64,000 bases of DNA, from positions 61,814,001 to 61,878,000 of the forward strand of contig OX638159.1 in NCBI GenBank assembly GCA_951804945.1. The letters run 5' to 3'. Below are positions 1 through 64,000 of this stretch, one piece after another. The notes under the pieces were generated by a model. The model searched no databases, was not told where the DNA came from, and saw only the letters and a program-made list of their open reading frames with translations. Position 1 is the first letter of the stretch. Every line of letters starts with the position of its first letter. The stretch comes from Podarcis cretensis. Lineage: Eukaryota. Position numbers and translations under genes: made by a program.

Positions 1-184
1 AGATTATATTCTTATGAAACATAGGGCTAGAAAAATGAGAGTTGATTCAAATATGATTTAAAAGCAAGACCTTGTCTCTCTCTCCTAATGGATGCATCAC
101 TTTAATTAACCATCCCACCAAGCCATGTGCACACACACACACACACACACACATGTATACCTGTAACTCATGCTAACGCTTCAT

Positions 185-315
185 GCCTCTGATGAAGTGG
201 ACAGTAGCCCACAGAAGCTGGTGCCACAATAAATCTGCGGGCTTTTAAGGTGTCCCAAGACACTTTCTCGTCGTTTTTGTTGCAAGATACTGAGACAGCG
301 ACCTGTCTGGAAATT
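185..315 (+). mobile_element. Decayed Penelope-like 3' end with degenerate hammerhead core
   Basis: CTGATGA-agtgg..ccac-AGAAGCT followed by aataaa and ttaaggtg. Same layout as the intact copy at 23844-24207 but diverged. Confidence 0.5.
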
Positions 316-530
316 GTCACTTGAACCATTTATTTTTTAAAAAAAGAAAAGAAAAGAAAAGAATCCCACCGTACCTCAAAAGCTGCAGGCAGGTACCTTA
401 AATCAATATCCAAAATGCATTTAATGAATTCAGATAAACCTCCTGCCAATGTTCATAAATTTGTTTAGGAAAGTGGATGCTTTCTGCAGCTCGTTTTATG
501 AACGGGAAGATAATCCACTTGAAAATATTG

Positions 531-562
<32 letters not shown>

Positions 563-1689
563 ATCTAGAACAAAGCAACTAATCAACATTTATATATAGA
601 TCTCCCTCTCTCTCTCTGTCTGTCTAAACAGAGTAACTTGCAGGCTGCAAAAGCTCTCCTTTCTCAACACACTCGTATTTTCCCTGCCTCTAGTAGAAGC
701 TTATGCCACCAGATGTTTCTGCGAGATTTCATTTAAAGCTAAGAAAAATTGCTTTGAGCTACATGTTGTATTTTTTTTTTAATCCGATGCCTGCTTCTCC
801 CTCCCCGCCCCCCCCCCCCCAATAACAACAGTGAGGAAGGAGGACGGTGGGTTGGAGCGGGAGGGGGGGGGAGAGATCCTACTTCTTTTATTACAGTGTG
901 ACTTAATTAAGTATAATGCATTGTTCCTATAAACATTTAAGAAACCTGGTGCCTACTGCGAGAGCGGAGCGAAAATGTTTACTCGCCTATCAATGAGCAA
1001 AATAACCCCCCACCCCAAGAAACTGCACCGAGACGGTTCAGGGTAGAATTTTTACCTTTTATAAGGAAAGGAGCCCCACTGTAATACAGCCTCCTTTCCC
1101 CCTCCCCAAATCACCCTCTTATAGCCGAGGAAAAAAATGCCAAGCTAATTTGAAGGAAAAATAATTAACAGCCCAGACAGAATTGGAAACACAGACACAA
1201 ATGGAGATAGCTATGACACGGATAATAACAATCACCACTTTCACTATCATATCACCACCACAACAAGAAAAGACCTCTGATGTCCAGGTTGCCTTCATAT
1301 CTGTAGTTCTTTTATTAGCAATGTTTTAGGAGAGAGAGGATACTAAAAAAAAAAAAAAAAAAAAATAGAGAGAGAGATTTAAATAGTTTTTAAAAAAATC
1401 TCGCCAGCACAACCTCGTTTTATTTGGGTTATTTTGTTTTTTCTCTGTCTCTCTCTGCTTTTCCTTCTCAAACAAAAGGCTTTCTTTTTCTCCTAGCCAT
1501 TACTGGAAGGAAAAGTCGAGATGGTTGGGTTTGCAGAAGCTGGAAAATAAGAATAAGGATAATATTTTTCTTTAAAAAATAATAATAAAAAATAAGAAAT
1601 GCAAAAAGAAGGGGGAGCGGCCCTACCCCCCATAAAAAATATTAAGGAAAAAAAATTGCGAAAAATCGCTTGGCTTCTGCAAAATGCAA

Positions 1690-2101
1690 CCGCTCCCCGT
1701 TTGCTCGGTTACCACAATAGACATTGACTCTCTCTCTCTCTCTCTCAAAGAACCATGCGCCTGACGCTATTTATAGCCAAGGCAAGGACTGGAATCTACC
1801 ACTGGGCAGGCAGACGGGGGTGGGGGTGGGGTGGGGGTGAAGTGGGAGGAGGGGCGAGGGGGTTCGGTGGAACCAAAGCGAAAGAAAGTGCCCCTCCAGC
1901 CCCCACCCGCCTCCCCCCGGTCTCCATCCCTCCCCACCCCCGCCCGCGCCTCTCCCCCTCCCTCCCGCCCCCTACCCCCCAGCCTCACTGGCATTTTGAA
2001 CCGATCCAGCCTGTTTAAACGGAAAGGACAGAGATCCTGGCTGTTCAATGTATTAAAAAAAAATCAGTTCAGACCTAGAGAGCGAGAGCGAGAGAGAGAG
2101 C

Positions 2102-2135
<34 letters not shown>

Positions 2136-2304
2136 GGAGTGAATGTGTGTGTGTGAGAGAGTGTGTATGTGTGTTCCTGTGTGAGAGTGTGTATGTGTGC
2201 GAGAGAGAGAGGGAGTGTGTGTGAGAGAGAGAAAGAGGGAGCGGGAGAGAGGAACAGAGGAAGCGAGGGGGGGTGGGAAAAAAAGGAAAAGAAGATTTTT
2301 CTCT
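1690..2304 (+). promoter_or_regulatory. CELF4: CELF4 proximal promoter / 5'UTR (TSS not determinable)
   Basis: GC-rich, CpG-retaining region directly upstream of the start codon. G-run block 1816-1863, C-run block 1892-1980, GA/GT repeat leader 2078-2277. Confidence 0.7.
1762..1776. promoter_or_regulatory. Half-CRE (TGACG) abutting a consensus MEF2 site (CTATTTATAG)
   Basis: TGACG at 1762-1766; CTATTTATAG at 1767-1776 matches CTA(A/T)4TAG exactly. Confidence 0.55.
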
Positions 2305-2584
2305 ATGTATATAAAGATGGCCACGTTAGCAAACGGACAAGCAGACAATCCCAGCCTCAGTAGCAACCACACTAACCCCAACACCAACGGGCACATGAAC
2401 GGATTAAATCACAGTCCAGGGAACACATCCACCATTCCCATGAAGGACCACGATGCCATCAAGCTCTTTATTGGGCAAATCCCTCGCAACCTGGACGAGA
2501 AGGACCTGAAACCTCTCTTTGAAGAGTTCGGAAAGATCTATGAACTGACGGTGCTGAAGGACAGGTTTACTGGCATGCACAAAG
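2305..2584 (+). CDS. CELF4: CELF4 (CUGBP Elav-like family member 4) coding exon 1: N-terminus and first part of RRM1
   Basis: Translates [94 protein letters not shown]. The [15 protein letters not shown]-terminus is the one I recognise for CELF4, and KLFIGQIP is RNP2 of CELF RRM1. Similarity stops at AAAG|GTGAGG (phase-1 donor at 2585). A second in-frame ATG lies at 2317. Confidence 0.95.
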
Positions 2585-2857
2585 GTGAGGTCCGCTTCTT
2601 AACTTTCCCCCTTATTCGCAGGGGCTTGGAGGAGGGGAGAGTCCGGGGAAGGAGGTGGTGCTGGTGGGGGGCAGATCCTGCTAGGTTGGAAGCCCATAAA
2701 GAGAGGAGGTGGGGGTGGTGGAAGGCTGATCTCTTATAGATCCGACTGATCTCCAGGGTGGGGGAAGTTTAAACACAAATGTAGCTAGCAAGAGCCCACC
2801 AGGGAAACGAAGGGAGGGACCGCAACTCTCCATAAGGGTGCATGGGAAACGATGGAC

Positions 2858-2886
2858 GGAGCTGTCCAGCGGCTCGTGGTGCTGAA
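2858..2886 (-). promoter_or_regulatory. Non-canonical (long-spacer) RE1/NRSE REST site
   Basis: Minus strand reads TTCAGCACC-acgagccgct-GGACAGCTCC: both RE1 half-sites in the correct order, with a 10-nt instead of 2-nt spacer. Confidence 0.7.
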
Positions 2887-5800
2887 ACGGGCTGCTGCTA
2901 TTTGGGTTGTGCGGACTCTGCCCAAACACAGAGGCGTTGGGTAGGTGGGTGGACGGGAAGGAAGCGGAGAAAGGGAGGTGGTGGTTATTTTGCAGCCGGT
3001 CCCAGACCAGACAACGGCGGACCCTAGAAGAGGGGGGAAATTAATAGGGCGGAGGGGGAGGAAGAGAGCTAAGGAACGGGTGTTAGGATTTTCTGCTCTT
3101 TTGCTAAAGAAGTCCTCACCGTGGAATCCCAAAGAAGAAAGAAATCGGCAGTGTTGTGTGTCTCTGTATACTTAGCCAGCTAGATAAAGAGAAGAGAATT
3201 ACTGAGAGGGGAGAAGAGGTTTTTAGCGATGCATCCGGAGCGAAGCATGTGTGGGCTGTTCAGGCATCCACTTCTGGAGACGGGGGTGTGGGGGTATATC
3301 TCACTGGGTCAGCAGCGGAGAGGGGAGCTCAGGAACTTTTTAATGACGGTGATCAGAGTTTCCTTTTTTGAGGGGAGGGATGGAGTGGGGGGGGGGAACC
3401 GTGATGTGGAACCCGTCTGCTTCTTTCTTCGGCTGAAACCTTCCTTCTTATTTTCCTCACTCGCGGGGGTTTGGGATGGAAGTCCACTAGCGTTTCCCTC
3501 CTCCTTTCTTCCACCCGGGTTCCCCCTGCAATGCTTCGGTTTTGTAGTTTAAAGACCACAAAAGGGGAGGAAGTGTATGTTTGTTTGGGGGGGTGGAGAG
3601 TGAGGAGAGGGCTTGCGAAAGGCATGCCAGTGTATCGATCGCGTTGCCTGAAAAGTGGGACTGAAGTGAATAAGTTGGATGCGATTGACCTAAAGGACTG
3701 GTTTAGGCATAAGCAAGTAGATAAAGTCTGGCGGGGGGAAGAACTGCTTTGCTCTACTCGGGGTTTTCTCTGTTTGCTTTTCTCTTATGGGTTTGCCTTT
3801 CCACTTCTAGGTTCAGAAGAGGTAATAATAGTAATAGTAATAATGTAGAATACATGGGAAACTTCAATAAGGGAGAACCAAAATGTGGAAGAGGTGCATG
3901 GGGCTGGGGTGGGGATCTAGCCGCCAGATTTCCCTTCCCACTTCAAATCCCAGAAAAATGCTTGCCAACGTGTTAAGCCAGCCGTGTGTGTCCAGCAGTA
4001 AATCTTCAAAAAGTTAATGGCACGTTTTGAATCCCCCCTCATGCCCCCAATCCGCTAGGGGATAGTTATGCAAATAGAAAGTTATTTTTAAAAGAGGAAG
4101 AGTTGATGTTGCAAAGGGGTGGGGGAAGGGAAAGGGAGAGAGGATGCTGCACAGGAGAAACTCTGGGGGTGGCAACTGACAACTGCCTTTCTTTCCTTCA
4201 CTACAGCCACCCCCCCCCTTCTCTCCTCTGCAGTCACTACAAACCAGAATCTTATTTTGCCATCCATTCAAGCTTTCTGGAAGGTGGGGTTCTTGAGGCT
4301 TAATAAGAGAGGTGTAGATTTGATGGGTAGCTTCATCCCCTTTAGGCGATGTCTTTTATTGTTTTTTGGGTGGTGGTTGTTCTCCACTACCATCAATGCA
4401 CGGAAAGTTTATAAAGCTTTTCTAAGTAAATACAAATTCTACATCAAGAGATTACTTGAAAGGGAAAAAAGAAGGAGAAGGATGTGTGTGTATTTCAAGG
4501 ATCTTTTTATTATTTAACGGTTGGCTCATGGCTCTTTTATTTTCATTTAAGAGAGCACACATGTACACACATATTATAATTATGACAAAGAGTCCTGAAC
4601 AGACGAAAGTCCAATAGATAATACCTGTCCTATTTTGTCTAGGTTTGGGAAGCCAGATGTTAACATTTTAATGACGAAGGAGGTTTCTTGAATCATTTAT
4701 TTATTTAGTTTTAGGCTATTTTATTGTGTGCTTCGTGTAACCCACCCAGACCTCAAGGGATAGGAAGTGCCAGAGAAACTAGCAAATGGGCTTTGTTAGA
4801 ATCCAGAAAACTTGCGCCTCTTTCATTCAGAGAATCTCCATCCCACTCTCCCCGTTAAGCCTTTGCCTTCCCTGGGTTGCTTAGTTTTAGGGCAGAGTCT
4901 TGCTCAAGGCATGCTTAACTTTCACTCCTCGGCATCTTACTGTATTTCAAGGTGAATCGTAAGGACTGTCCAAGTGTCAAGGTATAAGCCCTTCAGGCCA
5001 ATTTGCATAAGTACAAGCTTGTTTAGTAACCAGGTTCATTTTTTAATCTCTCAGAGCAGCGAGGGGAACGTACAGCAGCCAACCCAACCCAATCCCTCTC
5101 ATTATTCATATGGCACGGCAGGAGGATTTACTGTGGTTTCCAAAGGCACCCAGGGCTGAAACTCCTGGCCTGATTTAGCCCATCTGAGAAGAGTCCTCTG
5201 TGATGTTACAGATTTGCTCACTAATCCTGATAAAAATGTGCCTTTGGCTACCTAGTGTGTGTTGGGGGGGGGGGAGGAATTGCTTGCCACTGCTGGTTAA
5301 TTAGTGGAAAGTCAAAAAGCATGACAGGGCTTGGAGAAACAGGATCATATTTATCTTACCATTTTCCCCTGCCTCCCTCTTTTCATGACTGCATTTAAAT
5401 CAGAAACTAATGCAACCATAAGAATCCATACAATTTCCTTCCTTCATCTGCTCTGGTTGCTATACCATTCTCTGCTCATTCACATCCGGTAGTGGGAAGA
5501 AAATGCTTTCCATAGGTGAGGCAGGGACAAATACCTCTAGCGGTACTTATTTGCAGACCTTCCTAGGCAGGTATGTCTCTCACTGAAATAGCTTATGGAA
5601 TGATTGAGAGAAGTGGCTTTGTTTATGAAGCCTGCCACAAACCTCTAAACATTGTACTGTATTAGACTACAGTCACTTATTCAGGGCAGGTAAGTGTGCT
5701 GAAATCCACCGAGTTACTTCAGAGTGCAATGTTGTGGCTGTGTTTGTGTGTGAACGCACACACACCGTTGGGTTTTGTTGTGCCTTGGCTAAAAGGTCTC

Positions 5801-7729
5801 ATATAGATAGTTTGCCGTGCAATCAAACAGATCCTCTTAGAATGAAGACCAATTGAGTTCAACAGGGCTTGCTCCTAGATTAGAAGGGACTCTGTCCACT
5901 TCCTGGGGAGTAAGTCCCATTGTCAGTAGCATAGTAAGAGAGAAAGAAATGGGCATAACTAGTTTAAAGATGCACAGAAAAACTCCCACCAGAGATCTGT
6001 CCTTCTCATTCGGGTTCTAGGAAGGTGAAATGAAATTTAAGATCTGGTAGTTCTATGCAAATTCCAGATAAAATATAATCTGTGTGTCAACTGCTGATTC
6101 GGCTTAGATTGGTAGAGCGCTGTACTCTTTTTTCCTTTTGTTTTTTTTGAGGGGGCAGGAAAGTACTTGAGGAAGGTAGCCCCTGCAGGGATTTTGTTCA
6201 CAGTTTATCTAGATCATTGACAGGCAGACGTCTTGGCAGCTCAAACCATCCCACCCATTTTTGCAACATATACAAACATACAAAGCAAGTTAGCTAATCA
6301 GACGCACTGACAACAAATTCATTCACAACTCCCCCACCCAATTCACGCTTAGCAGAGGCATCTGTTTTAGGTCTGAGTTACTCAGAGGCATAAAGGTTAG
6401 TGGTCTCAGGACAGACATATTATAATGCGTTATCTTTGGAAATAATTTAAGGCCAATTAAGTGGCATTTAAGCCTAATATTTATAAATGAATGAAATCAA
6501 AACAGGACCATCCCAAGTGGTTTTCAATAGTATTTCTTCCTATCCATGCTTGATCCGTAACCAAGGCCCGCAGTGCGTTTTTAACTGGGATATACCATCT
6601 TTTTTTGGTAGTCCTTAGGAAGTCAGGCTAGATCTGGTAGTGAGATTTAGCAAACACAAACACACATACACAGGGTTTAATGGGCTTTTAAAAGCAGAGT
6701 TGTGAGAAGGATCATAAGCATTGAGGACTCCATTACCCTGAAAGATAGGGTGTCCTTTCAAATCGCATCTGAGCAACGCAGCTCATGGAAAATTGTTACT
6801 ATCCATCACCAAGGTGGTGGGGTGCGTGTCTCCCCCACCCCCACAATAAAAGGCCAAACCTCACATTCAGTAAATATGCATAGCTAAAAAGAGGTAATAT
6901 GGGGGAGAATAGTTTATTTCAACTGTCGTCTGTTTCCCTTCTCAGAAACATAGGTCATTTTCGGAGTCGAAAACACCTGGTCTTATAAGTCCACAAATTA
7001 CCCAATTCACAATAGTCTCTTTTATTAGAGAGAAGCCAGAGTGGGAGAGACAGATGTGAATTAAAGCTTTGTTCAACCTCAGTGCAATATCAGTTTTCAG
7101 GTTAGCTGTGAGATTTAGAAGTGCAATGATTGTTAAATTAAGATGCACTGTACGGAGCGATAAAAAAAGACTTGGGGAAATGAAAATGTACTCAGAAAGG
7201 GACACAGCTAAATACAGGTGTTGAATAAATGCCTCCATAATTGAAACATAAGGCTTGCGTGACTGAAAGCAACCTGCTTAGTCTTTAGTTGGGTTGTAAT
7301 CCAGATCGAGTTTCAAAGAGGGAATACACATACACACACAAAACAGCATCAAAGTGGGAGGGGGTAGCATTCTACCTGCAGCCAAAAAGAACCAACTGTT
7401 AAACCAACAAACCACAGTGGGTTAGTTTTATGACAAAGAAATAATAATCCATTTTCCTTCTCCAATCGCAATACCCATGAATGTGGAAGTATGTGGGTTT
7501 GTTTGTTTTTTAGAATGGCAAATGAAGAGCTTCCTTGCCTCACCCTGCCAAAAGTAAAACCTATTTGTGATAGTATTCTAAATAAATATTGTATTCTTAC
7601 TCACCCTTGCATTAATCACTCTAGTAATATTAAAGGTATCCTGGTGCATGTTGTGTGTGTGTGCTTAAAGTTTCTACTTTAATGAATAGTTATCCCACAT
7701 TTTCTCCCTCACATAGGACCTATTGGCAC

Positions 7730-7819
7730 CATAGCTGTCAACTTTTACCTTTTCTTGTGAGGAATCCTATTCAGAATAAGGGAATTTCGCTTAAAAAGGG
7801 GGAAACGTTGACAGCTATG
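7730..7819. mobile_element. 90-bp hAT-type MITE (TIR CATAGCTGTCAAC)
   Basis: Perfect 13-bp TIRs; interior similar to the copy at 19728-19820; TSD not preserved. Confidence 0.75.
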
Positions 7820-8951
7820 CCTATTGCTCTAAGGGAGTTCTCTCAGGTGTTTTATTTGGATACCATAAACATATTTTCTGACTCAGAGATGTGGAGAAAT
7901 TCAAATTATTTTTTGTTATTCCACAATAGCCCACATTCCAGTGCCTCTTATTGGCGGAAGAACATGGGCACGTCAGAGGAGACAGGTAACAGGACAATTG
8001 CCTCCCTGTACCTTGAAGAGAACAAAGGAAAAGAAGGCATGTTCAGACCAATTGGTTGTGGATGTAACAAGGGATGACAATTCTGATTGTGAAAATAAAT
8101 ACTTTAGAGACATAATCACTGCAGCAATTGGCTGCAGATGTTGGGCCTCTCATGTCCTTGCTCTTGGATGTTGAGGAAGGGCCTGTTCCTATATAAATCT
8201 CTCCATTTAAGATAATCAGGGAGGCCATTCTTCAGGAGAGGTATCACCTAGGACTTTAGGATTAGGTACTGATTTTACAAAACACTTTCTGTAGTGATAT
8301 ATGTAGATGCACAGTCCTATTAGACTCCAGGATGAAAGATGGGGGTCTTTCTGTTTAATCTAACTTGCTCCTGGGCTAATTTTAGTATAACAAGTCTCTG
8401 GCTGTTTTAATCACACTTCCTTTCTGTATTATTGATTTTTAATCTATTGTTTCCTCCTTTGAGGAGTTTACAAGGGGGGGGGGAGTGTAACAACAATAAT
8501 GCAGAGAATACGAAGTATAAGAAAGTTTGCAGTGACTTACTCAACATTGCTGAAAGCTGTTGGCATGCAGCAAAGTAGTCTCCATGGAAAGGGTGTGGGG
8601 GAGTTACCATACTTTTGTCGACTGTGGCAAAAAGTTGGTAAGAATTAGTTGGTAGTCCATTGAGAACTGGATAACACTGAGACAAGGGCAGTCCTGATGT
8701 CTGTGGAAGAAATAGCAGGAACTCTGACCTGTTATTCATTGAAAGGTGCAGTCATGTTTCCCAATGCTGGTTTGGAAGTGGTAGTTTGGAAAGCTGTGAC
8801 GTCTTTTGCTTTTAGAAATTGAATGTGCTCCATGAATACTTATGCTTGCCCCACCAAGCAGAGAGGCTTATGACTCCAAAGCAGTTGAGCTAGAATCCCA
8901 TATTTATCAGCTGAGAGCCAACAACAGTTTGGTAATCTTGGGGAAGGGGTA

Positions 8952-8984
<33 letters not shown>

Positions 8985-8989
8985 TAATT

Positions 8990-9273
8990 GTTATTATTTA
9001 TACCCCGCCATCTGGCTGGGTTTCCCCAGCCACTCTGGGCGGCTTCCAACAAAATACAATAGCCTATTAAACACTAAAGCTTCCCTAAACAGGGCTGCCT
9101 TCAGATGTCTTCTAAAAGTCTGGTAGTTGTTTTTCTCTTTAACATCTGGTGGTAGGGTGTTCCACAGGGCGGGTGCCACTACCGAGAAGGCCCTCTGCCT
9201 GGTTCCTTGTAACTTGGCTTCTCACAGCGAGGGAACCACCAGAAGGCCCTCAGCGCTGGACCTCACTGTCCAG
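8990..9273 (-). mobile_element. L2 LINE 3' fragment
   Basis: Minus-strand peptide APALWNTLPPDVKEKNNYQTFRRHLKAALF; same family as 20076-20630; adjacent (TAA)n tract. Confidence 0.8.
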
Positions 9274-11416
9274 TACATTCATTTCCAGTCATTGACTCCA
9301 GACAAATAACAGTTTTATCCTGAACTGGAGGTATCTGTGAATTGTACCCGAGTTTAGATTCAGATTTTACAGTTGCTTCTTGTGGTCATGGTAAATGTTT
9401 CACGTCTTACTACTTGTTGATTCTGGCTTCAGAGCTCATTTGCACAGATAGAGAAACCACTTTGTTCAGCCTTCAGAGTGATGGACCTAGAGGTGCAAAG
9501 TGACCCTCAGCCTTGGTTCAGTCTACCAGAGGAAGTTGTGCAGCCACAAAGAGAGGGATCCAGCTTTCCATTATGGCCATCGGTTTCACTCTTGTGGTGT
9601 CACAAGCACATCCAGAAATTGCAGCTCACAAACTCAGATAAATTCCGCTATATATGTATGACATAATAACTCACACAAACCAAGACCATTCCCAATTCAT
9701 GATGGCTTCACTCCATTAAGCATCAGTTGAGCTGCCTGTCTGGATCTATCATTGCTCATAGATGAGCACGCATTGAATTGTGGTTTCCAGATGCCTCTTT
9801 ACAAACAGTTGTTTACTCTAACATCTGTTAGTGCCGCTTATTATAATTATTTGGATCAGGCTCCTGATTCTTTGGAAATCTTCTTTATGGGGAACCAGAA
9901 TTGTTTCTTGGATTACTGTGTGGCCATTGTTATTCTGGTTGTCACAGATATTTAGGCATATTCAGCGCAGTGTTTGACAATAGCAAAGTCAAACTTTAAC
10001 AGGGCCCAACAATTTATTTGTAGAAACTTCTCCTTTTAGAGATGCTGGTGCTGTGAATCTTCCAGGGCCAAGAACCTGTTTTATGCTTGGAACTCCATTG
10101 TACTGAAATGCTTTTTGTCCCCTTCTAAATGCCTCAAGATATTTCACCTGGACAGGCCAGATGAATCCACCTTGAATTTCACTTGCAACAAAAGTATGTA
10201 GTAACTCTGTGGCAACTGGTAAAGCTTACTTTTAGATTTGTGTCGCTGGCTAGACTGAAAGTTAAAAGAGGAAAGTGTTGCTTTGGTCTGGCTCAGCCCG
10301 GACCTTTTCCACCCAACTTTCATAGCCATACAAATATACAAAAATATGATTGGATGCTGTTCGAAGGGGAGGGGGAGTCTTAGACCCGTCCTCCCAAATG
10401 CTGTTCCGCTTGCTTGCTGCCGCAGTGCCTGGCATGAGCTCAGGAAAGGGTGTCATTCTGGACTTCACATTTGTTTGTGTTTGTCATCTGGTGCCACTGC
10501 TGGGATGCAACTTGCGGGCGAATGCAGTTTTTTATTGTGCATTCATTATACACAAAAGACATCTTCTCTGGGATGGGGAGAGAGAGAAAGAGAGAGAGAA
10601 GTCTTATTATTGCAGCTCCTTAAAATAAAGACGGATGACAACTCAAAGCCTCTTGAATAAAGTGCCCAACCGTATGTAGCGGCTAAAAATAAATCATAAT
10701 CAGCTGGCAAAATGAATGGCGAGACATATAGATATAGACATTGTGTTAGGTTTGTCAAGACGGAGCAACCAAAATATATTGATCAAGGTGAGGGAGGAGG
10801 CAAAATGATAATTAACTGGACTCCAGCAAGATTTTAATTGACAATGACTCCCGTGAACCAGTTCTGGACAGTGTATATAAACTGACCACAATGCAACTTT
10901 ATTGCAAGTTGCTCGCCTTTAATTAATTGTCTCCTTCGTTAAGACTGACTACAGATCAAAGGTTTTAAAGATACTTAGCAGGTTCTTAGTAACGAAGCCT
11001 TCAGATGCATTAGAAATATCCGACAGCTTGGCCAATGAGGCGTACCAATTTCGATCTACCTCATCGTCGTGCATTTATTCCTTCCTCTCTGCTTTAGCAT
11101 GGACAACCTTTGCTTAAACTTTAACTATTTCCTAGAGTAGCTACCAGAGCCTTAGGTGAGGGTGGGGTGGTGACACCGCCACATTGTAGGTGCCAGTTAA
11201 AGGCAATTCTGCAAAAGATTTCCCAGCAAAATTATCGGAAAGGAAATAGCGCAGAAAATACATTTCTAAAATAAGGCAAAGGAAGACAAATGTTGGTACT
11301 TGGAGCCATAACTTCACGTAACACAGTATGCCCTTGCCTGTCTGTGTCTATAGCAACTTGTTTCAACACTAAATCTACAAAAGGTTTATTAGCCAGGCTA
11401 ATGTTGTTCCGATTAA

Positions 11417-11449
<33 letters not shown>

Positions 11450-13814
11450 CTAGTTAAAATGCATATATGGAACTGCTCTTCGTTAGTGGAGATATGGTGC
11501 ACCTATGCATAATTATGCACATTTAGAGATGGTATTTTTCATAGACAGAATCCCAGCAAATACAACTATGTGGCATGTGCAATAGGCAAACTTACAGTTT
11601 AACAGTAAAAGCTAAGGAATATATCAAAAATTGATAATTACATAAATATATCAAATTCACCCAGGTAGAAAACTGCAGGAAAATTTGGGTAAAGTTTTCT
11701 TCTTCTTGGGCTCTTAAAAAGAGGCACTGCAAATCCGTGCAGATTTTACCCACACATTTAACACCCGAAATAATCTGTAGGTTGTGTGGCTTATACTGCA
11801 GGAACAATGGGAAAACAAAGTCACCCACAAAATACCTATCCAGACTCTACATATATTTAAATTACAAACGTGTGCCACATACAGACATAGTTTTGAGTGG
11901 GGGAAAAACACACACATAAGGGATAAAATATTTGTCTACATGTTACGGTGAGTGTTCTAAATGTGGTGTCTGCCCTGTTTAGCACTGAAATTTGGGACAT
12001 TGGCATAATGAAAATAGGATTGTTCATATTCACATATGAATGCTTAAATCCATTAAAGTTTAGACAGTTCTCTCTCATCCTTTCCATGAAATGTTTATAA
12101 GTTTGCAAACTTCAAGCTTAAATCACGAATTAAGCTGGATTTAATACTGTTGAAGTTATTTTTTGATCCCTGCATGCTCAAGAGCACACAGCCGGCTTCT
12201 TAAAAATAAACAGATTTTACATTATTATTATTTTTACAATTATTTTTGATTGCTTGGGTACCGGACAGTGAACGTTGTCATCTTTTAACATGATGTCACA
12301 CTCAAAGCAACACTCCTATATTAATGGATCATGATCCAAAATCCGTTCCTTTTTTCAGAACTGGAAGAGAACTCCTTTTCATTCCAACAGTTTGCATGGA
12401 AGCTCCAGAAACATGAGAGAAAAACATGACTGTGTGTCCATAATGGGCACCTGTAGAGATATGAAAAAAATGTAGATATACAAAATATGCATATTGGCCC
12501 ATAAAATATTTAAGAACTCCCCCCCCCCTCACATGAGCATTAGTAGTATTCTAGGTACAGGTGTGTCCCGCTGGTGCTAAGGGATATGCAGCTGTTTTGC
12601 TCCTTTCTGAAGCGGATTTTGCAGGCTTCGCTCTGTGCGAAAGTGGCAGGTGACTTGAAGGCTGCTGGAGAGCCTTACATGCCAAGTCGAATGTGATACG
12701 TAGCTGTTTGTTCATTATCCTAATTTAATGATACAGTCACACCTAATTAATCCATGTCTGGTTTCCTTGTGTGCTGTGTCTGGGTCCGGGGAAAAGGATA
12801 ATTTCAAAGCTAGCCTGGCTGTTTTTACAGCGCTGTGGGTATCTGGACCTCTGTGTGAGGTTTTTGTCAGCAGCAGGTTTAAAGCCCAAAAGCTTTGCAG
12901 TTTTCAAACGATCTGTGGATTGACTGTATATTCTGGCATTCTCCCCCCCCCCCCCACCCCTGAATGTAGACACACATGAAACATAGAGAGAGAGACATAC
13001 GTAGAAGACCCAAGTCACATATGCACAGAAATAACCCCCCCCCCATCCTTTAAAGCTCAATAGCAATATACAACCCGCTCTTCAAATGCACACACAAATT
13101 TATTTGTTGGTCTTATGCAGTGTGGCTTTCGAAGCAGTCTTCAGGTAATTGTAAGTGCTATAAAACTGCGCATTCTTTCACTGAGAAGGAGATCGTCAAG
13201 CAATCTATCACTTGGGATCTGTGGGAATCTCCTGATTATACAGCTTTTGTGCCAGACTTTAGTTGGCTGATCATCTTAGGGGCAGGGAAAGGAGGGGGTG
13301 ATTCTGAAGCTCTGGAAAGGAGAAGGATACAGTTGCTAGTTAAAGATTTTTTTTGAGGAGGGGGAGGGTATCGCAACACCACCTTACCTGCAACAGCAAT
13401 AGCCGTAAGGTGATAAATGTACCGGCCGTGTTCCTTTAAGGATCTGCGAGCGTTCTAAGGAAGATCCAATCCCAAAGGTGGCCATTTAGCCGTTCATTAT
13501 TAATAGCATCAATAGTTTGGTTGACCAGCCGCACCAGTCCGTGTATATAAAGGGACTGCTGACGGTAACGTTCAAGGAGGGCAGACGATGCAGAATTTAC
13601 AAAATTGCCCACATGTAATATTAATTGCATTGATTGCTTCTAATAATATGGTGAAGTAATGATGTTTTGAAGTGGTCCTTGGAAGTGCTGCAAGAGACAC
13701 AGATACCTTTCTCCTGAGCCAATTGTGTCCGGGCTGGAAACTCCTTGAAAGCTAACCTATGGAAGACTCACAAGCCCTGCTTATTATCCCTTTCCCGTTT
13801 GGAAGCAAAAAAGA

Positions 13815-13856
13815 TCCTTTCTTCCTTCCTTTCTTCCTTCCTTTCTTCCTTCCTTC

Positions 13857-13890
<34 letters not shown>
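13815..13890. repeat. (TTCC)n(TTTC)n microsatellite
   Basis: Direct observation. Confidence 0.95.
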
Positions 13891-14643
13891 CAGCAGTTAG
13901 TGTTTTTTTTAAAAAAATAATAATATTATTTTGCCCAGTTTCACCGCAGACACTGGAGGATGACATCATTTCTGAAGCTCTCCCCACCCTCTAACTTAAA
14001 CAGCTTAAGTTGGAGAGGGAAGAGGCAGATGTTGGCTTTCTTGCCAGCCCCCTCCCACCCGAAAAGTTGAGAACAGAAATATAAGACAGCCCAAAGGCCT
14101 GATCCAAAATGGATTGGATTTTCAAACAATCCTTGTCCCCTCCCTTCGCTTCGCACTTCCATAGAGCATCTGTAGTTTGCAGCGTCCTATCGATCAAGAC
14201 CATAAGTTTGGAACTGTTATGCAAGCTATTATTCATGGGGGAAAGGAACTACCTACAATATGCATCCTGACTGCCTTATACTCTGATAAATCTCATCATA
14301 GCAAGGCTCACTTGCTTTACAGTATACTAACTACTCCCTCTCCAGCAATCCACACCTATCTCAGCACATCATTGCACTCATTCGGTTACCCCATTCAGCT
14401 TGAACAGTCTTACTCTGGCTGCTTAGGATGGTTCATGTTTTACCCTAATTCTCCGGGATACTTTGCTCATATCTTGCTTTAGTTTTCTGGTATAGTCAGC
14501 TCACGTGTATCTTTAGCTGCCCAGGCTAGGTGGCTTGTAACTAACCCTTGTTGACTGGGATGTTCTGCTACTTGTCCTGGACAGACAGTTTGCATGACGC
14601 TCTTTGTTAATTTGACCGGGAGAATGAAAGTGCTTGCTTTTGC

Positions 14644-14644
14644 A

Positions 14645-14705
<61 letters not shown>
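14644..14705. repeat. (GA)n microsatellite
   Basis: Direct observation. Confidence 0.95.
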
Positions 14706-14709
<4 letters not shown>

Positions 14710-16049
14710 GCTCTTGTAAAGCTATTTATTTGAACAAGTGCACTAGCTAGGGATCGGATGCAAGGCTGATTTCTTCCTTTGTTATTTAAAGAAATTTATA
14801 GCCCACTGAAAGCGGCTGATGGAAAAAAATAAAACATACAATATGTGAATGTTTAAACATAAGTCCATAGTGCAAAGGCCTCCTGAAGTAAAATCATTTT
14901 TACTTAGCCTCTGAAATGTGGCAGGGACTGCGCTTGCTTGATTCCTAGTGAGAGAAAATTCCACAGAGTGGGGCTCACTACACAGTTGTCTTTTTGGTCT
15001 ATGGGAAAACCACTCATATGATCTCATTGATGAACTTGAGCTGTGCTGTGAAACATGAACTAAGTTGAAACATGAACTAAGTTGTACACTAGTACAAGAA
15101 TATTGAGGAGACAGGAAGCCACTGCAGAACTTCCTAACCCCTGTCTCATGTTTTGGCAGTAGTCATCTCAGGGAGCACCTGTTGGGGGCAGCTGTGGGAA
15201 AGAACTATTTTGGGATGGAGGGAATCACTGGAATTGATTATCTGGAAAGGTGACAGTGCTGGTACTTAAGTAGCTATGTTATGAGGGGCTCTGGAGATAA
15301 GTCTGGGAGGGAGGGAGGGAGGGAGGGAGGGAGGAAGCTGTTGATGCTCAGGCAATGCCACAGACTGACTTGGAACCCGTTACAATCTTTCCATGTGGTG
15401 GCTCTCACTGGCTGCTTGAATGGGTAGCTTTGGGCCTGGAGCCATAAGAACAATACAAGCTAAAGGCCCATCTATTTCAGCATCCTGTTTCCCCAAGGTG
15501 GCAAACTAGATGGCTCTGGAAAGTCTGCAAGCAGGACATGAATGAAATAGCACTTTATGGAAGCTGTTTCCCAGCAACTGATATTCAGATACAGGATGCC
15601 TCTGACTTTGCAAAGATGGCATTCCCTCGTGTGAATCTGCCTGGGCCCTGTGATCTTCGGGGAAAACTCTTCTCTTGGTTTCTCCACCGTCACAGGCATG
15701 TTTGGTGGGGTCACAGGAGAGAGCCTTCTCAGTGGCTGCTCCCAGACTTTGGAACTAGCCAGCTCCTTCCTTGTTGTCCTTCCATCGGCAGCTGAATACC
15801 ATTTTGTTCCAGCAGACTTTTAGGAACTGACTGTTTTTAAGGAAGGGGGTGGTGCTATTATGTTTTTACTGCTGTTGTTATTCATCTTTTTCAGAAGATT
15901 TGTGTCGTTATATTGTTTTAATTTTATTAGCGTTAAATTACTTTTTAATGATCTTTTTTTCAGTGCTTTTAGCATTTCTATTTTATGCGTGGTTTGTATT
16001 TTTATTTGTAAGTCGTTTTGAGACCCAGCCTGGGGAAAAGGCAGGATAT

Positions 16050-16080
<31 letters not shown>

Positions 16081-18521
16081 CAGAAATTCATTCACTGTGT
16101 ATTTTCAAGCAAACCAATGTAATCCACCAGTTCTGGATTTATGTCCAGCATGAAATTGATCAGATTATGCACTTACTATTTGAATTTGGTAGTGCAGTTA
16201 TGGGTCTAAAAATGCACATGCATTTTTTGTATGGGAGGGGATGCACACAAACTTGTATGTTTTAGCGGGGAAATGCACCAAAAAGCATACAAAAAAACCA
16301 TGTGATTCAGAGCAAGTGCATAAATGCATGCACAATTGTATAATATAAATGCAAGGTTTTGACACGTTATTAAAAACTCTGCGAAAATAAATAGATAGAG
16401 CTAGGTGACTGAATGCATCTGAAACCAACACATGGCAGTAATAGCCTGATCTTTCCTTCCCTAACCCCCATCAATGTTTGCTGGGCCAACTGAGTAGGGT
16501 GGGGTAAGGTGTCACTGTGCTCAGCACAAATGGATATCTGCTCCTGATTAACTCCAGCCATTTAGGCTCAAACTCTGAAAGCCCCCTTGTGGGACACACT
16601 AGAGCATGATGGAACTAATATGTGCATTGATAGATATATATTCGCATGACTTTCTATTGTTTTGTTGCCTCCCGCTTTTTTAGAGAGAGGAGGTATATTA
16701 TGACAGGCTGAATGAGTATGCTCCACCTTTCCTCCAAACACCTCAAGGTGTTGTGCAAAGTTCTCCCTCTCACCATTTTATCTTCACACCAACCCTGTGA
16801 GCTGAGCTAGGCTTCATGGCTTTGTGAGGACTAGAACCCTAGCTGATGCTCCAGCCACTATTCAACACTCTCCACGAACAACAAGGAAGACCCTTTATCT
16901 GCGGTAACTTTCTAATTACTCCTGGTCATTTTTAAATGCATGCACCCTGTGCACTGGTCTCCTCAAGTCATTGACTGCTGGCATGTTGCCTTGAATGGAC
17001 CAGCACATGTAGTAAGTGCATTTTAGATTTACGTGGAAACCTCACAAAGGTAAGGGCATTCCTCCAATGCTAGCTATTGTATAAATCAAGAATAAAAGAA
17101 GAAATCATAGTTGCTTTCGGCAGGAATTCGTATATGCATATCATCGGGGAGAAGCAGCTTTTGCATTCTACAAGCAAGCACAGGAAAAGTTAGCACCAAA
17201 GTGAAACCAAATAAAACCCCAGTCTTTTGCCCTTTGTTGCTTGGTGATGGCTACTGGGATTTCGCAAACTTCTGGGCCTTGTACTCCTGCTGGAATCGCA
17301 AGAGCCTGTAGTGGGAAAAGAATGCTGAAATCCCAGTGTCAGCCCCAGCTGTGACCGCCATTGTATCTGAGGTCTTTAAACATCACAAGGAATTTGTGTC
17401 CGTGAGTATTGTTGAAAGTGCAACTGGACTGTGCTGGTTGATGAGCTTTCCAGAACACAGAACCCCATAATAGTAAGGAAGGGCTGCACAGAGAGGTAGT
17501 ATACCTGGTTTGCAGGTAGAAGGTCTCAGGTTCTCTAGGTGGAGCTAGGGGAGAAACCATGTCTGAAATCTAGATATACCAATAGTCTGACTCGTGTACA
17601 AGGCTGCTTGCTATGTTCCATCCCATGCCACGTTCAAGATGAAAGACACAAAGGGGCAGATCTGAACCCCGCAATTTTCAGTTTAAAAGCATTTAACCCT
17701 TCCACGCGTCCTCCTGCTGCTCCACCGGGAGGAATCCTTCTGCGACGGTTTGCATAAGGACCCGGCACATGTCTGTCAAATCGACGGAGAGGTGACCATG
17801 GGCTTCAGTTAGCTGAAGTTAGCTTTGTCGTTGTGGCAAAACAGCTTCCCGGTTGGCAGGGGTGTATGCCATTGTGCCTGATCCCCGCTCGCGGCAAGTC
17901 CCAGACAAAAGGTGTTATGTAAGGATAGAGCATTATTAGCAGAGGGAAGGGAGAGGCAGAGAGACCTGGAGGAGGAGGGGGAGAGGGGATTTATTTAAAA
18001 GGATCAGGAGAGGGACTTAGTTTCTCAGGGTACCTCCAGATGGCAGCTTTGTATGTTTTCTGCACAGCCCGTATGCGCTGAGCTGGATGTGCAGGACAAA
18101 GACAGTGGCTTGCTGAAGCAAGTCGAGGGGTGGTGGGTGGGGAGGAGGGGTTAAGTGTGATTCATCTGTTATTGCAGGGCCCTGTTTGATCCATCTGCAG
18201 AGAAAGCAGGGAAGGAGCAGAGGCATTGCAGAATTAAATTTCAGGCAACTGTGCACCCCGGAGACCACAGTTATGGGTCTATCTCTCCTTTTCTCTTTCC
18301 ATTTCCCTCTCAGTCTCTCATTTCTCCACTCTTAGGTTCAGTTCTCTGTGTCACAATGCCAACATGCTTTTTTTTAAAAAAAGACGCACTTATCAAAATG
18401 CATCAGTTATTCCCCCCCCCCCAATATTTACATTTCTGCATGAAGTTTTCACTTAATACACACATTTTTTTGCAGAGCCATTTTCCATACCTCGGTGCAA
18501 TTGTGTACACTTTCCCTTCTA

Positions 18522-18934
18522 CAGTGGTACCTTGGGTTAAGTACTCAGTGGCGTAGCGTGGGGGGTGCAGGGGGGGCGGCTGCACCGGGCGCAACATCTG
18601 GGGGTTAGGGAAATCCACGGGTTAGGGGGCGCAAATCCACGGGTTAGGGGGCGCAAATCCATGGGTTAGGGGGTGCAAATTACTTGCCTTGCCCCGGTTG
18701 CTGATAACCCACGCTACGCCACTGTAAGTACTTAATTCGTTTTGGAGGTCCGTTCTTAACCTGAAACTGTTCTTAACCTGAAGCACCCCTTTAGCTAATG
18801 GGGCCTCCTGCTTATGCCGCACCGCCGGAGCACGATTTCAGTTCTCATCCTGAAGCAAAGTTCTTAACCCGAGGTAATATTTCTGGGTTAGCGGAGTCTG
18901 TAACCTGAAGCGTATGTAACTCGAGGTATCACTG
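18522..18934. mobile_element. Tc1/mariner (Tigger/pogo-like) MITE interrupted by a hAT MITE
   Basis: TA|CAGTGGTACCT...AGGTATCACTG|TA; body matches the copies at 28303, 29560, 30986, 43795 and 52317. Confidence 0.85.
18546..18724. mobile_element. 179-bp hAT-type MITE with internal 22-bp G-rich tandem repeat
   Basis: Perfect 17-bp TIR CAGTGGCGTAGCGTGGG; 8-bp TSD TAAGTACT (18538-18545, 18725-18732). Confidence 0.9.
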
Positions 18935-19727
18935 TACTAACATGTTTGTCTCTATGCATGTTTTGAGCCAGTATATGCGTTTTTGTACGCATTGTGAAAT
19001 TTGGAGAAGTTGTGGATATTGAACAATGGCTGTGTTTCAATGTGCATAGAGTTTCAGTAAGTGTGATTTAGGTACGTTCACTGCTTAATGAGGACTGAAT
19101 TAAATTCCTTCCCCATTCCTAAGGAACTGGAAGAGGGTTTTTTTATTTGTTGTTGGAGGAGGAAAATAATCCCCCCCCCAATGTTCAAATATTTTAAGAA
19201 TGAGTTTGTTAGAAGCATCTGCTTTGATCAGTTTAACTGCTAGGCTAAGTTGCTGGATTAAGCTATGAAGGCAATTTGCAATCAATAGTGCAGTAAGTCA
19301 TGGGATGAGTGGGGTAGAAGGAGGGGACTGATTTGGTTTTGGTCATATTCATGCAATAGGAAATGAAGCAAATATGTGGCAGGTGGCCTGTGCCATTTGC
19401 TTACTATTTTCAGTATTTTATACCCCCCCTCCAATTATAGTTCCAAGGTGGCTTACAAATATATATATATGGAACAATTAAAATGCATATAAAAGAAGCT
19501 AAGAGCCACAAAATCACAAAAGCAGCATAAAAACAGGCAGCAGGAGAAAAATTGCATTGAAGAAACTCTGAGAAATAAATACTTTTTGCCCAGCACTGAA
19601 AGGCAAGTAAGAGAAATATCAGGTTAACTGAGTAAGGATGTGAATCCTGGTCTCCCAAATACTGACACTAACCATTACACCACACTGTCTCTTTTTTTAA
19701 TACTAATCTGCAATGGGTGGAGAAGAG

Positions 19728-19820
19728 CATAGTTGTCAACTTTCCCCTTTTCTTGCGAGGAATCCTGTTCGGAATAAGGGGATTTCCCTTTTAAAAAAAA
19801 GGGAAATGTTGATAGCTATG
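19728..19820. mobile_element. 93-bp hAT-type MITE
   Basis: TIRs CATAGTTGTCAAC / GTTGATAGCTATG; 8-bp TSD GAGAAGAG. Confidence 0.85.
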
Positions 19821-20075
19821 GAGAAGAGGGATCCTCACAGAAGCAGAAATTCACGTATTGCCCCTCAAAACTGGCGTTTGTAAGCACCTCGCATCAAAAT
19901 CTAAAACCCATTTTAGTATTAATTGGAATAAAACTCATTTGAGTGAAGAACTGTGTTCAAACATTCAGAAATTGGGAAGGCCGGTTGAAAGCTAAGGGTG
20001 CTTCCTGACTATTGCTACTTTTGGGGTGTGACTCCATCAGCTCGATACATAGGCCTGTAGAGTTTCAAATGTGCT

Positions 20076-20588
20076 CTACCTTTGAAGGTGACCCGGAAAC
20101 TACAACTAATCCAGAATGCGGCAGCTAGACTGGTGACTGGGAGCGGCCACCGAGAACACATAACAGCGGTCTTGAAATACCTACATTGGCTCCCAGTACA
20201 TTTCCAAGCACAATTCAAAGTGTTGGTGCCGACCTTTAAAGCCCTAAATGGCCTCGGCCCAGTAGACCTGAAGGAGCTCTCCACCCCCATCATTCTGCCC
20301 GGACACTGAGGTCCAGTGCTGAGGACCTTCTGGCAGTTCCCTCACTGCGAGAAGCAAAGCTACAGGGAACCAGGCAGAGGGCCTTCTAAGTAGTGGCACC
20401 TGCCCTGTGGAACGCCCTCCCATCAGATGTCAAAGAGAAAAACAACTACCTGACATTTAGAAGACATCTGAAGGCAGCCCTGTTCAGGGAAGTTTTTAAT
20501 GTGTGACATTTTAATGTATTTTTAATCTTTGTTGGAAGCTGCCTAGAGTGGCTGGGGAAACTCAGCCAGATGGGTGGGGTACAAATAA

Positions 20589-20630
<42 letters not shown>
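20076..20630 (+). mobile_element. L2 LINE 3' fragment (ORF2 C-terminus, 3'UTR, (TTA)n tail)
   Basis: Peptide KLQLIQNAAARLVTG..HITAVLKYLHWLPVHFQAQFKVL is the typical post-RT motif of L2-clade ORF2; frameshifted downstream. Confidence 0.85.
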
Positions 20631-20634
<4 letters not shown>

Positions 20635-21828
20635 TCAAAGGACCCAAGGACCCATTTAGTCCAACGCCCTGCAATGCCCCTGTATCACAACAATAGAATC
20701 CCTGCCGATGACCCTCCCACCTCTGTTTAAAAATCTCCCATAAAGGAGAGTGCATCACCTTCCAAGGCAAGTTATTCCACTGTCATCAGAAAGCCCCGTC
20801 CTAATCTTTATTTGGAATCTCATGTCTTGCAATGTTCTCTAACCTCCTCACAAGCAAACCAGAAAGAAAGAAAGCTCATTAAAATGGCCAGTCCCATCGA
20901 ATCCCCAGCCCAACAAATCCTTGTGAATGCTCTGTGAACTTGCCATCTGGAGGTGCCTTGAGTTCCAATCCATGCATTAGCCCAAGAGGTATGCGTCAGG
21001 CCAGTTCATTTTGTGATTTGCAAAGATCGAATCCCTGAACCAAAGTCAGGGGGTACGTCTTCCCATTATTTGCACTGCTGCATTGCATGCTTCTAAGCTT
21101 CCAGAAATGCCTTTAAAATATGCCAAAAAGATGAAGATATATTTGAGGGGAGCACAGCTCAGGGTTAATGAGTAACTCGCTGAACGATCTGTGGGCTGCT
21201 GGCTCTTGCTGCAGCCCTGGTGTCGCCTAACAGTTGGAGGCAAGTCTATCATCTTTTATGCCCTGCTTGTCAGGTTCTGGTGGCAGCTGGCTGAGGTTGG
21301 AAATGATGTGATGAGCTTTGGCGTGATTCAGATAAGCCGTTTTTGCAATCCTATGGAGGTAGCAGGGAGCCACGGTGCTTGGTGGATGGAGCTTGAAATC
21401 TTCTCCTTACCAAATGGAGAGGAGAGCCCAAACCGCTGCCGATACTGGCTTTTTCCAAAAGAGATTACCGTTCATTTTGCACCAAACAGCCCAACTTTTC
21501 CATTAAAGCAAAAAAAGGTTTCTCTCCCTGCTCCCCACTTCACTTTTATTGCATATGTTTATTGCTTCAAAATCCCACCTTCTGCTCCAAGGAGCTGCAG
21601 GTGACACAGATGGTTCTCCCCCTCTATATTTAATCCCCTCAACAACCCTGTGAGGTAGGTTAGGCTGAGAGACAGTGACTGGCCCAAGGTCACCCTTTGA
21701 GCTTCATGGCTGAGCATGGATTTGAACCCTTATTTCCCAGACCCAATCTGACGCTCTTACAGTTTCTCCCTTGTCCTATTTCTGAAAAAGAGTGTATGAT
21801 CTTTCTGGTCTCCCAGCTGTTCTACACT

Positions 21829-22309
21829 TGTTGTTGTTGTTTAGTCATTTAGTCATGTCCGACTCTTCGTGACCCCATGGACCAGAGCACACCAGGCACT
21901 CCTGTCTTCCACTGCCTCCAGCAGCTTGGTCAAATTCATGTTGATAGCTTCAAGAACACTGTCCAACCATCTTGTCCTCTGTCGTCCCCTTCTCCTTGTG
22001 CCCTCAGTCTTTCCCAACACCAGGATCTTTTCCAGGGAGTCTTCTCTTCTCATGAGGTGGACAAAGTACTTGAGCCTCAGCTTCGGGATCTGTCCTTCCA
22101 GTGAGCACTCAGGGCTGATTTCCTTCAGAATGGATAGGTTTGATCTTCTTGCAGTCCATGGGACTCTCAAGAGTCTCCTCCAGCACCATAATTCAAAAGC
22201 ATCAATTCTTCAGTGATCAGCCTTCTTTATGGTCCAGCTCTCACTTCCATACATTACTACTGGGAAAACCATAGCTTTAACTATATGGACCTTTGTCGGC
22301 AAGGTGATG
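21829..22309 (-). mobile_element. RTE-BovB LINE, 5'-truncated
   Basis: Peptides AMVFPVVMYGSESWTIKKAD and RVPWTARRSNLSILKEISPECSLEGQ...LVHGVTKSRT; (CAA)n tail; TSD TCTACACT (21821-21828, 22310-22317). Confidence 0.92.
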
Positions 22310-23509
22310 TCTACACTAGCCTTCCCATTTGTGCTCATTGGGGGGGGGGAAAGAGAAGGCCCACTATACAACCCATCCATGTGTCCCATCCTACCAGTGT
22401 CATCCATCCAGCTTTCTGCCATTGCTAGTGATTTCCTGCTACAGATGCATGCTTGAATGCTTGAATGACCGAGGGGGTGTTAGTGTCTGACTTGAGGCAC
22501 TTTGCCTTCCATGAAAAGCATATGTCTAGCAATGCACCTCTCCCCTAGCAATGCAGATGTCGGGATTGGTAGCAGTCTGCTCCAGGAGTCTCCAGAGATC
22601 AGCATCTTTGAGGTCCTGGAGATTGAGATTGAGACTGTAAAGCAATTTTGCAAGTTAAGGGATCTGTATACAAAAGAATGCTTTTGAAAAGAGATGGGGT
22701 GTGGCTCCCCAGTTGTGGTGATACTCCAATTCCATACCCTCCAACATTTCTCCGAATGGACGTCATAAGGGAAAGTAGGACATTCCAGGATCAAATCGGA
22801 AACTGGTATGGCTTCTCTAAATCAGGGGTGTCCCTGGAAAATAAGGACACTTGGAGGATCTGCAACTCCCATCAGCTCTAGCCAGCATGGCCAATAGTCA
22901 GGGATAGTGGGTGATGTATTTGAGCAGTATCTGGAGAGGCCCTGGCTCTCCATTCTTAGTTTTATAATGACTTTTGGGACATTTGCATCCTCAAATAATT
23001 CTGCATGCCTGTCTCTTGATACATACTTTGTCGGCATGCAAACAAAGTTTAGATTTTCAGGAATGCCCTTAGGCTGATTTATTGATGACCAAAAACTTTG
23101 TTTCTAGTTGCTGATTTTGGCAAATCGTCGTCGTCGTCGTCATCATCATCGTTAGAGCTGCTTTATCATGTGACAATGTGATTTTATTGCTTCAGTTTTA
23201 TTGTTATTTTTTAGAGCTGCTTTGTTAAGGAATTATCCTAAAAGGTTGAGCAGATATAAATGAACTAACAATTGTATTATATGTTCATTACATTTATATT
23301 GTCCCTTTCTGCCATCATGGGACCCAAGGTTTCAGGCATGTGAATGAAAGGTAGCTTCCCATCAGTTCCCATCTAGTTTAGGATTGCCCAAACTGAGTGG
23401 TTCTCCAGGATTTCAGACAGGGGTCTGTCTCACTGCTTTCTTGAAACCCACCTTGGGAGGGTTGAGTTGTTCCTGGCCTGGGCAGGAGTTATAAAATGAA
23501 TCCAATCCA

Positions 23510-23546
<37 letters not shown>

Positions 23547-23843
23547 TACTTACTTACTAACTTATTTCTAGAGATGCTGGAGATGGAACCAGATAGCCTT
23601 TGGCATTTGAAGCTACCTTGAGTGTGATGATACCCTCCTCCATGGCCATACATAGTTATCCATATGGTGGCCAGAGTACTTATGGGGCAATGCCCATAAG
23701 CTATGATGCCATCTTGGTGAAAACCTGTTCCCTTGAGTGCCTGCCCTACCTCCCCCCCCCCAACAATACTTTGGCCCTCTGTGGTTAACACTGAGAGGCC
23801 TGGACCTCATTGACAGGGATTCTCTCTCGTTCTCGCTCTCTTT

Positions 23844-24207
23844 ACAGATAGGTAGCCGTGTTGGTCTGCCATAGTCAAAACAAAATAAAAAAATTCCTTC
23901 CAGTAGCACCTTAAAAACCAACTAAGTTAGTTCTTGGTATGAGCTTTCGTGTGCATGCACACTTCTTCAGATACACTGAAACAGAAGTCACCAGACCCTT
24001 CTATATACTGAGAAGGTGGGGAGGGGTATTACTCAGAAGGGTGGTGGGACTGGGTGATTGGCAGATAGCTGTGATTAGCCTGTTGATGACTCTTAACGAC
24101 CGCAATAGGTCTTACAGGAAAAAGCAAGGGGTGAGAAGGTGAAAAATGGCTTTGTCATGTATAATGAGATAAGAATCCAATGTCTTTGTTCAGACCAGGT
24201 CTCAGAC
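23844..24207 (-). mobile_element. Penelope-like element 3' fragment (ORF C-terminus plus pseudo-LTR)
   Basis: Minus strand 24196-24155 encodes GLNKDIGFLSHYT*, resembling the C-terminus of PLE GIY-YIG domains; hammerhead motif downstream; 12-bp TSD CTCGCTCTCTTT (23832-23843, 24208-24219). Confidence 0.85.
23937..23974 (-). ncRNA. Minimal type I hammerhead ribozyme motif
   Basis: GUAU-CUGAAGA-a-GUGUGCAUGCACAC-GAAA-GC-UC-AUAC: stem I GUAU/AUAC, intact CUGANGA and GAAA cores, stem II hairpin, palindromic AGCU stem III, NUH triplet CUC. Confidence 0.8.
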
Positions 24208-25619
24208 CTCGCTCTCTTTGTGTGTGTGTGACAGAGAGGGAGCAATGTGCATATCTTGCATGCCCTTGCATTTTACAAGCCCAATCTCAACAAGCACACA
24301 GGCCTCCAGGATGGAGGATCAAGAGAGCTGTGTAAGTGTGCGCAGAAACTAGCCTCCCGTTTTTGCATTTGGGGCTTTGCCCTCTTTTGCCATGAGCCTC
24401 ATCCACCACAGGCAAGTGGCCCTCAGAAAATTGCCCAGAAAAGAATGTAACCCTTGGTTGTAAAAAGGTTCTAAGCTGACTTTTGGAATGAGCAGAGGGG
24501 TGGACCTGATGGTTTTGTTTCTTTGTCCAGTTGCTATGATTCTATGGGCACTTTCTGATACAAGAATTGTAGGGTATATCCACAACATTTCATGTGGCAA
24601 TGTAAATGCTATTGGAAACCACAATTGCTTTTGAGTCACCATGACCACATGATGTATGGCCCTCTCACATTATGGGGTGGATACACACAGACACAAAAAT
24701 GCTCGCTTTCATAATGTATTAAGCAACTTTCAAAGTTTCACAGCACAATTTTGTATCGGGGAATTGGACTTTATGAGACTTGATTGCATGAATTGAGCCA
24801 ATATTGATAATCATGGTTACATTTAACAATTAGTCTCACTCGTTTCATCTAGATACAGGCAGCAGCATATTTTGGAATACCATTTTAAATATTTTCTTTT
24901 CTTTAGAATAAAATTTGTAAGCATTAAAAAAAACAACTTGCTGACAATAGTAACAGGCATTTTGCTAAGCCATCATCACCCTTCAAACCTCTTGCATGTA
25001 GCCTCACCCATTTCGCTGAACTTATTCCTTTCTTCCCAGCAAGGCAAATGAATGCTACATTTGCTGCAGCATGATGGTTTGGAATAGGGATATTAATTTC
25101 CATACTTCTGTGAATCATTCCCAGCTTTCTGTTCGAGGACAGCCGAGGAGTTGCTGTTGCTTCGGAAACGGGACCCAGTTGAAAAGCATCTGGGAGCAGA
25201 AGAGCAGATCTATTCAGTGCAGCAGAAATCTCACTCACACACTCAGGGAGGGTCGCTGGAGTGCGCTGTTACTCACAATCAGGTTTTGTAATCAGTTTCA
25301 GCAGGGAAAGTTGGAGAGTTTTCTTTTGAATGCCAGCGGAGCATGATCAACATCTGAAATGCGCTTTCATCTGAATCCCGAGAATCAGTGTGACTCAGTT
25401 TCATCAAACCATGCTGTTTGGTTTGGGATGAACTCAACTGTTGCTCCATCCCTGGCCATTCTAACAACACATAGGAATGAATTGCTTCAATTGGTGCCAT
25501 AAGTGGGCACTTCTTACTTTGCTCCTGATGCTGGTATTTCCTTATTAACAGATGTGATGGTCAACACACCATCTTTTTCTGCATTGAATGCATGCAGAAG
25601 TTCTGTTGTGCCTTGGAGA

Positions 25620-25800
25620 AAGGCTGTATCCCAGTGGCAGAGTTTCTGCTTTGCATGCAGAAGGTTCCAGATTCAATCCCTGTCATCGCAAGCTAGGGCT
25701 AGGAATGGCCCTTCCTGAAACCCTGGTGAGCTGCTGCCAATGAAGACAGGACTGTAATAGATGGAACAATGGTCTAACATGGAATAAGGCAGCTTCCTAT
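25620..25800 (+). mobile_element. Old tRNA(Ala-like)-headed SINE; further fragments near 26130-26230, 26455-26730, 32005-32170 and 45655-45830
   Basis: Degenerate A/B boxes around ttgcatgc, and a shared tail (tagatggaccaatggtctgactc-like) repeated across the window. Confidence 0.5.
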
Positions 25801-26308
25801 ACGCCTATGACACCTCTGCTTGAAGACCTCCAGTTGAGGGAGATCCTACCCAACCCCTCTATGCAATCCGTTCCCTTTTCAAAGTGCTCTTACCATCAGA
25901 ATTTCATCTTTTTTTGCAACTTAAGCTCATGAGGCCCCGTTCTGCCCTCTGGAGCAGTGGTTGTCCCACTCTGGGATGGGGCAAACCAGAACTCAGGCTG
26001 GGTGCAAGGTGAAGATCAGGTGGATAATGGGCAAACTGAGGTGAGGCAAGGTAAGGAAGCTCAGGCTATGTCCTAGAAACACAGAGCTCCAGTGTTGCTT
26101 CAGCAAGGGACAAACTGGCCCCAGGTTATCTGGGACAGATCCCTTCCTGAAACCCTGGACAGCCTCTGCTAATCAGTGTAGACAATATTGAGCCAATGGT
26201 CTGATTCAACAGCAGGTGGTTCCATATGTTCTTCTCTTCCATTATAGACTTAATTAAATATATGTTTCTCCTCTGCCCTAGTGCCCAGTCTCTAAGGGTG
26301 GAATATAG

Positions 26309-26444
26309 CAGTGTTTCCCAACCTTGTGCCTCCAGCTGTTTTTGGACTACAATTCCCATCATCCCTTGCCACTGGTCTTGCTAGTCAGGGATGATGGGAG
26401 TTGTAGTTCAAAAACAGCTGGAGGCACAAGGTTGGGAAACACTG
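26309..26444. mobile_element. 136-bp palindromic hAT (Charlie-like) MITE
   Basis: Long near-perfect inverted arms beginning CAGTGTTTCCCAACCTTGTGCCTCCAGCTG; 8-bp TSD GAATATAG. Confidence 0.9.
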
Positions 26445-28302
26445 GAATATAGGAAGCACTCTTGTGCTGAGTCAGACCTTTGGTGCTACTAGCTCAGTAT
26501 TGCAGCTGGAAGACTTCATGCATGCAGACCATATGCTCTGGAACTGAGATGAGGCCTCTTCCAACACAAGCAAGCTGCCTTATACTGAGTCAAAGCACGC
26601 GTCTATCTTGCTCAGTATTACTTACACCGGCTCTCCTAGGTTTCAGAGAAGGGTCTTACCTAGCCTTATGTGAAGATGTTGAGGATTGGACTTGGGACCT
26701 ATCACATGCAAAGCAGACGTTCTGCCACTGACCTGCAAAAAATGCTTTCCCAGCATGCTTCTGTCCCCTACGTGTGTCTGTGCACTTCATTGCTTTCCAT
26801 TGCCAGGCCTTGCAAAAGTCCATGGAGAGTGGGGCGTGGTGGGACCCTTGTCTTCCCACCTTTAATATTCCTTTCTGTTCCTCATCTTCTCTGATTTTAT
26901 CCCCACCCCACCCCTTCTCATTTTCCCAGTGCAGTTTAGTTCACAGTTTAGTTTGGTGATTTTTTATTGCATCATCAATATCGTCTCCAGCCAATCACCA
27001 GCCTCGGATGCCCTTTGCCTCTCCAACAGCATCCGTAAATAATAGCAAGAAGTATTTGAACTTTCTGGTGGGTCCCGAGCCAAGTGCTGGAGCCAGCTTG
27101 ATGGTCTCTAGAAGTCATTTGCCAACAGCTTGTATACCCCAATGGGTGCTGATTGCTCTGATGAGTCGCCTTGTTCCTGGAAGCTAAATCCCGGGGAAAT
27201 CTAGTCTTAGGAGAATCACAGTGGTTCTTAAAGGGCAACTTCTGAACGATTTCCAGCAAAGCATTACCTAGAAAAGCTGGCATTGTTCCTCGGTGTGACA
27301 TTCTTCTACTAATGCAAGTGTGCAGGGGGTTTGAAGTCCTGTTCTTTTCAAAAAAAAGGAACAAACCCAACCTTCTACAGTACATTTTATTTCATTGTGC
27401 ATACCTCAAGAAAGGCAGGGAGAGAGGGAGCTAACCTTTGTCTCTAAGGAAGGGCTAATCACAGTCAGGAATGGGGAAGAAATGTTATTTCAGTTCACGT
27501 TTAAAGGCAAATCTACCTGATTTGCATTTTCTGAAACAATAGCCATCCCTTGGTATGTGCACTTCTCTGAATTTTGCAATACTGCTCTCCCACCAAAGTC
27601 ATGTGTACAAAAATGCAAATACTAGGGTAATGTGTGAATAAACATCTGCATATTAGTGAAAATAATACACCCAGAAAGAAACCTGATTTGCAATAAATGT
27701 GTATATTAGGCAAAACTTCATCAAGAATATTGGGAGAAATTCACACTAAAATGCAGACCCTCCAAGTGTCCCTATTTTCCAGGGACAGTCTTGGATTGAT
27801 AGAAGCCGTCTCAGTTTCTGATTTCATCCTGGAATGTCCCACTTTTCCTTAGGACATCCCTATTTTAATTGAATACATGTTGGAGGGTAAGGTAGAATGG
27901 TCCCATTTTCATTGGAGAAATGTTGGTGGGTATGGAACAGGATGCTCAAGGGGTTTCCCTCCCCCCAAGCTGGAACTCACTGGAACTCAGGTGGGCACTG
28001 TTGCCATTCTAAGAAAATGAGGGAGGAGTTCCTGGTGAGTTTTCGCCCTTCGTTTTCCAGAAAAAATAGCACTGGACATCCCTATTTTCATCAGAGAAAT
28101 GTTGTAAGGCATGAAAATGCTGTTAAATTTCCTTGAAGACTTTTTTTTTTTTTAAAGCACAAAATCTTGTGGAAATGTGGAGAATTTAATATTTCAAACT
28201 GGGAGAAACCGAAATTGACCGAGCCACCTATCCCTAATCACAATGCTCACCTGTGGTGTTGACACGAAGGACCTCACCATTTTGTGAGGTTTTACAGAAA
28301 TA

Positions 28303-28527
28303 CAGTGGTACCTCAGATTGCAGACGCTTCAGGTTACATATGCTTCAGGTTACAGACTCTGCTAAACCAGAAATAGTACCTTGGGTTAAGAACTTTGCTT
28401 CAGGATGGGAACAGAAATCGTACAGTGGCGGTGCAGAAGCAGCAGGAGGCCCCATTAGCTAAAGTGGTGCTTCAGGTTAAGAACAGACCTCCAGAACGAA
28501 TTAAGTTCTTAACCCGAGGTACCACTG
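28303..28527. mobile_element. Tigger/pogo-like MITE
   Basis: TA|CAGTGGTACCTC...GAGGTACCACTG|TA. Confidence 0.85.
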
Positions 28528-29559
28528 TAATGAACATTTCATGAGATCTAGAAACCTCTTCCCCAACTCCCTTATTATGAAACAGGGACTATCCTCCACC
28601 AAAGAAACAAGATTGATAAGGCTAGGGCTGCAAATCGAGGAGGTTGTATCTGATGCTAGTCCTACTTAGAGTAGGTCCATTGAAATGAATGAAAATGTCT
28701 AACTTGGGAGTGATTAATTTCAATGTGGCTACTCTGGGTAGTACTTGGTTGGTGCAGACCCATGGAGCATGACCATGGGGCAGTAGCTGTGGCTCCTGTA
28801 GCTGCTACATGCAACCTCCTGACCTGATAGCTTTCCCATCCTTAATAACTGGTAGAAATACCTTGGCCTTCTTTTCCATCCCTGCTTTACACTGCGACTC
28901 CAGCATGGCGCTTAAATCCCCTTATGTGGCCTGGATACATATTTTATTTTATATATTTATTCCAGAATGTATAAGCCACTCTACATTCAGGGGAAATGCC
29001 TGAACCGTGTACAGAAATAAAAGATAAAACGTATCAGGAAAAACAGGAGTGAAAACATAAAACCCTATAAGGTTTTTCTAAAACAACTCTGGAGTTAGAA
29101 TGAGCTGATATGGGAGGAAAGGAAACCTTTCTAATAAATGGGGTGGGGGGCTTGCTTGACTTCCAAGGGGAGAGAGCTGGTGTCAAGGTGTTAAAAACAC
29201 ATGACAACATCCTTTAGAGCAGGGGCACCTGACATATGGCGCCATCCTTAATTTACAGAAACCTCCCAATGAAGTGATCATTGGTGCATGGTGCCCATCA
29301 GGGCTGGTAGAGCAGGAGGCAAGGAGAAGATGCTGGAGCCCCTGACGGGCAAAGCAAACCCCTGCTCCCCAAAACAAGAAAGAAGGCAGGTGGATGGGGT
29401 CTGCTGAGGACAAGCCGAGGTTGGTGGGGCAATGTCCCATTTTCCCCAACTGACTGTTCATTCATCCATGCCCTAGGGGTGGAGAAGAATGTAGCCCACT
29501 AAACATTTTTAAGTGAACCAACCCAGTTCTCCACTGCTTCAGGGATCAGAACACACTTA

Positions 29560-29805
29560 CAGTGGCACCTCGGGTTAAGAACTTAATTCATTCTGGAGGT
29601 CAGTTCTTAACCTGAAACTGTTCTTAACCTGAAGCACCACTTTATCTAATGGGGCCTTCCGCCGCTGCTGCTGCTGCGCCGCCGGAGCACGAATTCTGTT
29701 CTCATCCTGAAGCAAAGTTCTTAACCCAAGGTATTATTTCTGGGTTCTGAGTCTGTAACCTGAAGTGTCTGTAACCTGAAGCGTCTGTAAATTGTGATAC
29801 GACTG
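29560..29805. mobile_element. Tigger/pogo-like MITE (right TIR degenerate)
   Basis: TA|CAGTGGCACCTCGGGTTAAG...; same body as the other copies. Confidence 0.8.
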
Positions 29806-30098
29806 TATTATCCTTTGGATTTCGCACTTGCAATACAATCCTGGCTCAAAGGACATACCAAAAAAATAATAAGAATTGCAGTAAAAATGTGTGTTTGGGG
29901 TTACATTTAGAAATTCATACCTTGAAATTGGAATACTTAAACAGTGTTTAAAAATGAATTCCCATGCACATATTTTTTATTAAAAAACAACAACAGCTTC
30001 AGACAAATGCACAACTGAAAATAGGATGGAACGGAATGCATGTGAAATTGGCGTAGTTTGGAAACAGACTGATGTGTCAACTCCCACTGTGTGAATGT

Positions 30099-30134
<36 letters not shown>

Positions 30135-30658
30135 TCAAATAATGCATCCCATATCTGGGTGCGAGGTCCATCCAAGCACCATTTATTAAGATTTGCAGGA
30201 GGCTTGTCTTTCCTTTCCTGTCCACCCCAACTGCAGAAAAGCTGTGTTGCATCGGGAGCGCGCCTGGGATGGTGGTATTAGCAGCAGTATTAAAAATGCA
30301 TTGGATGGCGCAGGGTGGGAGATTAGTTGTATAGAAAGACCCATGAATGAGGGGTTAATTACATTCAAAGAGGCCATTGGCAGGAGCAGGAAAGGCAATG
30401 GGTTTCTTTTCTTCGAAATTTACTAAATAGCTGGAAACACGGTTTAATGAATTTTAATGGGATGATACCAAATTCCATGCATATTGCAGTTCCTGATGGG
30501 AGGAAGTCAAGGTATTGTTGAAAGGAATCATATTGCCCTACTTTAGGTTTCACAGTTCAGTCTCTCTCCCTGCTCCCCCCCTTCTCTCTTTTAATTCTCA
30601 CAACAAGCACTTTCTACAGAACATGTCTGTAGTATAGTGTTATGGCAAAGGTAAAGGT

Positions 30659-31281
30659 GGGACATGGGTGGCGCTGTGGCCTAAACCACAGAGCCTCTTG
30701 GGCTTGCTGATCGGAAGGTCGGCAGTTTGAATCCACATAATGGAGTGAGCTCCCGTTGCTCTGTCCCAGCTCCTGCCAACCTAGCAGTTTGAAAGCACAC
30801 AGTAGATACATAAGTACTGCTGTGGCAGGAAGGTAAACGGTGTTTCCTTGCACTCTGGTTTCTTTCACGGTGTTCTGTTGCACCAGAAGAGGTTTAGTCA
30901 TGTTGGCCACATGACCCGGAAAGCTGTCTGTGGACAAATGCCGACTCCCTCAGCCTGAAAGTGAGATGAGCATCACAACCCCATACAGTGGTTCCTCGGG
31001 TTAAGAACTTAATTCGTGCTGGAGGTCCGTACTTAACCTGAAACTGTTCTTAACCTGAAGCACCACTTTAGCTAATGGGGCCTCCCGCTGCTGCCACACC
31101 ACCGGAGCATGATTTCTGTTCTCATCCTGAAGCAAAGTTCTTAACCTGAGGTACTATTTCTGGGTTAGCAGAGTTTGTAACCTGAAGCATATTTAACCTG
31201 AAGCGTCTGTAACCCTATGTACCACTATAGTCAGGTTTGACTAGACTTAACTCTCCAGGGGTCCTTTACCTTTACCTTACT
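30659..31281 (+). mobile_element. Sauria SINE (longer, divergent subfamily) interrupted by a MITE at 30986-31227
   Basis: tRNA-related head, gtcatg..ggccacatgac core, (ACCTTT)n tail; TSD TAGTGTTATG (30635-30644, 31282-31291). Confidence 0.85.
30986..31227. mobile_element. Tigger/pogo-like MITE inserted in a Sauria SINE
   Basis: TA duplicated at 30984-30985 and 31228-31229; the SINE sequence resumes after it. Confidence 0.85.
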
Positions 31282-32170
31282 TAGTGTTATGTGTTTGGGG
31301 TGGGGGAAAGTAGGCTATCTGCAAAGACCCTCTCAACCCCTGGATCCAGCAAGTGTTAAAATATAAGCCAGGCTAGTTTCCTGATGAAGTGATTGCCTGG
31401 GTGATGGGCCATGAAGGGAAACAAAGGAAAGGGGCTCTGTGTGAGATGGCAAATGAGTGGCAGCTAGCAGTCCATTAGAAGAAAAGGCTGGTTCTGAGCT
31501 GCAGTGATGTGGGCCAGAAGCAAGGCAGCAAGCTGGAGAGAGAATCTGAACAATGTTTAATTTCTGTTTGAATCCAAGGCTGTGCCTATCAGATAAACAA
31601 GACCATTTTGGGGTGTTAATGCTGGGAGCATCCGGTTGTATATATGTGTAAATAAGCCATATATCATAAAGACACCACAGTTTCCACTGTGCCTCATTCA
31701 AAAAGGAAACACGAACCCTCAGTAAGTGCTTGAAATCTGCCACCCACCCACCCAGAGAGAGATGGCCTTATTCATTCCCTCTCCCACCTCCTAAAAATGA
31801 ATGATAACTGGGGGGAAAGAGGCGAGCAACCAAGGAGGAGCCTTCAGTCCAAATAGATTATATCACTGTTATGTAACATGTGGGCTGAACTGGTAGAAAG
31901 CAGCATTTCGTGTCTCTTTAAAAAAACACAAAGCCTGTACTGGAGGCATGAGTTCACAACCTGCTTTTGGACACACATTGAATCTTCTTTCATTTGTAGA
32001 AAGAAGGGCTGTAGTTCACTAAATGAACAGCTGCTATGATTGCAGAATTCTCAGGTTCAATCCCCAATTGCGTAACCAGGTAAGGCTGGGATAATGTCCC
32101 CTGTCTGAAACTCCAGACAGCCTCTGCCAATCAGTGTAGCTGAGCTAGACAGACCAATTGTCTTACTCAA

Positions 32171-32304
32171 AGAATCATGGAATCGTAAAGTTGGACTAGA
32201 TATCTAGTCCAATACCCTGCATTGAAGGAATCTTTTGCCCAACATGGGACTCAAACTCACAACCCTGAGATTACGAGTCTCATGCTCTATCAACCGAGCT
32301 ATCC
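32171..32304 (-). mobile_element. tRNA-Lys(CTT)-headed short SINE with CR1-like tail
   Basis: Reverse complement TAGCTCGGTTGATAGAGCATGAGACTCGTAATCTCAGGGTTGTGAGTTTGAGTCCCATGTTGGGC resembles vertebrate tRNA-Lys-CTT, followed by a tail shared with the copies at 46290, 50855 and 58083. Confidence 0.7.
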
Positions 32305-35300
32305 TCAGTCGAAGGTGGTGTCTTATGCTGCTAAGTTGCACCTCGTACTTCCTCGAAAGAGATTGTGTGGCATGCGTGGCTTCTCCCTCTCATTTTATAC
32401 CCACAACCACCCTGTGAGGTAGCCCGAGCAGAGATATATGGAACGAGAGTGGGGCACAGTGAAGAGGTAGGAGCACAAAAAAGCTAGTAGGTTTGGGGAA
32501 AGGACCTCTGCCTAGAGGCTTAGAGAAAACACACTGTGTCTGTTTAGAGACTAGGAACACGCACTTGTGGCTTTTGTCTCCCTTTCAGTACTGCAGCTTG
32601 AAATGTCAAACGGCCACACACAAACACAATGGTAGTAAACACATTTGCGATGCCTCTGTCCACTTCCTTGGAATGAAGTATGAGACTTAATGTCCATGTA
32701 ACCTTACACAGGATCAAACAGCATTTGTCAAAAGCCATAAGGTTTTGACACAGTAGTATCAGTCTCTCTCTTTCTCATAGTCACAGATGAGCCCAAGAGA
32801 CTGATCAGTAAGGGAAATCTAAGTCTCCATGCCACCATAGCAATTGGCCATTAGAGGGAGCTGTAGACTGGCTCTCTGCTGTCCCTAGACACCACCAAGA
32901 GATCTGGCCAGAGAGGCATACAGCAGCAGTTGTCAGGTGACATGGGACAGCCAATAGGGTTCCACTGTGCCTTATAAAGCTTCAGGCACCCAGTCATTCC
33001 CCACATTCTTGCTGTAGGGGGTGCAGACTGGTTGGTGCCTCCTGGTTTTGCCTCTAAGTTGGCACTGCCATTCCTGGAAGCTAATGCAGCATGGCATGTA
33101 TTAAACCATTGAATCAAGGGACTACTTCAAAATATAAATGAGAACTCCAGACTGGAAGAGGTTGTGGGGAACCTGAGAGCGTATCTTTTGCTCAGGTTGT
33201 GAAAGCAGTGGTGTTTCTCCCTCAGCTGTGGGCCTAGAAGGCAAAAGAGTTTTCTCAGCTGTGAGAAGAGAGGCTGGCTGCCACCATCACTTCTCTCAGA
33301 GACTGAGAGGGCAGGGACTGAATTGGCTAGAGCTGATTTCTGAGTAACTTCCAGTGAGGGCAGTAAACCCACATGTTTCATCTGCCATGCAAGCACACGT
33401 GGCAGAACCGGACCTCCTGGTGTCGTTCAACTCTCATCTCCCATCAGCTCAAGTCAGCATGGTCATTGGTCTAGGATGATGGAAGTTGGGATCCAACAGC
33501 ATCTGTAGGGCCAAAGCTTCCCCACCCTTGCTGGTAACCAAGAGAGATTAAGAAACATGCTATGATTGGCCTATTCCAACCAGTCAATATTCTGTATCGG
33601 TTGAAGTTTCTGGATGCTTTTTCAAGGGCAGTCCCACATATGAGTGTGTTACAGTAATCAAGAGAATAATACAGTTTCTAACATATGCTGAATCTCAGTT
33701 CATGGGAACCACAGGAGGGGAGAGGGCTGTTGTGCACAAATTCTGCTTGAGATTTCCCCACAGGCATCTGGTTTACCAGCATGAGAAGAGGCTGTTGGAC
33801 TAGATGGACCATTGGCCTAACCCAGCAGGTCCTTTTCATGTTCTTACGCTTTGGGTGCAATATTCCAGCATCTCCTACTACCAATATCGAGTTATATATT
33901 ATTTTGCTAGCCTCTAAGATTGTGCATTGTGCAATTTCCCCCCTTCCCCTCTGATTCTAAAACAAAAGACTCTAGCATGGATAGGTTTTCGCCAAATGCC
34001 ATACATTGATACTAGTGCACTAGCTAGAACGCCCTCTCTAAGCATGCACACATCCATTCGTCAGCAGATTTCACCTCCAATAATGGGTAGCTTTCATTAT
34101 TTATATTTGTGTTGCTGTTTCCACGCCACAGGTTTGCCTGTCCGTTGCATGTATTAGTCCTCCTCCCTCTGTGGAAAGTGACTGAGCCTTTGAAACCCAA
34201 GAAATGCTCAGCTCCCAAAGGGGAACGAGGGAGGGGTTCTGGGGGGGGGAGGGAGCGTTAACCTTTGCCTCTAATAAATCAGCCAACAAAACACAAAAAA
34301 GGACCCTGCACCCGACTTGCCTGCCTTGCGATGCTTTTGCGAGACACCAGAGCAATGCTGCCCCATTGTGGCTTTCTCTGATCAGTTCTCAATCTGGGAA
34401 AGCACCTGGATCTGAGAAGACCGTGTGGTTCTTCCATCCTTTTTAAGGAGGCCTCAATGACAGGGTTTGTTTTTTTTTGGGGGGGGGGTGTTTTCAGCTC
34501 CCAGTTGTGCATTCTACCTCAAAGGATTTCACAGCACACCTCAAAGTTAACAAAGAAACTCCTGGCTGCTGTTCTTTCCCTAAACACCCCGTCACGAATT
34601 GCAGCTTGGTTTCAGGTCTGTATTAACTCATTCGCTTCTTTTCCCCCCGACGTCTCGCATTAAAATACATGCTGTTGAAAACATATCTGGGTGATGCAAA
34701 ATGTTCCCTAATGTTTGGCCTAGATATCAGCCCTTGGTCTGGGGTAGCTTTGCACTGACAGGATCTTCTTCAGTGGCCCTGAAGCTGGAATCATAATAGG
34801 GGTTCATGCTGAATGTGCATCTTGAACGAAATACATCAGGGTCTGGGGCACGGGAATTGCACGTGTATAAATAGCCTTTAGGTCTGAAGGGCTGCAAACG
34901 TTTTATTTTGCAAAATGGGATCTTACATTCCTCCCAAAGGAATGGCGGCTAGGTTAGAAAGCCTACGTCTCGGGATTGTGGTGAGGATCTCAGCGGTAAT
35001 ATAAAGCACTTTGATCCATCCAAAAGTGCAGATACTGCAAATTTGGCCTTACTGCATTGGTCAGGTAGGGTGGAGTTAAATTCATTGAACCATACAAGTG
35101 ACCCCTTGCTTTGGTTTAGCCATCAGAGTGAGTGAAGAAATTCCTCAGTAATGTGACATGTCTGAAGGACAGTGGCATTTTGCGTTTGGGCCGAAAGATA
35201 GTTAGGGATGGCTGCTTCTTTTAACTACTTCTTCAAAGATTTCAGTATCTCTCTAATAGCAGGAAAGAGCAGTAGAAACTCCTTCCTTCCCAGCAAGTTT

Positions 35301-36190
35301 TCGCCCACCCCCCACCCCACTGCTTGGTTTTGATATTTCAATCTCGTTTCAATTTCTGTCGTTGCTTTTTTCTCATTTCGTCTCAAGAGGCACTACTGCA
35401 CCTCTTATACTTTATTGTTTTCTTTCTTTTGTCTGCAAATATCACATCTGGCTCCGTGCAATCTATTGTTCTGTAAGTATTGACATGATTATCCCGAGAG
35501 ATTGCAAAATTAGGATTCTCTCGAAGGGAGAAAATAGATGATATGTGAAATGCATGGCTGCCATTTTTTATTTTTTTATTTTTAGTGGGTGCAGGAAAGG
35601 GAGAGATCAGCATCATAACCACAGCCACCCAGGGAGGGGAGGGGATGGCTACCTTCATCCAGAGAGGGGGAACATCTCAGCCTAAGATTGGATGGACATG
35701 ATCTGGGATTTATTTGCTTAATATGTAAGCAATTTGCAAAAATTATATACTGCTTGATTGGGGGGGGAACCCTCAAAGTTATTTACAAAAAGAATAAAAC
35801 AATAAATTCATTAGTGAAATCAATTAAAAATTAAAAACAACAATAAACTAAAAACACATGAGCATTCTAGATATCTGGGTAGTCTTTTATCTAAACAAAA
35901 AAATGTTTATAACAAGGACCAAAAAGAGTACAGTGAAGGTGCCTGCCTGGTTTCAATAGACAGGGAGTTCCAAAGTCTAGGCACTGCCACACTAAAATAT
36001 ATTTATTTCTGACAAGTGCAGAAAGGGTATTATGTGGCACTGGAGAATTCTCTCCAGTGGGTGATCTCACTGGGTGAATTGTTCTCAAAGACCCACCTAG
36101 CATGTGAATTAATCAATATCTGAATACCTTTTTCCTTACTGCCCCTATGTGACAGAAGAAACTTTGCTGAGGATGCTATTAATCATAATA

Positions 36191-36424
36191 AAGGACCCCT
36201 GACCATTTGGTCCAGTTGTGGCCGACTCTGGGGTTGCGGCACTCATCTCGCTTTACTGGCCAAGGGAGCCGGCGTACAGCTTCCGGATCATGTGGCCAGC
36301 GTGACTAAGCCAATTCTGGCGAACCAGAGCAGCACATGGAAACGCCGTTTACCTTCCTGTTGGAGAAGTACCTATTTATCTACTTGCACTTTGATGTGCT
36401 TTCGAACTGCTAGGTTGGCAGGAG
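36191..36424 (-). mobile_element. Sauria SINE, 5'-truncated
   Basis: Matches the full-length copies; 13-bp TSD ATTAATCATAATA. Confidence 0.88.
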
Positions 36425-36751
36425 ATTAATCATAATAGACAGTGGTTTTTGGAATGGCCTTTTTGGTGGTGGTGCCATATCTTCCCACCTGACAAAACTT
36501 GCATGGGCTTCTCTCATTCATACCCCTTTTGGAAATAGCATTTTTAGGTGGCTCTCCACAGAAGCTGGCAGAGAGGGCAGTGACTGTACCCCTCTGTTTC
36601 CGAGTGGCTTGAGTTGATGTCATTTGGCGAGTAGGTTCTTTTAAGCGACCTGTATTTCTACCATGTGTGTTTTAACTGGTAGCAAACCACTTCAAGTGGG
36701 TTGTATTACTGTTGTTAATGATATTAATATTGCTGTGATTTATATGGAAGT

Positions 36752-37155
36752 TTGTTGTTTAGTCGTTTAGTCGTGTCCGATTCTTCATGACCCCATAGAC
36801 CAGAGCACGCCAGGCACTCCTGTCTGCCACTGCTTCCTGCAGTTTGGCTGATTTCCTTCAGAATGGATCAGTTTGATCTTCTTGCAGTCCATGGGACTCT
36901 CAAGAGTCTCCTCCAGCACCATAATTCAAAAGCATCCATTCTTCTGCGATCAGCCTTCTTTATGGTCCAGCTCTCACTTCCATACATCACTACTGGGAAA
37001 ACCAGAGCTTTAACTATACGGACCTTTGTTGGCAAAATGATGTCTCTGCTTTTTAAGATGCTGTCTAGGTTTGTCATTATTTACTCCCAAGAAGCAGGCG
37101 TCTTTTAATTCCATGACTGCTGTCACCATCTGCAGTGATCCTGGAACCCAAGTAG
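36752..37155 (-). mobile_element. RTE-BovB LINE, 5'-truncated, with ~185-bp internal deletion
   Basis: Peptide MTNLDSILKSRDIILPTKVRIVKALVFPVVMYGSESWTIKKADRRRMDAFELWCWRRLLRVPWTARRSN; TSD TATGGAAGT (36743-36751, 37156-37164). Confidence 0.92.
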
Positions 37156-37929
37156 TATGGAAGTAGGATGGAAAAATCAGAAGGATTTTAAGCTGTCACT
37201 TTTTTAAAGGAAAACTTTTGCAATGGTGTGGAGTAGGTCATTCAGTCCATGTTGAAGCCTCACCTTATGATCATCACTTTCACCAGGCCTCTCTCTGGGG
37301 GCCAACATGCCTGGGCAATTTCTTGGGTCCCACTGACCCCCCAAGCCCCCGACAGATGCGTATCTTTTAAAAGGGGTGGGAATCTTCGGCCTCAGTCCCA
37401 AATGTCCCTCCCCCAGGCCTTTCTATTTGTCCCTCCAGAAGGTGTGGCCTCAGTGAGGGGGTGTGGCCTGGGATGAGCCACAAGAGCCAAATAGAAAGGG
37501 TCAGGGATGCATTTGGCCCTTGTGACTCTCCTCAGACCACACCCCCTCCCTGAGGCCACACCCTCTGGAGCACTTCAGCCTGGCTACAATGTGTTCTTGA
37601 ACTGTGGCAATGCCTCTTCCATACCCTCCAGTTGTCCCTGTTTTCCAGGGATATCCCCAATTTAGTTTCTGATTCGATCCTGGAATGTCCCACTTTTCCT
37701 TAGGATGTCCCTATTTTTCATTGGTGAAATGTTGGAGGATACAGTAGGATGTCCCTATTTTCATTGGAGGGTATGGAGTTACCTGACCCATCTGAAGGCA
37801 ACCCTGTATAGGGAAGTTTTTTAATGCTCTATTATGCTTTTTTTTATATATATGTTGGAAGCTGCCCAGTGTGGCTGGGGCAACCCAGTAAGATGTGTGG
37901 GGTATAAATAGTAAAATTATCATTATGGA

Positions 37930-38116
37930 CAAAACAAAATAAAAAAAATCCTTCCAGTAGCACCTTAAAGACCAACTAAGTTAGTTCTTGGTATGAGCTT
38001 TTGTGTGCATGCACACTTCTTCAGATACACTGAAACAGAAGTCACCAGACCCTTCTACTGGAAGGAATTTTTTTATTTTGTTTTGACTATGGCAGACCAA
38101 CACGGCTACCTATCTG
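37930..38116. mobile_element. Penelope-like insertion made of two inverted pseudo-LTR pieces
   Basis: 37930-38057 matches the 23.9-kb copy; 38055-38116 is the reverse complement of that copy's terminus; 12-bp TSD TATCATTATGGA (37918-37929, 38117-38128). Confidence 0.85.
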
Positions 38117-38189
38117 TATCATTATGGAATGGGACATCCCTATTTTCATTGGAGAAATGTTGGAGGGAATGCTCTTGCTTTTGTGGAAG

Positions 38190-38223
<34 letters not shown>

Positions 38224-39358
38224 ACACAAAGGTAAGAATCATAGAACTGTAGAGCTGGAAGGGAGCCCTAGAGTCCTCTGGTCCAATCTCCTGCAATGCA
38301 GTAATCTCAGCTAAAGTATCCATGACAGATGGCCATCCTGAGCTCAACTCACTTTTTCATTGGGCCCCACCCAAAACTGGAAGACTTCCCAAGAGGCAAT
38401 AATGTGGCCCTTGGTTTTATATAGGTTTCCCAACCCTGTTGGTTCCAATAAGCACTTGAGTTAGGAAAGCACCAGTCTCATTTCGCACAATACCCGGGGT
38501 TTGATGTCCCTTGGCAGAACTGCGGGAAATTAAAATGGCACCCTCTAGCAAGCACATGAGAACCGCCATTTTAAATTTCCCACAATGCCCTGTTGTCTCA
38601 TGTTGCTCTGTGCGGTGGAGCACATGCATGGCCTCTCTATGTTTGCCTGGTGGTTTGCAGAAGATGAAAACGACACAGCCTTAAATGCTCCATTGCTGAA
38701 GTGCCCTGTGAGTGGGTTTGAAAGTCGAGCGTTCTCCTGGCAGCAAATCATAGCAGTCTATCAGGCAGGTGCCCATATTTCTTTCATCCTGAGTGTTAAT
38801 GAATGTTAATGAGAATATATGGGCATTTAAAATTATTGGTACGTGGTGATGTTTGCTTATTGGATTACGGTTTCTCTTCCCCCATAGTGGATTTTCTTCT
38901 GTGAAATTTCCTCCGCAGAGTTCACAGAGAATATTTATAGGTAGTCTTCGCTGAGAATTTCTGAGCTGCGGTGGGTAGCTATTTCCCCGCTCTCCCCCTC
39001 CCTAAGTGGGGAATAATTTGTTTGATAGAGCACAGTAATAAAATATGAATTCCTTTCTAATTATGGAAGGCAGAACAGAGTGCATGTAATGCAACCATTA
39101 CAATGTAAATATATATATATATGTACAACATATATATATATATATGTTGGAACATATGGAAGGATAGCACTCTGGTGATTATTGATATTTATATATAGCA
39201 GAGTCATGGTGCAAGGTGTTTATAGAACAGTGTGGGCCTTAGAAATGGGCAGTGCCTAATGTTGCTGGTAGATGAAGCGAAGGGGCAGGAGTTTGAAAGA
39301 AGGAGAGAGGAAAGGAAGAAGGAAAGGGAGAGAACACAATGCAGGAATGTGCCTGGTT

Positions 39359-39595
39359 CATAGCTGTCAAGCGTCCCTTGTTTGGCGGGACAGTCCCTTA
39401 TCCAGCACCATGTCCCACTGCTGTCCCTTATTGATGAGGCTTCGTTTGGCTGCTGGCTGGGCTTCCTGCCTTTGGCTCGGAGGGGCTCAGAAGTTGAACA
39501 TACTTGTGCCTGGAAAATTCCTTATTTTAGCTGCTGATCCCTTATTTTTGAGGCTGCTGGTCCCTTATTTTCAAATCTGTAAGGTGACAGCTATG
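39359..39595. mobile_element. 237-bp hAT-type MITE
   Basis: TIRs CATAGCTGTCA / TGACAGCTATG; 8-bp TSD GCCTGGTT; repeated subterminal GTCCCTTA motifs. Confidence 0.88.
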
Positions 39596-40006
39596 GCCTG
39601 GTTGTTTTTCTACTGGGTTTTGCAGATGGGACACCATGACTTTCCGGTGTGAAGTAGCCAGAATGTAAGAGCCCTGCTGGATCAGACCAATGACCCATCT
39701 AGTCCAGCATCCTGCTCTCATAGCGGCCAACCAGATTCACTGGGAAGCCCCAAAACAGGTCACCCACTCTCTGCTGCTCATACTGCCCACCATCATCACT
39801 GGTAGCCATTGATAGTCTTATCCCCTACTGCCATTCAGCTTGGCAGCCATGGCTACATCTCGTGGCAGTGAATTCCATAGTCCCAATGGGCTATGTGAAG
39901 GGGTATCATTTCCTCTGCCTTAGATTGCATACTACTCAGCTTCATCGAGCTGAATAGTGAGACTATGGAACTTGCTCCCACAGCAGACAGTGATGGCCGC
40001 CAACCC

Positions 40007-40359
40007 AAAAAGGTAAAGGGACCTCTGACCATTAGGTCCAGTCGTGGCCGACTCTGGGGTTGCGGTGTTCATCTCGCTTTATTGGCTGAGGGAGTCGGCG
40101 TACAGCTTCCGGGTCATGTGGCCAGCATGACTAAGCCGCTTCTGGTGAACCAGAGCAGCACACGGAAACACCATTTACCTTCCCGCCAGAGCGGTACCTA
40201 TTTATCTACTTGCACTTTGATGTGCTTTCAAACTGTTTGGTTGGCAGGAGCAGGGACCGAGCAACGGGAGCTCACCCCGTTGCAGGGATTCAAACCGCTG
40301 GCCTTCTGATCGGCAAGTCCTAGGCTCTGTGGTTTAACCCACAGCGCCACCCGCGTCCC
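40007..40359 (-). mobile_element. Sauria SINE, full length
   Basis: Runs from the GGGACGCGGGTGGCGCTGTGG head to the ACCTTT tail on the minus strand. Confidence 0.92.
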
Positions 40360-40791
40360 TCATACCGTTAGATCTCATACCATTCAGCTTCATCAAGCTG
40401 AATAGTGAAACTATGGAACTTGCTCCCACAGCAGACAGTGATGGCCACCAACCTAGATGGATTTTAAAGAGATTTAGGCATAATCATGGGGGAGAGAGCT
40501 GTAAACCCCTGGCCTACCTGGTGGCAAGTCAGTATGTCAAGTCCAAGGTTCAGAGACCAGGGTCAATCCACACAAGCAAAGTCCAGAATCCAAAGGTCAG
40601 GAAATGCAATCCAGGGTCAATCAAAGTAGGTCAAGTCTGAAGTCCAGGAGCATCTATGAGGCATGTTGACCCTCACCTCTTCCAAGTCTAATTCAACTGA
40701 GGAATCACACACCTCCTCCCAGAGCTAGGGAGCCCCACCTGGCCAGCTAGTGAGCTGGTGTCCTGATCCCCTGGCCTACCTGGCAGACAGT

Positions 40792-40879
40792 GTTCCAAGT
40801 CTAGAAGCCAATCTGTATGACAAAGTTCCAAATCCAAAAGCCAATCTGTACGACAAAGTTCCAAGTCCAGAAGCCAATC
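40792..40879. repeat. 33-bp tandem repeat (~2.7 copies) in an unclassified LTR-like relic (~40480-41615)
   Basis: Unit GTTCCAAGTCTAGAAGCCAATCTGTATGACAAA repeated with few changes. Confidence 0.7.
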
Positions 40880-41364
40880 CACACAAGCCAGGCCCAAAGG
40901 ACAGGAAACAAAGCCCGGGTTCAGTCCAAATAAGCCAAGATACGAGTTCAGCAGTCAGGATACAGTCCAGAGTTAATCTCAAAGTAGAAACCTATGAAGG
41001 TCCAAGGAGAAGCCCAGGCAAGGTCCCTCAACTTGGCCAGTTGAGCAGACACAGCACCTCAGCTCTGCTGCCTTCTTACACTGTGTCTGCTGATTGCAGC
41101 ATCTGGGCTTGATGAGGCCTTGTGACCCTCACCTGCTCTCAGCTTGCCACACCTGAGGAATCACAAGCCTCCTTTCACACCTGGCCAGCTAGTGAACTAG
41201 GCTGCAGGTCCTGGCCTGCCTCTGCTTCCTGGAGTGTCCTGCCTGCTGTGCTCATGGGGACAGGGTCTTCTCTTGCTCTGGTGAGGGGTCCCGCTGTTCA
41301 GCTTCCTGTACACTAGCCCCTGTCCCCTCATCATCCTCCATCACCCTGTGAGTATTGTCTACAC

Positions 41365-41499
41365 CAGTGTTTCCCGACCTTGGGTCTTCAACTGTTTTTG
41401 GACTACAATCTTGCTAGCCCTGACCACTGATCTTGCTAGCTAGGGATGATGGGAGTTGGAGTCCAGAAATAGGTGGAGACCCAAGGTTGGGAAACACTG
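41365..41499. mobile_element. Palindromic hAT MITE (same family as 26309)
   Basis: TIR CAGTGTTTCCC; 8-bp TSD GTCTACAC. Confidence 0.88.
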
Positions 41500-43794
41500 G
41501 TCTACACCAACCTCTCCCTCCCCACCCCCAGCTTGCTCCTGTGTGACCCACTCCCAGCTGCACCCCTCGCAATGATCCTCTTCCTCCTCCCTGAAGTCCT
41601 GCCAGTTCATGACAGCTGGGCTGTGGGCCATTGTCTGCTTTATCTGACTTTTAGAAGATATCTGAAGGCAGCCCTGTTTAGGGAAGTATTCAATGTTTGA
41701 TGTTTTATTGAGTTTCTTTTTTGTAAATCTCCCAAAGGATAAAATAAACTAAGGATTAAGGGGTTTTCTTGGGATGGTGGAGGGGTGTGTGCTGGGTCCC
41801 ATTGGTGGTGGCGGCAGCACTTGCCCTTCTTGTGATAGGGAATGTTCTTGGGGGGGGCACAAAAATGGGGAGTCTAGGAGCATCGGGGAGAGTGAAAAAT
41901 GTCCCTATTTTCATCTGAGGAATGTTGGAGGTTATGGAATACCTTCATAAATAGATCATATCCCTTTTCCTGATGACAAAGTAATGCCTTTCCCACCCTG
42001 CTACACCCTCGTCCTCTCCAAGAAGAGGAGAGGTGTCTAAGTCTCCGGTGGAACATGCTGTGACCAATGAGGAAAGAGATGGAGATTAGGATATTTAAGC
42101 CAGCTCTGCCTCCGCACATTTCCCTCTTCTTTGGGTACCTGCCCTTCTGCTCTTCCAAAGTGTGGGGCTGTAGCTTATCACTCTATTGAGGGCAGAGCTG
42201 GAATTTTGGGGGGAAGCACTGATTAGGACTTTGGGTTCTCCTCCCCGTTCCCCAATTTCACACTATGTGATGTCGTTTGCTTTTGGAGTGGCATTTGATT
42301 AATTTGGCTCATTTGTTGCTTAGTCCAGGCAGGTGAGAGGACTTAAGAAATGGTTGATTGAATTTCTGACGTGTTATTGGATTTGGGCCTGGCGGACAAA
42401 TTTGGTCCTGCCTGGACAAATTTAATTTGCTTCAATTTTGGTTTATTTGGTTTGTTGCAGATCCTCCTGTTCGTTATATTTAATAAATATAGCCTGCATC
42501 CTAAATAGTTGCTTGTCTCCACTCTACTTTTGGCAAAGTCCCCTTGCAAAACTGGTCGTCATTCTGTGCATGCAACGGCTTAGTTGGATCCCACCCAGTG
42601 GACCTAAACAGAGGAGCATGTTTGATGCAGACAGAATTAATATAGCTTGGTGTGGGGAAGCAACAAGGCTGGGGAACTGCGATGGTCTTCACCAATGGTA
42701 TCACATAAGGGATTGCAATCCTCAGAGACAGTGTGTGTGGTGTAGTGATTAGAGTGTCAGACTAAGACCTGGGTTCAAATCCTGGCTCGGGCGTAAAGCT
42801 TACTGGGTGACCTACCTCACAGGGTTGTTGTAGGGGTTGAATTAGGATGGGGAGAGCCATGCATGTCACTTTGAGCTCTTTGGAGAAGACAGGATATAAA
42901 TGCCAAAAAATAAAGGCTTCCTTCTTTCAGCATGCCGCCAATTATACCGAGGCATAGTCCATATTTGGTGTTTATCCTGAAGTACTATTGTGCAACGGGT
43001 TAAAAGACTTCCCTCTTCTATGTCAACAAATATCCGCAATCCACTTGTAAAAACTTCCAAGGGAACCAATGAAACGGAACAGGGAGTTGAGTTGCTATAA
43101 ATGGATGTTACAAATGGGGAAGAGAGGTTGGAATCATGGGATATGCCTCTGAGCGAGATAGCAACAAGCTAAGAGCAATCCTTTGCAGAGAGGGAGAGAG
43201 GGAGTGTGTACGTACATGTGCGCGCGCACACACACACACACACACTTAGACTACATGTAATGTACGAGATTTATAAGTAGCTAAGCTCCCTAGAGGAATC
43301 CAAGCATATTTGCTATATATAGGCTTGTTCCCTGATCACCAAACGCCTCCCTGGCTGTAGCGTTATCAGACTGTAGGGAGTTTTAAACCAGCCCACTCCA
43401 AGCTATTTTCCTTTGTTCATCTGCGTTGCCGAGTGTTAAGCATCAGAGGGAGATGAATTAAAGGACTGGAGCTAGTGGGAAGGGAAATATGGTATGAAAT
43501 TAGTCCTGGTACAATCCACATCCTGTTGTATTCAGCATCGGACTCCAGTGGATTTTATTGCACATTGTTTAAAAAAAGAACATGGGGGAGAGACTATGTG
43601 CTGAATGCAACGTTCAGCCGATCTCACGTCCCCATACCAGAAGACCACTTTTTTTTACACTGTGTTCCTCCTCTTTGGAATTCCCTTGACATGGAGGATC
43701 TGCCTGGAGGTCCACAGAAGTCCACCTTAGAGGTCAGCCTTTCCTACACTCTGCCTGTGACTCTTTTAATTCTGGGTAGAGACAAAACATTGTA

Positions 43795-44036
43795 CAGTGG
43801 TACCTCGGTTTAAGTACTTAATTCATAATGGAGGTCCGTTCTTAACCTGAAACTGTTCTTAATCTGAAGCACCACTTTAGCTAATGGGGCCTCCTGCTGC
43901 CGCACCACCACCAGAGCATGATTTCTGTTCTCATCCTGAAGCAAAGTTCTTAACCCGAGGTACTATTTCTGGGTTAGCGGAGTCTGTAAGCTGAAGCATA
44001 TGTAACCTGAAGCGTATGTAACCTGAGGTACAACTG
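43795..44036. mobile_element. Tigger/pogo-like MITE
   Basis: TA|CAGTGGTACCTC...GAGGTACAACTG|TA. Confidence 0.85.
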
Positions 44037-44672
44037 TATTTGAAATCCAGCAGGCATTCATGAAGACAAAGTTTTGGGAAGGATTTTTTATATATATTCA
44101 ATTTCTCCCCTGCCCTTTCTCCCAAAGGATCTCAGGGTGGCAAATATGAAACTTTCAAAACTAAAAGAACAACATATTTAAAATATTTAAGAATGTAAGA
44201 ATATTGCCACCCTCAAACTGAGAGCAACCACATACCCGCACAGTTTCAAGGTTGCAATGGCCAGTATCTATTAGCCATCAAACGCCACGGGAAGACTTTT
44301 ACATTTCTTCTGAAAGTAAATAATGTGGGAGTCAGGTGCTTCTTACCAGAGAGGGCGTTCCACCAATGGGGGAATCTACACTAAGAAGGTTCTCTCATGA
44401 ATCACTTCCAACTGGGCAGTACCCAGAGGTGGCACCACCAGCAGGGACTCCTTGGCTGATCATAGGAGATGGTGGAAATGCCTCCCTCATTTGCCTGTTT
44501 CATTGCTGCTGGCTTGAATGATCATCATCGTCTGTCCATTTGCATGGCACTTTCCAAGGGAGCTGCTATATTTAACTGAATGTGTATGGTGCCCAGAAGA
44601 TCTCTGTGTTAAAGCCCCTTCAGGCTGTGAGCAGCTGGATGACCTTTGTGTGCAAACTCGGCCCTCCAGTTT

Positions 44673-44915
44673 GCCAGTGTGGTGTAGTGGTTAAGAGCAG
44701 TAGACTCGTAATCTGGGGAACTGGGTTCATGTCTCCGCTCCTCCACATGCAGCTGCTGGGTGACCTTGGGCTAGTCATACTTCTCTGAAGTCTCTCAGCC
44801 TCACTCACCTCACAGAGTGTTTGTTGTGGGGGAGGAAGGGAAAGGAGAATGTTAGCCGCTTTGAGACTCCTTCGGGTAGTGATAAAGCCGGATATCAAAT
44901 CCAAACTCTTCTTCT
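44673..44915 (+). mobile_element. tRNA-derived MIR/CORE-like SINE (Squam3-like), inserted in a palindromic hAT MITE (~44650-45028)
   Basis: GCCAGTGTGGTGTAGTGGTTAAGAGC head, gggtgaccttgggctagtcac core, (CTT)n tail; MITE arms on both sides. Confidence 0.75.
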
Positions 44916-46440
44916 CCAGGTGTTTTGGGACCACAACTCCCATCACCCCTGGCTAACGGGACCAGTGGTCAGGGATGATGGGAGCTGTAGTCCCAAAACA
45001 TTTGGAGGGTCGAGTTCACCTATGCCTGCCCTAGGTGGATCGAGTGGTCCCCACAACCTACTCACAACAGCCTCTGCATATTGCAGACTGCGCTTGGTAA
45101 TGACAGGCCTGTCTTTCAGGGATGCACATCCCCCTCACCACCAGTACTGATCTTCTCAGTGAGGGATCCCTGATAAGTTTCCAAGGAACCCCGGGAATCT
45201 TCAGATCACAGCTTGAAAACCCCTGCACTAGCTTATTGTTATAATACTTGCAATTAATTTGCACAGTGCTAGGTGAGGCTTTCCTGCCCCATCCCATATG
45301 CTGTGCACCATCTTCCTCTTCTTCTGTTGTTTCCTTCCTTTCTTTGTCATTATTTGAGTCCAATGTCTCTTTTGCTTAGAAATCTCGCTGTTGAAGGTCT
45401 GCGGGCTAATAGGCACTCAACGGAACAAGAAAGCGATATCTAAAATGAACTGGGTGCTGAAAGGATGGCAGTGCAGTACCGGATAACAATGGCTCTTTTT
45501 TCCCAATGTGGACCTTTATTTTGAAATAAAATTAAAAAGCGTAGGCAATGAAAGGGGGAAGAATACAGGCAACACTGCCACAAGATTACTCAATAGCAGA
45601 GGGAAAGAGACGTGCTGTCTATAATCCTCGTCTCCAGTCCCTGGCGTATCATTCCTAGCTCAGTGGTTTAGAGCATTTTTTTTCCCATGGAACAAATCCC
45701 AGGTTCAGTCCCCAATGGTAGGGCTGGGGATGTCATTTGTCTGAAAGCCTGGAGAGCCACGGCCAGTAAGAGTAGACAGTGGTGAGCCAGATGGACCAAT
45801 TGGTCTGACTCTGTAGAAGACAGCATATGTTTTCCTTTGTTCCATTTTTTTTCCTTTTAAATTAGAATCCACATCTTGAACTAGTACCTAATCTGAAACA
45901 GGGGTTATCCTTCACAATTTGTACTTCTCCAAATTTTGTTAGCTGGCTCAAGACGTGTACAAAATAGTATGTTAGGGGAAATTGTACATAAAATACATAC
46001 TGTACATAAGGGGGGGGGAGCATTACAATGTTTTGTAACAGGAATGTTTGCTTGCAGAATTGTGGATATTAGTCAAAACTGCATACAAATATCTGTATTA
46101 TTCCAAGAAATTTGCACTAAAATGCTACCACATGTTCATTGAGTCCCCCACTCCATCACCCCAAATGCAAATTACTTAAGAAATATGAATAACTGAATTC
46201 AAGAGTGGAAAAGTGAGAGGCCAAAATGGACAGATTAGTCTATCTCTAGGTAAGTTTGTGGAACAATTACTCAATGACCCTGTGCATTAAACACCTAATC
46301 TCAAGGTTGTGGGTTTGAGCCCCATGTTGGGCAAAAGGGGGGTTGAACTAGATGCCCCTTGTGGTTGTCATCCCCCAACTCTACAATTATATACTTCTCT
46401 GTCTGTTAAGAAGTAAATCCTTCTGAGGTCAGTGAGATAT

Positions 46441-47156
46441 AAAAGGTAAAGGGACCCCTGACCATTAGGTCCAGTTGTGACCGACTCTGGGGTTGCAGCG
46501 CTCATCTCGCTTTATTGGCCGAGGGAGCCGGTGTACAGCTTCCAGATCATGTGGCCAGCATGACTAAGCCGCTTCTGGCGAACCAAAGCAGTGCACAGAA
46601 ACGCCGTTTACCTTCCCGCCGGAGCAGTACCTATTTATCTACTTGCACTTTGACGTGCTTTCGAACTGCTAGGTTGGCAGGAGCAGGGACCGAGCAATGG
46701 GAGCTTACCTTGTCGCGGGGATTTGAACCGCTGACCTTCTGATTGGCAAGTCCTAGGCTCTGTGGTTTAACCCACAGCACCACCATGTCCCTTGACCTAC
46801 ATGGTAAGATAAAGGGGACCCCTGACCATTAGGTCCAGTTGTGACCGACTCTGGGGTTGCGACGCTCATCTCGCTTTATTGGCTGAGGGAGCCGGCGTAC
46901 AGCTTCTGGGTCATGTGGCCAGCATGACTAAGCCACTTCTAGCGAACCAGAGCAGTGCACGGAAACGCCATTTACCTTCCCGCTGGAGTGGTACCTATTT
47001 ATCTACTTGCACTTTGACATGCTTTTGAACTGCTAGGTTGGCAGGAGCATGGACCGAGTAACGGGAGCTCACCCCGTCACAGGGATTCAAACTGCCAACC
47101 TTTTGATCAGCAAGCCCTAGGCTCTGTGGTTTAAGCCACAGCTCCACCCGCGTCCC
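46441..47156 (-). mobile_element. Head-to-tail Sauria SINE dimer (46441-46791, 46807-47156)
   Basis: Two full-length copies inside one TSD TCAGTGAGAYAT (46429-46440, 47158-47169). Confidence 0.92.
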
Positions 47157-47278
47157 ATCAGTGAGACATGCTCCCATATAAATGTGTATAGGATTGCAGC
47201 CTTAAAGGAGAACATCTTGGAGAGATACACACACATTTTTTCGAGAGAGCTTGGATGTGTATGTTACCCTATATAACC

Positions 47279-47280
<2 letters not shown>

Positions 47281-47333
<53 letters not shown>

Positions 47334-47335
47334 AA
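47281..47335. repeat. (AAAG)n microsatellite
   Basis: Direct observation. Confidence 0.95.
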
Positions 47336-48588
47336 CCAAATTCCTATCTGTATTTGACTGGCATTTGATCAGCCATGATTCTGGTGTCTTAAGTTGCTAT
47401 CCTAAGCCTGGGGCGGGGAGAATCAAATGCAGTTGAACCACCCGCAAAGTTCCCTGCTGGGCTTTCATCAGCAGGGTGGATAAGTATCTTTTGCCCTTTA
47501 CTCCTTTTCAATACCTCTATGGCAGTGAAATAAATGGGATTAAACTATACCAGCTCCCAGGCTGATATGGCTTAATCAGTGGTCTGGGAGCTTGTTTCAA
47601 GGTCTGTAGAAGTTTTGTATCCTTCTGACCCAAGCCATCTCCTGGCCCTCCTTTGGTCTACATGCACACATACACACCCTTTTCAGCCATACTGACACTG
47701 GAGCTCCACCGTAGGTAGGGAAGACGTCTGAAAGCCTCTCCTTCCAAGAGCACTCTATCACCAGAGATGGTAATCCAATATTTTTACATGGTCCCTAAAA
47801 TGCCCTCCTGGGGGCCATAGGGTTGCAGGGTCAGGCTGTTTGTGCTTTTAAAACTGCAACAAGAATGGTAAAATGCAAGTATAAGGCAAAGGTTGGATGG
47901 ATCTTGATCTCTAGGGTGACACAGACTAGATAAATGAAGACCCAGGATGCAGGGAGTCTGGAAAAATCATAAAAGGGTTTTGTTTTTTTTACCAATTACT
48001 TGTGTTTAACTTTTGAAACAGAAACTGGATATTTTGTAGAACACAGAGGGAAAGAAACTGATATGAACTATTTTCCCTTTTGGAATGACTGTAGTGCTTT
48101 GTAACATAAGGATTAGGTTGCTTCAATCAGGAAGTATGATCTCTACACAAGACAATCTAACAGCATTATAGAACTGCTCCTGGGTTTCCAGCAGGCATGG
48201 ATGCAACACTCACAGCCAAGCTATGTTTCTGCACTTAGAGGGTCCTGCTGCCTTCGTGAGAAGAGCATATTTGACCCTCCTTTTCTTGTCAGCTGCTGTT
48301 TGGCTACTTCTGCTAAAGTGGCCAAAGGTCCTTGCTAAAGGTCAATCTTCCCCTCTGTTGGAGAGGTCAAATAACAACAGAAGGCTGTGAACATAAGGAG
48401 ACATTGTTTTGAAACATACTATCAGCCCTGTGGCTTTCTTTCTTTCTTTTTTAAAAAAGAAGTTGATCTAACTCAGTTGCTGTACTCCCCTGGGGTGGGA
48501 GGGAACTCCAGAAGGATGGATTCCAGGAGCAAAAGTAGGTGAAGTAATGTATGGGACAGTTATTTACTGTAGGCTACCATGCAGGTCA

Positions 48589-49203
48589 GGACGCGGGTGG
48601 CACTGTGGCTTAAACCACAGAGCCTAGGGCTTGCTGATCAAAAGGTTGGCAGTTTGAATCCCTGTGACGGGGTGAGCTCCCGTTACTCGGTCCATGCTCC
48701 TGTCAACCTAGCAGTTCAAAAGCATGTCGAAGTGCAAGTAGATAAATAGGTACCACTCCAGCGGGAAGGTAAATGGCGTTTCCGTGCGCTGCTCTGGTTC
48801 GCTAGAAGTGGCTTAGTCATGCTGGCCACATGACCCAGAAGCTGTACGCCGGCTCCCTCGGCCAATAAAGCAAGATGAGCGTCACAACCCCAGAGTCGGT
48901 TACAACTGGACCTAATGGTCAGGGGTCCCCTTTATCTTACCATGTAGGTCAAGGGTCATGGTGGTGCTGTGGGTTAAACCACAGAGCCTAGGGCTTGCCA
49001 ATCAGAAGGTCGGTGGTTTGAATCCCCGTGATGGGGTGAGCTCCACTTCTTCGGTCCCTGCTCCTGCTACGAAGTGCAAGTAGATATATAGTTACCAGAC
49101 CCGGAAGCTGTATGCTGGCTCCCTCGGCCAATAAAGTGAGATGAGTACCCGAACCCCAGAGTCATCCGCAACTGGACCTCATGGTCAGGGGTCCCTTTAC
49201 CTT
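48589..49203 (+). mobile_element. Head-to-tail Sauria SINE dimer (48589-48937, 48953-49203; second copy internally deleted)
   Basis: TACCATGYAGGTCA occurs three times: 48575-48588, 48938-48951, 49204-49217. Confidence 0.92.
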
Positions 49204-50139
49204 TACCATGCAGGTCAGAAGTTTCCATCCATCCAGGAAAACCAGAGACATTATCACAGTCGAGTGATGCATTTCCAGTCAGGCAATAGCACTCAAGGAG
49301 GGTATGGAGCATAGTGTGGCCTTGGGATGGGTCCATGGCCTGTAGAGAGCCTGGAGGACCAAATAAAAGAGGCCGCTGGCCTGCAGACCTGAGGTTCCTG
49401 GACGCAGTGCATCTCCTTGCTTTCCCAGGTCTGACTTCAGCACTGGCCCCAGTGTGGTAGCAGCTTCTTGGGCCATATCAGTCCTTGTCTTCCTAGCAAC
49501 ATAGCTTGAAATCTTTGAGTAAATTCCTTTGAGTAAATTCCTGTTCAGAGTCCAGCTCCCTGACAGCACGAACACAACCTCAGAAGCACAGTGCGTTGTA
49601 CAATTTGGGGAAGTCATAATCACAGTGTGAATTTAATGTAATAATTTAAATGTCGTAATTATGAGGGGAAAATATGTGCTCGTTTATTCTTCTGCAACTC
49701 AAGGGGGGGACGCATTATTAGTATATCTTAGGGTGGAATTTATCTTCTTAGAGTTCTAATTATGGAACTTCTTAGTTTAGTAAATGCCGTTTGGACGACC
49801 AACTGCTTGGCAGAATGTTTATTTGGTCCCCATGATGCATAATAAAAAAATGTAAGGGTTGCCAAAGAAGGAGATGCCATTTTCAAACAATGTATTTTGG
49901 AATAATTTGCTTGGTGATAAGGGAGCACAGTCACCATTTCACCTCCTGGATGCAGCACTAAAATGTAGCTCTGTTGCATTTCAGTATTGGGAAGACTACT
50001 TTGTAAATCAAGGGTTGGGAACCTCAAACCCAGGGGCCCAATCCGGTCCTCTCTATTTCTCCCTCAGGGCTGTCTTCAGACTACTCCCGCTGCCACAGAC
50101 CCCACTTTCCCTGAGTGTTTCTGCCCACCAAGAATGAAT

Positions 50140-50440
50140 GAGGAGACTGAGAGGAGCCATGATAGCCATCCTCAAATATCTCGAGGGCTGTCACGTGGAC
50201 AAGGGAACAAGCTTGTTTTCTCCTGTTCTGGAGGGTAGGACTCAAACCAATGGCTTGAAGTGACAAGAAAGGAGATTCTGACTCAACATCGGGGAAAACT
50301 TTCTGACAGTAAGAGCAGTTCAACAATGGAACAGATTCCCTTGGGAGGTTTTAGGCCCTTCTTCCTCAGAGGTTTTTGAGCAGAGGTTGGATGGCCATCT
50401 GTCATGGATGCTTTAGTTCCTGCATTGCAGGGGGTTGGCC
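50140..50440 (+). mobile_element. CR1 LINE 3' fragment
   Basis: Degenerate CR1 ORF2 C-terminus (MIAILKYLEGCH...RT..NG....ERRF.LNI.ENFLTVRAVQQWN) with in-frame stops. Confidence 0.75.
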
Positions 50441-50854
50441 ACTGTGAGAAAATGATGCTAGACTAGATGGGCCATTGGCCTGATCCAGCAGGGATCTTAT
50501 TTTCTTGTCAATAGACCTCTCCTGTATTCAGTTGTGCCATTGGGGCCAGACAGACTGTTGAGCAGAAGTCTATGGCTCCATTGAGCAAAATGAGCAGGCG
50601 AGCTCCCAAACACTGCAGAGCTAGCTTACAGCACACGTTGTGACATTAGCAAAGTAATGCACTAAGTGTAACCAACATGGTGACCTCCATCGTCCCTGCC
50701 GGTTGACCTTGCTGCCTGGGGCCGATGGTAGCTGGAATCCCACAAGGGCATTGTGCTACCTCCCCCTGAAATGTGCATTGCCATCTGAAGAGCCCATCCC
50801 AGAGACTAGCATTACCTAACTGCACCAAGTCTCACTCGGTGCAGTGAGTGAACT

Positions 50855-50980
50855 GCAGCTCACTCGGTGCAGCATGAGACGCTTAATCTCATGGTTGTGG
50901 GTTCGAACCCCACGTCGGGCAAAATATTCCTCCATTGCAGGGGATAGGCCCTCATGTTCCCTTCCAATTCTACAATTATA
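50855..50980 (+). mobile_element. tRNA-Lys(CTT)-headed short SINE
   Basis: AGCATGAGACGCTTAATCTCATGGTTGTGGGTTCGAACCCCACGTCGGGC plus the shared tail. Confidence 0.7.
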
Positions 50981-52316
50981 GGGTTATCTTTAGATTTGCT
51001 TTGTGGTTTTTCCTAGGGCCATTGTGGGAAGCAACAGGGCAAAGTGACTCGCTCTGTGTCTTCTACTATTGAAACTGAGCTTTCTCTTTCCACCTTCCCC
51101 TCCCGCCTCCCACTTTCCCAACCCCATGAGGTAGAGACAGAATACATCAGCATCCTTTAAAATCATCTTGCTTGTTCCATGTGCCGGAATAGAGTTGTCT
51201 GAATATTAATTATGGTTTCGGCGAAGTTCATAGGTTGAACTGGGGGGGACTGAGAATCCTGCCTTCACTCTCAGCCACCTGCTTAGATTGTCAGTGTTTA
51301 TCTGCTTGAGTGAACTTAAATCAGTTTCTCTAAGTGAAAGGCTCCAAGCAGATGTTAGTGCTCAGAACCGATGTACAGCCTGCCATTAGCATATGTAGCC
51401 TAATCCTAATAAATAGAGGGGACTCTACAACTTTCAAGGTGATTCCTCCGATCAAGGACCCAGCATTCCCCTCCCCCTGCCCCAATTTGGGCTACTCCTC
51501 TCCCCCTCCCTTCCCAGTTTGTGGTTATCTCTAGATTTGGACACAGAACATCCCAGGCCCCCACCCCTTCCAGTGGTCTTCTCTGTTTACGCTACATTGG
51601 AATGATTAATGATACTGTGCATTGTAACTAAATTGTACCGCCATTATCACCAGGTCACTGGTGACAACTAGATATATCATCTCAGGGGTTTATATACAGA
51701 TAACAATTTTACCTACGCGAATAAAGGCGAGGCTGGATGTCGGCCTCATGCTAATGCCAGTGTCTCCGCATATTGGAAAGGCTGTAATGCACTGAACATG
51801 GGGATTTCATTAGAGCAGCATCCGTCCGGGAGCAATGACGGAGTGGATAGTTTGTCAGCCCGAGTCCCATTATCACCGAAAGCTTCTTCTTCTTTTTTCC
51901 CCTGCCTAGGAAAGTATTTTTGTTGCATTGGCATTCACTTCAGGTTTCACAGGAACCCACACAAGTGTTGCAAAACCTTATGACCCAATTTATTGGGGAT
52001 CGGCATTGCCTCCATTTGCAGTGGAGGATGTATTGTGCATGTGAGCAGACCCTCTTGGTGGTGGCACCATACTTTTAAGATAAAATCAGGTGGCTACAAC
52101 TATATTGACCTAAGTTATCATAGGTCAGTGGCTTTGATCTCAATATCCTCTGTGTAAGCAGAAGCTGTTTTCATTTGGACAGGGTGGTGGAGGGAATGAT
52201 CTGAAAGGCTTCCCCAAGTTAAAGATCACAAGAGTCCAACTGGTCTCCCTTGCCAGCATCTTGTGGTGGTCTTTTGGAATTGTGGAACTTAGTATTTGGT
52301 ATGTGTGTTAGGAATA

Positions 52317-52916
52317 CAGTGGTACCTCGGGTTAAATACGCTTCAGGTTACATACACATCAGGTTACAGACTCCGCTAACCTAGAAACAGTACCTCAGGT
52401 TAAGAATTTTGCTTCAGGATGAGAACAGAAATCGCGTGGCAGTAGCGGGAGGCCCCATTAGCTAAAGTGGTAAAGGTAAAGGTAAAAGGACCCCTGACCA
52501 TTAGGTCCAGTCGTGGCCGACTCTGGGGTTACGGTGCTCATCTCACTTTATTGCCTGAGGGAGCCGGCGTACAGGTTCCGGGTCATGTGGCCAGCATGAC
52601 TAAGCCGCTTCTGGCGAACCAGAGCAGCACACGGAAACGCTGTTTACCTTCCCACCGGAGTGGTACCTATTTATCTACTTGCACTTTGACATGCTTTTGA
52701 ACTGCTAGGTTGGCAGGAGCAGGGAACGAGCAATGGGAGCTCACCCCGTCATGGGGATTCGAACCGCCGACCTTCTGATCGGCAAGTCCTAGGCTCTGTG
52801 GTTTAACCCACAGCACCACCTGCGTCCCAGCTAAAGTGGTACCTCGGGTTAAAAACTGTTTCAGGTTAAGTACGGACCTCCAGAACGAATTAAGTTCTTA
52901 AGCCGAGGTACCACTG
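52317..52916. mobile_element. Tigger/pogo-like MITE interrupted by a Sauria SINE
   Basis: TA|CAGTGGTACCTCGG...CCGAGGTACCACTG|TA. Confidence 0.88.
52473..52828 (-). mobile_element. Sauria SINE, full length, inside the MITE
   Basis: 13-bp TSD AGCTAAAGTGGTA (52460-52472, 52829-52841), which is MITE sequence. Confidence 0.92.
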
Positions 52917-53057
52917 TATAGGAAGAGCCCTGCTGGATCAGGAAAAATGGCCAGTCTCATCCAGAATCCTGTTCTCACAGTGGCCAACCAGATGACCATG
53001 AGAACCCTGCAAGCTGGAAATCAGCACAACAGCACTCTGTTCATCTGTGATTCCTGC

Positions 53058-53317
53058 CAGAGCCGTAGCTAAGTGATCTTGCGCCCCTGGCAGAACTGTC
53101 CTGATTGCGTCTCCTAGCCACGGACAAATTATCTCTTCATTCCATCTCTCCTCTAACCTCCTCCCCCAACCCATTAATTCACCCTGTATTTAAAACCTTT
53201 TTCTTATGAGGCAATAATTGATATTTATATTTATGGACATATTTTAAAGCCGATTTTGCGCCCGCCCTCGCCTGCGTCCCTGGTGGGGGCCTACCCCACC
53301 CCCAAACTATGGCCCTG
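53058..53317. mobile_element. hAT-type non-autonomous element inserted in a CR1 3' end (CR1 ~52920-53655, minus strand)
   Basis: Imperfect TIRs CAGAGCCGTAGC / ACTATGGCCCTG; TSD ATTCCTGC/ATTCCAGC (7 of 8 match). Confidence 0.7.
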
Positions 53318-53850
53318 ATTCCAGCAACTGACTTTCAGAATCATTACTGCCTCTGACCATGGAGTCAGAGCATAGCCCTTGATACCTTTGCCTTGCATGA
53401 ATTTGCCAAATCTTCGTTTTAAGCTATCTAAGTTGGCAGCCATCACTATGTGTTGTGTGAAGGAGCCCTTTCTTTTATCTGCCTGAACCCTCCAACCTTC
53501 AGCATCATTGGGTGACTGTGAATTCTAGTTGTATGAGAAAGGGAGGGGGAAAAATTCTCTATCCATTTCCCACCATTCATAATTTTTAAAATTTCTATCC
53601 TGTTGCCTTTTACTTGTTCTTTCCCTAAACCAAAAAGTCCCAGGCACTGCAACCTTTATCCCTCTAGGTTGTCTCCCTCATCACTATCTACAACAGATCT
53701 CCCAGGTACCATCTCTCCACCCAAAAATTAGCCCTTTTACTACAGGCCAGAAGCAGGGAGGATTAGGCTCAGAGGTCAGTGGTCAGTGGACTAAGGGAAC
53801 TAGGCTAGTCCCCTAAATGTTCCTGGTAAATTAGAGTATTCAAGTATTAA

Positions 53851-54477
53851 AGAGTTTGGATTGGATTTGATATCCGGCTTTATCACTACCCGAAGGAGTT
53901 TCAAAGAGGCTAAGGTAAAGGTAAAGGTACCCCTGCCCGTACGGGCCAGTCTTGACAGACTCTGGGGTTGTGCGCCCATCTCACTTAAGAGGCCAGGGGC
54001 CAGCGCTGTCCGGAGACACTTCCGGGTCACGTGGCCAGCGTGACATCGCTGCTCTGGCCAGAGCCAGAGCCAGAGCCGCACACGGAAACGCCGTTTACCT
54101 TCCCGCTGGTAAGCGGTCCCTATTTATCTACTTGCACCCGGAGGTGCTTTCAAACTGCTAGGTTGGCAGGCGCTGGGACCGAGCAGCGGGAGCGCACCCC
54201 GCCGCAGGGATTCGAACCGCCGACCTTTCGATCGGCAAGCCCTAGGCGCTGAGGCTTTAACCCACAGCGCCACCTGCATCCCATCTTCAAAGAGGCTAAC
54301 AATCTCCTTTTCCTTCCTCCCCCACAACAAACACTCTGTGAGGTGAATGAGACTGAGAGACTTCAGAGAAGTGTGGCTAGCCCAAGGTCACCCAGCAGCT
54401 GCATGTGGAGGAGCAGGGAAGCAAAACCAGTTCACCAGATTATGAGTCCACCGCTCTTAACCATTACACCACACTGG
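53851..54477 (-). mobile_element. Squam3-like SINE interrupted by a variant Sauria SINE (53914-54282)
   Basis: 14-bp TSD TTCAAAGAGGCTAA (53900-53913, 54286-54299) within the host SINE; the insert is CpG-rich with a distinct 3' part. Confidence 0.85.
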
Positions 54478-54751
54478 TGCATGGTCCAAGAGCCTGCCCA
54501 CCACCTTCCCAAAGCCCGCCCAGCTTTGGGAAGGAGGCAGCAGGGCTCCAGAATCCTATCATAGGTCTCGTGCCTCCTCGTCAAAGCCCAGGAAACTTCT
54601 GCCCAGCTTAAGGAGGGAGGTGCAATGCTTATGTGCATGCCATTCTGATGTCACCCCTCAATTGCCCTCACAAGATGGCGCCTCTGGCCAAAACTGTTCC
54701 CCTGTGAAAAAAAATCACTACACACCCTACAGTCTTCAAACAAAAACATAT

Positions 54752-55122
54752 TGGAGGTCCCGGGTCACAGGGAGGTTAGGCTGGCCTCAACCAGAGCCAG
54801 GGCTTTTTTGGCTGTTGCTCCGATCTGGTGGAATGCTCTGTCACAAGAGACTAGGGCCCTACGGGACTTGACATCTTTCTGTAGGGCCTGCAAGACAGAG
54901 CTGTTCCATCAGGCCTTTGGCCAAGGCACAGCCTGACCCCCTCCTTTGGTAATCCTCACAGAACTCTAGCCCAGTGGTTGCCATTAATTTGATTTTGAAT
55001 TGATTTTAAAATGAATTGATTTTAGAATGTTGTGTTACTTTTATTGTTATTAGCCACTCTGAGCCCGGCTTCGGCTGGGGAGGGTGGGACATAAATAAAA
55101 TTTTATTATTATTCTTATTATT
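54752..55122 (+). mobile_element. L2 LINE 3' fragment (second subfamily)
   Basis: Peptide RARAFLAVAPIWWNALSQETRALRDLTSFCRACKTELFHQAF; (TTA)-rich tail. Confidence 0.75.
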
Positions 55123-55130
55123 AACACATG

Positions 55131-55426
55131 CAGGGATGTCTTAAGCATATACAGTGCTGGGGTGCAAAGATCCACACCCCTCCCTAGGTTGCCCAGTTCC
55201 AGGCACACAGGAGGGTGGAGCCGGCCAGCAGTCTTGCTGGCTTGCTCACCCCAGATCTCATGGTGCAGAGCCGCCCACAGCAGAAGACCCCGTCGCGACC
55301 CTCCGATCAATGGGCAGGTTCTTCCCCAGACTCAACTCTCAGGCCCCAGACTTCTGGCTTGGCACCCCTGAAAGCCCGGCGCCCGGGTGCCCCGCACCCC
55401 TAGTGCCTTTGGGTAAGACGGCCCTG
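55131..55426. mobile_element. GC-rich hAT-type non-autonomous element
   Basis: TIRs CAGGGATGTCTTA / TAAGACGGCCCTG; perfect 8-bp TSD AACACATG. Confidence 0.82.
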
Positions 55427-56014
55427 AACACATGACCATCTTCTGATCTCCTTATCCATGCCACAGTTTAGAAAACAGTGCAGATATTACTGTAAGGTCA
55501 TAGCAAATAGTTCCAGGTGACTTGTTCAAGGGAGCTTAAAGTTACGACAATATGGGGAACCCCCTACCCACACACATACATATACCCCACACAACATCAC
55601 CGCTCTGTTAATGGTATTGATTCCTGGAAAAGGTCTTTAATGGGTGATTGGGCCCCCAAAAAAACATCTCTTTGAGTCTTCTACAGGAAAAGAAATTAAA
55701 ACTTACACACAGAACCCTTCCCCAGGTAGAAAGTGTCTGTTCGACAATTTAGGCATCGTAAAACTTGGGTTGATCCTTATCAATTCATTCTGATTCCACC
55801 GACGGTTTGCTTTGTTTCCCCACCCCCACCCCCGCTCTTTCCTTTTTTCTGCGCTTATTGATCCTGACCTAGGAAAAAGGCTATTAATCTTGAAGCCAGA
55901 AAAGATCAGAGATAAGTCAAAAATGTGCTTGTTGTTACACAGCGGTGTGAAACATTGTCTTGCTGTGTGTGCATGGGGGGGGAGAGAAGGAAGAGGGAGG
56001 GAGGATCATGGAGG

Positions 56015-56056
<42 letters not shown>

Positions 56057-56768
56057 GCCACCACTCTGGTCCTGTGTGAAAGGAGGAGGCGGGGGGGGGG
56101 GGAGAGAGACTCCTGTGGGTGAGAATTACCTCATTGGGTTTATGGGATGGATGGCCAAGAGGCACAGTGAGAGGGCAGACAGAGGATGGAAGAGTCAGAC
56201 AGTCTGAGCGAGGGATGTACTTGCATCTGTCCTTTAGGCTCCAAGAGATGGTTTTGTAGGACACTGGCATATCCCAATGCCATTTAAGATGATGTGTAGC
56301 TTTTAATGAAAAGGCAGCAGAGACGGGCTGTCTCCATCATGGTCTCCCTCTTTTCTTGGCTCACTGGGGGCGAGTCATTTGCCCATAACTCTTTTTCAGG
56401 TCAGATTAGAAGCATTCCTCCATCTGTATGTAAGATAGTTGGCACTCAGTCCAGTCTTCTCTCTCTCTCTCTGAAATGTTAGTGTTGTGCACAAATCATT
56501 TGCTCCACATTCTCAGGCTGAGCCTCCATCTTGTCTTTTCTTGAATTGAAATTTCCTTCTGGCCAAAAACACAGATTGGTCCTGCTTGGATGTCAAAATA
56601 TCTACCTTCCTGAGACTCTTCCTTCCTAGTGATCTGGGGACACTGACACTTCAATAAGTTTGTGGGGCCAGTCTCCTTTTCTGTTGAGCCTGGAGGTCTA
56701 ATTTATTTGCTCTTCTCACAGCTCCTCCTGGATGATTTCCTGACTGGACAAGTTTCCTTCAGCATTTG

Positions 56769-56770
<2 letters not shown>

Positions 56771-56846
<76 letters not shown>
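56771..56846. repeat. Compound (GT)n(GA)n microsatellite
   Basis: Direct observation. Confidence 0.95.
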
Positions 56847-56848
<2 letters not shown>

Positions 56849-58082
56849 ACCCATATGCACACTTTCCAACAAAACCAATTTCTGGGAATCACAAGTGCGG
56901 GAGTGTTGTTGTGCTTGTGACCTGCTTGGGGGCTTCCCATGGTGGACCTCTGCTTCGTCACTGGAGCAACAGAATGGTGAGCTACATGGGCATTTGGCCC
57001 AGTCCAACAGGGATCTTCTGATGTTCTTACAACTGAGCTATGATCAACTTTGTAGAAGGGTGTGATGAACCTTTTAATACAGATCCTCACATTGGAATGC
57101 AATGAGTACACCAGTGATTCTTGCAGAAAACACCAAAACCTTGGAGTTCAAAGCTTCACACAAGGCCAGGAGAGTAAGAGGCATTATATCCTTGCCCCCA
57201 GGTCCCACCAGGCTCGCCAAGCATTGGAGGACAACAGTTGGCAGCAGAACGTCATCCACGTGTACAAGCTCCATGCATGATATGGAATCCTGAGTGCACC
57301 AGAACGCTACACGTGTAGAACAGGCTCCCAGTCGTAGACCTTCTCCTGCCAAATAATGGTGTGGTTGATCCTTCAACCCATTATCCCACTTTCTTCCTGC
57401 CGCTTTAAGAATTTGCCTAGCCCTCACTTGAACTTTGCCTATCCCTGTTTCTTGCTTGCAGAAGGATTGCTTTTTTTTCTTTTGGTTGTTTTTTTCTTTT
57501 TCTTTTTTTTTTTTGCAAACATGCCCATTGTCCTCTACCTTGTGTGAAGATATTGAGATGCTGGTTTCCTGCCTCTTGTTTACTTTGGCTCCAGGAGTGC
57601 TGCCTGCTTGAATCAGCCCCTTGTGCTCAGAAAAGGATGAAGTCGCCTACGCAGTTTCAAAGCTCCATCTCTCTCTCCCTCTCTCTCCTTCCCTCCTCAG
57701 GTTATGATCAGACAAGTCACTGAGCCAGAGGCTGCCCATCTGCCTTGACTGTGATCATCAGTGCACTTGAATGTGCTCACACACTCTTTTAACTTCAAAG
57801 TCTCTGGTCCCCAGGGCTCTTCTCAAACCCACTTTTGCATTAAGAATGAGATGGCCGTCCCCTGCAAAGCAGATCGGGACCAGAACCCTAGATTGTGAGA
57901 GGGGCAGAAAGGGCCCAGGATCTGCCACCTTCTTGCCCAGAGTTCTGCTACACTCCTGATTGGTTTTCTTTACAAAATACAGTGTATGGGGAAGATCCTG
58001 TTGATTTAGGTTTTGATGCTGACAATACATTGGGGGAAGAGTGTCAGTTTATATCCTGTCCTGTTTTGGGCTGCAACATGAA

Positions 58083-58217
58083 GGATAGCTCACTCAGTAG
58101 AGCATGAGATTCTTAATCTCAGGGTTGAATGTTGGAGCGCCACATTGGGTAAAAAATACTTGCATTGCAGGCGGTAGGACAAGATGATCCTTATGGCCTC
58201 TTCCAACTCTATGATTC
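58083..58217 (+). mobile_element. tRNA-Lys(CTT)-headed short SINE
   Basis: TAGCTCACTCAGTAGAGCATGAGATTCTTAATCTCAGGGTTG plus tail ending ttccaactctatgattc. Confidence 0.7.
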
Positions 58218-58460
58218 AAGCTTCAAGCTTCCCTTCAAGGACCTCAACACCAGTGGCTACTAGCCATGATGGCTGTACTCTGCTTCCACTGTCTAAAGCA
58301 GTAACACTTCTGAATACTAGGTGCTACAGACCACAGGAGGGGAGAGGGCTCTTGTGCTCAGCTCCTGCCTCTGGGTGGCCACGGTGAGAACAGGATGCTG
58401 GCCTAGATGGGCCACTGGCTTGATCCAGCAGGCTCTTCTTAGGTTCTAAGTGGTCTAAGA

Positions 58461-58734
58461 GCCAGTGTGGTGTAGTGGTTAAGAGCAGTGGACTCGTAAT
58501 CTGGTGAACCGAGTTTGCTTCCCCCCTCCTCCACATGCAGCTGCTGGGTGACCTTGGGCTAGTCACACTTCTCTGATGTCTCTCAGCCTCACTTATCTCA
58601 CAGAGTGTTTGTTGTGGGGGAGGAAGGGAAAAGGAGATTGTTAGCTGCTTTGAGACTCCTTCGGGTAGTAATAAAGTGGGATATCAAATCCAAAGTCCTT
58701 CTCCTCCTCCTCCTCCTCTTCTTCTTCTTCTTCT
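58461..58734 (+). mobile_element. Squam3-like tRNA/CORE SINE
   Basis: Close match to 44673-44915; (CTC/CTT)n tail. Confidence 0.78.
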
Positions 58735-58824
58735 ATGTTCTCCTCCTTCAAATGTTGCACAAGCAGGCTTAGCAGGGATTTGTTTTGCAAGTAACAAAAT
58801 ATGCATATTTTTTATTTGTATATA

Positions 58825-59053
58825 CAGTCATACCTCATGTTATGTTTGCTTCATGTTACGTTCTTTCAGGTTACGTCCCGTGGCGACCGGGAAGTACCAG
58901 AAAGGGTTACTTCTGGGTTTCACCGCTTGGGCATGCGCACAAGCACCAAATCATGCCGCACACCTGCGCAGATATGGCACTTCAGGTTGCGCTCTTTTCA
59001 TGTTACAAACGGGCCTCTGGAACGGATCCCGTTCGCAACCAGAGGTACCACTG
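58825..59053. mobile_element. Tigger/pogo-like MITE (related, different interior)
   Basis: TA|CAGTCATACCTC...GAGGTACCACTG|TA. Confidence 0.75.
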
Positions 59054-60963
59054 TAATTGTTAGTAATACTAATTAAGAATCAAGAGCAGGGAAAGAAATA
59101 CATTTGCTAAAGAGATGGTATCTTCAAGGCTCCTGAATGCCTCTTCATTCTTCATTCATTTCTACGTCGCTTTATATTTTAAAGAAAAAGTGTTTACAAC
59201 ACATCCGGAGAGTTCTGAGTACCTTCCTCCCATCAAGCAAAATATCAGGATCAAAGTCAGTAGGGCATGAGACAATAGGGTTGAGAAATACTGTCCCACT
59301 ACCCAGAGGAACGTTCCTCTGGGATTGTACCCAACCTTAGTTATACTCAGAGCAGATGCATGGAAATCAATGGACACAACTAACTTATGTAGGTGTGTTA
59401 ATTTCAATGAGTATACTCTGAGCAGAACTTAGTTGGCTGCAACCCATGGTCTTTAGAGGAAGTCAAAAAATTACTTGCAGTTTATTGGGCCATTTCATTA
59501 GATGTCCCAGAGATGACACAGTCCTTTCAATTGGAAGTCTTGGCTAATCTTTGCTCTCCAGCGAGTGCATGCATTTCCAGATATTCCTAATATGCACAAA
59601 GTGTAATAATCACCAGCATCCTAAGTCTATATCTTAAAATGTAAAATGTAAGGAGGCACTACCAAAGTCTTTGGCCCAAATTGCTAGCTGGCCACAAACA
59701 AGCTTTCCCCCCATGATTGTTGTAAGTTTTGTATTGATGATATATATGGATGGATTGGACAGATATGAAATTATTTGGATGCTCTACAACTAAAAGTAAA
59801 TGCTATGTATTATGGGGAAAGCCCACAGGGAATTTTGCAATGGGGACTAGGGACTGACTAGAAGGAAATGAATACAGTAGGTGAAATGTCCTCTCTTCTT
59901 CCCCCGCCTGCCCCTCATTCTCTCTCACACACACCTCACAAACACCCTCATATCTGTTGCAAAACAAACAAGCAAGCAAACAAAGGTGGAAATGTTCAGT
60001 GTGTTGCAATCATTCCATCATGGGTTCTAAACCAGAGCACACCATTACTGAGCGCCTGCCCCCTGCCCCACGCTGTTGGAAACATCCCGAGCAACAGATT
60101 ATGATGAAAACGAAGAAATACGCAGGCGAACCCCTGATCTCTGAAAGTAATGTACTTTGCCAGCCTCTACCCCTGCTGTCTGGACCGAAGCGTTATTGCA
60201 TAATCGCATTCACACGCATGCACGGAGGGTAGGAGGGGCGAGGGGCAGGCGAGGGAAACAGGAGAGGGAGAAAACAGTTTATCTCGTTGCCGCTTTGCTC
60301 CCCGGTGTCGCTTGATTGCCTGATTGATATTTCTGACACATTTTTCCATGACTGAAGCTGTGATCCTCCAAGTTCAACGTCTTGCCCAATGTAATAAGAT
60401 CCCTTTGTATAAATTTCTTTTGAAGACTCCATGCACGCGTTGCCGCTAGTTACCACGTCATCATATTCCTCTTCCCCGGCGCCGCCGCTGGTGATCAAGC
60501 CTGTATATTTTTAGCTGTTTGTTCGCATTATAAATCCTGCAGGCTTTAAGCTCTGCCAGGTACTCCTGGTATAATTTACCTTTTGGTTTAATGAGAAATA
60601 GGAGCTGAGTCAGGGATAAAGGTGTGTTAAGTCAACACAAATAATCATAGGAGATATCAGCGGAGGAGAATTGGAGAGGAACACAACACGCAAGTGAGTT
60701 GGTATAATGGTCCACAGTGCATTTAGTCCTATAGTTCAGGGGTGGGCAGGCAATACAGCAGGATTTAATGGTTGATTTCTGGGTGATTCGCAGTAGATTA
60801 CCGAGGGCTTCTTCTTCCAAATGTCAATAAAAAGATCACTTGGCCCCACCTAAGTTTTCCTCCCAGGTGTCCATGCTTCACACACACAATTAATCCCTAA
60901 AACCAGTGCTATTTTTAATAATAATAATAATAATATAATAGTAGTAGTAGTAGTAGTAGTAGT

Positions 60964-61164
60964 GATTTATTTATAGCCTGCCCATCTGGGTGGCTCCCAA
61001 CAGATTAAAAACAGAATAAAACATCAAACATTAAAAACTTCTCTAAACAGGGCTGCCTTCAGATGTCTTCTAAAAGTCAGATAGTTGTTTATTTCCTTGA
61101 CATCTGATGGGAGGGCATTCCACAGGGCGGGTGCCACCATCGAGAAAGCCCTCTGCCTGGTTTC
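60964..61164 (-). mobile_element. L2 LINE 3' fragment
   Basis: Same sequence family as 8990-9273. Confidence 0.78.
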
Positions 61165-62064
61165 TAGAAAAAGAGATGCCAGAACTCGCCATGAATGCCT
61201 CCCTTCTTCTCTTACCTATAATGGCAATGGGACCCAGCTAAGAGGTGCTGGAACTCAGTTCCAGCAAGTTGCACCTGAAAAAAAGCCCTGCCTGCAACCA
61301 CCCGGTTTGGTACCTTAAGAGGCTGCGACAGATTCCAAGGTCATGCAGTGAGCTTCATGACTGAGTGGAGATCTGAACCCTGATCTCCCAGGTCTAACCA
61401 CTAAACCACACTGGCTTCCTAGAGTTCTTCTGCTATGGGGCAGCTCTATAAATTAAGTAGGTAACTAAATGTGGGGAAAGCAAAATGTCACTAAGAGAAG
61501 GATCTGAAATATTTTCTTTCAAGCTTGCATTTGTTTTAATCTGGATTGTTTTATTTGATGTTTTAATTTGTGGTCAGCTGCTTTGAGATTTTGAAAAAGA
61601 AAAAAAAGAGAAAGAGAGATAAGAAAAAAGAAAGAGAAGAGCTTTCAAGAGGAAATAGAAAAGATACAGTTCAGAGATTAAATAACTTCTGATTCCTCAT
61701 CAGTCTCTCCCCCCCCCCTCTTTTGTATAACCTTTGATTTGTTTTGGGGTTGTTGTTTTTTTTAAAAAATATATATATCAGAAACTGAGCAGGAAAAATT
61801 GCGTTCGTTGCTGGGCCCATTTTCCCTCTGAGCTTACCCACCAGAAAGTTGCCCAGAGGAGGAATATAAGGCCTGGACTGACAGAGGTTCCCCAGACCTG
61901 CTCTAAATCATGGTTTATCTAGCAACAAGTTTCAGAGCTGTACCTATTTATATGTATGCTTCTGTTATCTCTTGCGTATAAATGTGTTTTCCCCCAGACT
62001 GACTTCCTGACTTCCTGCCTCTGGAAATGGATACTTTGGTTTTATATCTAGTGGCATTGTGAAG

Positions 62065-62100
<36 letters not shown>

Positions 62101-63276
62101 CAGGGATGGTGTAAATTGCCTCTGGTGTCATAAGACACTAAACAATATAATGAGGAGCATTGGTAGTTTCTGGCCCGTATGCATCTCTGCACAGAGTTTT
62201 CTCCCCAGTCCCTATCTCTTGCGAGTGCAATGTAAAGAAAAGATTCATCTGCATCTGTGTGATGACATCTCAGTGTCAGGGCGTGCATATTTATTATAGA
62301 TAAGCTGTCAAAATGTGTGTTGTCAATTTCGCCTGATACTCGAGATTTAATGGCGTGCATCAAAGACGGAAAATCTTTACCATTAATATTAATACAAATC
62401 TAGATTATAAGACTCCATCATTGTAGGTATCAATCAACCACTCCTTAAAATGCGTCACTCAAGTTGATATGCTTTATAGACAATTAACGTGTGCCATTCA
62501 GAACCATCTAGGAAAGAAAATGGGCTGTGGGAGGGTGGAGAAGAGAATATTCAGATTTGAAGGCATTTAGGGAACCTGCTCCTGGCATTCTTCTATAGAT
62601 GGGCATATTTCTATTTTGCTGGACTCGTTTCTCTCTTTGACGTACCGAGCGACACTACCTCCAATATGCCCTTCTCTGCTCTTCCAATAGTGTTTATATC
62701 CAGAGATAACCGTGTCCCACCTGGTTCTCTCCGTTCCATCAGGTTTCTGCTATGCTCACTATATCGGTGTCATCCTCTATGACCAAGTACTTCAGTTCTC
62801 CCATCTTGGCTCGGAGGCTTCTAGCATTGGCATACTTGTATACCATTGTTAAAACTCCAAAGTCTGTGAGCACTTTCTGAAGTCCCTTCACCTTCAGCTA
62901 GGACCAGTCTCTTCACCTCTAAACTGCTTCAATGATGCACAACTTAGCAGAGTAGTGCAGCTTTTCCTAGGCAACGATTGAGACTACTCAGTCAGGACGA
63001 CGATCAAGAACAAAGCTGATGACTAGTAACTTGATCTTGTAGTTTATTATATACGGCAGTAAACTCACAAGCTATATACAAGTTACTATATACAGACACA
63101 AACTTCAACCCTCTCCAAGCACTCCAGATTACTCCTAACTAGCCAAACGGTGTCATAGGTCATGCTGCCTATATGAGAGACCTCAGCCATTCACCAAGCT
63201 GCTACTAGGTCCTCTGATCTCCAGGCAAATTTCTCCCGTGCTCTGTATCCCTAGCCTGTAGTCAAAACACTAATTA

Positions 63277-63445
63277 CCGTATTTTTTGCACCATAACACT
63301 CACTTTTTTCCTCCTAAAAAGTAAGGGGAAATGTCTGTGCGTGTTATGGAGGGAATGCCTACGGGTGGCATGCCTACGGATTTTCCTCCTCTAAAAACTA
63401 CGTGCGTGTTATGGTCGGGTGCGTGTTATAGAGCGAAAAATACGG
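63277..63445. mobile_element. Tc1/mariner-superfamily (Tc2-like) MITE
   Basis: TA|CCGTATTTTTTGCACCATAACAC...GTGTTATAGAGCGAAAAATACGG|TA; repeated subterminal GTGCGTGTTAT. Confidence 0.82.
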
Positions 63446-64000
63446 TACTCACTTGCCAAGCTGTACGTAGACTATGAACTCCAACAACCATCTCTTTCCT
63501 TCCTCCTCCTTCTTCTTTGATAATTTTTATCAAAGATTTTATTGGGTTAAAAAAGTACGTGGACCTAAGGTGGGCATGCCCAGCAATGGCTATTAGGTAT
63601 TCTATCTCCAGTTTGAGTAGCAACATGTCTCAATAGCATCAAAAAAGGGATATTGCCCCCTCCCTCTGCCGCTTGCCGACTTCCCAAAGCTGTCTGGTTG
63701 GCCACTGTGTGAAACTGGATGCTGGACTAGATAGGGCTTTGGTCTGATCCATCAGGGTTCTCCTCACATTCTGAAGCACTACCTCTGCCGCACTGTTAAA
63801 GGTCAGGAGGCAACTGGGTCTGCTTTGGTATGGTTTGAAACTCAGTCCCTCTCTCTCAGAATAGGCAGAGCTATTGTGCTTCCTCTTCCATGAAACAGGC
63901 TTGAAATGAGCAGTTCCTCTTCCTATACCATTCATATAAGAAGAGCTCTGCTGGATCAGAAAATGGGCCTATAAAAATCCAGTGTCCAATTCCCACATTG

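Follow-up and report, generated by a model that had tools for sequence, protein, structure and literature searches.

The CELF4 Locus and Its Intron-1 Element

The window, that is, the whole 64,000-nt stretch of DNA analyzed here, contains the first coding exon of CELF4 on the plus strand. An ATG at position 2305 opens the exon 1 CDS, the coding part of which (2305..2584; 93 codons plus 1 nt) encodes the start of RRM1; the best PDB match of its product is human Bruno-like 4, i.e., CELF4 (PDB 2dgp; 8.5e-28). The exon ends at a GT donor (2584|2585). Intron 1 occupies the rest of the window (2585..64000) and continues to window coordinate 127,572, a length of ~125 kb, with exon 2 beginning at 127,573. 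The gene itself extends past the stretch that was scanned (-20 kb to +464 kb). At 2080-2280, just upstream of the start codon, are long tracts of GA and GT dinucleotides, which likely belong to the 5′ UTR or the promoter.

Direct inspection of positions 2886 to 2858 on the minus strand showed TTCAGCACC, followed by a 10-nt spacer and then GGACAGCTCC. This element (2858..2886) is antisense to CELF4 and, given the donor at 2584|2585, lies 274-302 nt into intron 1. These observations bear out the preliminary description, which had reported a minus-strand pair of half-sites with an N10 spacer and a perfect left half, ~270 bp from the exon-1 donor. The element consists of a left half-site matching at 9/9 positions (2878..2886), the spacer (2868..2877), which is 8 nt long at the likely mouse ortholog, and a right half-site ending in CTCC (2858..2867). 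In the published model of Tang et al. (2021; PMC8096226), ZF7-8 of REST contact the left half and ZF3-5 the right half. The right half had also been described as one base from the consensus. It does end in CTCC, but this is not a defect, since CTCC is the commoner form among exact canonical sites genome-wide (50 vs 13 ending in CGCC) and the right half of the CELF4 site is therefore not weakened.

The element stands alone in its surroundings. Its right half is the sole occurrence of GGACAGC[TG]CC from -20 kb to +64 kb, and the left half followed by 0-25 nt and GGACAG has a single match in the 64-kb window, at 2886-2858; none of 100 dinucleotide shuffles of the window yielded such a match. Across the 484 kb scanned (-20 kb to +464 kb), no other long-spacer site combined an exact core with ≤2 mismatches in both halves.

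Long-spacer RE1s as a class are already known, as is the regulation of CELF4 by REST. Mouse ChIP-PET data gave long spacers of 7-11 and showed repression by REST to be strongest from sites near gene starts (Johnson et al., 2008; PMC2573930). ChIP-nexus data gave gaps of 2 or 7-9 and never 3-6, and finger 6 was modelled as flipping out across the long gaps (PMC8096226). Examples of expanded spacers in that work are PCDH HS5-1, with an 8-bp gap, and CELSR3, with gaps of 11-9-11, each of whose 11-bp-gap probes gave one REST shift by EMSA. In a human MPRAduo screen, which used episomal 200-bp fragments, only 8- and 9-bp spacers repressed and other distances did not (Mouri et al., 2022; PMC9903721). 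Four further papers (PMC4430910, PMC2532738, PMC5933800, PMC3320604) did not alter the reading. The range of ~7-10 nt that the preliminary description gave for expanded spacers holds insofar as 10 is within the ChIP-PET range of 7-11; it is outside the ChIP-nexus range of 7-9 and the MPRA range of 8-9.

By the expanded-spacer definition of Johnson 2008, the site has a left half (positions 1-9) that agrees at 9/9 and, downstream on the same strand, a right half (positions 12-21) with an exact GGACAG core. Its 10-nt spacer falls inside the preferred 7-11 and outside 3-6, and a cognate REST with conserved fingers 3-8 is present. It does not fit a canonical 21-bp RE1, as a 2-nt spacer would leave the right core mismatched at 3/6 positions. 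Because its spacer is 10, it also falls outside the subclass defined by reporter and ChIP-nexus data (Mouri 2022, 8-9 bp; Tang 2021, 7-9), to which the likely mouse ortholog would belong. The CELF4 intron-1 site is a real long-spacer RE1.

Spacer Lengths in the Lizard Genome

Counts at other spacer lengths served as the null for each spacer count; a reversed pattern was not used because reversal makes a CpG and gives too few matches. Genome-wide, a 14-base core was found at 440 sites with a spacer of 2, at 58 sites with spacers of 3-6 (14.5 per length), at 162 sites with spacers of 7-9 (54 per length), at 86 sites with a spacer of 10, and at 107 sites with spacers of 11-14 (26.8 per length, a count inflated by tandem repeats at 14). 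The 86 sites at spacer 10 are far above both backgrounds, 3-6 and 11-14 (Poisson P 1e-19 or smaller). The inflation at 14 follows from large tandem arrays at C4:2.42-2.62 Mb and C16:7.82-7.94 Mb, where identical 14-nt-spacer cores recur at intervals of 8-17 kb or more.

When the right half was held strict and the ninth base left free, 153 sites were found genome-wide, and the spectrum was taken from the 100 matches listed (contigs 1-9). Among these 100 of 153, spacers of 7, 8, 9, 10, and 11 occurred 12, 15, 22, 25, and 6 times, respectively, and none occurred at 3-6; other lengths held 0-3 sites each, with the exception of 6 at a spacer of 20. One of the spacer-9 loci is duplicated. The gap at 3-6 agrees with the steric exclusion of REST reported in PMC8096226. 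Ten was the commonest strict long spacer among the matches listed. Its excess over 8 is not significant by itself (25 vs 15, P 0.15), and spacers of 9 and 10 together outnumbered those of 7 and 8 (47 vs 27, P 0.03). A second pattern, counted by hand in 100 matches listed of 149, gave the same shape, with 8, 23, 28, and 9 sites at spacers of 8, 9, 10, and 11, respectively.

Thirty loci from the second pattern were compared with one another, and several of them sit in CpG-rich DNA. The 13 spacer-10 loci among them did not have common flanks; the exceptions within the 30 were the duplicated spacer-9 locus, one pairing with a spacer-9 locus, and one 51-nt match. Given the unshared flanks in the loci sampled, the 10-nt class is not one young repeat. 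A small repeat-like family that carries long-spacer RE1 look-alikes with CTTAA in the spacer was seen separately (L012, L022, C8:73746259) and has two degenerate copies in CELF4 intron 2. Pairs of long-spacer sites no more than ~120 nt apart were also noted, at C3:50237093-50237226, C6:1839388-1839504, C10:2260964-2261030, and C9:75281461-75281575.

Half-Site Composition and the 20-nt Group

The composition of the half-sites varied with the spacer. The full CTCC tail was present in 19/63 spacer-10 cores (those on contigs 1-9 and part of 10, out of 86 genome-wide) vs 50/440 canonical cores (P 2.5e-4), an enrichment that would be expected if a better right half pays for a lost finger-6 contact. 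Among the 100 strict matches listed of 153, the ninth base was C at 10 sites with spacers of 7-8 and at 45 with spacers of 9-11, and another base, mostly T, at 17 and 8 sites, respectively; ninth base and spacer length are thus coupled in this set (Fisher P 2.5e-5). On this base, Tang et al. (PMC8096226) remark only that long-gap sites barely conserve the C.

A smaller group has spacers near 20 nt. Strict sites with spacers of 16-23 numbered 23, including 10 at 20 and 4 at 21, of which tandem canonical pairs account for one at each of these two lengths. A 7-base tail 3′ of the right half was common to 10/12 sites at spacers of 19-21 and to 0/18 at 8-11. The right half with this tail occurred eight times in the genome; in seven cases a left half precedes it by 20-21 nt, and in the eighth the left half is a variant one, spaced 9 nt from it. 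The flanks of the group (L028, L031, L087, L089-L091, L099, L101-L104, L106, L113; spacers 19-21) could not be aligned past ~55 nt. It may be the relic of an old, low-copy repeat or a further, second-turn register of REST. No paper on a 20-bp RE1 spacer class was found in the open-access text searched.

The REST Protein

The lizard genome encodes a REST protein with eight clustered fingers and a C-terminal finger. It was identified through orthologs, with which it shares 80-94% identity over fingers 6-8, and its variable part shares 95% identity with a Podarcis protein and ≤69% with proteins of other named squamates, which marks the genome as that of a lacertid lizard. The comparison covered 120 of 155 orthologs found, all of them long proteins and none from reptiles. 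The linkers from finger 3 to finger 8 were 7 residues long in 120/120 of these non-squamate orthologs, and linkers 6-7 and 7-8 of lizard REST also have 7 residues each. In fingers 5, 6, and 8, the recognition helix was identical to that of the lizard in 120/120 orthologs; in finger 7, this held for 103/120. No structure of the REST fingers was among the PDB matches. Since the linkers are invariant, the longer spacer is not explained by an altered REST, and a lineage-specific change in finger spacing is ruled out as its source.

The Likely Mammalian Counterpart and Conservation of the Site

A first-intron REST ChIP-PET cluster is recorded for mouse Brunol4 (Celf4) in Dataset S4 of Johnson et al. 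(2008; PMC2573930), with 9 PETs in ESC and 17 PETs in NSC. The distances given to the next exon are 398 and 389 nt, and the cluster is ~0.4 kb from exon 1. The motif, at chr18:25,895,934, is filed as 'Canonical RE1' in Datasets S2 and S3 and reads TTCAGCACCACGGCGACGGAC. We parsed this row as the left half, 8 nt, and GGAC, so that four bases of the right half are visible. The distances in the table place exon 1 at the higher coordinate, and the mouse motif is therefore antisense to Celf4. Its left half is 416 nt away from the donor inferred there, compared with 302 nt in the lizard. The bound mouse site, although filed as canonical, is likely not canonical. The preliminary description had proposed looking for a mammalian REST peak and the same half-sites at the orthologous position. 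In the mouse, the peak is at the matching position and the left half is kept; of the right half, the published row displays GGAC only.

Evidence from human cells points the same way. In glioma cells, REST ChIP-qPCR was positive at CELF4 (browser view, chr18 35,140-35,150 kb) and REST siRNA raised CELF4 (Siddaway et al., 2022; PMC8803922). The ChIP forward primer in that paper contains the first 15 bases of the mouse row, i.e., the left half and six spacer bases, and has thirteen bases in common with the lizard site (TTTCAGCACCACG). REST probably binds the matching human CELF4 site. Celf4 was also reported as a REST-associated gene in mouse ESC (McGann et al., 2014; PMC4371837), and no Celf4 rows were found in the searched supplements of PMC4371837 and PMC8096226. 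On the basis of position, orientation, and the 13-base identity, we infer that the mammal and lizard sites are likely one ancestral site, with a spacer of 8 in mammals and 10 here.

In a close relative with ~98% identity, one of four runs covered the site, and both halves and the spacer were intact, with a single additional A next to the left half; two of the four runs did not cover it and one matched an unrelated 36-nt piece. Conservation in this relative is weak evidence, given the ~98% identity and the single covering run. At greater distance, the site was missing from the 1,324 bases of intron compared at a fish CELF4-like locus, and 0/10 CELF loci on metagenome host contigs, all distant (fish-like or invertebrate-like), carried it at the matching place. 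A 10-nt look-alike in L007 was taken as chance because it lies in the coding sequence of a transcript-like contig. A fish CELF4-like locus has, ~1 kb upstream of its start codon (L001:981-1001), a perfect left half, 2 nt, and an inverted perfect right half, that is, convergent half-sites, and the first 13 bases are as in the lizard site. No paper describing the CELF4 intron-1 element was found in the open-access text searched.

Discussion

Taken as a whole, we consider it probable that the long-spacer RE1 was inherited from the mammal-reptile ancestor and that one REST molecule would bind it and help to keep CELF4 low outside neurons. Fingers 7-8 would sit on the left half and fingers 3-5 on the right half, with finger 6 swinging outward to bridge the 10-nt gap. 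REST is a recruiter of co-repressors, and with the start codon no more than ~0.6 kb away, REST bound at the site would deliver them to the CELF4 promoter. For the lizard, both the binding and the silencing are predicted from this analysis. The silencing of CELF4 by REST had been proposed for reptiles in the preliminary description; the mouse site is REST-bound and REST knockdown raises human CELF4, which agrees with the proposal but also means that this control is not specific to reptiles.

The alternative that survives best, though in our view unlikely, is that REST binds the 10-nt form with little silencing and that repression of lizard CELF4 runs mostly through canonical RE1s in intron 2. 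Exact canonical cores do occur in that intron, at window coordinates 131,156, 231,661, and 334,280 (contig C11, minus strand, beyond the window). These three, found in the stretch from -20 kb to +464 kb, compare with 0.14 expected (P 4e-4), and there are several weaker ones too. The core at 131,156 shares a 17-base identity with a site that REST binds in the mouse shortly downstream of exon 2, and mouse Celf4 has three further REST peaks, one of them stronger than the first-intron peak (47 and 41 PETs; PMC2573930). The restriction of repression to 8-9-bp spacers in the human reporter screen (PMC9903721) would also fit. However, at least 129 kb separates the intron-2 cores from the start codon, repression by REST is strongest at promoter-proximal sites (PMC2573930), and it is hard to explain without selection why 10 should be the commonest strict long spacer among the matches listed.

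A more improbable account has the two halves acting separately, each weakly bound or only one of them mattering, such that the 10-nt distance is incidental. REST peaks with only a half-site are indeed common in published data, and in the mouse dataset, where the Celf4 site counts as canonical, its score came from the left part (PMC2573930). Half-sites by themselves, however, gave no repression (PMC9903721) and ~five-fold lower binding in published work. The mouse site has GGAC 8 nt after its left half, and an incidental distance would be at odds with the sharp genome-wide preference in spacing, with none of the strict matches listed at 3-6. That the two halves came together by chance in GC-rich promoter DNA can be set aside almost entirely: although background would be expected to supply ~5% of strict spacer-10 sites (1.5/28), the probability that it would place a strict site with a spacer of 7-11 in any one kilobase is ~7e-6, and the REST-bound mouse counterpart at the same place largely refutes it.

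More tentatively, and with rather less confidence than we place in common descent, we suggest that the ancestral site slid from the 8-nt form of mammals to the 10-nt form of lizards and still works. REST would then have more long-spacer registers than an 8-9 rule permits, with C at the ninth base at spacers of 9-10, T at 7-8, and a small class at 20 nt, a helical turn further along, that carries a 3′ tail of its own. What is new here is that the spacer likely differs between lineages (8 vs 10) despite invariant REST finger linkers, and that the lizard spacer falls outside the lengths with silencing activity in the human reporter screen (8-9). The regulatory link between REST and CELF4, a neuronal RNA-binding protein, is not news, being documented in mammals.

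The lizard and mammal CELF4 sites form a ready-made test of the 8-9-bp silencing rule and, if the sliding-spacer reading is true, a natural experiment on how finger 6 bridges the gap. Should the 10-bp site silence, motif scans and variant-effect predictors built on the 8-9 rule would miss a promoter-proximal class. The coupling of the ninth base to the spacer poses a concrete structural question.

Comparison with Known Systems

The closest known counterpart is the mouse Celf4 site, which occupies the same end of the same intron in the same gene, is likewise antisense, its left half being the one farther from the donor, has an identical left half and next three bases, and is REST-bound in ESC and NSC; it differs in its 8-nt spacer (10 in the lizard) and its distance from the donor (416 vs 302 nt). 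The human CELF4 REST peak has the same left half within the ChIP primer, the right half and the rest of the spacer lying outside it. The sites of Tang et al. (2021), PCDH HS5-1 and CELSR3, resemble the lizard site in their head-to-tail halves and in a gap of >6, to which the finger-6 flip-out model is applicable, whereas the lizard gap of 10 is outside the 7-9 ChIP-nexus classes and the ninth base C is retained. The pairs of long-spacer sites on contigs C3, C6, C10, and C9 resemble the tandem sites described at CELSR3. Finally, the 8- and 9-bp silencers of Mouri et al. (2022) are built on the same half-site definition (positions 1-9 and 12-21) as the lizard CELF4 site, the 10-bp spacer of which is not among the lengths that repressed in that screen.

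Follow-up and report, generated by a model that had tools for sequence, protein, structure and literature searches.

A minimal hammerhead motif at the likely 5' end of the RNA of a Neptune-type Penelope-like element in Podarcis cretensis

The window analysed here is a stretch of 64,000 nucleotides of Podarcis cretensis DNA (assembly GCA_951804945.1, contig OX638159.1, positions 61,814,001 to 61,878,000), which contains the first coding exon of CELF4, 100% identical to a wall-lizard CELF4 entry, and two insertions of a Penelope-like element (PLE; Table 1). CELF4 exons extend over 800 kb on the forward strand. As the window ends before exon 2, the hammerhead motif of the first insertion falls within intron 1 of its host gene, in the antisense orientation given by the initial annotation. 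Re-reading of the sequence returned the same 38 letters, coordinates and minus strand, and the distance to the PLE stop codon, earlier put at about 180 nt, measures 181 nt (stop at 24155-24157, the frame ending in GLNKDIGFLSHYT). The 12-bp target site duplication (TSD) proposed for this insertion also holds: it is the sole exact repeat of at least 8 bases between the two flanks. The same annotation spoke of two well-preserved cores. That part has to be corrected, because the second copy carries a single change, G12A, that turns GAAA into AAAA, and the window therefore holds one intact core, not two. This broken copy is the inverted arm of its insertion, whose tail points to the forward strand. 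Two further observations concern the window itself. In its antisense orientation the T-run of the first insertion places an AATAAA into the CELF4 pre-mRNA (23884-23889), and hairpin repeats at 26335-26418 and 44919-45002, members of a repeat family dispersed in the window, score against Rfam mir-5408 below its gathering score.

Table 1. Coordinates of the PLE insertions and host-gene features in the window.
Feature	Position	Strand	Remarks
CELF4 first coding exon (host gene)	2311..2589	+	next exon beyond window
TSD, left copy	23832..23843	+	last 2 bases also fit element end
5'-truncated Neptune-type Penelope-like insertion (ORF end, pLTR, tail)	23844..24203	-	96% identical to full-length unit in L051
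'Tail': element ORF start codon and first codons (MADQHGYLSV)	23844..23872	-	
Minimal type I hammerhead motif	23937..23974	-	sequence features; predicted cut 23941/23940, from hammerhead numbering
Putative transcription start, helix I base 1	23974..23974	-	from 5'-end pile-up and excess G before it
TATA-like box	23998..24007	-	31-33 nt upstream of helix I base 1; putative promoter function
Last codons and stop of RT-GIY-YIG ORF	24155..24203	-	
Extra bases beside insertion (4)	24204-24207		
TSD, right copy	24208..24219	+	
Second insertion, 12-bp direct repeats	37918-37929 and 38117-38128		
Second insertion, inverted arm with broken hammerhead	37930..38057	-	motif at 37991-38028, G12A at 38002
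Second insertion, forward arm with tail, without hammerhead	38055..38116	+	

The motif consists of a 4-bp helix I, the core CUGAAGA, a bulged A, a 5-bp stem II (GUGUG/CACAC), GAAA, and a loopless palindromic AGCU. Judged by all sequence features tested, it is a PLE minimal hammerhead. The core elements CUGANGA, GAAA and UH are present and are kept across about 105-125 arms save for CpG decay and C17T; the short helix I (4-5 bp in this class), the bulged base before stem II and the G10.1-C11.1 pair are all found, and positions 15.2-16.2 form a palindrome with no loop 3. The earlier assignment to the Penelope-like minimal type I hammerheads with a palindromic helix III is backed both by full-length elements and by the definition given in the accessible text of PMC4209133, and the core is indeed conserved in the family, with C3-A9 altered in at most 1 of about 105 arms. 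Hammerhead numbering predicts cleavage after CUC. The motif in the window is not a chance occurrence: a minimal-hammerhead descriptor matched once in the window, with no match in 100 shuffled windows or in 1.6 Mb of reversed sequence. The bare core pattern was found at chance level (6 matches, 7.2 expected) and the fold energy of the motif is unremarkable (z -0.44), and we therefore do not count either as support. Rfam covariance models gave no hammerhead family among 13 matches at E of at most 1.

Stem II and its loop (23949-23962) together make up a perfect 14-nt palindrome, through which two RNAs could pair in a competing 14-bp duplex at a calculated -28 kcal/mol (nearest-neighbour energies). 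A 10-bp hairpin is predicted right after the hammerhead in the 5' leader, at about 23912-23934.

Five long loci were examined for the anatomy of the complete element, and full-unit spacing was seen in four of them (L051-L054), where one exact copy of the motif precedes the ATG by about 100 nt and another follows the stop, so that both pLTRs have it. The full-length unit of 3,011 bp has a single ORF of 910 aa with an RVT_1 match (E 9e-12), a GIY-YIG match at the cut-off, and a CX4CXXC linker at residue 770, between RT and EN. A CX2-5CXXC linker is common to Neptune and Nematis and absent in Penelope/Poseidon, according to the accessible text of PMC8557442; by its linker, which Nematis also has, we class the element as Neptune-type. 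One locus contains a 2.3-unit tandem (L051:978-7894, G000:C14) made of 895 bp and two 3,011-bp units that are 99.97% alike, with two open 910-aa frames; as it is flanked by 13-bp direct repeats, it likely arose in one insertion event from a longer-than-unit template.

The family is large and uniform. Exact copies of the 38-mer number 6,322 genome-wide (3,134 + 3,188), and the best 30 genomic matches of the insertion, the window itself aside, are 96-99% identical and share a common 3' end with variable reach into the ORF; a fixed 5' boundary at the start of the window copy, which we had considered, was rejected for this last reason. Among the 100 exact copies listed there are 16 head-to-head inverted pairs within 5 kb and no same-strand neighbour within that distance. 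The copies, with their pLTRs, partial tandems, inverted 5' arms and a 30-40 bp tail, have the features reported for EN+ PLEs. The inserted copies have lost G12 (G12A in 10 of 121 arms) and C11.1 (C11.1T in 13-14 of 121) by CpG decay, and these losses run at CpG rates, as would be expected without selection to keep the two bases. Otherwise the motif is nearly invariant across about 105-125 arms, and no helix covariation is visible because the copies are too young; in 1.6 Mb we found only the Neptune-type family and no diverged PLE family for such a comparison. Two other insertions are worth recording. A 1.7-kb sense copy in CELF4 intron 2 (G000:C11:62115423-62117301) has an intact core, a short inverted arm and a 472-aa match to the element ORF. 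The same inverted junction is present in two insertions with different flanks (L151-L154), which suggests a recurrent junction or a re-copied fold-back unit.

If the hammerhead were processed before reverse transcription, copies might be expected to begin at the predicted cut. We mapped the 5' ends of 55 arms, some of which belong to the same insertion and are thus non-independent, and complemented the map with one genome-wide motif count. The arms came from two sets: 29 of 30 loci chosen by a motif beginning exactly at the cut site (L131 repeats L130 and was left out), and alignment rows from five genes, of which 26 of 30 were used because four lack the anchor base. Of the 55 arms, 22 have their start between -5 and +5 relative to helix I base 1, a rate of 7.3% per base at risk, and in ten the start is precisely +1, whereas a single arm begins at the cut site (bases 33-37; 0.4% per base); the rate elsewhere is 0.4-1.1%, and helix I base 1 and the cut site differ at p 7e-6 (Fisher). 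The edge of the stem II palindrome is the start of another 4 of the 55 arms, some of them snap-back junctions (L136/L137). As for the cut site, just one insertion among those mapped could be a copy of cut RNA, a fold-back in the glypican intron (G000:C4, about 94,553,700) whose two arms start at bases 32 and 34, adjoining the predicted cut.

The base that precedes +1 is also informative. Genome-wide, 2,483 copies have a non-T (that is, non-reference) base at this position, and a hand count of 100 such copies listed gave 72 G, 20 A and 8 C, against an expected 31% G. An extra G at the 5' junctions of full-length LINE-1 copies marks capping (PMC11702581, accessible text). We compared eight G junctions with the inverted sequence of the element: four were unexplained by it (two of these share one junction), two were explained and two were ambiguous, so part of the G excess may be due to template switching. 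The extra G is therefore likely, though not cleanly, the reverse-transcribed cap. At the other end, the 3' ends of 131 arms fall into two clusters, at about +86-100 and +125-140, both downstream of the cut site; a two-cluster tail signature of this kind has been tied to two internal RT start sites in the part of PMC11167929 that is available.

Considering that the copies start at helix I base 1 with a G before it, and not at the cut site, our preferred reading, in which we have good confidence, is that the hammerhead likely makes up nt 1-38 of a capped element RNA and that this RNA was likely copied back mostly uncut. The copy in the window is likely a neutral passenger.

The best-placed alternative, which we nevertheless regard as unlikely, is the model of Cervera and de la Pena, in which the hammerhead would routinely cut tandem transcripts to 3,011-nt units that become circles and serve as rolling-circle templates, the re-ligated site then looking uncut. 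Same-strand motifs do lie about 3,011 nt apart in L051-L054, the 2.3-unit tandem sits between direct repeats, and the core is intact in a young family, all of which such a route could account for. Against it, starts at helix I base 1 preceded by an extra G cannot arise from a circle, and starts at base 35, as expected of linear cut RNA, are seen in 1 of the 55 arms. The neighbourhood of the listed exact copies, inverted pairs and no same-strand motif, is not that of tandem units either, and in the model the double hammerhead, at -11.1 kcal/mol, falls short of the stability of two separate monomers (2 x -6.8), core contacts being unscored in these values. Tandems such as that in L051 may still derive from a circular template.

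Four raw-read RNA runs, chosen by species label and so perhaps from another species than the window's, were aligned to the full unit. In one run (X23) reads over the ORF body come predominantly from a single strand, the pattern that sense transcripts would give in a stranded library. Over the region of the hammerhead both strands have reads (196/157 and 205/149). Loose read ends fall at the first base of the motif in two runs (X21 and X22). No pile-up of read beginnings or ends was listed at the cut site, in fragmented libraries that are insensitive to cleavage. A set of reads (7 in X21 and 10 in X22) joins the ORF start back to a point three bases before the hammerhead (L051:1932 to 1739), and this joint could be a short tandem copy or a 194-nt circle.

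The same reads bear on a further reading of the 5'-end pile-up, as a 3' splice site (a pyrimidine tract and CAG, as in D. virilis Penelope) or a stall of the RT instead of a transcription start. TTTCAG does end just before the motif, with CAG one base ahead of helix I, and the intron of D. virilis Penelope stops where helix I begins (PMC4209133, accessible text). Against splicing, none of 15 of the 18 read joints is a GT..AG skip to this site, and upstream of the truncated arms we find inverted element or flank, not an upstream exon; a stalled RT, on the other hand, would presumably stop on the 3' side of the stems and not past them. We consider either version improbable, and a transcription start at helix I base 1 the better account of the pile-up.

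The initial annotation had also read the antisense position of both window copies as compatible with selection against sense ribozymes, the idea being that introns lose intact sense hammerheads because these cut the host pre-mRNA. We looked at 16 insertions in 1.6 Mb covering five genes (CELF4 in full, three paralogs in part, and half of a glypican gene, 400 kb out of about 800), with gene strand taken from exon matches and nested genes possibly included. Solo insertions are antisense in 4 of 4 cases (p 0.125), insertions that have a full-length arm in one orientation only are split 9 antisense to 2 sense (p 0.065), and all six intact sense arms lie in inverted insertions, where the partner could sequester them. 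Counted by intact core, inspection gives 9 antisense against 6 sense (p 0.61) and the descriptor 7 against 5, three of the intact sense cores lying within CELF4 itself. LINE fragments in the same five genes, oriented by their reading frame and which we take to be RTE-like, are 58:20 antisense, a lean that does not differ from 9:2 (Fisher p 0.72); a SINE control in these genes is 127:118. The second window copy is broken in any case, and a lone minimal motif did not self-cleave in vitro according to the accessible text of PMC4209133. With intact sense cores in CELF4 and other genes and an antisense lean no stronger than that of the LINE control, purging finds little credence with us as an explanation. 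The confinement of intact sense arms to inverted insertions and the antisense solos leave room for weak selection, and the sample of 16 insertions is small enough to leave room for a modest effect. There is no clear sign that the window motif matters to CELF4, and the copy is likely a neutral passenger in intron 1.

Taking the hammerhead as the probable start of a capped RNA, the life cycle of the element could run as follows. The pLTR promoter would start transcription at helix I base 1 and the RNA would be capped. The element's RT would begin internally, at about +88-100 or +125-140, and by running to the cap would give short and fold-back copies, while an RT crossing the hammerhead into the ORF end on read-through tandem RNA would give copies like that in the window. 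Cleavage, if it occurs, would detach the capped first 34 nt, upstream of the start codon. In the accessible text of PMC4209133 dimers of the minimal motif are cleaved weakly, and for the Poseidon element of Anolis that of PMC11167929 reports that cleavage needs protein and is dispensable for insertion, with uncut RNA as the main template. We offer, as a tentative proposal that we think rather less probable than its opposite, a stronger version: that the Neptune hammerhead is the first 38 nt of a capped mRNA in which cutting acts as a protein- or dimer-gated decapping switch that silences the element's own translation and does not make templates, and that the short copies in their thousands, which have an extra G ahead of a start at base 1, preserve in the genome capped 5' leaders that were copied uncut through internal initiation, and are not truncated 3' ends.

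Minimal hammerheads of PLEs were already known, and to judge from its sequence the present lizard family adds one more. As far as the accessible text of PMC4209133 (Cervera and de la Pena 2014) goes, the motif resembles the pLTR hammerheads of metazoan PLEs in its 4-bp helix I, the bulge between positions 9 and 10.1, the G10.1-C11.1 pair, the palindromic 15.2-16.2 without loop 3, and its presence in both flanking repeats, as well as in its thousands of dispersed single copies and close inverted pairs. It differs from the Schistosoma motifs described there, which have a stem II of 7-8 bp, in having 5 bp and a 4-nt loop within a perfect 14-nt palindrome, and its uniformity (6,322 identical copies) contrasts with the high variability of PLE hammerheads. 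That text names turtles and snakes but not the present lizard family. Our literature search, in which most subscription papers were out of reach, found no paper that treats this family or reports a cap G for PLEs; the motif itself may stand in the supplements of PMC4209133 or of the bioRxiv paper cited below.

A close parallel is PAc (Poseidon_Ac) of Anolis carolinensis (Frangieh et al. 2024, PMC11167929), a PLE that also comes from a lizard. Its pLTR too has a hammerhead, its tail is likewise set by two 3'-end positions, uncut RNA is its main template (here likely), and no RNA-seq ends fall at the cut site. Unlike PAc, the present element has a Neptune-type Cys linker. Moreover, the PAc ORF starts in stem II, whereas the hammerhead described here is confined to the 5' UTR and precedes the ATG by about 100 nt. 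PAc copies have their 3' ends 111-118 nt into the ORF; those of the present family end either immediately ahead of the ATG or about 30-35 nt inside the ORF. The complex insertions described for EN+ PLEs (Arkhipova 2013, PMC3846280; Craig 2021, PMC8557442) have the same head-to-head inverted arms, one-sided tail of 30-40 bp, partial tandems, palindromes at inverted junctions, and TATA with an initiator-like site in the pLTR; the proposal there allows for an antisense template, whereas the extra G at base 1 of our copies speaks for a sense template with a cap. Non-LTR retrozymes (PMC7229834 and bioRxiv 10.64898/2026.07.22.740005, accessible text) share with the window copy the type I hammerhead and a relation to PLEs. 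We tried and rejected a retrozyme assignment: the 100 listed copies include no same-strand neighbour within 5 kb, the only tandem period seen is 3,011 bp, and unlike retrozymes the copy is part of no short tandem array, lacks the canonical 6-bp/4-bp helices, and is a fragment of an autonomous element.

The single copy in the window and its antisense position in CELF4 are thus ordinary. For the family, which is young and uniform, the motif likely begins where the RNA itself begins, and the copies likely derive from uncut RNA, in agreement with the in vitro result from Anolis. The role of Penelope hammerheads would then narrow to a direct question, whether cleavage decaps and silences the element.
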